DNA from: Balanoglossus misakiensis
Lineage: Eukaryota > Animalia > Hemichordata
Direction: 5' to 3'
Assembly (NCBI GenBank): GCA_040954595.2
Contig: CM082583.2
Span: 1,808,925 to 1,872,924 of the forward strand
Length of the DNA: 64,000 nt
Part shown: positions 1-64,000 of the stretch, piece after piece
How the letters are laid out: every line of letters begins with the position of its first letter
Numbering within the stretch: position 1 is the first letter of the stretch
The notes under the pieces: model-generated
Told to the model about the DNA's origin: nothing
Databases searched by the model: none
Seen by the model: only the letters and a program-made list of their open reading frames with translations
Position numbers and translations under genes: made by a program

Positions 1-834
1 CCCTATCTTATAATTTATATGGGAGAGAGCGGTTTTGTCTTGTTATATCCTACAAAAAGTGACCATATTAAAGTGGAGAAATAATGACCTGATAATTTGT
101 GTGGCCGATCGACCGTCCCTATCTAAGGCCTATATTGGTATGTTATGCAAGACACACTATTCGAAATAACGCCTGTCCGACAGTCCGAGACTGGTTGTTT
201 TTCCATCAGACTGATAGTAAAAAAGTTACCAGTCCGGCGGACAGGTTGAATTTAGCGTGGAGTTGACTTGTTTGCGGTATCATAGACGTACGTGACCCCA
301 TCGTGACCCTGGCTGTCCGGGATAGCACCACCAACGATATCTTTTAGACCATCCTCTGTTTATTAGGCCCCTATTGCAATTAATTACCGTCCCTATCTTA
401 TATTGGAGGGAACGGGTTTGTCTTGGCATGTTATGCAAAACACTTGAAAGATGAATTTAAAAAAAAAAAAAATGACGTTTATGACATACAGATGTAACCG
501 ACCCCATAAGGTCCCAATGATATATATTTACATCATACACCAAATTGGACTTAAAAACCAAAAATTGAAAGCCGCTGGAGTTTCTGCGACTATGAACTCA
601 ACGTAAGCTGGACACTACTCACTCCGAGCCCGACCTGGTAATTTGTATGTTGTCCATCGAGCGCCTATAGCTTAGACCTATACAGGAGAGAACGGTTTAT
701 GAAGTCATGTTCAACAAAAATATATGATCATGGAATTAAAGAATTTGGAGAAAAAAAATATAATTAAAAATGGACGTTTACGACGACAAAAAGGAAGACT
801 GTTTAATGCAAAAGTTAAGAAAAAGGAAAAATTC

Positions 835-954
835 AAGCCTACGGCACGTGGTATTCCCAGGCGGTCACCCATCCAAGTACTAACCACGCCCAACGCAGCT
901 TAACTTCGGTGATCGGACGAGAACCAGTGTATTCGACGTGGTATGGCCGTAGGC
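835..954 (-). rRNA. 5S rRNA: 5S rRNA copy 1
   Basis: Reverse complement reads GCCTACGGCCATACCAC...CCGATCACCGAAGTTAAG...TTAGTACTTGGATGGGTGACCGCCTGGGAATACC...GTAGGCTT (120 nt), with internal box A/C motifs and downstream T5 tracts (Pol III terminator). Confidence 0.97.
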
Positions 955-1327
955 AAACACTGCTTGAATTTCTACAATTATTAAGCAAACGGAAGCTTCA
1001 CTAACACATAGGCGTACACACAGGCGTCATAATCTCGGTCAGTCTTCAATGAGACTTTAAAGTAAATAATGACAGAAAAACGTTCCAACTACAACAAACA
1101 ATAGAACATTTATTTGTAATACTACAACCATGTAAACTTATACATCTTAGTAAACACTAAGCATGTCTCCATATATAATTTGTATGTAATCTTCAGTAAC
1201 ATAACAAAATGTTCAATATAGTGCATTAGCCAAGAACTGAATGCATGTAATTGTATGCCAGATGACTTCTCTTGAGTCTTTTGATCAATAAACATGTTCA
1301 AAATAACTGTTGAAATTTATATTGTAT

Positions 1328-2566
1328 TTATCTGTTTCCCATCAATACTCCACGCTCAAAGTGGTCATCTCTATCTGTTTTCTTATCATAAAACTTCGCA
1401 AATGTGCTCTCACTAGACCATCCTGCTTTTTTCAGAATGTCCGTTACAGGTACACAATTATTTTTTGCTGTTGACGTTGCTGCTGCTCTCACACTGTGGG
1501 AGCCAAATTTACTAACATCAATTCCTGATTTTGACATGACAGTTTTAATCCATCTTGAAATTGTGCTAGCACTTACTGCTCCGTATGGTTTTGTGTAACT
1601 TATCAACAGTGAGTTCCTACCAGAACCACTTCTATTTGGTTTAGTACGATTTAAATATTCCTTTATAACAGTATAAACACAAAGTCTCCTGTCAGGAGGG
1701 TATGCTTTAAACGCAACATGAACAACATTATAACTTGGTCTGTTTTGTTTTAAAGAACTCTGTAACTCAAACACAAACTCTGAACTTGTTTTCATAATAT
1801 TACAAAAAGACAACAACTGTAGTGTCTGTACACGGGCTGCATTAGTTACAGCCATAAGCATTGTTAGTTTTAAGGTCAAGTCTTTCAAACTCAGTTCCTT
1901 TACAGGTGATAATGACTTCAGGTAATGTAACACCTGATTTACATCCCATATCGCAGTATACTTGGGTTTAGGTGGTCTTAGGTTGAAGACTCCTTTCATA
2001 TATCTGACAACAAGTGGATGGCTTCCAATTGTAAATCCATCACGGTGTATGCCTAGTGATGACAAGGCTGCACGCACAGTATTCAAAGTTCCATAACCCA
2101 CTCCTGTATCATATATTTGGGTTAGAAATTCTATCACTTCTTCCACTTCTGGTGAAATTTGATCAACCTGTTTTTCACAACAGTACTGAAACCATTTCTT
2201 GATATAGACCTCATATTGTTTTTGAGTTCCTTGTTTCCATGATGACATGAGAATATTGGTAGACTGTTCTGAAATTCCGCGTTGTCTGTAATTTGTCCTG
2301 ACACTTTGCAGACGATCAATTTTAATCGACCCTCCAATGGGTGTTGTACTTGTTCCTTCAGATATGGTAGTCTGAGAAGGTTCTTTACTTTCTGTATGAT
2401 TATTGGGATGTCTATCAATACTCCCATGAGTTTGGTAAACCACGGTTGAGTTGGCCAAAGTGGAGCCACAACAATGCCCACTGCTTTGTCTTCTCTGATT
2501 TTCTGCACACAGCGTCCCATTAGACTGAAAGGGGGAAAAAGATAAATATTGTTGAAATTTCCCCAA
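1328..2566 (-). CDS. DIRS tyrosine recombinase
   Basis: Catalytic residues in AARVQ, HSVR and GWS...FAKFY; overlaps pol in another frame as in DIRS1-like elements. Confidence 0.92.
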   Translation of the reverse strand: MGKFQQYLSFSPFQSNGTLCAENQRRQSSGHCCGSTLANSTVVYQTHGSIDRHPNNHTESKEPSQTTISEGTSTTPIGGSIKIDRLQSVRTNYRQRGISEQSTNILMSSWKQGTQKQYEVYIKKWFQYCCEKQVDQISPEVEEVIEFLTQIYDTGVGYGTLNTVRAALSSLGIHRDGFTIGSHPLVVRYMKGVFNLRPPKPKYTAIWDVNQVLHYLKSLSPVKELSLKDLTLKLTMLMAVTNAARVQTLQLLSFCNIMKTSSEFVFELQSSLKQNRPSYNVVHVAFKAYPPDRRLCVYTVIKEYLNRTKPNRSGSGRNSLLISYTKPYGAVSASTISRWIKTVMSKSGIDVSKFGSHSVRAAATSTAKNNCVPVTDILKKAGWSSESTFAKFYDKKTDRDDHFERGVLMGNR

Positions 2567-4179
2567 TCTATGGTAAATGCATTCACATATAATGCATAAG
2601 GATCTGGTCCCCAGGACACATATTTCTCCACTTGGTTATTTTGTCTTGATGCAAAGAGATCAATATCTGGTGTATTCCATTTATTGCAGATTTTTCTAAA
2701 GATATTCTCATTTAATGTCCATTCTAGCTGATGATCAAAGAGGCGTGACGCTCTATCAGCTTCAACATTGTCAATTCCTGCAATATGTGAACATGATATC
2801 CAAATATCATTATCAATACATAACTTCCATATATCAACTGCAATTTTATTGCATGTATCTGATTTGATTCCTCCCATGTTGCTAATATAACTCACAGCTG
2901 TTGTATTATCTGATAATACCTTGACATGTTGACCTTTCAACTTTGACATGAATGCCCTAAAGGCAAACTTGATTGCTAAAAGTTCTAATGCATTTATATG
3001 CATCTCAGTTTCACTAATAGTCCATGGACCGCCTATCCTAGTCCCCTCTAAATATGCTCCCCATCCTTTCAAAGAGGCATCACATTGTAATGTTATATCT
3101 GGATTACCCTTTATTATAGATCTCTTTTGTACTTTAATATTTTCAATCCACCGTTTAAGTTCTATTTTCATCTGCGATGTAATAGTCATATTACAATCAA
3201 ACTGTCCTGCAGATTTTTTCAATGCTTTAATTTTTTCTCTTTCTAGGACTCTGTAATGTAATTTCCCATATTCAACTGCAGGAAAACTTGCTACTATAAG
3301 GCCAATGACTCGAGCCACTTCTCGTATACTTGCCCTATTTTTTACAGTCAATTTTTCACATTCTACCCTAAGGGTATTCATTTTTTCTTCTGGTAAAGTT
3401 ACAACCATTTTCCTTGAATCAATTTGCTTTCCTAAGAAAACAATTTTTTGTTGAGGTATGAGAACTGATTTCTCCTTATTAATGGTGAACCCCAAGGAGG
3501 TCATTAAGCTCATAGTATCTTTGACATTAGTTGTACACTCGCTAGAAGTGTCACCACAAAGCAGGCTGTCATCAATGAAGCCTGAAATTGTATGTCCCAT
3601 ATTACGTAAATTGGAATAAACTGGTTTCATCAATTTTGTAAACAATCTAGGCCCCTCTGATACACCATTGGGCAAACATGTATATTGATAGATTTTTCCC
3701 TTCCATGCAAATCTGAAATACTTTTGCTGTTCTTCAGCAATTTTTACTGAATAATATGCGTGTCTCAAATCTACTGACGCCATGTATGAATTCTTATTAA
3801 TAAGAGTGAGGGCTATTTCAAAGGTATCCATTTTAAAATGCCTGTAAGGTATTTTGTCATTCAGTTTTTTCAGATTTAAGACCATTCTATGTTCACCATT
3901 CTTTTTGGGAACAACAAAAATTGGGGACAGAAACTGTCCCTCTGTATCTTCAACTTGAACAAGGACCTTCAGTTCAAGCATCTTATTAATTTCTTTGTCA
4001 ATAATTTTAGTTTCTGTGTCATTGAATTTATAATTGGCCTTGCTACTAGGTGGTAGTGACATAATGTCAATATCTATGTGACAATGTTGTACTATATCTA
4101 GTATAGTTGGGTCTTGAGTTATCTGTTTCCATGCCTCAACAAAATATTGTAATCTACCAGCCTCAAATAATGTGCTCAC
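2134..4179 (-). CDS. DIRS pol: reverse transcriptase, RNase H and methyltransferase-like domain
   Basis: RT motifs (SVDLRHAYY, LPNG, FIDD), RNase H motifs (DASLKGWG, HINALEL, SDN, N..AD..SR) and DIRS MT-like motifs (IDLFAS, FPPFS, WPTQPWF). Confidence 0.93.
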   Translation of the reverse strand: MSTLFEAGRLQYFVEAWKQITQDPTILDIVQHCHIDIDIMSLPPSSKANYKFNDTETKIIDKEINKMLELKVLVQVEDTEGQFLSPIFVVPKKNGEHRMVLNLKKLNDKIPYRHFKMDTFEIALTLINKNSYMASVDLRHAYYSVKIAEEQQKYFRFAWKGKIYQYTCLPNGVSEGPRLFTKLMKPVYSNLRNMGHTISGFIDDSLLCGDTSSECTTNVKDTMSLMTSLGFTINKEKSVLIPQQKIVFLGKQIDSRKMVVTLPEEKMNTLRVECEKLTVKNRASIREVARVIGLIVASFPAVEYGKLHYRVLEREKIKALKKSAGQFDCNMTITSQMKIELKRWIENIKVQKRSIIKGNPDITLQCDASLKGWGAYLEGTRIGGPWTISETEMHINALELLAIKFAFRAFMSKLKGQHVKVLSDNTTAVSYISNMGGIKSDTCNKIAVDIWKLCIDNDIWISCSHIAGIDNVEADRASRLFDHQLEWTLNENIFRKICNKWNTPDIDLFASRQNNQVEKYVSWGPDPYALYVNAFTIDWGNFNNIYLFPPFSLMGRCVQKIREDKAVGIVVAPLWPTQPWFTKLMGVLIDIPIIIQKVKNLLRLPYLKEQVQHPLEGRLKLIVCKVSGQITDNAEFQNSLPIFSCHHGNKELKNNMRSISRNGFSTVVKNRLIKFHQKWKK

Positions 4180-4184
4180 CTCAG

Positions 4185-5441
4185 TTACTGTGCTTTGTAT
4201 TTGGGGCCCGCTAAGGGTCCCTGTCTCTGGTAGTTTTTTGATCCTGATGTACTTGGCAGGTACGTCTGACTTTGACTGTATCGATAGGCACCTCTGCCTC
4301 TCTGTTGGATGTATCCACGTCCTCTACCTCTAGATCTCATATAGCGGTTTGATGCTCCGAATCGTGATACACCTCTTCCTCTGTAACTGAATACTTTGTT
4401 GCTTATTCTAGCAACGTCTTCAATTTATTTGGTAGTCTTAGATATGTCATCTCCAAACAACATGTTTGTAAAGGGACGGCTGTGATTGCAAAGATGAACA
4501 TACTGTTCTTTCAGTTCTGGTTTCAGTAGATCTTTTCTAGTCATATTTATCTGTTTGTTTGCATGCCCCAATAAGGCAAGCACATCATTACAGTCATCTA
4601 TCAACTTCCCAAAGGAAGGATCCAAGTCTTTTTCCATCACTGCCATACTGTTTACGACTTTCGCTAAGATAGTCGCCGCTTTTACCACTGATGTCTCAAT
4701 ATTCTGAATTTTCTTATCATTCGTCCGTGCAGTGGACGACATTGCATCCCAGATTAACTGGTTTGTTTTCACTGTTACCAAGCCCTCACAGTTCTGTGGG
4801 CGGGCATTGTTTTCACTCTTAGTGAGTTCAATGTATCGCTCTTCCTCGATACCATTTTTGAACAGATCAGTGATATTTTCCGCCAACGTGGCGTCTATAT
4901 CCTTATCACAACACTCTTGCACTTTGAATCGTTTCGTCATAGAAACGAATCTACTAGGTTCTTTCTCACTGCTATCGTCGTCAATGGCGGCCTCCTGTGA
5001 GGTCCGTTTCTGGCTACTTGGCGGGAGATCGTCGTCTGTTACTTCCCCATAGTCACAGTGAGAATCATATTCGTAACTTTCCTCAAATTCCTTATTCTGT
5101 GTTTCTATCTTGTCTAGTCGCTCGGATATTGTACTTACTGCGAGTTCCTGTCTTTTCATGGCTGTCTGAATCGAACGCATAATGGTCACTACTTCGCCCT
5201 CACTGTCATCCTTTTTCTTACCCGAACTAATCGGAGTATTTGTTGGTCTTTTCGCCGACTGCTTACTTTTACTTGTCGATGCCTTCGCATCGTCTTTTAC
5301 CGAACCACGTTCGGTTTTATCGAGTTTATAGTCATTTAAACTCCTTGCTGATGTTCCGGACAGACCGGAAGACTCGGACTTATCGTCCTTACTCATTTGT
5401 GTCGGCAAACTCATTGTACACCTACAGTGACAATTTTTCAC
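4185..5441 (-). pseudogene. DIRS gag-like ORF1 with in-frame TAA at 4425-4427
   Basis: 338-aa ORF (coiled coil, ...LFGDDISK). The frame stays open after the TAA into an RG-rich tail (RGRGVSRF...RGRGRG...SKN) ending at TAA 4185-4187. Confidence 0.8.
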
Positions 5442-6140
5442 TCAAATATTTGGCTCCAAAGCCAAACTACACGGTTGATCGACGATCTAACCTTAGAAGA
5501 TTCTGTTCTGAACCTGTTCCAACCCAGATGGGTCTCGATGCTGCTGGATTATCGGTAAAATAACCGTCGAAAACTCAGCGGTCAAAAAATCGCTGCCATA
5601 CTCCCAATGCACACATGTGCACCTGACTCCCACGCATGCGCAGCACACTCTCATTGAAGACTGACCGAGATTATGACGAAATAGAATTACCGTCCCTATC
5701 TTATATTGGAGGGAACGGGTTTGTCTTGGCATGTTATGCAAAACACTTGAAAGATGAATTTAAAAAAAAAAAAATGACGTTTATGACATACAGATGTAAC
5801 CGACCCCATAAGGTCTCAATGGTATATATTTACATCATTCATACACCAAATTGGACTTAAAAACCAAAAATTGAAAGCCGCTGGAGTTTCTGCGACTATG
5901 AACTCAACGTAAGCTGGACACTACTCACTCCGAGCCCGACCTGGTAATTTGTATGTTGTCCATCGAGCGCCTATAGCTTAGACCTATACAGGAGAGAACG
6001 GTTTATGAAGTTATGTTCAACAAAAATATATGATCATGGAATTAAAAAATTTGGAGAAAAAAAATATAATTAAAAATGGACGTTTACGACGACAAAAAGG
6101 AAGACTGTTTAATGCAAAAGTTAAGAAAAAGGAAAAATTC

Positions 6141-6260
6141 AAGCCTACGGCACGTGGTATTCCCAGGCGGTCACCCATCCAAGTACTAACCACGCCCAAC
6201 GCAGCTTAACTTCGGTGATCGGACGGGAACCGGTGTATTCGACGTGGTATGGCCGTAGGC
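6141..6260 (-). rRNA. 5S rRNA: 5S rRNA copy 2
   Basis: Full 120-nt match to copy 1 with minor substitutions. Confidence 0.96.
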
Positions 6261-7208
6261 AAACACTGCTTGAATTTCTACAATTATTAAGCAAACGGAA
6301 GCTTCACTAACACATAGGCGTACACACAGAGCACGCGGCACGATAATTGTGTGCGTGGCCAGCTGATTGACCGACCCTATCTTATAATTTATATGGGAGA
6401 GAGCGGTTTTGTCTTGTTATATCCTACAAAAAGTGACCATATTAAAGTGGAGAAATAATGACCTGATAATTTGTGTGGCCGATCGACCGTCCCTATCTAA
6501 GGCCTATATTGGTATGTTATGCAAGACACACTATTCGAAATAACGCCTGTCCGACAGTCCGAGACTGGTTATTTTTCCATCAGACTGATAGTAAAAAAGT
6601 TACCAGTCCGGCGGACAGGTTGAATTTAGCGTGGAGTTGACTTGTTTGCGGTATCATAGACGTACGTGACCCCATCGTGACCCTGGCTGTCCGGGATAGC
6701 ACCACCAACGATATCTTTTAGACCATCCTCTGTTTATTAGGCCCCTATTGCAATTAATTACCGTCCCTATCTTATATTGGAGGGAACGGGTTTGTCTTGG
6801 CATGTTATGCAAAACACTTGAAAGATGAATTAAAAAAAAAAAAAATGACGTTTATGACATACAGATTTTAACCGACCCCATAAGGTCCCAATGGTATATA
6901 TTTACATCATACACCAAATTGGACTTAAAAACCAAAAATTGAAAGCCGCTGGAGTTTCTGCGACTATGAACTCAACGTAAGCTGGACACTACTCACTCCG
7001 AGCCCGACCTGGTAATTTGTATGTTGTCCATCGAGCGCCTATAGCTTAGACCTATACAGGAGAGAACGGTTTATGAAGTTATGTTCAACAAAAATATATG
7101 ATCATGGAATTAAAGAATTTGGAGAAAAAAAATATAATTAAAAATGGACGTTTACGACGACAAAAATGAAGACTGTTTAATGCAAAAGTTAAGAAAAAGG
7201 AAAAATTC

Positions 7209-7327
7209 AAGCCTACGCACGTGGTATTCCCAGGCGGTCACCCATCCAAGTACTAACCACGCCCAACGCAGCTTAACTTCGGTGATCGGACGAGAACCGG
7301 TGTATTCGACGTGGTATGGCCGTAGGC
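7209..7327 (-). rRNA. 5S rRNA: 5S rRNA copy 3 (1-nt deletion in the 3' terminal helix; MITE at -30)
   Basis: gcctacgcac versus gcctacggcac in the other copies. Confidence 0.9.
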
Positions 7328-7357
7328 AAACACTGCTTGAATTTCTACAATTATTAA

Positions 7358-7703
7358 AGGGACAAAGTCTCTCTCTCGCTGCCCTTTTTACATTAATTAA
7401 ATTTGATACAAGACACCATTTTGTTAATGTACATGCGGATATATAGTGAATCAACGTTCAACCTCACACAACTTCCATCCCGCTTGCAGACACGAGAGTG
7501 AAAAAAATTGCCAAAATGAATAATCGTTCTTTACCATTTATTCACTTTGGGCGAATTTTTACTCTCATATCATACAAGCGGGATGGAAGTTGTGTGTGGA
7601 TGAACGTTCATTCACTTATATCCACGTGTACATTAGCATAAACGGTGTCTTGTATCAAACATAATTAATGAAAAAAGGTCAGCAAGAGAGAGACTTTGTC
7701 CCT
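7358..7703. mobile_element. Fold-back MITE, Kolobok-like (TTAA TSD, AGGGAC..GTCCCT ends)
   Basis: TTAA|agggacaaagtctctctc...gagagagactttgtccct|TTAA. Absent from the other 5S units, where the empty site is acaattattaagcaaac. Confidence 0.9.
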
Positions 7704-8619
7704 TTAAGCAAACGGAAGCTTCACTAACACATAGGCGTACACACAGAGCACGCGGCACGATAATTGTGTGCGTGGCCAGCTGATTGACCGACCCTATCTT
7801 ATAATTTATATGGGAGAGAGCGGTTTTGTCTTGCTATATCCTACAAAAAGTGACCATATTAAAGTGGAGAAATAATGACCTGATAATTTGTGTGGCCGAT
7901 CGACCGTCCCTATCTAAGGCCTATATTGGTATGTTATGCAAGACACACTATTCGAAATAACGCCTGTCCGACAGTCCGAGACTGGTTGTTTTTCCATCAG
8001 ACTGATAGTAAAAAAGTTACCAGTCCGGCGGACAGGTTGAATTTAGCGTGGAGTTGACTTGTTTGCGGTATCATAGACGTACGTGACCCCATCGTGACCC
8101 TGGCTGTCCGGGATAGCACCACCAACGATATCTTTTAGACCATCCTCTGTTTATTAGGCCCATATTGCAATTAATTACCGCCCCTATCTTATATTGGAGG
8201 GAACGGGTTTGTCTTGGCATGTTATGCAAAACACTTGAAAGATGAATTTTTTTTTAAAATGACGTTTATGACATACAGATTTAACCGACCCAATAAGGTC
8301 CCAATGGTATATTGACATCATACACCAAATTGGACTTAAAAACCAAAAATTGAAAGCCGCTGGAGTTTCTGCGACTATGAACTCAACGTAAGCTGGACAC
8401 TACTCACTCCGAGCCCGACCTGGTAATTTGTATGTTGTCCATCGAGCGCCTATAGCTTAGACCTATACAGGAGAGAACGGTTTATGAAGTTATGTTCAAC
8501 AAAAATATATGATCATGGAATTAAAGAATTTGGAGAAAAAAAATATAATTAAAAATGGACGTTTACGACGACAAAAATGAAGACTGTTTAATGCAAAAGT
8601 TAAGAAAAAGGAAAAATTC

Positions 8620-8739
8620 AAGCCTACGGCACGTGGTATTCCCAGGCGGTCACCCATCCAAGTACTAACCACGCCCAACGCAGCTTAACTTCGGTGATCG
8701 GACGAGAACCGGTGTATTCGACGTGGTATGGCCGTAGGC
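8620..8739 (-). rRNA. 5S rRNA: 5S rRNA copy 4
   Basis: Full-length 120-nt copy. Confidence 0.96.
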
Positions 8740-9686
8740 AAACACTGCTTGAATTTCTACAAATTATTAAGCAAACGGAAGCTTCACTAACACATAGGCG
8801 TACACACAGAGCACGCGGCACGATAATTGTGTGCGTGGCCAGCTGATTGACCGACCCTATCTTATAATTTATATGGGAGAGAGCGGTTTTGTCTTGTTAT
8901 ATCCTACAAAAAGTGACCATATTAAAGTGGAGAAATAATGACCTGATAATTTGTGTGGCCGATCGACCGTCCCTATCTAAGGCCTATATTGGTATGTTAT
9001 GCAAGACACACTATTGGAAATAACGCCTGTCCGACAGTCCGAGACTGATTGTTTTTCCATCAGACTGATAGTAAAAAAGTTACCAGTCCGGCGGACAGGT
9101 TGAATTTAGCGTGGAGTTGACTTGTTTGCGGTATCATAGACGTACGTGACCCCATCGTGACCCTGGCTGTCCGGGATAGCACCACCAACGATATCTTTTA
9201 GACCATCCTCTGTTTATTAGGCCCCTATTGCAATTAATTACCGTTCCTATCTTATATTGGAGGGAACGGGTTTGTCTTGGCATGTTATGCAAAACACTTG
9301 AAAGATGAATTTTTTTTTTAAAAATGACGTTTATGACATACAGATGTAACCGACCCCATAAGGTCCCAATGATATATATTAACATCATACACCAAATTGG
9401 ACTTAAAAACCAAAAATTGAAAGCCGCTGGAGTTTCTGCGACTATGAACTCAACGTAAGCTGGACACTACTTACTCCGAGCTCGACCTGGTAATTTGTAT
9501 GTTGTCCATCGAGCGCCTATAGCTTAGACCTATACAGGAGAGAACGGTTTATGAAGTTATGTTCAACAAAAATATATGATCATGGAATTAAAGAATTTGG
9601 AGAAAAAAAATATAATTAAAAATGGACGTTTACGACGACAAAAAGGAAGACTGTTTAATGCAAAAGTTAAGAAAAAGGAAAAATTC

Positions 9687-9736
9687 AAGCCTACGGCACG
9701 TGGTATTCCCAGGCGGTCACCCATCCAAGTACTAAC
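9687..9736 (-). pseudogene. 5'-truncated 5S copy (only the 3' ~50 nt remain)
   Basis: Junction ...caagtactaac|gataattgtg; this unit is ~150 bp shorter than normal. Confidence 0.93.
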
Positions 9737-10602
9737 GATAATTGTGTGCGTGGCCAGCTGATTGACCGACCCTATCTTATAATTTATATGGGAGAGAGCG
9801 GTTTTGTCTTGTTATATCCTACAAAAAGTGACCATATTAAAGTGGAGAAATAATGACCTGATAATTTGTGTGGCCGATCGACCGTCCCTATCTAAGGCCT
9901 ATATTGGTATGTTATGCAAGACACACTATTCGAAATAACGCCTGTCCGACAGTCCGAGACTGGTTGTTTTTCCATCAGACTGATAGTAAAAAAGTTACCA
10001 GTCCGGCGGACAGGTTGAATTTAGCGTGGAGTTGACTTGTTTGCGGTATCATAGACGTACGTGACCCCATCGTGACCCTGGCTGTCCGGGATAGCACCAC
10101 CAACGATATCTTTTAGACCATCCTCTGTTTATTAGGCCCCTATTGCAATTAATTACCGTCCCTATCTTATATTGGAGGGAACGGGTTTGTCTTGGCATGT
10201 TATGCAAAACACTTGAAAGATGAATTTTTTTTTTTAAAAATGACGTTTATGACATACAGATGTAACCGACCCCATAAGGTCCCAATGATATATATTTACA
10301 TCATACACCAAATTGGACTTAAAAACCAAAAATTGAAAGCCGCTGGAGTTTCTGCGACTATGAACTCAACGTAAGCTGGACACTACTTACTCCGAGCTCG
10401 ACCTGGTAATTTGTATGTTGTCCATCGAGCGCCTATAGCTTAGACCTATACAGGAGAGAACGGTTTATGAAGTTATGTTCAACAAAAATATATGATCATG
10501 GAATTAAAGAATTTGGAGAAAAAAAATATAATTAAAAATGGACGTTTACGACGACAAAAAGGAAGACTGTTTAATGCAAAAGTTAAGAAAAAGGAAAAAT
10601 TC

Positions 10603-10722
10603 AAGCCTACGGCACGTGGTATTCCCAGGCGGTCACCCATCCAAGTACTAACCACGCCCAACGCAGCTTAACTTCGGTGATCGGACGAGAACCGGTGTAT
10701 TCGACGAGGTATGGCCGTAGGC
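10603..10722 (-). rRNA. 5S rRNA: 5S rRNA copy 6
   Basis: Full-length copy with one substitution (gacgagg). Confidence 0.95.
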
Positions 10723-11912
10723 AAACACTGCTTGAATTTCTACGATTATTAAGCAAACGGAAGCTTCACTAACACATAGGCGTACACACAGAGCACGCGG
10801 CACGATAATTGTGTGCGTGGCCAGCTGATTGACCGACCCTATCTTATAATTTATATGGGAGAGAGCGGTTTTGTCATGTTATATCCTACAAAAAGTGACC
10901 ATATTAAAGTGGAGAAATAATGACCTGATATTTTGTGTGGCCGATCGACCGTCCCTATCTAAGGCCTATATTGGTATGTTATGCAAGACACACTATTCGA
11001 AATAACGCCTGTCCGACAGTCCGAGACTGGTTGTTTTTCCATCAGACTGATAGTAAAAAAGTTACCAGTCCGGCGGACAGGTTGAATTTAGCGTGGAGTT
11101 GACTTGTTTGCGGTATCATAGACGTACGTGACCCCATCGTGACCCTGGCTGTCCGGGATAGCACCACCAACGATATCTTTTAGACCATCCTCTGTTTATT
11201 AGGCCCCTATTGCAATTAATTACCGTCCCTATCTTATATTGGAGGGAACGGGTTTGTCTTGGCATGTTATGCAAAACACTTGAAAGATGATTTTTAAAAA
11301 AAAAAATGACGTTTATGACATACAGATTTAACCGACCCCATAAGGTCCCAATGGTATATTAACATCATACACCAAATTGGACTTAAAAACCAAAAATTGA
11401 AAGCCGCTGGAGTTTCTGCGACTATTTACCCAAACGAAGCTTTAGCCTAGTACTAACACACGCAAACAGCACGAGAGCGAACGGTTTTGTTTTGCTATGT
11501 TCTGCAAAAAAAAAAACTTGAATGATCGTGGAATTGAGGTAGTTATAGAAATCATGAATTTAAAGAAAGAAAGAAGTTGATGTATATGACGACAAATAAT
11601 AAATAGACTATTCAGGCCTAATAGGAAACTTTAAAAACAATGTAATGAAGACTGCTTGAATTTCTGCGACAATGAACTCAACGTAAGCTGGACACTACTC
11701 ACTCCGAGCCCGACCTGGTAATTTGTATGTTGTCCATCGAGCGCCTATAGCTTAGACCTTACAGGAGAGAACGGTTTATGAAGTTATGTTCAACAAAAAT
11801 ATATGATCATGGAATTAAAGAATTTGGAGAAAAAAATATAATTAAAAATGGACGTTTACGACGACAAAAAGGAAGACTGTTTAATGCAAAAGTTAAGAAA
11901 AAGGAAAAATTC

Positions 11913-12032
11913 AAGCCTACGGCACGTGGTATTCCCAGGCGGTCACCCATCCAAGTACTAACCACGCCCAACGCAGCTTAACTTCAGTGATCGGACGAGA
12001 ACCGGTGTATTCGACGTGGTATGGCCGTAGGC
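11913..12032 (-). rRNA. 5S rRNA: 5S rRNA copy 7
   Basis: Full-length copy with one substitution (cttcagtg). Confidence 0.95.
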
Positions 12033-13224
12033 AAACACTGCTTTAATTTCTACAATTATTTAGCAAACGGAAGCTTCACTAACACATAGGCGTACACACA
12101 GAGCACGCGGCACGATAATTGTGTGCGTGGCCAGCTGATTGACCGACCCTATCTTATAATTTATATGGGAGAGAGCGGTTTTGTCATGTTATATCCTACA
12201 AAAAGTGACCATATTAAAGTGGAGAAATAATGACCTGATATTTTGTGTGGCTGATCGACCGTCCCTATGTAAGGCCTATATTGGTATGTTATGCAAGACA
12301 CACTATTCGAAATAACGCCTGTCCGACAGTCCGAGACTGGTTGTTTTTCCATCAGACTGATAGTAAAAAAGTTACCAGTCCGGCGGACAGGTTGAATTTA
12401 GCGTGGAGTTGACTTGTTTGCGGTATCATAGACGTACGTGACCCCATCGTGACCCTGGCTGTCCGGGATAGCACCACCAACGATATCTTTTAGACCATCC
12501 TCTGTTTATTAGGCCCCTATTGCAGTAAATTACCGTCCCTATCTTATATTGGAGGGAACGGGTTTGTCTTGGCATGTTATGCAAAACACTTGAAAGATGA
12601 ATTTTTTTTTTAAAAAATGACGTTTATGACATACAGATTTAACCGACCCCATAAGGTCCCAATGGTATATTAACATCATACACCAAATTGGACTTAAAAA
12701 CCAAAAATTGAAAGCCGCTGGAGTTTCTGCGACTATTTACCCAAACGAAGCTTTAGCCTAGTACTAACACACGCAAACAGCACGAGAGCGAACGGTTTTG
12801 TTTTGCTATTTTCTGCAAAAAAAAAAACTTGAATGATCGTGGAATTGAGGTAGTTATAGAAATCATGAATTTAAAGAAAGAAAGAAGTTGATGTATATGA
12901 CGACAAATAATAAATAGACTATTTAGGCCTAATAGGAAAGTTTAAAAACAATGTAATGAAGACTGCTTGAATTTCTGCGACAATGAACTCAACGTAAGCT
13001 GGACACTACTCACTCCGAGCCCGACCTGGTAATTTGTATGTTGTCCATCGAGCGCCTATAGCTTAGACCTATACAGGAGAGAACGGTTTATGAAGTTATA
13101 TTCAACAAAAATATATGATCATGGAATTAAAGAATTTGGAGAAAAAACAATAATTAAAAATGGACGTTTACGACGACAAAAATGAAGACTGTTTAATGCA
13201 AAAGTTAAGAAAAAGGAAAAAGTC

Positions 13225-13344
13225 AAGCCTACGGCACGTGGTATTCCCAGGCGGTCACCCATCCAAGTACTAAGCACGCCCAACGCAGCTTAACTTCGGT
13301 GATCGGACGAGAACCGGTGTATTCGACGTGGTATGGCCGTAGGC
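13225..13344 (-). rRNA. 5S rRNA: 5S rRNA copy 8
   Basis: Full-length copy with one substitution (actaagcac). Confidence 0.94.
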
Positions 13345-14287
13345 AAACATTGCTTGAATTTCTACGATTATTAAGCAAACGGAAGCTTCACTAACACATA
13401 GGCGTACACACAGAGCACGCGGCACGATAATTGTGTGCGTGGCCAGCTGATTGACCGACCCTATCTTATAATTTATATGGGAGAGAGCTGTTTTGTCTTG
13501 TTATATCCTACAAAAAGTGACCATATTAAAGTGGAGAAATAATGACCTGATATTTTGTGTGGCCGATCGACCGTCCCTATCTAAGGCCTATATTGGTATG
13601 TTATGCAAGACACACTATTCGAAATAACGCCTGTCCGACAGTCCGAGACTGGTTGTTTTTCCATCAGACTGATAGTAAAAAAGTTACCAGTCCGGCGGAC
13701 AGGTTGAATTTAGCGTGGAGTTGACTTGTTTGCGGTATCATAGACGTACCTGACCCCATCGTGACCCTGGCTGTCCGGGATAGCACCACCAACGATATAT
13801 TTTAGACCATCCTCTGTTTATTAGGCCCATATTGCAATTAATTACCGTCCCTATCTAATATTGGAGGGAACGGGTTTGTCTTGGCATGTTATGCAAAACA
13901 CTTGAAAGATGAATTTTTTTTAAAAAAATGACGTTTATGACATACAGATTTAACCGACCCCATAAGGTCCCAATGGTATATTAACATCATACACCAAATT
14001 GGACTTAAAAACCAAAAATTGAAAGCCGCTGGAGTTTCTGCGACTATGAACTCAACGTAAGCTGGACACTACTCACTCCGAGCCCGACCTGGTAATTTGT
14101 ATGTTGTCCATCGAGCGCCTATAGCTTAGACCTATACAGGAGAGAACGGTTTATGAAGTTATGTTCAACAAAAATATATGATCATGGAATTAAAGAATTT
14201 GGAGAAAAAACAATAATTAAAAATAGACGTTTACGACGGCAAAAAGGAAGACTGTTTAATGCAAAAGTTAAGAAAAAGGAAAAATTC

Positions 14288-14394
14288 AAGCCTACGGCAA
14301 GAGGTATTCCCAGGCGGTCACCCATCCAAGTACTAACCACGCCCAACGCAGCTTAACTTCGGTGATCGGACGAGAACCGGTGTATTCGACGAGG
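14288..14394 (-). pseudogene. 5S copy lacking its 5' ~13 nt and proximal upstream region
   Basis: Junction ...ttcgacgagg|aagcttcac, plus extra substitutions (cggcaagagg). Confidence 0.9.
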
Positions 14395-14632
14395 AAGCTT
14401 CACTAACACATAGGCGTACACACAGAGCACGCGGCACGATAATTGTGTGCGTGGCCAGCTGATTGACCGACCCTATCTTATAATTTATATGGGAGAGAGC
14501 GGTTTTGTCTTGTTATATCCTAGAAAAAGTGACCATATTAAAGATTTCGAGGCGACGTCGCCAGACGCGTTCCAGCGACGCGACTACATCATACACACGA
14601 GGCAACTCATCGAGTTGCCTACCGAGTTGCCT

Positions 14633-14755
14633 GTATCAGGTATGGTGCCTCATCGGCCTCATAGCGTTTAGTCTGCACAGTCTTTGTCAGCACCACGTTG
14701 CTGAAGTTGCCCGTCATCTGGAGATTTGAATGCGAACGTAACTGCCGCCTGAGCG
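14633..14755. repeat. Dispersed repeat, with related copies at ~20231-20370 and ~52462-52680 in the opposite orientation
   Basis: Shared motifs tgaggctgatgaggcaccatacctgata and gcccgtcatctgga. Confidence 0.75.
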
Positions 14756-15439
14756 GGGTTAGGGACCGTTCAGTTTTTACGGCTGGAGGGGGGGGGGGCC
14801 GGCAAGTTTGTGTCATCGGTTTTCAAAATCAGGCCGACCCCCCCTTCACCCAGCACCAAAAAATGACGACCCCCCTTTGACAGACCCAAAAATATGATGA
14901 CCCCCCCCCCACGCCGAAAACATTCACCGTCCTGATCCTATGTACACTGTATCCAATAAAGGGAATGAGGCTCCTCACACCTCAATTATATAAATTTCTT
15001 AAAAGTAATTGAAGTATATAATAGTATATCGTTGCAATAAAGAAATCTATGATCAAAATAAAATGACAAGTCAATACAATAGTTGCTAGAATTGGTGGCG
15101 GAGGTGGGCTTGGGAGGGGGTGTCCCCCTCCCACATAAGAAAATTTTGTAAAATACGGTGCTCAAAGTTGCATTTTAATGAACTCAAAAGCAAATTAATG
15201 TTAGGCCGGAAAAAAATAAATTTTGGCACTCCACTCAAAGTAAGCATCGGGGTGGGGTGGCAAGAAGTCTGCCCTGGTACACTTGACAAACCAGCGAATA
15301 AATGATATGTGGCGAAGTATAGAGGGGGTGGGTGTGGGAGGGAAACTATATTCAATTGTTCACCGTCATGGGGTGCCTTCCAGCACCAAAGTTGATGGTG
15401 GCCTACGATTGGCCGCTGCAGGGTGGTGACAGACAAATG

Positions 15440-16031
15440 TGTATAAACTGTGTTTGCAGTAGAATGGGACACCAGATAATTATGCAAAGCACAGCAGGCT
15501 AAAACAACACTTTGTACAGTGTCTGGGGGAAGATTGATTGCTGTCTGAAATATTCTAAAACCAATGGCCAGCATACCAAAAGCATTCTCAACAACTCTTC
15601 TGGCCCTGGAGAGTCTGTTATTACACAATCTCTTCTCCAAGGAAAGTTGGCGGTATGGGTATGGCATCAGCCACTACCATGTATGGCAAGCATTCGGCTG
15701 TACCAGGTAGTGGTGCAGGCTTTCGTACTTTAAGAGCATTTGTTTCCAAAGCAGATGACAAAGAACAAGCTTTATACACACCCCAATCACTAATTCGACC
15801 CTGACATCCAACATCTACATATGTAAATTTATAATGGGCATCAACAAGGCCCATTAGCACAATACTGAAAGTATGTTTGTAGTTGTCGTAAATACTCCCA
15901 CGGTTTGCTGGCTTTCTGATTACAACATGCTTGTCATCTAGGGCACCAATGCAGTTCGGAAAGTTCCATCTGTCTTCAAAGTCCTTTGCGATTTTGGCCC
16001 AATCTTCTGTTGTACTTGGAGTCTGAAACAA
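15440..16031 (-). pseudogene. PIF/Harbinger (HARBI1-like DDE) transposase fragment, copy 1
   Basis: WNFPNCIGALDDKH, NYKHTFSIVLMGLVDA.YKF, RLSRARRVVENAFGML, CCALHNY; frameshifted, with conserved Gly residues mutated. Confidence 0.9.
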
Positions 16032-17222
16032 ACATGGGATGCTAAAAAGTTAGATTCAACGATGTGCATAATGAAGTCATGTTAAATTACAGTCCTCCGA
16101 GGGCGTCATCTTCAGTCAAGCATACGCTCAACCACAGTGTTCTCCGTAAGACGAAACGTACTGACCTAAACAGTGGTTCATTTCTACAGATTGCGATGTC
16201 CTTCAATGACACTCATGATCCTGTCAATTAGATGGAGGCAGTTTTGCTGCTCAGATGTGTGCAGTTGACGCGTTACTTTTTAGAAATTGGCCACAGTGGG
16301 CGTGGCGTGTCAGCATGAACGCGCGGCAAGCCATTCCCGAACCAACACAGATATGTCAAACATTTTCCCATTATTGAGATGTGTGTTAGATCAAATGAAT
16401 GTTTAAACATAAATACAGAATGTTGTTCTGTAAAAATGTCAATGTAACAGACTGCTATTAATTTTCACTTGATATTCCGCACCTGGCAAATGGGAGTTAT
16501 TATATTTTACGTTGATTTGATTTCTTTCGCTCTTTAGGAGTCGTTCATTTCTGATGAGTGGGTATTATCCCTTCAGAACAGGAATGCAGGTAAAGAAACA
16601 AGGATGCTAGAGTTAAGTAGACGTGGCCACAGAGGCTTTTGTGCGTTCAGCCTGTACTTTGGTATTAACCCGTAGGGGACTATATCATCGGAAATGACAA
16701 TTTCATTCGCGAATGCCCGTAGAAATGCAATTCTCAACACAAATAACCACAGTTCTGAGTTTTGAAGAACGCTTCCCTTGTCAGGCAAAGGGTCGGAGAT
16801 GCACAATAAAACTTACACGAACGCGACTGTACTTTTCTACCAGGCAATGTTTACATAAAGATGAGGTGTTTAAAGGCTTACATGTTATTCGCACAAAACT
16901 GCGAGATTTGTGTCATTTTCATTTCACAAGAGCACCGAAAATATGAAAGCCTTAGTGACATTTAAATTGCTTTATTCCTTAGCACCACGTTGTTCAACCC
17001 TTATCTCCCTACGGTCTCCCTACTGACTTGACTCTTCTGCCACAGGCACTCAAACCACTGGGCTACAATACTCACATGATAGGAAAGTAAGTATGTCAGT
17101 TAAATGTGACGTTTCCATCCCCGGGAAACTATATTCAATTGTTCACCGTCATGGGGTGCCTTCCAGCACCAAAGTTGATGGTGGCCTACGATTGGCCGCT
17201 GCAGGGTGGTGACAGACAAATG

Positions 17223-17814
17223 TGTATAAACTGTGTTTGCAGTAGAATGGGACACCAGATAATTATGCAAAGCACAGCAGGCTAAAACAACACTTTGTAC
17301 AGTGTCTGGGGGAAGATTGATTGCTGTCTGAAATATTCTAAAACCAATGGCCAGCATACCAAAAGCATTCTCAACAACTCTTCTGGCCCTGGAGAGTCTG
17401 TTATTACACAATCTCTTCTCCAAGGAAAGTTGGCGGTATGGGTATGGCATCAGCCATTACCATGTATGGCAAGCATTCGGCTGTACCAGGTAGTGGTGCA
17501 GGCTTTCGTACTTTAAGAGCATTTGTTTCCAAAGCAGATGACAAAGAACAAGCTTTATACACACCCCAATCACTAATTCGACCCTGACATCCAACATCTA
17601 CATATGTAAATTTATAATGGGCATCAACAAGGCCCATTAGCACAATACTGAAAGTATCTTTGTAGTTGTCGTAAATACTCCCACGGTTTGCTGGCTTTCT
17701 GATTACAACATGCTTGTCATCTAGGGCACCAATGCAGTTCGGAAAGTTCCATCTGTCTTCAAAGTCCTTTGCGATTTTGGCCCAATCTTCTGTTGTACTT
17801 GGAGTCTGAAACAA
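17223..17814 (-). pseudogene. Harbinger transposase fragment, copy 2
   Basis: Tandem duplicate of 15440-16031. Confidence 0.9.
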
Positions 17815-19005
17815 ACATGGGATGCTAAAAAGTTAGATTCAACGATGTGCATAATGAAGTCATGTTAAATTACAGTCCTCCGAGGGCGTCATCTTCAGTC
17901 AAGCATACGCTCAACCACAGTGTTCTCCGTAAGACGAAACGTACTGACCTAAACAGTGGTTCATTTCTACAGATTGCGATGTCCTTCAATGACACTCATG
18001 ATCCTGTCAATTAGATGGAGGCAGTTTTGCTGCTCAGATGTGTGCAGTTGACGCGTTACTTTTTAGAAATTGGCCACAGTGGGCGTGGCGTGTCAGCATG
18101 AACGCGCGGCAAGCCATTCCCGAACCAACACAGATATGTCAAACATTTTCCCATTATTGAGATGTGTGTTAGATCAAATGAATGTTTAAACATAAATACA
18201 GAATGTTGTTCTGTAAAAATGTCAATGTAACAGACTGCTATTAATTTCCACTTGATATTCCGCACCTGGCAAATGGGAGTTATTATATTTTACGTTGATT
18301 TGATTTCTTTCGCTCTTTAGGAGTCGTTCATTTCTGATGAGTGGGTATTATCCCTTCAGAACAGGAATGCAGGTAAAGAAACAAGGATGCTAGAGTTAAG
18401 TAGACGTGGCCACAGAGGCTTTTGTGCGTTCAGCCTGTACTTTGGTATTAACCCGTAGGGGACTATATCATCGGAAATGACAATTTCATTCGCGAATGCC
18501 CGTAGAAATGCAATTCTCAACACAAATAACCACAGTTCTGAGTTTTGAAGAACGCTTCCCTTGTCAGGCAAAGGGTCGGAGATGCACAATAAAACTTACA
18601 CGAACGCGACTGTACTTTTCTACCAGGCAATGTTTACATAAAGATGAGGTGTTTAAAGGCTTACATGTTATTCGCACAAAACTGCGAGATTTGTGTCATT
18701 TTCATTTCACAAGAGCACCGAAAATATGAAAGCCTTAGTGACATTTAAATTGCTTTATTCCTTAGCACCACGTTGTTCAACCCTTATCTCCCTACGGTCT
18801 CCCTACCGACTTGACTCTTCTGCCACAGGCACTCAAACCACTGGGCTACAATACTCACATGATAGGAAAGTAAGTATGTCAGTTAAATGTGACGTTTCCA
18901 TCCCCGGGAAACTATATTCAATTGTTCACCGTCATGGGGTGCCTTCCAGCACCAAAGTTGATGGTGGCCTACGATTGGCCGCTGCAGGGTGGTGACAGAC
19001 AAATG

Positions 19006-19597
19006 TGTATAAACTGTGTTTGCAGTAGAATGGGACACCAGATAATTATGCAAAGCACAGCAGGCTAAAACAACACTTTGTACAGTGTCTGGGGGAAGAT
19101 TGATTGCTGTCTGAAATATTCTAAAACCAATGGCCAGCATACCAAAAGCATTCTCAACAACTCTTCTGGCCCTGGAGAGTCTGTTATTACACAATCTCTT
19201 CTCCAAGGAAAGTTGGCGGTATGGGTATGGCATCAGCCATTACCATGTATGGCAAGCATTCGGCTGTACCAGGTAGTGGTGCAGGCTTTCGTACTTTAAG
19301 AGCATTTGTTTCCAAAGCAGATGACAAAGAACAAACTTTATACACACCCCAATCACTAATTCGACCCTGACATCCAACATCTACATATGTAAATTTATAA
19401 TGGGCATCAACAAGGCCCATTAGCACAATACTGAAAGTATGTTTGTAGTTGTCGTAAATACTCCCACGGTTTGCTGGCTTTCTGATTACAACATGCTTGT
19501 CATCTAGGGCACCAATGCAGTTCGGAAAGTTCCATCTGTCTTCAAAGTCCTTTGCGATTTTGGCCCAATCTTCTGTTGTACTTGGAGTCTGAAACAA
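19006..19597 (-). pseudogene. Harbinger transposase fragment, copy 3
   Basis: Tandem duplicate of 15440-16031. Confidence 0.9.
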
Positions 19598-19796
19598 ACA
19601 TGGGATGCTAAAAAGTTAGATTCAACGATGTGCATAATGAAGTCATGTTAAATTACAGTCCTCTGACAGCATTTTCAGTTCCTTGGTTTTTTAAATAACA
19701 TTTTTTTAAATGGTGGTAAACAAACTGAATTAGCACACTTTGAATAAAAATGTCCCTGAACCGGAAAATGGTACAAGTGTATTTTGTTTTTTTCAG

Positions 19797-20216
19797 TGTT
19801 CCCAAGATTCGGATGGATCCATTTCAGAGGACCATGATGAAGTTGTAGAGAGTCAACATGTTGAACCTGGACCATCTCGCAAAAGAAAGAAGCAAGATGA
19901 TACAAGCTTTATGTTGTCCAGCATGGCTGCGGCGTGCCATAAAATTGCGAATAAAAATGAAACAACACGTTCTTCATCTTCGGATGAAGCTTTCGACAAC
20001 TATGTTGCTCGCGAGCTCGCAGCTAGCGAAAACATAAAAGCCAAAGCTTTGGCAAAGATGAAGATAACAGAGATAATTACTCAAATTTTTTGGGGGAAAT
20101 TTAATTTGCCTAGATACGAACCATTTAGATATCACACACCACCACCACCTGCCACACAAACATACCCTTCTGGCCCAACCCCATACACCAGTACCCCAGC
20201 CCACCATTCTACTTAA
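19797..20216 (+). pseudogene. Probable last exon of the Harbinger accessory (MADF/Myb-type) protein with BESS-like motif
   Basis: Acidic linker, basic RKRKK and DEAFDNYVAREL...KALAKMKITEII; adjacent to the transposase remnant. Confidence 0.55.
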
Positions 20217-21852
20217 TGCACATACACTCCTAGACAAAGACTGCACGGTGCAGACGAATTGCAATGAGGCTGATGAGGCACCATACCTGATGATACAAGT
20301 AAAAACATACTCGGAAAAACTTTTACTGGATGCCGAAATATTGCTTGCCCGTCACCTGAAAATGACAACGCGAATCAGAGCGCGATCTCAAACAGATTTG
20401 GAGAGACGTCTTGACCGTGTCTCTGAAAATCCAAAGGTCATTGACGGCGCCCTCTGGAGAGGCAACAAACGATATTGTACAACAATTGCCCAATTTGTAT
20501 GCATTGCTAGAATCTGATAAAATACGCATTATAAAATCTGTCAAGGAGTGTATCTCAAATGTTAATCAAATCTTATTTGCCAAGAACCAGACTAAGCGGG
20601 TTTTTTCCACTGAAATGACCCAGACTTTGATTATGTAAATTAGCATGCCAAAAGAGTACGTCGTTCGACGATAAAATATAGAGTCCTTCACATATTCACT
20701 GACATCCTTAATTTATTTGTGTAATTACTGATATTCGACTTCTTATGTATTAACCCGTTACTGACATTCGCCATTTCTCTCATAAATTGCATGTCAAGCG
20801 TCGCCAGCGAAAGCATGTGGTCGCTGATGGTTGAAGATGTATGTCTGCAGTTCAAATAACCGGACCAGATTGTTCGAAAAAAGTTGCAGACATGCAAACA
20901 CCCTGTTTTCTTTGGTTTGAACCCTCCTTATGACCGGCACAATCAGAAAATATAGCAATGTATATCAACACAATTAATCAAAGAATAGAAGTATAAACTA
21001 CATTGTTCCTTTTACATGCATTAATCACGCTAGGTCTACGCCTTCTGATGCGATAAGACGTATTATCGCTTACAGCCGTTCAAGATGTGTATTAAACCTG
21101 GATTGGTGGTTCATTGACCACGCTGACCCTATATAGGTGAACACGAATAAGATCAGCACTTGGTCGATTTCCGCAGGGACTCATGGCGACTCAGGGTATT
21201 CCGCAGGTATGAAGCAAATTTTTTGGTTTCCTAAGTTAGCTTTTTGTTCACAGGTCGAGGATATTAACGTCACTGACAAGCATGTTTCTGTACACTTTTT
21301 CTCTTGATCTCTCGGACAGCTCTATTATAGTACAGGGTGACTAGGATGGTGGTCAGCTGCGCTAATGTATTCACGCACGTTTTGTGATATTTTGATTCGT
21401 CCCCTGTCATTATTCACCTGACACCGTTTTGATTGCTTCAAATGCAAATATGCAAGTCCACATTTCCCCCGGCGATTTCAACGCGCCAGTACGCTCGACG
21501 TAGCCTGTCTGAAAAAAAACGCCAGCTTCGGGCTGTTCATTTCCATTATGATGCATCAAGGTCGTCAGAATAACACGAGAAAACTGACCCAATTCAAGGC
21601 TAGGATTGCCACAACAAAAACAGCGATAAGAGCTGACTAAGTGCCATAACTCTGCAAGTCCCATTGTCATTCATCGTTGATTTATTACTGACAACTCAGT
21701 GATATACGACTACAGTCACCTTCAGCTATACCGAGTTTCTGAGTACATGTACCTCTAGTACCGACACCTTAACGCTGGTGTGACTGACTGAGGTCGAGCA
21801 AAGTTCACAGCGGACGTATTACCACTGATCAGTAAAATTCAATTTCTTTCAG

Positions 21853-24800
21853 GCGCCCGCATACGATGAGGGAGGCACAGAACCAAAAGAGAAGGTACAT
21901 CTTAAACCCGCGCTGTCAAAATCCTACAGTGGAGGAGACGGGGAGAAAAGTACCCAGGCTGCTGAAGGGAAAGTGTATGTCTACACATCCTGGCAAACCT
22001 GCGTTGTCGCTACCCTATTCTTCTGTCTCTTTTCCGCCGCAGTTGTCATGGCAGTGGTTCTGATACGTAAGCTCTTATAGTTCATTGCTTTTAACGCGTA
22101 AGCTATATGTTGACGATAGACACATCCATGTACAACAGTGACCTAAACGCAGCAAACAATTTCTTTTTATTTATATTCTGAACGCACGCTAGAAGGCTTG
22201 ATCTGCTTGTTCAGACCATGATGATAAATTTCTTGAATTAAAATTGTTCAATACTCTTTAAGGTCAAAGTGGATGTGGAACTTGAGCACGGAAACCACCT
22301 CATATTATATTCTTCCTAGCGGATGATTTAGGTGAGCACGTGATACAATTTATCGCACACGCTACATAATTGTTCTCGCGAGACACAGTTAGTGACCAAG
22401 CTTCTATATAATGGTATGTCAGATTCATTTCTGGACAAAGACAAAGTTAAAATCTTACATTATTCCTCGATTTGGTTTTGAGGTGAGTTCCAGTCGTTAG
22501 GTAAATCTGATTACAAACAACAACAACAAGTATGATTGATCATCATTAAGTACTTGTACTTCCCCGCTTTATTCATTTCAGGTTGGTACGACGTCGGTTA
22601 CCATAATCCAGAAATGTGTACACCGAACATGGACAGGCTCGCCTCCGAGGGCGTCATCTTCAGTCAAGCATACGCTCAACCACAGTGTTCTCCGTAAGAC
22701 GAAACGTACTGACCTAAACAGTGGTTCATTTCTACAGATTGCGGTGTCCTTCAATGACACTCATGATCCTGTCAATTAGATGGAGGCAGTTTTGCTGCTC
22801 AGATGTGTGCAGTTGACGCGTTACTTTTTAGAAATTGGCCACAGTGGGCGTGGCGTGTCAGCATGAACGCGCGGCAAGCCATTCCCGAACCAACACAGAT
22901 ATGTCAAACATTTTCCCATTATTGAGATGTGTGTTAGATCAAATGAATGTTTAAACATAAATACAGAATGTTGTTCTGTAAAAATGTCAGTGTAACAGAC
23001 TGCTATTAATTTCCACTTGATATTCCGCACCTGGCAAATGGGAGTTATTATATTTTACGTTGATTTGATTTCTTTCGCTCTTTAGGAGTCGTTCATCTCT
23101 GATGAGTGGGTATTATACCTTCAGAACAGGAATGCAGGTAAAGAAACAAGGATGCTAGAGTTAAGTAGACGTGGCCACAGAGGCTTTTGTGCGTTCAGCC
23201 TGTACTTTGGTATTAACCCGTAGGGGACTCTATCATCGGAAATGATAATTTCATTCGCGAATGCCCGTAGAAATGCAATTCTCAACACAAATAACCACAG
23301 TTCTGAGTTTTGAAGAACGCTTCCCTTGTCAGGCAAAGGGTCGGAGATGCACAATAAAACTTACACGAACGCGACTGTACTTTTCTACCAGGCAATGTTT
23401 ACATAAAGATGAGGTGTTTAAAGGCTTACATGTTATTCGCACAAAACTGCGAGATTTGTGTCATTTTCATTTCACAAGAGCACCGAAAATATGAAAGCCT
23501 TAGTGACATTTAATTTGCTTTATTCCTTAGCACCACGTTGTTCAACCCTTATCTCCCTACGGTCTCCCTACCGACTTGACTCTTCTGCCACAGGCACTCA
23601 GACCACTGGGCTACAATACTCACATGATAGGAAAGTAAGTATGTCAGTTAAATGTGACGTTTCCATCCCCGGGAAACTATATTAAATTTATGGAGTGTAA
23701 TTCATGCCAAAATTAGCACCAAGCTTTTCGATGAGAACACCCTCTTTTCGATTAAAGAGCGCCCCTCTTTTCGATGAGAGCACCCTCTTTTCGATGAGAG
23801 TACCTCAGCTTTTCGATTACAGTATTCACTTTTCGATGAGAACACCCTCTTTTCGATTAAAGAGCGCCCCTCTTTTCGATGAGAGTACCTCAGCTTTTCG
23901 ATTACAGTATTCACTTTTCGATGAGAACACCCTCTTTTCGATTAAAGAGCGCCCCAGACGCCCTAGTTCACTGAAGAGTTTTTACAACTTGGCCCGCTGG
24001 CGTTTTGCCTACGTCACAACGCGTCATGGCTACGTCACAACGCGTCACTGGAATTTCCATCAAATTTATAGTAATATGCTAGGGAGATCAGTAAACCGGA
24101 AGGTCAAACTTTGACCATGTGCATGGGAAACGGCTTCAAAACACGAACCGTTCACCGTGTTGACGCCAGGCCGGAGAAGTGGTTCAGCAGAGAACAAAAC
24201 CGGCCAGTAGATTGAGGAAAATAGCACAGAATCTCGAGTTCATGGAATCTGAGCTAACTTTGCGAAACATGGCGATACCATTATTAAAATAGGGGCCAGT
24301 CATCAAGACGGTGGCGTATGATTTTTTTAAAAGTTTCCAAATTAAAACGTAAGCGAGCCAAGAAAACTACAGGTCAGATAAATTGTTTTCTCGGAAATTC
24401 AACATTAGAATCAAATTTGGCGTTGGAAACAAACGGCGGGTCACCAGTTCCTGGTCTGCGGCCTGGTACTAGTGGTTGCGCGCCAAAAAAGAATCCCGCC
24501 CCAAAAGGTCAATGTACGAGTATATTCACAGGGCGAAGGATTAGTTGAAACAAATCAGTAGTGTCTGTAAGCTTTCGAGGGTCAAACACTGATGGGTATG
24601 GCAAGTCTCAGGGGTCTTAAGTATAGCAATAGTAGTATTTAATGTTGAAGTAGTACGATTATATTTTGATTCGTTAATATATTATAAATAAATAGTAGTA
24701 TTTAATGTTGAAGTAGTACGATTATATTTTGATTCGTTAATATATTATAAATAAATAGTAGTATTTAATGTTGAAGTAGTACGATTATATTTTGATTCGT

Positions 24801-27800
24801 TAATATATTATAAATAAATAGTAGTATTTAATGTTGAAGTAGTACGATTATATTTTGATTCGTTAATATATTATAAATAAATAGTAGTATTTAATGTTGA
24901 AGTGGTAAGATTATATTTTGATTCGTTAATATATTATAAATAAATAGTAGTATTTAATGTTGAAGTAGTACGATTATATTTTGATTCGTTAATATATTAT
25001 AAATAAATAGTAGTATTTAATGTTGAAGTAGTAAGATTATATTTTGATTCGTTAATATATTATAAATAAATAGTAGTATTTAATGTTGAAGTAGTACGAT
25101 TATATTTTGATTCGTTAATATATTATAAATAAATATTAGTATTTAATGTTGAAGTAGTACGATTATATTTTGATTCGTTAATATATTATAAATAAATAGT
25201 AGTATTTAATGTTGAAGTAGTACGATTATATTTTGATTCGTTAATATATTATAAATAAATAGTAGTATTTAATGTTGAAGTAGTAAGATTATATTTTGAT
25301 TCGTTAATATATTATAAATAAATAGTAGTATTTAATGTTGAAGTAGTACGATTATATTTTGATTCGTTAATATATTATAAATAAATAGTAGTATTTAATG
25401 TTGAAGTAGTAAGATTATATTTTGATTCGTTAATATATTATAAATAAATAGTAGTAGTATATAATGTTGAAGTAGTACGATTATATGACACTTTGCAAGT
25501 ATTATTATTATTTACTTGTTTACTACCTCACTAGAGGGCGCACAATTTTATTGTCGGCCATTTTCTGTTTGTTTTGCGCGTCTCTGGCAGTCGCAGTCGA
25601 AAGAGATGAATATCGAGGCAATTTTGCAGGAGATAAATTTGGCAACGTTGGTAGAGAGGTTCAAATATCAGCGGGTTGAAGCTGCCACCGTTCTTTAATT
25701 ACCCATTAATATCTTATAGGTCCCTTTATTAAATACATATTGTGGGTGCATTTCATGTGAATTCCCAGAATGCATCACCAACATAAAGGAGCATGCTCCA
25801 TGACCTATGACAATCTACTGGTAAATCCATGCTCCTTGGACAGGCCTTTGGAAACAAGTATTCTGTAAAATGGATCTAAACATTTCTGAGATGGCAAAGG
25901 TATTACTGAGTTTGAATTTGGGTAATTTAATAGATACGTTTGAGCAGGAGAACATTACTCCAGACATTATCTGTAAATTATCAAGCGTTGATTTCCAAAC
26001 ACTTGGAGTGAATAATTCACGGGATGTCATGGCTTTGCGCACAAAGTGTACTCACTATGGATCTAAAGTACCAGTGAAAGTACAAGTAGGATGTGGTCCA
26101 CCACAATTCTATATACCAAAGGCAATCCTACAGAACCACCTAGAAGAAGGATTCCTGGTAACTGAGATTGCATCAATGTTTGCCGTTTCCAAAAGTACTA
26201 TTATTCGTAGAATGCGGGTTTATGGACTGAGCAAAATGGATTTTGCAGATATTTCTGATGGTGACCTTGACATTCACGTTAATGAATTGACACAAGAATA
26301 TCCTTTCTGTGGTGAGAATATGCTAAGGCACCTCCTTACAGAAAAATTTGGGATAAAGGTGCAGAGGATGAGACTCCGTGATAGCATTCATCGGATAGAT
26401 GATGCTGGCATACAAGCAAGAAAGAACAGTCGATTAAGGCGCCGGGTATATAATGTAAAAGGTCCGAACCAGTTGTGGCATGTGGACACTAATCATAAAC
26501 TGATACGATGGGGCTTTATCATACTTGGTGGTGTTGATGGCTTCAGCCGTTTACCTGTCATGTTGGAGTGTAAAGACAACAACAGGGCAGCAACTCTTCT
26601 AGAGTGCTTCAAGACTGCAGTTAAAGTTTATGGCCTTCCCAGCAGAGTGAGATCGGACATGGGACTGGAAAATGTAGACATAGCCGACTTCATGCTACAA
26701 AAACGTGGTACAAATCGAGGTAGTATGATAACTGGTAAAAGCGTACATAACCAGAGAATAGAGAGGCTTTGGCGCGATGTGTTTGAGGGTGTTCTTGCCT
26801 TGTTTCATCAACTGTTCCATTTTATGGAAGATAACAGTATTCTAGACCCTTTCAAGCCAAGTCACCTTGCTGCTCTCCATTACATCTACCTTCCAAGAAT
26901 AAATGAGAAATTAGAAGTGTGGAGTAGGGCTTGGGGCAACCATAGAATGCGCACAACACGGTCATCACCACTGCGTTTATGGATTTCAGGCCAGCTGCAA
27001 AATCCCGTTGGTGTCCAACTATCAGCAGATGATATCACAACCTATGGTGTAGAAGGTATTGTAGATGATCATGACGGCGGTGCTGATGAAAGACCGATAC
27101 TACAGCCAATATCCTTTGAACTAGGTGAACAATGCTTGGAGGAACTCATGCAGCGTGTACCAGCAACCCGGCCAACAAATAATTATGGCATTGAATTATA
27201 CCAGAGTGCCTTACAAATAATTAATCACTATCATGCCAATATCCAGTAGAACACATGAGTTTGTTCCAACAATACAAACACAAGATCTATGACAAAACCT
27301 TCCCTTAGTTTCTCAATAATCTTCAGTGCTTTTCTTGTTTCTCGTATACACTTATACTACAATTTGGCACACACAAAATCAAAGAAAGCGTTATGTCTGA
27401 CACAACTGTTAGGAAACACACGAGTTGGGAGTTGACCAGACACCTAATCAGCTATATACTTAGGCATATCATTGAGTATATTGGTACTTTGCTCGGCAAT
27501 CACCCACAAGTTTGTTTATTTCTACATGGAACTCAGAGACACTCACTCCATGGGTAGCACTCTAATACACACACAGTTGTGTGTGTATTAGTCTGACTTC
27601 CATGTAGAAATAAATAAGTGTATGAGTGATTACCAGGCAAAGTTTCAATATACTCCACGATACGATACGGCTGATTAGGTGTCCAGCCAAGTCGCGTGTT
27701 TCCTGTAACATTACAATAATTAATGTATCTGCCAAAAAGTGTTGTCTTGGCGCTACAATACCGGTAGAAGGCAACTTGATGGGCAGGTATTTATCTCATG

Positions 27801-30800
27801 CAGAGACAATGTGAAAGTAGATATTTGAATAGAAATTATATTGCAATAGAGAGACAACAGCTAGTTGATAAATCTCTTGTAGAACTCATTAAGTATTAAG
27901 TTTATTGATCAAATGTTAAAATTTATTGCAACTTTTGAAATAATTTAAATAACATGCACAGTGCCAATTAGCCACTTTCTAGTCACTATATCCCCCCAAA
28001 AACAACACACAAAGAAAACAGGCTGTCCACATTGTTTTGTTCACTAGTAAGTAACCAGGAATTTTTCCATTTTAAGGCAAATGTGACAAATGAACATGGA
28101 GTAAACATTTGCTCCAAAAAACTGTACACTGTAATGCGAGAAGGAAAATTCTCATGAAAGACTTCAACCCATATATTCCATGAATACTTTTCATATCTGC
28201 TTTAATCCGGCTGAGTAGCTCTGTTGCTCTGAAATGTATTTGGGAGAACTTGTGAGTTCTGAAGCCTTATGTGTCACTTTTCTTTTCATGCAAATGTGCT
28301 ATGCTGTTACTGTTTTCATAAGGCAGAGTTACCTTTGTTTTACATCCATTCTAAATTTTGCAAGTAGCTAACTATATAGTTAAAAACAGTTAAACAAAGC
28401 TTTTGCATGTACTAAGTTTCACATTTACTTGATTGGTTCCAAGTAGTATGATTGTGAAAGTCATTGAAACATCAAATTAAATCCTTTACTCTTCAATTGT
28501 GTGCATTGCAGTGTGACATTTATCATCCATACACATCTTTCAAGAACATATTACAAGTCATCGTTGATGACACAGTCCCCCTCTTGTCGAAAGTGTTATA
28601 ATCTTTGGTGTCTAGGTTACTGTAGGATGACATTGATGCAACTTGTGTGAGGACTGTAACATGCAAAATAAAGTAATCTGAGCATCATTTAATAAATGAC
28701 CTGTTGGTCACATCATGTTGATCATATCATAAAATAAATTGGCATGGTATTTTATCTTAGTGCCAAGTTTTAACAAAATTGGCTCAGGGAAGTTTGAATT
28801 ATGCTTCAAAGACATAAAATATCGCATGCATGACTGTCAGGCCTCATATTGGATGATACTGCAAAATAAATCAACATGCCTATGAATGCCAAAGCGCCTC
28901 GTCTGCGGGGACTAATAATCAAACCCTAGTTGTGGAAAACTACCTTGAATGACACTCTTGGTGACATGGCAACTAATCTTAGTTCCAAGATCATCTTGAC
29001 ATTGTACCTTGTACAAGGGACAGAAGCTCTGGCATTCTGGTTCACAATCTTATCCAAATACTAGGTGACCAAAACACAACTGCAAATTTGCACACAATAA
29101 CTGAAATGGACCTTAACACACACATAGTTATGTTTCAATGTTTGTCATCAATTTTTGTTTTCATTTTTAGGGCCCCAAGTATATGCAGGACTAAACATGT
29201 AACAATAACAATAATATTTTTATTGAGAATTCAGAAAAAACTACTAACACTTGCATGCAATTAAAATGATTATTTATGCTGTTCAAAGTTGACATTTTGT
29301 TGGACAACACAGAAAAATTTGGAAACTCGCTTTCCTCATAAGGAATGCATAGCACTGATTGTGCCTACCAGTGTGAGCGTACCCAGGTGTCTGAGACTGT
29401 CAGTAATAATTTCCCATTTTTAGTGTTGAACCTCTCTACTATCCTTTAAATTTTAAACTGTAATTGACATATGTGCTTGTATTTATACAACCACAACATG
29501 TAGATGTGTTCTGACATCCAACAAAATTTCAACTGTGTGCAACCTTAGCAATTTCAGAAAATTTCGTAACTTCCCAATCCATACATTCGCTTGAAAATCT
29601 AGGCCTTTCCTGCAGGTTGAAAGTATGACAATAGTAAAGCGTGATAATATTTAACAATTTTAAAATATTTCAAAATAGGTTGGATTTAGCAATAAAGTGA
29701 CATTTGATAACTCGTCCCAAATAGTCAGTGTCTTTAAGCCACAGTAGCTGTAACTTTTGATGGTATTTTTTTGTTGGATGACATGACAGAAAAGGTAGTA
29801 GAGACTATGTGGAAACCATGTCTTCTAAGTCTTGGCTCAAGAAACAAAGATTATATTTAATCCACACTCATTATCAATTTGAGAGGATATTATAATACCT
29901 ATGAGCCCAAGTTGACTCCATTGAATTTTTTTGTCAACATCACTGAATTTCAGTCTGTTCAGAAATTAGGAAGTGATATGTAACAAATATAGGGGAAAAA
30001 ATTCTCGAAAATTGCAGCTACTGTCCCTCAAAAATATTATATAACGGAATTTGTTATGTACCTATGGAATCTCTTATTGCGGAAATGTATCTTTGCATGT
30101 CCAGACACATCTGCAGAACAGCCTCAGACATGAACAAAATGGAAACCTTGACGGCGCCAAGTTGCCACATTAAAATATTAACAAAATCAAGACATTTATA
30201 TGTAAGCTTGAGTGTTATCTCCTTATGTCAACTAAAAAAGTCTTAGGTCATCACAATATATTAATAGCTCCAGACATAAAATACAGTTACAAAGTGGCCA
30301 TGCAGAAGCCATACTTTGGGGTTATTATGAAAATACACCAAAGTATGCATGAGGATATAATCACATTGCACTGCCCGATGCCCGATGTAATGCACAGCGT
30401 AGCGGAGGGGGATGCGCCATGCTAATGACCTCATTGGCTGTACTTTTGAAATAACCTTATTATTATAAATCACTACTTTGTTTTTACTTTTGTTTATGCA
30501 AATACAAACTTATGTTATGTGACAACGGCTATGAGTACGAGTCGAGGTCTAGTGGGAGACACGTGCGATGAAAATTTTGGTATTCAGCCATCAGTTCATA
30601 CAAAGTGCGCGTCCACACACCAGGTGCAGATGACAGATTGGTAAAAATTTAACACTAGTGTACTCATTCCATCTTCATCAGAGATATTTTTCTCGAGATT
30701 AATATTGTACCTCTGAGTACCTCAAAACTGCCGGAAAAGTGTTAGCGATGTCGGCATAACAGTGGGTATTTAGTGTCACCCAATTTTTCTTTTGTTCTCG

Positions 30801-33800
30801 GTGGCAGATATATAATAATGGGTCATAATCACAAAAACAATCATCCAGCATGTATAAGCCATAAGGTGTTATCCTTGTGCCAAATTTAAAGTAAGCTGAC
30901 ATGCCTGAGAAATTTTTTTGACCAGATTGTACTGATAGGACAGATGCACAGACGGACAAGTCTCAAGGTAAACGCCCCAAGACAAGACATCGTCCATGGG
31001 GACCAGTATGTCTGTAATAACTGTTGTCAACTAAACTATAAGAAAAAATGCTAAATCTCTAGTTCATCTATCAAAATTTTGAAATGCTTATCCAGCACAA
31101 ATAAATTTATCATCCATACAATTAAAATAATAGTAAAAGGTGTAACAGACAATGGCATAAAAACACACCTTGTGAAAATGTTACGTGTCATAGGCAGTGT
31201 TACGTAGATTATTAGGTCAGTCACTGCTGCAATGCTTTACTGACCTCAGAAGAGGAAAACAATCATATTTAGTAACATTGTAGTTATGTTGGTTTATAAT
31301 GGCCTTTTGCAACAGATGTTTGTTGCACACCTGTTGCAAAAGAAATCAACATCACCGCAAACATGAACACTTATCGGTTATGCCACAAAGGTCATGGATC
31401 ACAAAATATTAAAATATTTGTGACAGTATTCCTTTAAGGGCCATGGATAATGAAAACATGCGCATGGTAAATGTAACTGGTTGAACTGTGTCCCTGTCCC
31501 CCCCCCCCCAAAAAAAAATACAAAAGAATTTGGAAGTGTAAAAATCACTCGTGCCCCAGCCCTGACCCTGACTAAAATCAATGTCTTTGTTCAGTGCCAA
31601 CTCAAACTCACAATCGACGATAACACAATAGTTAACCAATAAAATTAAATTAAATGAAAGTGTATCCAATTCCAAAATGATTGTCTATTTTGACAGGTGC
31701 ATTGAACAACATCATTCATGTCATGTTTGTGTATTACCAGTTTTGCACTGGCCTGCCACACCAAAAATAAGATAGCGCAATTTTTTGTGATACATATAAA
31801 CATGGAGCACGACAGTAATTGCCATATAACAACAGGTAGTGCAATTTGTGCCCACAGTAATCGAAATACAGACAAATTTAAATCCCTCCCGACAGTGCAC
31901 AAATTGCACTTACGGTGCACCTGTTTTAATTATCATGGACCCTTATGGGATAAGCTCTGTCACTGACAGCCTAGCTAAAACAATAACTGAAATGAAAAAA
32001 AAACAAGTTATAACTAGGATTACATAGTATAAGACTGATATATGAAACAGAATTATGGTATTTATTATCCGGATCCTGCTTCACCTATCGGATGTACATA
32101 GCCTTTATGTATAATATATACGGTGTATGCCACAAATGAATACAATTCTTCTTTATAACAAACTTCTGATGCTTGGCATAAAAAATACTGCCAATACACC
32201 TTTTTCATAAGTCTAAAATTTGACTTATTAGGTCAACTGAAAGCGAGGCCACTGGGGAAAATCTGTAATTAGCAACAACGCATAGTTATTAGCTGTTCAT
32301 GGCGCCAAAGTCAATATTTTTCAAATGCTTTGTTTGGCACTGCCTATAAACTTTGTGCACAGCTGATAATTATGCATTGCTGCTGGTGCTTTCCCCAGTG
32401 GCCTCGCTTTCAGCTTGACCTAGGTCAAATTCTAGACTTATGAAAAGTGTGTGTAGACTATTTCATGACTCCTGAATGACCTCACATCCTGGCCTTTTTG
32501 GTGGTATGGCATACATTGACTGCTTCTCCCATATGTAACAGATTAAATCTCATGTTTTGTTCAAGGACGATTTTGAATGCGTGATCAAATTTTTTGGTCG
32601 ACTGTTACAGGGATTGAACTTACAATGTAAAACTCATACCAAGAGAAAATCCATGATGCAAAGGTCACTCAGGGCTCATGAAAATAGCCTATAAGACGGT
32701 GCCGCTCCCACATGATCCGACTTATTTTATACAGGAAATCTTGGTTGGTTAGCCCATGGTGAACTGCATAAAAAGTCAGTCTACTTGATTCTGAGATGTT
32801 GTAGCTAACAAATATGGGAAAATTACCCTGAAAATAAACTTAGCAAGTAGAAATTTGCCTATCTTGTACAAGGGTTAAACCTTGCAGATTACATGCTTGT
32901 CAACTGTTAAAATTTTGTCATCCAAACTTGAAATGTTGTGACGGTCAGCGGTCGTCACTGCAGAAATGTAACGATGGCTTTGTGAACTGCAAATGTCTAT
33001 TTTGAAAACAAATTGCTTCTGTTCCTTACACATTTCCAAAAAAGTTTTGAGAAAATGCAAGATCATACAATTCAAAAAGTTTTTCTTTTTGGGGCATTTC
33101 ATTTGCAGCGCTGGGTCGTGGTAACTGCAAACAGTTGCTACATGTGTTGGCCATTGGTAGAAATGAATACTGCTGTGGAGGAAATACAATTCTCGGATGT
33201 ATGACAAAACCCAAGAGTGGTTCTTCATCAGTTCCAGTTACAAACTGTAACACACGGGACAGTGAGAGTTGTTGTCGTCTACCACCTGGTAACATAATAT
33301 AAAAATACATAAAACTTACTAATTTCAAAACATCTACATGTAGATTTTTAAATCACACTGCTGAAATTTTGTGGCTATTGTCTCAGCCCGTAGTTGTAAA
33401 CACACCATTTTCACTAACAGCAAATAAATGCCCATCAATGACATGAGTATTCTACTTGGTACATTCTAAAACATGTGTATGACAGTGTAAATATTTTTCT
33501 ATTAAAGGGACAAAGTCTCCATTTTTGAACTTTTTGTGATATCAAGAATACAGGGAATACTTGCATAAAGTCACTCAATGTGCAGAATAATGTCAGTACA
33601 GAACCTCAAGTGTCAGAAATTACTCCTTTGCCGTACGTAAAGTAACAATTTGTGTGTGACGTCTACATGAAATGAACTGCTCCATCCAAAGTCTGTTTCC
33701 TTCGCCAAATAAACACTGCCACAACAGTGTACACGACAGCTGTCAGTATCATATCCACATGAAAGGAACTCACAATCTGAGATATCATTGCAAGCCCTAT

Positions 33801-36800
33801 GTGGTCATAACATTATGTAATATTGCCTATCTTGTCTCATTCATTGATGAAAGTTCATCCAACAATGAATATCTGGTACAGACGAGTCTTTTGAATTGTC
33901 TATCTATTAGCAGAATAGAGATTGTGTACAGTTAATAGCCAGTATATCAGCATGTTTCAAGTAGTCAAACAACTTGAGCAGCTCTTGATATCAAACACAA
34001 TCAATGAAAAAAGGTAAAAAAAGAGAGACTTTGTCCCTTTAATGTAATAAACACATAAGTGTTCAGAAAAACAATCTCTAGTTCTTTTCTTATTCATGTG
34101 TACCAACACTGTTTTTCTATTTGGAACAATCCACATAACATTCACTTACTTGCTACTTCCCTAATGTAATCCAGGAACATGGCATATACAGCTTTCTCGT
34201 ACATTCTTACATTTGAACCTTCAGCTCCTGAATAGTCTGGTTTTAGCAATTCTTTAACCTTCTTCACTGTTAGAGCAGATGCTGGATTTGGTTGCAAGAG
34301 ATGTTTAAATGTTGGTACTAGACAGCACAGCTGTGAAAGACAATCAATAACAAAGAAAAGTGTGAGATAAATTGCATCACTTAGTGTGGTGTGCAATATA
34401 GTCATCAACCTGTAGTGAAAATCATGATACCTAAATCAAATGAAATCATTTAAAGGGGCATGTTTGATCCTCAGAAATTTTTGTGGAGTGTACATTGGTA
34501 AAGTTCAAAATACAGCTTTCCAACTGGTTAAATATGTATTGATTTTCCTTCGATGTTCACAGACAATTATGACTCTGAAATGTATGAAAAAGGGTGCGTA
34601 AAACATACCTGGTATATCCCCAACTTAGAGAGACCATTGCGCAGATTGCGCACACATTCCGAAGGATCAGTGCTTTTGATTACATCGTCAAGGACAGTAG
34701 GATTCATAAACTGTGGTAATTTACCATTTTGTAGCATACTAAGACCTGTGAAAAGATATTACCCAAATCAATTGTTATTATTAAACATGTTACTGGTAAC
34801 TATACGAGTAGATTATTTTCAAATGGATGCCAGTTTTTAAAATATTACTTTGAACATATTTGTACACTACATTGGCATACACTGCACACAACATATAATT
34901 GTAAACTTTATACAGTGAAGTCTAAGTTATCAGACCATCTTACCCATTATAATTCCAATGGAGTGGTAGTCTTGGGACAGATGTTCTTTCAGACCATCAT
35001 CAAAATATTTGGCTTTAATTTCCCTCAAGACAAGCACAAAGAATTCCTTCCTTGGCCCACCGTAATCTGCTGCTCTCTGTTGGAAACAACATATATGACA
35101 AATTTTATATCAGTTCCCCCTTAAATGATACACATTGTAAACATTTGAATGTTTCTTTTTTGTGTGGTATTTGATTGACTGTAAACCGGATTATTGGAAA
35201 GGCAGCACCACAAACTGAAACTATAGCGTGACTGACAAATGATTTTGTGTATAGAAATTTGTTGCAGTTATTTTTTCTATTTCTTCTGATCGATAATTAA
35301 TGGGACACTGACAGTGGAGCTGAAAGAATTTAAGCAGCATGTTTTCTGCGGTAATGAATTATCCTTACTTGAAAGTTATCAACCAAGGCATGGTGGAGAT
35401 ATCTGCACATGCAGATCGATTTATGGATTATAGCCAAATTTAAGAGCCTCCATCTCAGCAGGAACAAAAAGCAATCCAACTTAATAGATGGATATTACTG
35501 CAAAATATTGTAAGTTCAAGGTTTTGTAAACCATGTATGTATGTACACTAAGTACTGTACAGCCACGTTTATCTCCTCAAACAGCATTGTACAATCAATA
35601 AATATAGAACAAAAGCTTACCTCATCATAAAACTGCACCTCGAGTGTCAGTCGGAGATCATCAATATCTCTTATTTCGGAAAATGCTGTTGCAAGGATGT
35701 CATCCCTATTGATCATTATAAAATTTGTCTCGCCTTCAAGCTCTTCAGCTTCATTCTCCACATCTAGCGCTCTCCCTTTTACCATTACTTTTTGGTAATA
35801 TCTAAGCACTTCAACAGGATTGTTAATGAAACCATGCGTATTACAGTACATCACTGCATTTGCCACAATGTTGTCAACACTGTTTGCTGCTTCAATCACT
35901 TCAACCACGGGTGCTTCAACACTTTCCTCAACTCCCTGTACTGTTTCTTCAACTTCAACAGTGTCATCAACTCTATCTACTGTATTGGTAGGTGTCGCAG
36001 GTCTTTCTTGAATATTGATTGGTATCTGAAAAATATATGAGGAATTTATGATTTATTTTTTATTATTTATTCTTCATTTCCCCTCACAACAGCAACATAA
36101 GACAACAAGTATTGGCTTGCGGTTGGTGTCTTGTAAATATGCAAGGCTGGAAACTAAATTTTTAGACTAGTAATCCATTTGGGCCTCCGTTTTCTGTAGT
36201 TGGTTGCCCAGTGGCAACATGAGGTAGCCCATACATAATGTCACATGTTCCATGATAAGTGTATTTTTCACTGGGAATGATATTTTTTCCATCAACCAGA
36301 TACAAAAAGATTTGTTTTTCATGACTGCATATGAATTAAATTTTCTAGTTATTGATATGAATACCTGGCAGCATAGCCTTTAGCAGACTAGGTGGCATCC
36401 AAAATTTTGATGACCTATTTCATGCCATATGCAGAGCTTATATGCAAATTTTGATATTTGCGTTGACAACGACCACAGCAATCAGGTTGACATAACAAAT
36501 CAGAGCATGGTTATCAGTGTTTTCTCCAGCATTTTGAGACAAGGGGGGAATGTCCCCCACTGGGGGGATTTGGTTGCAAATGAGGGGGACTATAATACAT
36601 TATGCAAGTTTAAATTATGCAAATTAAGATTTTTGGGTTTTGTCAGTTCTTAAACGGGTGAATTTAAAGTACACTATTACTTACGACATTCTCTGATGCT
36701 GATTCCTCTGTCGCATGACTGACGTTCCTCCGAGTTGCCGGGTTTTCATCCTCTGAGTCTGAATCGCTACTAAATGGTGCGCAAGTCCACAGATGATGTC

Positions 36801-39800
36801 GTAGTTCACGAACGTCAAATTCTTGGAGACAGCCACTACACTTTTCTTTGATTGTGGTTAAAGGGTCGTCTGCAACAAGGGGTTTCGTTGACAGGTTTCT
36901 CTGGATTGGTCGTAGGTATATTTTAATTTGAGGTCCGACATTTACTTTCAAATCCGAAACACGCCATGGACAATCGATTATCTGGAGTGTCTTTACCCCC
37001 GGACCTACACATCGAAGCATTTCAAACCCCCCACAGTCACGTAGCTGTGGGAAGCCTACGAAATCGTTACTTCCGTCTTGCATTCGTTCGTCTGACGTCA
37101 ACGTTTTGATCATATCTTGGGCACTGATATCCGCCTCAAACTGTATTTTTCGGAAGCCCAGTCCTGCCTTTTGCAGAATGTCTTTTTCAGCTTGTGTAGG
37201 CACAGTGTTTTTGGTGCGGTCGGCCAAACATACGAAGTGGCCAGTCCACGTACGTTTCCTCACTTTCCCTTTATGACGTTCCCGGGCCTTACTCTACAAG
37301 GCCCTGTCTGGGGGCGAAATAGTAAACGGCGTTCGGCCTGAATATCACCTACCAAACTTTCAACACCAGAAGAACGTGACATCTGGGCCTGATCGGACAT
37401 GGCCGACGGCTGAGTTGCTTCCTTGCAAAGGTCTCGGAGTCGCACTCGATCACCTACTCTTGTAACTCCCAATCTTTTTAATTCCCCTTCCGTCATGGAA
37501 AGAACGGTGGCAGCTTCAATCCGCTCATACTTGAACCTCTCTACCAACGTTGCCAAATTTATCTCCTGCAAAATTGCCTCGATATTCATCTCTTTCGACT
37601 GCGACTGCATGCCAGAGACGCGCAAAACAAACAGAAAATGGCCGACAATAAAATTGTGCGCCCTCTAGTGAGGTAGTAAACAAGTAAATAATAATAATAC
37701 TTGCAAAGTGTCATATAATCGTACTACTTCAACATTAAATACTACTATTTATTTATAATATATTAACGAATCAAAATATAATCGTACTACTTCAACATTA
37801 AATACTACTATTTATTTATAATATATTAACGAATCAAAATATAATCGTACTACTTCAACATTAAATACTACTATTTATTTATAATATATTAACAAATCAA
37901 AATATAATCGTACTACTTCAACATTAAATACTACTATTTATTTATAATATATTAACGAATCAAAATATAATCGTACTACTTCAACATTAAATACTACTAT
38001 TTATTTATAATATATTAGCGGATCAAAATATAATCGTACTACTTCAACATTAAATACTACTATTTATTTATAATATATTAACGAATCAAAATATAATCGT
38101 ACTACTTCAACATTAAATACTACTATTTATTTATAATATATTAACGAATCAAAATATAATCGTACTACTTCAACATTAAATACTACTATTTATTTATAAT
38201 ATATTAGCGAATCAAAATATAATCGTACTACTTCAACATTAAATACTACTATTTATTTATAATATATTAACGAATCAAAATATAATCGTACTTCTTCAAC
38301 ATTAAATACTACTATTTATTTATAATATATTAACGAATCAAAATATAATCGTACTACTTCAACATTAAATACTACTATTTATTTATAATATATTAGCGAA
38401 TCAAAATATAATCGTACTACTTCAACATTAAATACTACTATTTATTTATAATATATTAACGAATCAAAATATAATCGTACTTCTTCAACATTAAATACTA
38501 CTATTTATTTATAATATATTAACGAATCAAAATATAATCGTACTACTTCAACATTAAATACTACTATTGCTATACTTAAGACCCCTGAGGCTTGCCATAG
38601 ATGGGGGTAAGAGTAGTAGGTATATATAGAAACACATGTAACTCACACAACACAGTATCATTGTCGAAATTTCTTCATTATCTTAATTGCAATTCATGCC
38701 TCCCCGCCTTGTGGTATTTAAGGAAATAGTGTCAGTTGCTGCCGCATTTTGAAGTTTCGATCTTTTGTGGTTTCGTTGTGCGCGCGCGTATATTCACTGT
38801 AGCAGTTTGGCATGAATCGTTTGTGCGAAGAACAAAAAATTCTTAAAGAAAAAAAACAGTTGACAAATCGCTAAAAGTTAGTTACTAGGGCTTAAGAGTT
38901 TTGTATATTTATTTAACAGGGTTCGAAATTAAGCTTCGCCCGATTGCCCGGAGCAACTATATAATGATACACGGCAAGTAAATTGTCAACCTTAAATACA
39001 GAAGCTTTTTTTTGAAGGGCAAGCCACGCGGTTCTAAAATAAACTTCCATAACAACATGTACACTTGACGCGTTCCAGTCGAAGCAGACCTAAAATGTAT
39101 CAATTTGTAAGCATTAAATTAACCCATTCAAAATATTCAAATTAGAAAAAGACGCATATGCATTCTTGGCGTCCCCAGAGACACACAAACGCAAGTGCGG
39201 CCGGACACAAGATGAAAGCGATGATACGGGGGGGGGGGGGGGGGGGGGTCGGCAACGGTCCACTTTGTGCAGTGAACTCACGTTGATCTTTGCAAAATAA
39301 ATGACGTTATTTTCTTGTAAAATCCAACCCGTGCATTTGATCACTGGGCTACGTCCACGACGCGACGCGTCGACGGCAAACAAATTGGGCGTCCACACTG
39401 TCAAAGTTTCAAAACTTTAAACTTCCGGGTCACCGCTATAAGACCCCCTAAGCTCACCCCCAGTAGACCTGACATACTCTAATCGAAAAGCTGTGCGTCC
39501 TCATCGAAAAGCTTTAGCGCTCTGATAGAAAAGCTGGGTGTTCTAATCGAAAAGCTAGGTGCTCTTATCAATAAGCGGGCGCCCTCATCGTAAAGTGGGG
39601 GTGGTAACTCTGATCGAAAAGCTGTGTGCTCTGATGGAAAAGTGAATACTCTGATCGAAAAGCGCGAATACTCTCATCGAAAAGCTGTGTGCTCTGATGG
39701 AAAAGTGAATACTCTGATCGAAAAGCGCAAATACTCTCATCGAAAAGTGAATACTCTCATCGAAAAGCTGTGTGCTAATTTTGGCATGAATTACACTCCA

Positions 39801-42800
39801 TATAAATTGTTCACCGTCATGGGGTGCCTTCCAGCACCAAAGTTGATGGTGGCCTACGATTGGCCGCTGCAGGGTGGTGACAGACAAATGTACATGCATT
39901 AATTTAAGCGTAACCTCTCCTGTTTATGAATTTTTTAGGTGGCATTTAGGAATGTGCAAGGAGGCCTATGTACCATTTTATCGTGGTTTTGACTCGTACT
40001 ACGGTTTTCTGAACAGCTACATTACATACTATGACCATACAAACCAAGACGTCGCCGGATTTTTTGGACAGGGTATGGAATAGTTATGGAATACAATTTA
40101 CATACGCATGCCCAGTTACGGTTAAAGGTGATCTTATGTTGAAACACAGACGCCGTTTTGAACAAATAACCTGGTAAAAGCCTCTCATAATATCGTTTCC
40201 GAACACAAAAACATTTTCTCTAAGAGAATCAAAAAGTGTCAAAATTACACAAAATAAAACATGAGGAGAAAGTAAGAAAAAACAGACAAAGTACAAATTT
40301 CAGTAAGGACGGGACTGAAGTACTGAAACAGGCCAAAGTACATGTACTATACACATGTCCTTTTAACCCAATACCTACACTTGCTTGCAGGCTCTAAACC
40401 TTATAGTGGCTATGATTTCTGGGATAATATCGGCATGGTACTCGACAACACTACATATATCAGCGTAAGTTTTACATTTCAATGTCCTATGTACTCCCTC
40501 AAATATACTTGTGTATTTTGTGGCACTGTGCGCAAGTCACCTTTGCTCTAGAAATACAGTTTCCCGTACATAGCCCATCATTTGTGCACTTAGAATTCAA
40601 GAAAGTAATATGCCATACTTGTTACTTGCACAATGTTGATTTTGATAGAACGATAGATTTATATGTTGCTCGTTGGTTATGTTGCAGTTCTTACTGAGCA
40701 ATAGAGCCGAAGAATTGATTGACAAACACAGCAAGGACACGCCGATGTTTCTCTATTACTCTTCCCCCCTGCCTCATTTCCCATTAGAAGTAAGTTTTGA
40801 TCAACGCAATCCCTGTTTGTGCTTCTGACTAAATATATCCAGGCCTAGGTAAGAAAGCGGCGTGGCGAAGTGCAAAGACGTATTTGCGAACTGAAAAGCG
40901 AGATAGACCTTGAAAACGTACGTAGTTGAGAATTACTTCCCGCCACGGAGAACTTGAAACGCTATAGGCCTAGTTGACCCCTAAAAATACCTAGAAAATG
41001 CAAGTTGAGGGCGCATTCAACATGCCGCAAGCTGTTTGTAGAGCTGGTAGGTTTTTTTTTGTATCTTCTTCAAAAAGTAGCGAGAGTTCAACAACATCTT
41101 TTGGCACAACTATATTCAAACCCATTAGTCCCAGATCGCGCTAACTTTTATTCCGAAATTTTGCTTTCAAACATAAATATCAATAAATATTTAAAATATG
41201 CGCCCTCAACTTGTATTTTCTAGGTATTCTTAGGGGTCAACTATAGCGTTTCGGTTCGCCACGCCGCTTTCTTGCGTACCCCTGATATCACTAATCACAT
41301 TCGGACATCAGTCAAATTAAGAAACATTGGCTTCAAATGGGTTTACGTTTTTATGCAGGTACCAGAAGAGTACGAAAACCGATATGCTGACAACAAAAAC
41401 AGGAATAGAAGAATATACAGCGGTAAGAGCGGGTCCAAATAAAGGGCATATTCGAGTTATGTGCTGTTATTTACACATGCATTGTTTCTTGCTGAGATGA
41501 GAAACAGACCTATACTGATTTGTCAGGCTGCCTTTCATATAGCGCGTGTGTGTGCCTGCGCGTATGGATAGACAGTTGGATGGATGGATTCAAAATATGT
41601 ACTAGTATGTTTTGATGAGAGGTACAATTTATTTCTAGAGTATTCTTCTTTCCTATCTAGGTATGGTTTCCATGATGGATGAGATCATTGGCAATGTAAC
41701 AAATAAACTTAAAGAAAACGGAATGTGGGAAAACACTCTCTTTGTGTTCATGAGTGACGTGAGTAAATGCCTTGTAATAAAAATGTAATGCATTTGCAGC
41801 TCTCGCATAGGATGCTTACATACAGACAGACAGATCAAAAAGTTCAGACCAAAGTTCTAAATACAGAATCACCAGCTCAAGTTATTTTCAGAACGGTGGT
41901 GTTCCTTCATATGGTGGTTTTAACTACCCTTTGCGAGGAACCAAGACAACGCTGTTTGAAGGAGGTACACGAGTTATTACGTTCGCCGCTGGGGGCGCGC
42001 TTGAGAAGACAGGTTATGTCAATGATGGGTTAGTGAACATTGACGACATTTCATTTTCTACACCTAACTGTTTTCTGTTTATTCAATGTATTAAAGAAAC
42101 ACATAATATTGCATACCTACTGATCAAATGGGGCGTATATGTCTGTTACAGTCTTATCCACATAACAGATTGGTATCCAACGTTTGTTTCTTTGGCCGGC
42201 GGGTCTCCAGGTATAGTAGGTCGTCAATTACTTTGCTCTTTTCTGTAAGATAAGTTCATGTAATTCTGAGTATGCTAGCATAAGCTGAAAGGGCACAGTC
42301 CGGTTGGAAGTGAGAAAAACCCGCAGCTATGCAAATTTGGATACAGTTACCATGACAAGTTGTGATGTAGCCAATGACAGATTTTCATTTTGTGGTCTCG
42401 TGAAAAATGTGCACCATCAAGTCGTCATTCGAAGATTTTGACCAACTCCTTTAACCATACATGCACATAGGCATATGTAAATTCGATCGTTTGCCTTTAA
42501 CTGGTGGCACACAGACCGCCCTCAAGGCCATAGTCGATTCTGTACAAATGGCGTCTTGTCTTTTTTGTTTGTGATTATTACCAAGTACAGACCAGAATAT
42601 GGACGGAAAGAATGTATGGGATACTATATCAAAGGGAAAGAAATCTCCCAGAGACGAAATAGTCTACAACATTGTGACTGAAATGCCCACCAGAGGCGCA
42701 GCAATAAGGTATCTATACATTTACATAATTAGGAGACCTTTTTATGGAACATATACGCTGTGTGCACCATACATTGAATTGTCGCACGAAGCTGAATCAA

Positions 42801-44031
42801 CTGCGAGGGGAACTTGCCAGTGTTAGTGAGGGAGACAAATATCATACATTAGTGTCAATTACATGCACATACACTGTACTTTGTTTGAATTTCAGAGTTG
42901 GTGATTGGAAACTTATAGATGGAAATCATCAAACAGCTTATCCCTATGTATATGCCCAAGGTAAGGTTAACACTTGGTTTCCACGGCAGAAACTATCCCT
43001 CTACACAGATTTGTTTAACAACACAAATTGTACAAGGACGTGCAGCATGTAGCCTAGTCTGGTCCCCTGCCCCATTCCCGCCACTGTCTGCACTACAAGG
43101 AAAGGGTTAGGTATTAACACACTAGGCCTACTATGTGTTTCAAAAGGACAGCTTTCTCTCAATTTGAGTCGTGCTACGTTTATCTGTAAAGTGAGTTTGA
43201 GCACATCTTACGGAAATCCGGATTCATCCAACAGTGCACACTTATCTCATAACAAATAAAGTCAAGTATGACAATATTGACCGTTTTTATATTCGTAACT
43301 ATGCCAACGTTACGTCATATTTCACGTTTTAGATGGGTGGTATCTGCCACCCACTGAAGACAACCAGACAGTTGTGCCCCCTGTATTTGTTCCAGGTGTC
43401 GGTCGAGACCCCCCACCAGTCCCGAATGTCCAGTATCTATTCAACCTAAGAGGTAAAGTTGCAGTGTGTCTTCTCTGGCTAAGAGTATCTTTTATGCCGC
43501 AACGGCCAATTTACTAGTATGTGTACAAATGTGCTACATGTTATGTCGGCCAAAATATAGTAATGTGTTATGCTCTGTCGACTGGTGATATAAGCTCACG
43601 GGTATACATTCGAGTCAGTCGACCTGAGTGACGCTGCTTTATTTCGATCGACGAGACGTGTAAGATTGTCTTTATCATACGTACCTACCCACATACCTAT
43701 CCACCCAACGCAACCCCTTTATATTTTTCCCTCTTCTATGAAATTAATTGTTCATATTACCGATTCGGAAGTTAACGTCTTTGATAAAATTTGAGTGTGT
43801 AATACTGTATAGATACAAATTAACACATTGCTGATTTTACCACTTTCAACGTACACAGACGATCCGAATGAACATCACGATCAATCAGCTAAGGAACCAA
43901 GGAAAGTCGCTGAGCTAAAAGCCCGCCTGAATGATCATCGAAGCCGTGCTGTTCCCGCGCTTCATCCACCGCCTAATTTTGAAGCTGATCCCGCGCTAAC
44001 AGACGGGATCTGGAGGACAGGCTTTTGTTGA
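21853..44031 (+). CDS. Arylsulfatase B/I/J-like sulfatase with N-terminal transmembrane segment, ~16 exons, possibly disabled (in-frame TGA 22283-22285)
   Basis: GT-AG exons at ~21853-22066, 22263-22331 ([11 protein letters not shown]), 22582-22693, 23086-23137 (CSPSR formylglycine motif), 23531-23634 (GYNTHMIGK), 39939-40072 (WHLG..RGFDSY), 40391-40464, 40688-40789, 41359-41422, 41661-41758 (FMSD), 41892-~42028 (NGG..NYPLRG.K.TLFEGG), ~42152, ~42591, ~42896 (GDWKL), ~43333, 43859-44031. A possible first exon is ATG 21183-21206. Confidence 0.88.
24631..25485 (+). repeat. 63-bp AT-rich minisatellite (~13.5 copies) in the left TIR
   Basis: Unit agtagtatttaatgttgaagtagtacgattatattttgattcgttaatatattataaataaat; period 63 (24631, 24694, 24757...). 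Confidence 0.97.
25870..27249 (+). CDS. IS3EU-like DDE transposase/integrase (SAM-like N-terminus, HTH, integrase core), intact, 459 aa
   Basis: HTH-like [18 protein letters not shown]; DDE triad in [15 protein letters not shown] and [12 protein letters not shown]; no stops or introns. Confidence 0.92.
32202..32446. mobile_element. Small fold-back element nested in the inner transposon
   Basis: ttttcataagtcta..taggtcaa.ctgaaagcgaggccactggggaaa is mirrored by tttccccagtggcctcgctttcag..gacttatgaaaa. Confidence 0.7.
33026..37589 (-). CDS. Transposon-borne SAM / UBZ-type zinc finger / HECT E3 ubiquitin ligase (G2E3-like), 6 exons, ~670 aa if one -1 frameshift is bypassed
   Basis: Exons 37589-36685 (frame change at ~37263), 36025-35621 ([17 protein letters not shown]), 35076-34944 ([10 protein letters not shown]), 34745-34609, 34330-34150 and 33285-33026 (LQFVTG..., catalytic [14 protein letters not shown], ends FGNV). 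All introns are GT-AG and phase-compatible. Confidence 0.85.
33506..34038. mobile_element. Kolobok-like TTAA MITE in the last HECT intron (same termini as 7358-7703)
   Basis: TTAA|agggacaaagtctc...gagactttgtccct|TTAA. Confidence 0.85.
37713..38567 (-). repeat. 63-bp minisatellite (~13.5 copies) in the right TIR, inverted
   Basis: Reverse complement of the left array. Confidence 0.97.
40851..41273. mobile_element. Fold-back MITE in an arylsulfatase intron
   Basis: aagaaagcggcgtggcgaa..ttcgccacgccgctttctt, plus inner inverted tagttgacccctaa..agttgagggcgca arms. Confidence 0.75.
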
Positions 44032-44400
44032 TCGTTACCAATTTTTGAAACGCAAATTTATCTGACAGAGAACAATCCTAAAAACCTTCCAGAAAACTTT
44101 AACGAAGAACTACACATTTAAAAATACTTCTAAAATATCAGGTCGATAGTGTCATCAAACTATTGATACACAATCAGCCATAGGAAGTTGCGAACCAATT
44201 TCAGTACTGAAAACAACTTATTGTGGTCGATGTCTCTCTTCTAATTTTGTGCAAAAAGAGACTCAAAAGACATCAACTCTCTGAAACAATGTCATATGTT
44301 TTCTGTATGCTCTGAAAATAAAATTATATTTGACACATCACATTTTGTTGGGATTTTCATCATCATTCATGTCACAATTGTCTGATTTATCGCAGAATTT

Positions 44401-45412
44401 ATGATGTATGCTGATGTATGCTGATGATACACAAGTTTACTTAACCTGCAAGCGAGCAGATCATTCAAAGTTGCAGATTGAATCTTGCGTGGACGAGATT
44501 CGTAAATGGATGGCCGTGAACAAGCTTGTTTTAAATGACACTGAGACAGAATTAATTCATTGTCATTCGAAATTCAGACCCTTTACACCGCTACCCGAAC
44601 TACGTGTCGGTTCAGACCTAATCACCCCTTCAGCCGTCGTCAGAGACCTTGGCTTTTATTTTGACAGTGATGTTTTAGCTCAAACTCAAATTATGCAAGT
44701 CTGTAAGTCAGCCTCGTTTGTTTTAAATCGCATAGGTCGTATCCGTAACGTTTTAGATAGAAAAACTACTGAAAGATTAATTCACGCCTTCATAACATCA
44801 CGTCTTGACTACTGTAATAGCTTGTAGGTTCATCATCCTGAGTATCTCATTAACCGGTTACAACGCATACAGAACTCAGCTGCTCGTTTGGTAACTCGCA
44901 CTAAAAATCCGAACACATCACGCCGGTCCTTCAAGAGTTACACTGGCTCCCTGTCATCCATCGTATATATTTCAAAGTTCTTATTCTTACATACAAATGT
45001 CTTTGTGGCCAAGCGCCAACCTATCTGTCAGATCTTCTTGTTGTTTTCAAGCCAAGTAGGTTAACGCGTTTTGCGAATGCCATAAAACTTGTCGAGCCTC
45101 GTTTTAACCAGGAGCATTATGGTAAAAGAGCTTTTTCGGTAGCTGCTCCCAGGCTATGGAATTCCCTTGACGCTTCAATTAGAAATGCACCTTCCCTGTC
45201 TTCTTTTAAATCCCAACTTAAAACCCATCTTTTTTATGAAAGCATTCATACACTAATTCTTTTACATATTTTACATATTTTACAACTTTTATATACCCTT
45301 TTTAGCTTGTATTTTTAGTGTACTTTTTATCATGTTGTAAAGCGCATTGAGATTTTATTCCATTATGTAATGCGCTGTATAAGAAATACATATTATTATT
45401 ATTATTATTATT
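44401..45412 (+). mobile_element. 5'-truncated L2/CR1-group LINE
   Basis: YADDTQVY RT motif, AFITSRLDYCNSL, LHWLP C-terminal motifs with stop/frameshift, (ATT)n tail, 7-bp TSD AGAATTT (44394-44400, 45413-45419). Confidence 0.88.
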
Positions 45413-46190
45413 AGAATTTGGTGTTATTATCATAAGGTCACTGTGTGTGTGTGTGTGTGGTGGGGGGGGGGGTGTTTACACGATTAATTATCAAGAACGA
45501 CTGAACAGATTCAACTCAAATTTGGTACACAGGTTTTAGAATGGATAGAACTGATTAGATTTTGGTGTTACTTGCATAGTAATGAATATTATCAGGTTTT
45601 CATGTTTCGGCAACAGGAGATAGCATTGACATATACAGAGAATTAGTGCACCGACTTTGATGGAACCGTCTTCAGATGACAATCTCAGTAGGTTATGACG
45701 GTACCAGTGTGTACTGTCAATTATCCGCTCATTTGCATATTTAATGAACTTTTTAAATTAGTGCTATATTTTTTTGCAGATTTAACTGTAAGTTGCTGGC
45801 ATGTCGTTGTGTGTGGATCTCTCCGCCCCTCCTCGACAGCAAAAACTTGACAACCGCCCGGCACGTGCACTTTTTTTATTGAATAGACGCACACTTGTGG
45901 CATTTTGTTGAAATGAGGTTTCAAGACACAATGTGAATGTTGTCAAAGTAAAAACACTGACTTCTAGAGGGGCAGCTTTGAGAATTGGCAGTTTCAAGTA
46001 GTGAGATAAAGACAAATCTCTGGTCAAACAATGCAAACGCCATCAGGTGAGTGTGTGGACACAAAATGCCTGTATGCAAACAGTATACAATGCCTGTATG
46101 CAAATTGAGTATAGGGTGGTTATGGTACATTCATACATAAATATCACTAGTGATTTGTGTCGCATTAGGTTGCATTGTATTACATTCAAC

Positions 46191-47780
46191 ATGGCAATGT
46201 TTCTCGTTAAAGAACTTGGTCGTTTACTTTTCTTTTCGTGTGTTGTTATAAGTCTAGCCGGACCAGTCAAAGTTGAGGAATGTGATTTAGACCACAGCTA
46301 CTGCTCCCGGTCTGATGTGTGTGCCTACGTGTTCAACTTTGGCACCAACGAAGATGGCAGCTGCCCAGTCCTTGCACAAAGCATCGAACAACTTGGAAAT
46401 GTAGCCGACAACGTCGAATTACTATTCTCATTAATTCAACAGACGGGAGATAAAATCGATGGCGTGGAAGAAGAATTGGAATCTAAGCACAATTTGATAA
46501 GTCAAGTTAACGAGGAACTCAACAACCTGGAAAGTGAAGTGGACCGATCCATACAAGGCGTACGACAGCAGATAGACGAAAAAGACGCCCAAATCACCAA
46601 CCTAGAGAACCAAATTAGCCGCTGGAACGACCAAGCCAGTGTCATACAAGGCTTATTACAACGGCAAATAGACGAAAAACACGCTCAAATCAATATGCTA
46701 CAGAGTCAACTTAGACAACTGAGCTGTTTCGTTGGTAAGTTTACATGAACTATATTTAGTAAGAAAGCATTTAATAATTTAAAAGGCATTAATAAATTTG
46801 TTTTAATTCGCAATGTGTTTCTAAAACTACAATGGCGTCAGACGCGGTTCCTCTATCCTATATACCAGTGTTTCTTTCATTGAATGTGCACAGTTTGATT
46901 TTTTCAACGTATATTATGTATGCCTTAGGGCTATACCTGTAGAACGATTGACGCATTTGCATTGCTAAAATCTGATAAAATACGAGTTATTAAAAGCTGT
47001 CAAGGAGTGTATCTCACGTGTCAATCAAATATTGTTAGTATGTACACATTTTGAATTAAATTGTTATGAGGTCAATTTACAGCTATTCAATAAGGTCAAG
47101 AGAATTTTTTCGGTGTTGGCCATTTCCCTCAAAATGGAGCGACGGCACCATTTTAAAAATGATGCAGTCAGTGACAATGTATTATTAATGCTAATTGTTA
47201 TTCAATGCCGCAATCTCTTGATTCCCTGATGTGATTTGGTATTTTTATTCTAGAAAGAGGAGTACTTCAATTGGAGAGTCCAGACACCAGAATACAGGCC
47301 TTAGTGGACGTTCCTTCTCTCACGGGTCTGACTGCTTGCATCCGGATGAAACCTCTATTAGCCGGCAGACAATCGTGTGCGGTGTCCTACTGACACATTC
47401 CAATTTTAAACAAAGGACTTTGTCTTATTTCGAGCGATGATGACGACGTCGATGATGAATGGCGCCATTTATGTATTGTATGGTCTGTGGCCAGCGGATA
47501 TGTGAAATATTACATCAACGGCACGTTGTCTACAACAGCTACAGGTCTAAAACGTGGCCAAACTTTTGCTGGTGGCGTTCTCATGTTAGGACAAGACCAC
47601 CAAGCAGAACGACCATTCCTCGGTAGCCTGACAGAGTTCAACATGTGGTCCAGAGTTCTTAGTGACGACGAGATTGCTGAAGCAGACAGTAATAGATTCA
47701 GTGGCGGTGACATCTTTGCGTGGCATAAATCCCCGCTCGAAATAACGGGCGACGTATCCGAGAGATGTGTTCACCTGTAA
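46191..47780 (+). pseudogene. Secreted coiled-coil + pentraxin-domain gene, 2 exons, in-frame TGA at 47391-47393
   Basis: Exon 46191-46734 encodes a signal peptide, Cys motif and coiled coil. Exon 47254-47780 has LTACIRM, WRHLCIVWS (pentraxin HxCxxW), LMLGQD and FLGSLTEFNMWSRVLS. Confidence 0.78.
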
Positions 47781-49299
47781 GGTCGTTCGAAATTCAATGT
47801 TCTAATTGTAAGTATACATTATTGTTGATGCTTCGGTCAAGTTGTTCTTTGGGAAAGACAAATGAGAATACTGGGCTCAAGAGTAATCGATGTAAACCCC
47901 CCCAATGTAAACATACTTTTTAGCCGTTCGTCATTTTGTTTGTTCGAATTAGAATGTCAAAACGACATCACGATTGATAGGGCCCTACGGAGCAAAAATC
48001 AATAAAATGTGGGCGTGGCTAAAGCTCTGACGCCACTATATATTGTTACAACAATTGACCTCAAATGGGCATCCCGCGCCCGCCAAAAGCAATCAAATTT
48101 CTATACCCACGCGATCCAGCTAGTTCTTACGTACCCGCGGAACGTGTTGTCAGCTGAATATATCATGTCGACACGAATTATCAAGATAGCGGTCACTGAA
48201 GAGCAGGAGAAAGCACTGGCAATTTTCTCTGCCGAGCTTTCGGTCATCGACCGGCGGGGGCACATAAGTTCACCTGCTGCGACCGCGGGGGTTAGTACCG
48301 TGCGTGGTATCGGCTACTGGCGAGTTTGATGCGGGGGACACTGCCGGTGTCTATCGGATGCAGCAGCCGTCGAAGTAAACACCGTGTCCATGAGCACATC
48401 GGCTACCGGAGATTCAGTCAACTCCTGTGAATTTTGTTTTTGTTCGCAATGTGTTACCACACACAGGCAGTCTTGGCTAGTCCGTGGTCTCTACCCGAAT
48501 TTACCCGGTGTTTCTTACGTTGGGCATAAATGGCACTGATAAGGCTTTACCCTCTTCACTTTGTACGGTTGGTACACAAATACAAACGGTCCTTTTCAGG
48601 ACCAACACAATTTCCAAGAAGAGAACTACCTATTTTATGGATGTGTGCATGTTCATGTGTGATAAATTTGGTATGATCATATCCCCGTTTTCAGGTCTCG
48701 CACACTTTGCAATCAACGCCACAATGTATCAATGGTGCCCAATTTTGATTTGCATAATATGTCAATCACGCAGATTCAAACTGAACATCGTACCGATATA
48801 CCGGTCATATCTCGGGGACAAAATGATTTCATCTTCGGTTTTCGAAAGTATTTTCAAATTGTATTGCACCAGAAACCGCGGATGTCGTGCTAAATAAACT
48901 CATGCACTCCTTTTTGAATTAAGAGGGGGAAAAAATCATCGGTAGACCTAATTTTACTGTCTATTATGGACAACGTCCGTTCTGTTGTTAGTGAGTTTGA
49001 ATCTCCCACTATTATGCCAACTCTCGCATGCTCTCGCGCTTTAATACGGGAGTTCCGCCTCTAAAAAATTTCAATAATGAGAAGAAAAAAACTAAAAAAA
49101 AAAGCAAAATCTGCCAACTGACAAACAAAACAAATAAAAAAATATAAACTATATGACAAAAAATAACGAGATAAGCGTAGATATATCTTTGGTTTAGCAC
49201 AAACTAATCTAATATACCAAAAGACCACAGCGAGACCCTGCTTCCTCTCTCTTTCGGCAAATAACACATGGGTGTAACTGTTAAGCATAAGTTAAATAT

Positions 49300-52290
49300 T
49301 ACACACCTCAGACTGGTGCTCTCTGAGATCACCCTCCCTAGTGCAGGCTTCAAATCATGTTGTAACACACCTCATCCACAGTCAGACGTCTTTGTTCTTA
49401 TTCGTCCATCGATAGTCACGTGGTATGGTTTCTTTGTGCGCTGATGCATATTAAACGACGTCATCAGTTTTCGGAACTGTTGCCTGCCGGGCATCAGTTC
49501 CAAAAAAGATGCACGCTCACTTCAAAAACAATATATTGCGCATGCGCGAAATGGAAAGTAAACAAAGATGTCGTCTGCAGCCGAGGGAAACGATAGTCGA
49601 GAAATTTCACCATAGACTTTGTGTATAGTGAGTTCTTATGCGTAGCTGCGGATGAGATGTGTTACAAAACACATGTTGACTGGCTTTTCGGGCAACAGCA
49701 TACGTCTTTCACCCCTCAGGACTGTGAGTCCCTATAACAGACGTATGATGATGTCCTCCTAGCCAGTATAATTTTGCTCTCGCTATCATGTGTTATTTAA
49801 GCAATAACCCCCGCCACAGGCGGGTATACGCGAGATTTTGGTACAATTCGAGACATATAGCACGAGCCGTCAGGCGAGTGCTATATGGAGCGAATTGTAC
49901 CAAAATCGAGTGCTATTATATTATATCGACAATTGTTTTTGTGAAATATCAGTGTCATTTTCTTACCGAAACGGCGTCAGAAAGAGAAATTACGATCGTG
50001 AACCAACATGAATGTAAACACGAGCGGCCGCGATCCAGCCGGGATCGAGCATTAAACATGAAGCAGACGACAAAAAGTGACAAGACGGGCATCGCGTGTG
50101 ACAAAGTGACAAATATTTTCACAGAGCAGTTCCAAAATAAAACGTCCGTTAATTCAACAGTAGTTTTGTTTTATTTATTTGGTTTAAACACGCGCGACTG
50201 TGGTTTAACCGCACATTTTTGCTGCCGTATGCTAGTTCAGGGGCCCGTTTTAGCAATGCCAGCAGTGCATTGTTGAGTATTTTAGCATCGCTGGATTGAG
50301 CTCTCGTCTAATCAGAATTGCGGACGGTAGTATGATATAATATGATTAATATTATATTTTATCATATGCTCATGCTGATATCACCTCCTCCTAGTGACGT
50401 TTAACGTGAATATCACCACGTTTAGTGTGAATTATTACACCTCACGTATTATACCGTTTTCGTGATTGGCTGAGACGCGCTCACGTGATATAGAAAAAAA
50501 AGTGATATAACATGGCTAGAGTTGATAAAGCCCTGTCGCGTGCGCTGATATTGACCGCTGGGTTGTTTTGGTGTTCTGCGCGCGACTTCTGCGCGTTCCA
50601 AACTGTCGTTCAATGGCTTCCTTCACGATCAGTCAACTCCCGCATCTATATGGCTTCAAAGCGACACACAGGCTTAACACCTGTTCAACTGGATGATATT
50701 TTACTGCAAACGGGCAGTAAATACACCAAAATCGCAACCAACAGCGCAGTATTTTCAAAATAATCTAAGTTCGAAGAAGGTATCGTATAATTCTTGGGAG
50801 ATCGAGACATTTTACATTCTCAGCAACGTACGACATATGGACGCGAGTCTACATGCTACATGCTGCAGTGTATGTACGTTCAAATGTTCGGCGTAATAAA
50901 ATTAATAACACATTATGCTCGGGCAACATCACGATTTGAAGCCTGTCCTCGGGCTGGTGATCTCTGACCACAATATTGATGATACCCTCGCCTGCGGCTC
51001 GGGCATCATCAATATTATGGTCAGAGATCACCATCCCTCGTGCAGGCTTCAAATCGTGATATTGCCCTCGCTATCATGTGTTATTATTTAAATATCACCC
51101 GGTGATATTTCACACTAAACGTCATCATTTCTTGCGCTGATACCCGGAACTATGTTTATGAAAATCGCGATCTTAAATGTAAACAAATATAACCCGATAC
51201 AGGGCCCGGTTTCATGAGATTTGATATACCGGTAGTCAACATCGAAAGTCATGGGGTTCTGATGGCCTCGGACATTTGTTATAAATAAAAGATTTATCTT
51301 GTGTGATTGATTTAGAAAAAAAACACGATTGTCAGTTACACCTGTAAACAATACCGCCTTGCTCAGACAGCAGGAAGAGATGTCAAACATCCTCGCCCAA
51401 TCTTCATCCAAACACGTCGAAAATCGGGCAATTTCACATGTGAAATCTGGTTCGACCAGTTCAAGTACGTGTCAGATGGAAACGGCGACAAGGGTTGGTA
51501 TATTTAGCGACGTAGTGATATATGGCGGCTCGTTCAATATCTGTACGTTTCCAGTGCGACGTCGACGGGATCATCCTCCATGACACAGCCCCCGCCACCG
51601 TACAAACGACGCCGTCGTGCAGTCAGATATGACTCTCCGTGCTCATCAGAAAATTCACAAAAAATGAGCAGACTTTGAGACTCTTGAACTTTGAAATAAA
51701 AGGCCTCTGGCTTTATTTGCAATTTAACTAATTTCATACCGATTTTGAATTTCATCGCAATGTTGATGACGTTCACTTGTTCGTTGTTGTTGTTGCACCG
51801 ATTCAAGTTCAATTTTCAGAATGTGTTGTTTTGCATGATGCAGAGCGGTCCTTGAACAATTTACTAGTCTAAAACATCTTTGACTTACCGATGTTGTCGT
51901 TTCCTACCGTTATTTTACATCTTAACAGTTATCCTCATACTTTTACGTAGCCGTACGCTAGCGCTACACTAAAATGGCGGGTCACGTCAACATCATCATG
52001 AATGAAGCCGATTTACAATTTTATTAAAATATCAATGCGCTAGGCGGAATAAAATAATTCATAAAAATTGAAAAGTTCTTGTTTTATTTTTTCATTTTTC
52101 TTGTAAATTCCGAGGTTTGAGCATATGATAAATCGGTTATCGCCCCATATCACCTCTTGTTGGGCCATATTTGCCGCTCGTGTGGGTTGTGAGCTGCATC
52201 ACACTCGTCTTCGACTCGTGTGATGCGGCTCACAACCCACACTCACGGCAAATATGGCCCAACAAGAGGTGATATGGGACGATAACCTCA
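49300..52290. repeat. Nested non-autonomous repeat debris with long palindromes and a possible Crypton-type C-terminal remnant
   Basis: Hairpins at 49834-49907, 50921-51067 and 52135-52287; repeated tgcaggcttcaaatc and ctcgctatcatgtgttatt; ORF 51329-51583 (QQEEMSNIL...GIFSDVVIYGGSFNI) resembles Crypton YR tails. Confidence 0.55.
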
Positions 52291-53919
52291 TAATATTGTC
52301 ACTCGCATAACAAGTGTGACAATGACATTCAGCCAAGATGACTGTAGGCCTACTCAGGCTACAAGTATACATACTGGATTGATTGACTCGTACTTTTGTA
52401 ATTCCATGCAGGTGACAACCCAAGCAGTCCATTCTTCGATATCAAATGACGTCAGACGCGCTCAGGCGGCAGTTTCGTTCGCGTTCAAATTTCCAGATGA
52501 CGGGCAACTTCAGCAACGTGGTCCAGACAAAGACAGTGCAGACAAAATGCAATGAGGCTGATGAGGCACCATACCTGATACATGTTACGTGTCTGACGGT
52601 TTTAAAGTAAAAATATTCTCGGACAAACTTTTATTGGATGCCGAAGTATTGATTGCCCGTCATCTGGAAATGACAACGCCGTTGGTCACATGATTGATAG
52701 TAAAGAATTGGACTCCATTAGAAGAGCTCACGGAAGTTGAATTCGAAATGAGTGCTCTTCTTCGCTTTCGTATTTAGTCACAGTGTTACTATTATTGGCA
52801 CGACCACTGTTTTCTGTGCGCCTTTTTGACAACAGCTTCATTATACAAAGAATCGACAATTCTGCACTTAATTTGTTGGCAAACGCTATCGTCATGACTT
52901 TGAATCATTCCTGAACTCTGATCTTTTTGCAATTAAACTCAAACAAAATTAAGAATGCATAACGTTTTTGTGAAAAGAAAACGAGAAGGAACCAATAGAG
53001 TATTATTTGCAAATCTGAGTAATGTTTTCCTTCATTCATACCAGATCAATCTTGCTTGATTGTATAATTCATGTCCTATATTTTCTATATGATCTACATG
53101 TAATAGATATCCATCGAAATACCCTGTGATAGTAAAAGGCAAATTGTAAATATTTATGAATACTTCGGGAGCTGCGCAAGCGCAGATTACATTTGTCAAA
53201 TCACACTGGGTAGATACAGAGCCTCTTGTCTACGAAAGATGATATTGCTGTGATCCGTCGTTCCTTCCAAGCGTCTGCAGTATAATGATGACGTCTTCGC
53301 GAGAGCGAACTACAGTTGGGTTTAGCGGGCCCAGCAGAGTTTCCAAAATGTTCAGCTCCTTCTTGTAAAGCCCCAGGAACGGCACCATGTAGGATGCCCA
53401 GTCTTGGTCAATTTGCTGGCTCCACCGCTTCCAGTAGAGCTGTCCGTATAACTGATTGCAGCGGGCGGTGCACTGGTGGTATTCTCCGAATGGCAGAGCT
53501 TCAACGCCTCGTACATGTCCTTCGATTTATCGAAAGCTGGAAGAACAATGCGAATAATTGTGTTGTTATATGATGAGAAAAGGCCAGTTCCCACTGCTGG
53601 AACACATTATGTGGATGGCGTTTTTTTCAATAATACTGTAACGAAAATAATGTCGGACTGAGGTCCCAACATTGTCAAGCCTTAGTGAATGTCGAACCTT
53701 GGACAAAACAGTCAACTCAACGGTAGCGTAAACGTAGCACGTTCGAGCCTGGGCGGCGTAGATGAGCTGGAAAATGCAGTATGAACTGTTAACATACCCA
53801 ACCAACCTGAGCGTTGCGCTCACACAAATACCAAGAAAAACCTCGGAATTACGATCCGAATACATAACTAAACCTCTCAGAGGTTACAAAGTGTTCCCAC
53901 AAGCGTAGAGAAAGGTTTG

Positions 53920-54379
53920 AACGAAAATATAAGAAAGAAAGAGGTAAAGTACGAATTCAGATCACACAACCGACAGCACGATGCTCACAGTTCAACCGCC
54001 ATGTCTCGTCTTATGGATGTTAAGGGGAGTCACCATACATGCAGCAAGCCGACGTGATACAAGCTCCACCCCAATCGTTGAAACACACAAATGTGTGTAT
54101 ATAACTTGTTGTCCAATCAGAATGGCAGATGGTAGCATGATATAATAATAATTTCAAAGTATACATATGTAGGAGTACTTCGAAGTGCATACTCCGAGTT
54201 CAAAGACCGAGTCGGACTTCTAAGTACGAGTACTCGGACTTGTACACTCCGAGTAGTGGCTGTACTCGGACTTGTATACACCGAGTTGCACTCGGTGCTC
54301 GGACTTGCGTACTCCGAGTTACATACTGAAAGACAACGGACGGCAAAAATCATGTTTTCATTACTCAAGAAGTCATTTA
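53920..54379. repeat. 460-bp direct duplication, copy A (copy B at 56539-56998)
   Basis: aacgaaaatataagaaag...caagaagtcattta flanks both sides of the LINE; only one mismatch noticed. Confidence 0.93.
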
Positions 54380-54496
54380 AATTAAATTAATTATTATTTT
54401 ATTCATATACAGTAGGCCACCGGCCCAAATGTATACATATGATTGATACACAAGATATGCACGAGGGTGCCCAACAAAATTAAGCATTTGAGGTTA

Positions 54497-54543
<47 letters not shown>

Positions 54544-56538
54544 TAAGTTGAATCAGCTGCTGTATTTGCTCTTTTCTTCATAGCATAGAAAATGTATTTA
54601 GACAGATTTCGTATCACCGTGCTATTTTCAGACGTACAAAGCAAAACAAATTTTACATAGGATGGTGCAATATAGAAGTGTGTAGGCAAATATTTGGCCC
54701 TTAAATCATCATAAAACGGACATACAATGCAGAAGTGAAATTCGTCTTCAATGACATTCTTGTCACAAAAACAGCAAATTCTTTCAGGACGATTCAATAA
54801 AGGTCTATCAGATTCTATTCGTAAAGAATGTGCAGATACTCTTAAGCGACATAAGGCATTGCGATATTTTTCTTGAAGTGGAACAGAAAGGTACTTTTCC
54901 CGCCCAAATGTACACTTGAGACTACAATAGGTATCCAACTTTGAATACATTGCCAGACCAGCATGCCATTCTTGAATAAAAACGTCTTGACATCGCTGTT
55001 TAAATAGACTGATAAAAGTATTTATGCACCCAACCCCTTGATTAATCCACACTTCCCCAAAACCTAGTGAAAACAATAATTGCTTGACTCCAGAAGCCCA
55101 ACAATCACGTCCCTTTTCTGCCTCAGAGTGTTGGAAATTATAACAATGGTAGGCAATACGGTAATGTGACATCGTCAACAATTTGAACCAATATTTGATA
55201 ACCCTAGTTAGCCTAAATGTGCGAATAGAAAAACGACCAAGTTCGCCCTTGACTGCAAGATTAGCTGTATTGTGTTTGAGCTTTAAAATAAAACGACAGA
55301 AATCATTATGCACTTTTTCAATCTGTTCCCCTGCATGTAACCCCCAAATTTCGCTTCCATACATCATGATGGGTAGAATCTTCCCATCAAAAACTTTGAA
55401 AGCCAGACTCACATCAATACAGTCAAACTTACATAATGCCCGCTTCACATTAAACAGCGCTTTCGTAGCTTGTAACGCTAGTTGACCTTGAGCCCGACTC
55501 CACAGACCAGAACTGGAAAATAAAATTCCAAGATAGCTGTATGCGGGAACAACCTCTACTCTCTGCCCATTCAAAAACCATTTCTCTGTAGATTTAAGTC
55601 TACCCGCTTTCCTAAAGACAATAATTTTTTATTTGGAAATATTGACTTTGAGCTTCCATTTGCTAGCATATGAAGATAAATTATTTAGTAATCTCTGTAG
55701 GCCAATTTGGGTTGTACTAAATAAAGACAAGTCATCAGCGAAAAGGAGAAAAAAGAGTTTCATGGTGGCAATGTGAACTCCTGCATATTCATGTTCAACC
55801 GAACCCCCCAAGTCGTTAATGAATAGCAGAGGTGACAATATGCTGCCTTGCTGCACTCCCATTTCACACCTGAAGAAATCTGTAATACCAGCTGGCGAAC
55901 GAATGCACGCAGTTACATTAGCATACATCGATCGTAAAACAGAAAAAACCTTGCCCTTTAACCCTGCTTTAAATAGCTTGTAAAATAAAAGACTGTGGTT
56001 AATGCGATCAAAAGCTTTTTCAAAATCAATGAAGGCGCAATACAGTCTACCACTCAGATATAAATACCTTGTAATAATGGTTTGCAAAATAAAAATATTA
56101 TCAATAGTTGAGTATTTTTTGCGAAATCCTGCTTGTTGTTCCACTAGAGGAAAATGAATATTCGACCAGGAAAGCAATCTCTGATAAATTATATCACTGA
56201 AAACCTTGTTAATGGTGGGTAACAATGTGATCCCTCTATAATTATTTACATCTTCCCTGGAGCCTTTTTTGTGAAGCGGGACAATCAACCCTTGCACCCA
56301 TTGCTTTGGAAAACAGCCAGTGTTGAGAATTGTCTTAAATATCTGAAGAATCAAATGTTTAAGTTGAATGGGAGAATTAATCAATATTTCTGGAGAGATC
56401 CCGTCAATCCCCGGGGCTTTGTTAGGTTTCAACCTGGAGAGCGAGTTATTCAATTCATCCATTGTTATATCAGCATCAAGCTCAGCTAAGTCTAACTGTA
56501 TATCCTGAAAGTCGTCCTCAGAGGTCAAACCCTCTAAA
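54380..56538 (-). mobile_element. 5'-truncated RTE-X-like LINE with one frameshift (~55625)
   Basis: KAPGIDGI, NYRGITLL, QAGFR, FIDFEKAFD, GVQQG, FADD; C-terminal CCHC knuckle ERICCFC...EDEFHF...CPFY. Confidence 0.88.
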
Positions 56539-56784
56539 AACGAAAATATAAGAAAGAAAGAGGTAAAGTACGAATTCAGATCACACAACCGACAGCACGA
56601 TGCTCACAGTTCAACCGCCATGTCTCGTCTTATGGATGTTAAGGGGAGTCACCATACATGCAGCAAGCCGACGTGATACAAGCTCCACCCCAATCGTTGA
56701 AACACACAAATGTGTGTATATAACTTGTTGTCCAATCAGAATGGCAGATGGTAGCATGATATAATAATAATTTCAAAGTATACA

Positions 56785-57804
56785 TATGTAGGAGTACTTC
56801 GAAGTGCATACTCCGAGTTCAAAGACCGAGTCGGACTTCTAAGTACGAGTACTCGGACTTGTACACTCCGAGTAGTGGCTGTACTCGGACTTGTATACAC
56901 CGAGTTGCACTCGGTGCTCGGACTTGCGTACTCCGAGTTACATACTGAAAGACAACGGACGGCAAAAATCATGTTTCCATTACTCAAGAAGTCATTTATT
57001 GCTTACTACCACGATCGGTGTTCGTGATGTCTTGTTGCGCCAGTTTTGAATAGGCATGGGCTTTATACCCATAAAAACATTCACAGGGCTAGTTCAAACA
57101 GTCACTCCCGGGCGTTCACTAAAGCATAGCACGTAACTGCACTCACACAACCGTTTTTCAAAATAAAAAAATATTACGTTTATTTAGACATAAAAACGAA
57201 GGGCAAGTATACCGATCACGGAACAATGCGGAAGCGAGTAGTCATATTCATCGGGCGATCATCGGATGAGCGCAGTGCGACCTCGACCATATTTCAACCG
57301 ATGACGTCATAGCAGTATTTGCATTTCGATTTCGTTAGCGTACTTTTCACTTAGCTACTAAAATTGACAAACCAATGAGCTCCTTATAAAATTCAGTGTA
57401 AAATCAGACTTCGATATGATCTAGTAGATAGGAAAGATCAGTATTTAACCAAACGGAAATTACGCGGAGTGTGCATTTTGTACATGATACCATACAGCAT
57501 GTCGAGAGATTGAAAGAAAGTTGAATGTTGCGATACTTTCAAAACCCCTCGATCGATTTGACTGGAAGCTCAGTATAAAGTATTCCCACATTTTTATCGC
57601 AATATCGAATATTATTTGTGCTTTTAAAAGCTGGCTTTTATTCAACTGTAACTCGGAGTACGCAAGTCCGAGCACCGAGTGCAACTCGGTGTATACAAGT
57701 CCGAGTACAGCCACTACTCGGAGTGTACAAGTCCGAGTACTCGGACTTAGAAGTCCGACTCAGTCTTTGAACTCGGAGTATGCACTTCGACGTACTCTTA
57801 CATA
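56785..57804. mobile_element. MITE with ~160-bp TIRs built of ctcgga/ccgagt motifs, TATGT..ACATA ends
   Basis: 56785-56942 is inverted at 57647-57804; no clear TSD. Confidence 0.75.
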
Positions 57805-57808
57805 CCTT

Positions 57809-57810
<2 letters not shown>

Positions 57811-57844
<34 letters not shown>

Positions 57845-57950
57845 TGTGTGTGTGTGTGTGTGTGTGTGTACATGTATGTATGTATGTATGTATGTATCTT
57901 TTCGTCCGTCCGTCTGTCTGTCTTTCTGTCTGTCTGTCTGTCTGTCTGTT
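57811..57950. repeat. Compound microsatellite (TG)n(TATG)n(TCTG)n
   Basis: Directly visible. Confidence 0.95.
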
Positions 57951-58120
57951 CTTTCTTCCGAATCGACCCAGTCATGTAGCAAGTCACCGTCACAGCGCAG
58001 GACAGCAAGCTGGGCCAAATATAGGTCGGACTCACTCCCTGTAGGTACATTCGAACCCCGAACCAAACTTCACCGCATTTATCTTCCCTGTGGACTTGTT
58101 AGCTTCATCATTTAGAAACT

Positions 58121-59012
58121 AAACAAGTGACCTATCGGTCAAAAGAGCTCTGCTGACTTTAACAGTGTAACCTGGGTAATGATATGAATACCCTAGGTTT
58201 TAATTCATAACAATTGTATTCTATTGAACAAAACCAAACATAGACATCACAAGTATTTATCCAAATGCAGCTTGATTCATTGTGCTAAAGAAAGAAAGAA
58301 TTTAATCCTAAAGAACAACATCAAAAGGAAGCACCAAGGTTCCAATTTGCATATTCATGACCCCATCAAAATTCCAATTAACAAAATCAGGTAGGGGCAC
58401 CATAACACACATTCCTACCAAATTTCAGCTCCATCGTACATGTAGTTAGTTAGGGAGAAGAAGATTTTTGACCAAAAATTCTTTTTTAGATCTAATTTGC
58501 ATATTTATGACCCCACCATATCCAAATTAACAAAATCAGGTAGGGGCACCATAACACACATTCCAACCAAAGTTCATCTCCATCGTACATGTAGTTATGG
58601 AGAAGAAGATTTGTGACCAGAAATTCTATTTTTAGATCTAATTTGCATATTCATGACCCCATCAAACCCAAATTTACAAAATCAGGTAGGGGGACCATAA
58701 CACACATTCCATACCAAATTTCATCTCCATCGTACATGTAGTTAATGGGAAGAATTTTTGACCGAAAATTCTATTGTTAGATCTAATTTGCATATTCATG
58801 ACCCTATCAAATCCAAATTAACAAAATCAGTTAAGGGCACCATAACACACATTCTAACCAAATTTCAGCTAAATATGCCAAGTTGTTTTAAAGAAGAAGA
58901 TTGAAATACCAAAAGTTGACGGACGACGGGCGGACGGACGGACGGACAACGGACGGACACTTATCAACCTATTGCTACAACTCGGCTGACACAAGTGACA
59001 GCAGAGCTAAAA
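58121..59012. mobile_element. Helentron-associated (HINE/DINE-1-like) non-autonomous element with internal ~120-bp tandem repeats
   Basis: Sub-terminal inverted agagctctgctg / cagcagagct, (GGAC)n microsatellite, and 4-5 copies of aatttgcatattcatgacccc...ggcaccataacacacattc. Confidence 0.65.
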
Positions 59013-60303
59013 AGCCACTTGGCAAACACATATTGGTCAGGTTCTTTCAACAAATCGTTAACCTTGAATTGGGACATTGAGATACATGAGTTCGTCAAAA
59101 GCAATGGAAGCACCCGCTCACTTATTTCGGGGACTGCTCAAATTCTGCTATGTCATACACGGGAAAATGCACTGGGAATACAAAAAACGAAAGTCATTTC
59201 CAGCACTACAAAATTTGGAAATTTGCTACAAAAGTGAAGGATTTGGAAGTTCTCTTGAGAAATATAAACAGTATTGAAATTCATGAGCGGATGTTTGAAT
59301 GACGTGTTAGTGTGCAATAAAGACTGACTAGAATACCGTTGAAAGCGCACATAATCATTGTTTATTTATTACAAAAAACAACTAACATTTTCAGAAAAGT
59401 TTTTAATTCATTCAAAGGCATAGTCGTCAACACTGAAAAACAATTACATCATCATCAAATAATATCAATAATTGAAAACCTTCAACATGACGGACGTTCA
59501 GCGGCAAGCATCCGGAACCTATACTGAAAGCCCTCATGGATTAATTCTTTGACATAATAGTATATACTGACAATTACTGTTCCAGGATTAACCTACCAAA
59601 ATGCCCTACGCAAGAATCAACAGAAATTCTCTTGGTCACTCGATGAACCGAGCAGTTACCTTTAAAATGAAGGAAAGGTTTATTCACATCTCTTTAATTG
59701 TGTCCGACTGAAAGAATCTTTTGACAGCGAATGGCCCTATAAAGTAAGAGTTCATGCATTGAATTTTACTAAACTTGTCAGAGATATTGGCGTGCAATTG
59801 TTTTATACTGTTTTGCTTTTTATTTTTTTTTATTAATTGTTTTCTATTGAAAATGACCAACCACAATACGCATTTACCCATCGTCTCGGTGTCAGTACAT
59901 ACAATACACCAATGTGAAGTTGATTTGTCTTGTAAAGCAAGATACATTTTAATGGTAATCTCAAATCTACATTGCCTCAATTACATCTATTGACTCAAAT
60001 AAGTAATGGTCAATTTTCATATACTGTATTGTTTTTTTTTAATCTTTCCAGTTTCTAATCGAAAAGATGTTAATTCAAATATTAATAGAAGCAAACTTGT
60101 CTAATAGCGTTATACATGTATTTTGAAAATACCGCACTCAATCTGGTCAAAATTGATACGGTTCTTGATACGACAGGGATATACGAGATATTTAGGAGTG
60201 TTATGTTAATAAGTGGCTAATTAGCAATTTAACGTATTTCTCAATAGAATTAGCTCTATAAATCTAGACAGAATTTTTGCAGAATTTTGCAAATATTCTG
60301 TGA

Positions 60304-63300
60304 TTAACTGCTCTTTTCATTGAGGTCTGACAACATCGCTTTCTTTAACTTTTTGTCTTCTAATTTTATCAGTAATCCAGATAAAATAATGCAATTTCGC
60401 CTCTTCGTGTACCATTCAAGTTCTTGATTGCTGAACATCGGGTCAAGTTGCGACTTCAGTCCAATTGTTTCAGGTCAAATGTTGTAGCTCTCAGGTAGGA
60501 TGTAAACTTGGAAGACAACACGAGCTTTATGAATTACTCCGTCAATAGAGAAGCTGTGGTAGTTTTAAATAGAACACAAAATGTTGGGTTAATGTTTATT
60601 GAGTCAGTTTGGATGGATTGTTCCTACTGTGTAGATCCAGAGACTCTGTAATTCCTTCCGTCGTGTGAACATTAGCGTTTGGGATGCGACAAAGTACTGT
60701 GGCAAGATTAGTAATGTCTTTCATAGTGTGGTCAGGCATTCTTAAGCGATATCCATTGAGGCTTTTGAGAAATGGCTGTGTTGTTTTGCAGATATAGCAC
60801 TCGGTGAACTACAAAGCTCACATCGTAATCTACTCTGCTATAACAGAAACGCCTTTGGTAATTTCATGGCCCCATTAAAAGTTAAGGCAGAATATCGAAA
60901 AGATATAGCTTGACCATTTTAACCGGTTTCTCTCAACAGCTTCAGTTTTCAGCCAATCTCCACGATTGGGATGCCCTTATAGTTTTTAGAAATTCAATGA
61001 GTGTAAAGTTAGCCTGTTACCCTACCTTTCTGCAGTAGCATAGTGATCCTCGGCAGAATATCTAATACTTGGAGATAGGAACACTTGCTTTGTGTCAAAG
61101 TCAATGACACCACCAGTGCCCGTATTTAAATGTCCAGAGCGTTCGCTTAATTTATTGCCTTGCATGGTGGTATCACCTAAAACAAAGTTATTAGACAAGT
61201 ACATGTATTTTAGAATACGAAGTTAATATTATATGTGTGCTGAAATATTTATTGCACTCGAACATTGTAGTGTAAGCGGGACAGGATGATGTCAGTGCAG
61301 ATAATTAAATTCCATAATCTGCATGGCGTTGCATTTTATATCCGAATGACTCCCCAATGCTTCCCAACTTTGAAAATTACCTAGAAGACAAATTCTAGAA
61401 AAATTAAGTCTGGCATTACTTTGGATAATCTATTCTGAGAGTTTTCTCTGGAAATGCAAAATAAGTGTTTCATACACATATTTTTCATTCTAGGGAGAAA
61501 TAAAATGTAATGTCATTACTTGCCCGCGCTTTCAAAATATCCTACCATGTGAATGATGTTTTCGATATGAGTCTGACTATGATGGAATTTAAATATAATA
61601 CTGACAATGTTGTTAAACCACCAGCGATTTATAATTTGTTCTATTAGTATACACTATTCCAAAGCACCCCCTTGTCGATTTCCTGAACGGGATAACACTT
61701 ATAATGTTAGTCTCTGTAGATATATAATAGTTTAGAGTGGCGACATAGTGTTGGTATAAACTGACCTGGTTGTAGAAGATCTCCAGATACAAGTATGCTT
61801 TTAACTGCATTTTTCGTTGTTCCGTGGAAAGCTCGATGCCATTTTTTATATACGTTCAGCACGTCCACACGAGGATGAACCCTAAAAATGTACGACGTAA
61901 ATATAGGAATTTCGTTGAAAAAGGACTAACCCAGCTCATATATGTCATGTTTTTCCCAATGTTATTATAAAAATATTTGCAAGGTGAATATATACGGTGT
62001 ATCTCAAAATGGAGACTTGGGGTAGTTGAAGATGCATGCACAAGTCATTTACTCTAACGCTTATAACACATGCATCACACAGCTACCAAAGATATCAAAA
62101 AGCAGGTTTTACAGATTTCACACATTGCAACTATATGGAAATAAAAAACTGAGCAGTACACTGTAGACTTTCATTAATTGTCAGAATCAACACCTATTTA
62201 ACACCCACGAGGTCCCAATGACATTTAAACATAAAACCAACGGTGAAAACTGACACTATCCAAATTACTTGTTGGATAAGAAACTGTGGATTTGAAATAT
62301 GATCTGTGACGAAGAAATGTTCTTATCAAAGAGAATTATTGCCTGAATAAATGGTTTACGGGTCCTCGTGACAGGAGATCATTTGCCCTCCTGCGTTGGG
62401 CAAATGTCCCCTTGCACTCGGGTCCATAACCCATGTAGTCCATGCAATAGTGTATAAATACTCACTTTATACCAAATCGATACCATCCGATTGGTAGTGC
62501 ATATAATGCCGGAGGTTCACCACGTTCGTAATACTGGTCATCGCCATGGCACACATGACAGTAACACTTGTCGAACTTGGCATTAAAGAGTTTATCTGCA
62601 GTAGAGGGCATTCAACAAGCGTTTAACAAAATTGGGCAATTGTAGTGTTGAAGAGACGAACGCATATATGAAGTTACTTTAACCATTCTTCTTCAAAACG
62701 GGTTGCATAATTTTGGAAAAAATAAAAATGCTGTTTTCGATACAGTGACATGGAGCCACAACTACATGCAACATGTGTACATGGGACAAGCAATCCAAAC
62801 AATTTCCATTCTATCTACTTTAAAGTTCAACGGTGCCCCTGATTTTTGAATAACAGCACGTTTTTTCCTGTGTATGTAATAAATAGATTATCCGATTAAT
62901 GCCACCAATTGCAATAAAGTGTATATTTTAAGAAATATTTATACATGTAGTTAAATATGCATCCTAATCATGCATCCCAAATTCAAATACTAGGTCATCT
63001 TACAGAGTATTTTCGGCGAACCCATTTGAACCATTAATTTCGTGAGAGACTTTAGCATGTGTTATAATCTGAATGTGTTAATTAAATATCTACACAAATT
63101 TGATAGAAAGAAAACGTCATATAGTTTGCAAACATAACAATAAACAAATCACCCACTAATACAATGTATTTTAGCTATGACTAAATCTCTTCATTGCCCA
63201 CCTGGCATGTTCAGTTCCCTCTTCAATTTTTCGGCAATGCCTTTGCACTCACACGATTGTTCTTCGCTGTTAGAGATACCTGCATGGATTAAATAGCACA

Positions 63301-64000
63301 ATAAACCACGGTATGCATTATCAGTGCTCTACATAAAACTGAATTAGCCTCATACTTTGATAACATTAAACCGTTACATTCTGCAAGTAGCACTGGTCCA
63401 TAGAAGAGCAATGACGTATGCACTATATGTAAACATTATTGTAACATCGAGCGATTGGCGAGTCAGATCACCAGATAGCCATCACTGATATGGAAACCAG
63501 GCAAGGGTCCATGAAAACATAACGGATATTACTAGAAATAATTCAATTTGACTAAAAGCTGCAAATAATGGCATACAAACAGCGGGGAGAGGAAAATGAA
63601 ATAAAGTGCGATTGTATTTAAGACGTGTTATGTCACGATAAATTGACAATGTGAATACATTTATAATATTTTGTAACGAGGGAAAAATTGTACCTGTTTT
63701 ACGTTTGGTAGTCGCCTTTTCTTCTTGAGGTTTTATGTCAGACAACGCTTTCTGTGCCGTGTAGATATATGTAGGACAGGTATCTACATCTTTTCGCCGC
63801 ACTATTTTCTTCAGTTGTTTATAGTAGTCTCCCATGGCCAGTTCAGCACTGCATTCTGATTTGTTTCGAACGAGCACAAGCAAGGTAGTGGCTGCACAAT
63901 CCTTTTCCGCTTGCTTTCCCGTTTTGATCAGCGATAGCAACAATTTAACTGTACCTTTTCTGACAATGTTGGCGGTGTTGTACTTGTTAGATGCAAGTAC
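60304..64000 (-). CDS. ARM-repeat + NEURL4-like ADP-ribosyltransferase-domain gene (5' part outside window; in-frame TGA at 60475-60477)
   Basis: Exons >64000-63694 (ARM-like), 63279-63202, ~62596-62466 (CYCHVCH..RGEPP..YALPIGWYRF), 61881-61766 (WHRAFHGT..SILVSG.L.PG), ~61176-61026 (FLSPSIRYS) and 60553-60304 (ARVVFQV..P.SY.*PETIG..DP.F.N.ELEW.TK..LSGLLI). Confidence 0.8.

Follow-up and report, generated by a model that had tools for sequence, protein, structure and literature searches.

A 14-kb IS3EU/GingerRoot-type element of Balanoglossus misakiensis carrying a SAM-domain transposase and a convergent gene for a shortened HECT protein

The element and its two genes

The window, a stretch of 64,000 nucleotides of Balanoglossus misakiensis DNA, contains at 24597..38599 a unit that is best explained as a 14-kb cut-and-paste transposon of the IS3EU/GingerRoot type, recently inserted and with two convergent genes of its own. 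Its features are as follows (window positions and strand):

24591..24596, no strand: left target site duplication (TSD), GATGGG, directly abutting the left terminus
24597..25696, +: left terminal inverted repeat (TIR), 1100 bp, with the TATGG end and 13.6 copies of a 63-bp repeat (24628-25486)
25606..25698, +: short ORF (30 codons) at the TIR's inner end, repeating the beginning of the ligase SAM in truncated form
25870..27249, +: transposase, 459 aa, intronless, with SAM (residues about 4-63), helix-turn-helix (HTH) region and DDE core D206/D263/E298
27250..33025, no strand: middle region, 5.8 kb, with short internal inverted repeats
33026..33285, -: ligase exon 6, HECT C-lobe, catalytic Cys codon (33140-33142) and stop
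34150..34330, -: ligase exon 5
34609..34745, -: ligase exon 4, spanning the site of a missing N-lobe block
34944..35076, -: ligase exon 3, HECT N-lobe with GGPR motif
35621..36025, -: ligase exon 2, acidic linker and start of the HECT N-lobe
36685..37610, -: ligase exon 1, SAM (about 37422-37589), short ERRLLF segment, predicted ubiquitin-like domain (about 36901-37251) and C2HC zinc finger (36781-36840)
37499..38599, -: right TIR, 1101 bp, with 13.6 copies of the 63-bp repeat (37713-38568)
38600..38605, no strand: right TSD, GATGGG, directly abutting the right terminus

The termini read TATGG...CCATA with the TSD directly outside, and chance alone would give six matching bases at two set places about once in 4000 cases. 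The two TIRs are identical at 1079 of 1097 aligned bases (98%), and the 63-bp repeat makes up about 860 bp of each. The right TIR takes in the ligase start codon and the first 37 codons, and the left one includes a copy of this gene start, with the 30-codon ORF sitting upstream of the transposase ATG. Its position suggests that the left TIR may also supply a promoter and 5' UTR. The middle region yielded no third gene: none of 52 stop-to-stop frames of at least 45 aa matched Pfam at E 0.01, a search that short exons could escape.

The transposase ORF is open and matches Pfam rva_4 (E 3e-78). Its DD34E triad is intact, whereby D206, D263 and E298 are kept in 96, 96 and 95 of 96 aligned sequences; the top structural and profile matches are integrase and IstA folds, and the N-terminus consists of the SAM and the HTH. 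No difference from the window was listed inside this ORF for the majority read contig. With GingerRoot/IS3EU as defined in the available text of PMC10045372 and PMC12730594, the element shares TA..TA termini (TATGG..CCATA, agreeing with TAYGG..CCRTA of the rust families), the 6-bp TSD, an integrase-like DDE transposase with its first Asp (D206) 100-300 residues from the N-terminus and no HHCC zinc motif, an HTH-like region before the core, and presence in marine animals. It differs in the SAM of the transposase, in the HECT-type second gene and in the TIRs, which are 100-150 bp long in GingerRoot, whereas those of the element reach 1.1 kb, consist largely of 63-bp repeats and include the start of the second gene. 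The perfect 6-bp TSD, near-identical 1.1-kb TIRs, intact 459-aa DDE ORF and IS3EU-type identity given in a preliminary description of this DNA were all borne out.

The ligase gene converges on the transposase in six exons with GT..AG introns and encodes a 680-aa protein with the catalytic Cys at residue 643. In the window, the spliced coding sequence is 2042 nt, no multiple of 3, and the frame changes in exon 1 near 37283. Both DNA runs (one sample) yielded contigs with one extra base near this position at full depth, so the majority form of the ligase has an open frame, and the window copy has a private mutation or an assembly error. Of the convergent six-exon HECT gene with an intact catalytic Cys described earlier, the exons, splice sites and Cys643 therefore stand, but the gene itself is frameshifted in this copy. 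A programmed -1 frameshift or a 59-nt intron in exon 1 was considered and dropped, because the extra base is present in both DNA runs and the homologues read straight through. Comparison of the last exon with three paired relatives gave pN of 0.32-0.40 and pS of 0.66-0.79, values near saturation; this exon is under purifying selection.

The element interior collapses into 2.4-3.0-kb read contigs with 2-5 differences from the window, and in run X1 the depth of these contigs was 106-125 compared to 23-27 for exact-match flank contigs. This collapse at high depth with so few differences supports recent activity, with roughly 4-5 near-identical haploid copies, the depth being a rough guide only. 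Neither other insertion sites nor an empty site appeared among the matches listed from DNA-run contigs of the one sample.

Occurrence of the gene pair in relatives

Eight of 21 metagenome loci extend at least 600 bp past the transposase. Four of these have a convergent HECT last exon, and the other four showed no ligase. The long MAG-derived loci lacked it in four of six cases, a fifth showing only a weak same-strand match. In the coral Desmophyllum, transposase KAJ7386861.1 and ligase KAJ7386862.1, both with a SAM, carry successive accession numbers and lie on contigs of the same length, and this also holds for KAJ7371302.1 and KAJ7371301.1; the pairing at these two loci is read from accession adjacency. 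A distant relative, L023, is complete at 7307 bp, with 394-bp TIRs, TATGG..CCATA ends, a 6-bp TSD of its own and a convergent ligase gene. The accessions of transposase and ligase were not adjacent in Pinctada, Mytilus and Paramuricea, Hydractinia and Ostrea have multiple copies of the ligase, and no relative was found in the viral contigs searched.

As far as these comparisons reach, the ligase belongs to the transposon lineage as a stable second gene, absent from some relatives, and is no stray cargo. Its earlier description as the element's second gene is thus upheld by the metagenome contigs, the two coral loci and L023, and the paired relatives contradict its restriction to this copy. The co-divergence of six gene pairs (Spearman 0.73) was given no weight, since the pairs lack independence and the value is driven by L023.

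Ligase domains and the two SAM faces

Exon 6 matches Pfam HECT (E 3e-08) and encodes a C-lobe with the catalytic Cys, structurally matching UBR5, HUWE1 and HERC5; the HECT domain of the ligase homologue P0169 gave a VIA Z of 21.1 to UBR5 and 15.1 to E6AP. The Cys was kept in 31 of 31 full C-termini, a set picked for having a HECT C-terminus, and the Cys motif and C-terminal Phe are retained across cnidarians, molluscs and a hemichordate. The large N-lobe subdomain is also present, as its GGP region profile-matches AREL1, E6AP and NEDD4 and aligns structurally over model residues 378-550. HECT fold, GGP motif and catalytic Cys motif are shared with canonical HECT E3s (E6AP, NEDD4 family, AREL1, UBR5), whereas between GGP motif and Cys the element's protein has an N-lobe with 82-93 fewer residues. 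This spacing is 193 in the window ligase (median 192 in 33 sequences), compared to 275 in E6AP, 286 in AREL1 and 276 in L023. Relative to solved HECT domains, the C-lobe is complete and the N-lobe about 85 residues shorter, most of the missing residues forming one block between two conserved N-lobe helices. From its position and the general topology of HECT domains, this block appears to be the small N-lobe subdomain hosting the E2 site. Ordinary E3 chemistry is in doubt for a HECT without the block that should hold this site, which in NEDD4 lies in the small subdomain (excerpted text of PMC3077247). The ancestral ligase looks like a normal E3, since the gene at the corresponding position in L023 encodes a full-length HECT. 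Joint arrival of the N-lobe deletion and the SAM was rejected, because the SAM-less P0200-P0203 also have the short HECT.

Unlike canonical HECT E3s, the ligase is transposon-borne and multi-copy, and its HECT is preceded by the SAM, the predicted ubiquitin-like domain and the C2HC finger. The predicted ubiquitin-like domain lies ahead of the zinc finger in a high-confidence model and gave consistent matches with middling Z values, as a domain folded within a larger model, of 8.0 to the TBK1 ULD (rmsd 2.6, 80 aligned) and 7.1 to Ufm1. For most of 58 ligase homologues, Pfam shows SAM, C2HC finger and HECT only. The preliminary description had overlooked the predicted ubiquitin-like domain, as well as the exon 1 frameshift and the N-lobe deletion. 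It had assigned the finger to the UBZ4/Rad18 type. The Cx2Cx11Hx3C spacing is indeed present, and Cx2Cx11Hx3-5C fits 51 of the 58 homologues, but the label finds no support beyond spacing, with Pfam matches to zf_UBZ in 1, zf_C2HC_14 in 11 and TRAFD1-XIAF1_ZnF in 8 of the 58; C2HC families other than UBZ give the better scores. UBZ4 fingers contact ubiquitin through an Asp that follows the His, and in the window finger there is none from the His to the last Cys.

The SAM-like domain noted earlier at the start of both proteins was recovered by profile and by structure, contradicting N-termini of another fold. The ligase SAM matches Pfam SAM_1 at E 2e-07. The transposase SAM is weak alone (E 0.083), and its family matches SAM_1 in 20 and SAM_2 in 22 of 96 sequences at E 0.01. 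Both proteins have the five-helix SAM fold, with structural Z of 8-9 to several SAMs: the transposase model gave a VIA Z of 9.1 to Shank3 (rmsd 2.5, 62 aligned), and the SAM of P0169 gave 9.4 to tankyrase 1 (rmsd 2.1, 59 aligned).

The SAM faces were mapped from the end-helix/mid-loop assemblies of tankyrase (excerpted text of PMC4980433), with which the five-helix SAM is shared; the transposase SAM matches tankyrase over the mid-loop half, and the ligase SAM matches the end-helix entry LGVTRVG of Shank3. Mean column entropy was 0.84 for the mid-loop and 2.05 for the end-helix face of the transposase SAM, compared to 1.64 and 0.87, respectively, for the ligase SAM. This complementarity had a permutation p of 0.00035 (0.0004 after thinning at 70% identity). 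The end-helix Gly occurs in 2 of 95 transposases versus 44 of 44 ligases (76 of 79 in a wider set of ligase-type SAMs), and the mid-loop Asp in 90 of 95 transposases versus 7 of 44 ligases. In the transposase SAMs conservation is thus limited to the mid-loop face, and in the ligase SAMs to the end-helix face, as expected of a heterodimer. The SAM-SAM contact suggested in the preliminary description gains indirect support from this pattern. In contrast to tankyrase, each of the two proteins appears to contribute one face, so that a heterodimer rather than a polymer is predicted. Alternative partners of the conserved ligase face would be a SAM of the host and the mid-loop face of the ligase itself, which is partly acidic.

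Aligned with each other, the transposase and ligase SAM profiles gave an hhalign probability of 99%, with cross-profile medians of 22.6 and 27.6 bits versus 23.8 and 33.7 bits for the best PDB SAMs. Among 1.84 billion representatives, the best 150 matches of the ligase SAM included no transposase but a few host-type SAM proteins; four apparent transposases proved on inspection to be ligase-type fragments. Copying of the transposase SAM from the ligase SAM through the TIR is therefore unsupported, although the profiles match. In the three elements with both N-termini readable (the window, Desmophyllum and L023), SAM is on both proteins or on neither. Since L023 pairs both genes with SAM in neither, the gene pairing is not founded on the SAM, which is an add-on of one clade.

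Proposed docking and alternative explanations

Jointly with the identification of a recent two-gene IS3EU/GingerRoot-type element, the best explanation, which we hold with slightly less than even confidence, is that an end-helix-to-mid-loop SAM heterodimer holds the HECT protein on the transposase and that the HECT protein then ubiquitinates the transposase or proteins at the transposition site. The promoter carried by the TIRs, the same for both genes, would drive their inward transcription. The transposase SAM, offering the mid-loop face only, would cap and not extend a SAM polymer. As the usual E2 site appears gone, the ligase might take up ubiquitin by a non-standard route, namely the ubiquitin-like domain, the zinc finger or a host adaptor. 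The likeliest use would be to mark the stable post-integration transpososome for removal and so limit the transposase dose, the substrate being a guess.

The ligase might also dock on the transposase and act on the host, ubiquitinating chromatin, repair or silencing proteins near the element and thereby easing integration or escaping repression. The TET/JBP or kinase cargo of fungal IS3EU elements is thought to act in this way. Rust-fungus IS3EU families have a TET/JBP gene and, opposite the transposase, a gene for an alpha-kinase (available text of PMC12730594), so that host-modifying partners are a habit of the group; with their TAYGG..CCRTA ends, 6-bp TSD and protein-modifying enzyme gene opposite the transposase they resemble the element, which differs in having a HECT protein instead of a kinase, no third gene found and SAM on both proteins. 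The complementary SAM faces support docking here too, but no chromatin substrate-binding domain was found beside the SAM, C2HC finger and HECT that Pfam gives in most of the 58 homologues, and we consider host action unlikely.

Still less probable is that the protein is no conventional E3 and works as a scaffold or accessory transpososome subunit, or as a ubiquitin trap or decoy using its Cys otherwise. The loss of about 85 N-lobe residues beside a complete C-lobe, where NEDD4 has its E2 site in the small subdomain (PMC3077247, excerpted text), would fit such a role; retention of the Cys motif and C-terminal Phe from cnidarians to molluscs and a hemichordate, and the normal E3 suggested for the ancestor by L023, argue against it. 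To the same low degree, the two SAMs may not touch at all, each binding a host SAM or its own kind and sharing the fold via separate captures or TIR copying. The best 150 ligase-SAM matches, with no transposase but a few host-type SAM proteins, and the SAM-less gene pair of L023 are consistent with this; however, conservation of the two faces is complementary, not parallel, and SAM occurs on both proteins or on neither. A recent capture of the ligase gene from the host as neutral cargo is highly improbable, and the co-occurrence data already contradict it. The frameshift of this copy and the lack of the gene in several relatives speak for such a capture; against it, the gene keeps its position and orientation in divergent elements, has pN far below pS and open-framed majority contigs, and starts inside the TIR.

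The words 'HECT' and 'ubiquitin' are absent from the main text of both GingerRoot/IS3EU papers compared. Our literature search found no paper linking IS3EU with HECT (Repbase Reports and the Kojima 2019 review, which may mention a HECT gene, lie outside it) and none on a transposon-encoded HECT ubiquitin ligase with a transposase. Among the matches listed, none on HECT with DNA transposon or TIR concerned such a pairing by title, and those on sterile alpha motif, transposase and DNA transposon were unrelated by title; nothing relevant was found on G2E3, HECT and transposon expansion.

Taken at its widest, the docking proposal would apply to a clade of animal DNA transposons that is widespread and encodes a machine of two subunits, the transposase and a minimal HECT, joined by a SAM heterodimer, with the HECT lacking the E2-binding subdomain and still transferring ubiquitin. 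We regard this as possible, though rather doubtful. If true, it would be a new way of charging a HECT cysteine, and many 'uncharacterized HECT/SAM' genes of invertebrates would be transposon subunits, not host ligases. An active short HECT would define a minimal HECT together with an unknown ubiquitin-loading route. Through the SAM pairing, the transposon would supply the cut-and-paste site with a protein-tagging enzyme of its own. Remodelling of a transpososome by a host-supplied factor is known from MuA-ClpX; a ligase docking on the transposase would be its transposon-encoded counterpart. With named residues on two small domains and a 680-aa enzyme, the element is a concrete, testable model. 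For annotation, the multi-copy SAM-HECT genes of corals, hydrozoans, molluscs and a hemichordate may belong to mobile elements.

Structure, classification and recent activity of the element

The element and its neighbours in the window are distributed as follows (TSD, target-site duplication; TIR, terminal inverted repeat).

24597-38599: whole element, flanked on both sides by GATGGG; 5' end TATGG, 3' end CCATA
25606-25698: truncated 30-codon copy of the ligase start, in the left TIR just upstream of the transposase
25870-27249, plus strand: transposase ORF, 459 aa (Pfam rva_4, E 3e-78)
27467-27662 and 32196-32446: short inverted repeats inside the element
33501-34043: short inverted repeats in ligase intron 5, read depth very high; likely a nested MITE
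1-14700: tandem 5S rRNA array (8 Rfam matches)
about 1331-5441, minus strand: DIRS-like retroelement interrupting the 5S array, whose long ORFs encode reverse transcriptase, RNase H, a Dam-like methylase and a tyrosine recombinase
15089-15673: Harbinger-like DDE_Tnp_4 fragment
15089-23000: region containing 1783-bp tandem repeats
54546-56603, minus strand: ORFs of a LINE-type reverse transcriptase

The 6-bp TSD and near-identical 1.1-kb TIRs of the preliminary description were both borne out: the duplication directly abuts the two ends, and the TIRs (1100 and 1101 bp) are identical at 1079 of 1097 aligned bases. In each TIR a 63-bp unit recurs 13.6 times, and the inner end extends into coding sequence. 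The ligase gene opens inside the right TIR, which covers its start codon and its first 37 codons, and the left TIR consequently bears the truncated copy; it lacks four bases present on the right, the ligase's first ATG among them, so that a 30-codon upstream ORF remains ahead of the transposase, which could act as a damper on its translation. One contig of high depth, with the left form of the TIR, reaches further into SAM-coding sequence, which suggests that non-autonomous derivatives exist.

The DDE ORF reported earlier also stood, its catalytic triad being near-invariant (D206 and D263 in 96/96 aligned sequences, E298 in 95/96) and its fold resembling retroviral integrases and IstA. In its termini, TSD and transposase type, the element agrees with the published definitions of IS3EU/GingerRoot (PMC10045372, PMC6839031, PMC12730594). 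Fungal IS3EU elements carry an alpha-kinase gene on the opposite strand (PMC12730594) and Styx several extra ORFs (PMC10853768). A second gene is thus already known, although here the opposite-strand partner is a HECT ligase instead of a kinase. No literature joining IS3EU with HECT, or SAM with a DNA transposase, was found in a search lying outside Repbase Reports, the Kojima 2019 review and bioRxiv supplements.

In DNA run X1, interior contigs (2.4-3.0 kb, 2-5 differences from the window) had depths of 106-125 vs 23-27, in some cases about 41, for exact-match flank contigs; no differences from the interior contigs were listed for the transposase ORF. This suggests roughly 4-5 near-identical haploid copies, a rough figure, as contig depth does not equal copy number. 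The far greater depth of contigs covering the TIR and SAM start (587-1135) hints at non-autonomous derivatives. The element is genuine and recently active.

The ligase gene and its shortened HECT domain

The convergent gene has the six exons described previously, with canonical splice sites, but also a frame break that had gone unreported: the spliced CDS in the window is 2042 nt, and the frame breaks in exon 1 near 37283. One extra base there, present at full depth in contigs of both DNA runs (one sample, possibly the source sample), gives a 680-aa ligase frame.

From the N-terminus onward the ligase carries a SAM, a short segment (ERRLLF), a predicted beta-grasp domain, a C2HC finger, a linker rich in acidic residues and the HECT domain. 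The predicted beta-grasp domain, modelled in the homologue P0169, matches the TBK1 ubiquitin-like domain (Z 8.0) and Ufm1 (Z 7.1). The finger, earlier assigned to the UBZ4/Rad18 type, has Rad18-like spacing, but profile comparison does not back a UBZ assignment. The HECT C-lobe is complete, and the catalytic Cys is retained in 31/31 C-termini inspected. Between the GGP motif and this Cys the spacing is 193 (median 192, n=33 sequences), whereas it is 275 in E6AP and 286 in AREL1, both canonical HECT E3s, and 276 in L023, a related element from a prokaryote-labelled assembly with a full-length HECT. Aligned to L023, about 9 residues are missing after the GGPR helix, and the remainder in a single stretch flanked by conserved helices of the N-lobe. 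By its position this stretch would correspond to the small N-lobe subdomain, the seat of the E2-binding site in NEDD4 (PMC3077247). With C-lobe and Cys kept and the N-lobe shortened, the ligase appears, from its sequence, HECT-like at the catalytic end but non-canonical, as it would lack a trait by which canonical HECT E3s are defined.

SAM faces and the proposed docking

SAM-like N-termini on both proteins were confirmed as five-helix folds in structure models, the ligase model being that of the homologue P0169. Tankyrase mid-loop and end-helix contact residues, taken from PMC4980433, were projected onto the aligned SAMs of 95 transposases and 44 ligases.

Column entropy of the SAM faces, as mapped from PMC4980433
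Transposase: mid-loop face 0.84; end-helix face 2.05
Ligase: mid-loop face 1.64; end-helix face 0.87

Mean entropy over all SAM columns was about 1.6 in both sets. The face contrast differed from random column sets (p 0.00035; p 0.0004 after thinning to 59 transposase and 31 ligase SAMs). On this mapping, an end-helix Gly occurs in 44/44 ligases and 2/95 transposases, a mid-loop Asp in 90/95 transposases and 7/44 ligases, and the window's own pair fits the pattern. Such split conservation would be the trace expected of a one-to-one heterodimer, albeit an indirect one: the sequences share ancestry, a portion of the mapped columns is partly buried, and either face could instead bind a host partner.

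Docking of the ligase on the transposase by its SAM, taken alone, is fairly probable. The favoured chain as a whole is more tentative: both genes would be transcribed inward from a shared TIR promoter, and the docked ligase, charged with ubiquitin in a non-standard way, would hand it on to the transposase or to nearby proteins, so assisting removal of the complex left after integration and capping transposase dose. Alternatively, ubiquitination might be host-directed; the ligase might be a non-E3 scaffold or decoy, with its shortened N-lobe to be weighed against its conserved Cys; or the two SAMs might function independently, to be set against the split of their faces. These three are not mutually exclusive.

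The ligase in the transposase lineage

Transposase homologues numbered 2781, those named among the best 120 coming from corals and bivalves (49-59% identity); ligase homologues occur in cnidarians, molluscs and Ptychodera (best identity 47%). The HECT gene did not prove confined to this copy, the case that the preliminary description had named as refuting its reading. Eight of 21 metagenome loci were testable, with at least 600 bp past the transposase, and 4/8 show, in convergent orientation, the last exon of a HECT gene, Cys motif included. In Desmophyllum, the accessions of 2/6 named members of the transposase cluster directly adjoin that of a protein in the ligase cluster, on equally long contigs; among the few proteins listed for Pinctada, Mytilus and Paramuricea, no such adjacency was found. 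Of 13 loci from prokaryote-labelled assemblies, six have about 10 kb downstream, and four of these showed no ligase there. The locus L031 has a weak match on the same strand, and L023 (9232-16538) is an entire element of 7307 bp; its TIRs measure 394 bp, its termini are those of the window element, and it has a TSD of 6 bp and a ligase gene in convergent orientation. In comparisons with three paired relatives, the ligase last exon gave pN 0.32-0.40 and pS 0.66-0.79. Judged from this co-occurrence and pN/pS, the ligase is a long-standing partner under selection in some branches of the lineage but not in all, and neutral cargo, for which the ligase-free loci might speak, is nearly excluded.

These 13 prokaryote-labelled contigs (L022-L034) carry eukaryote-type transposases and, in several, introns, for which reason they are likely host contamination, that is, mis-binned eukaryotic DNA, which could mislead studies of cross-domain transfer. 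The L023 contig is labelled as a Nitrospirales MAG; since spliceosomal introns are present, its bin probably contains eukaryotic DNA. Its transposase is two residues short ahead of the first catalytic Asp, its ligase has an internal duplication of 184 bp, and the element lies between the arms of a further inverted repeat (7645-8266 and 17394-18017, 94%).

SAM is absent from both L023 proteins: the transposase N-terminus is a different region, helical-looking by eye, and the ligase begins with a short region, as in other SAM-less relatives. An older docking pair may have given way to SAM, a lead drawn from only three readable elements. The ligase homologues P0200-P0203, with a short HECT, no SAM and a helical-looking N-terminus, could serve as natural controls for the docking proposal. 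The window's own contributions are SAM faces divided between the two proteins, a deletion in the N-lobe and a TIR that spans the ligase start.
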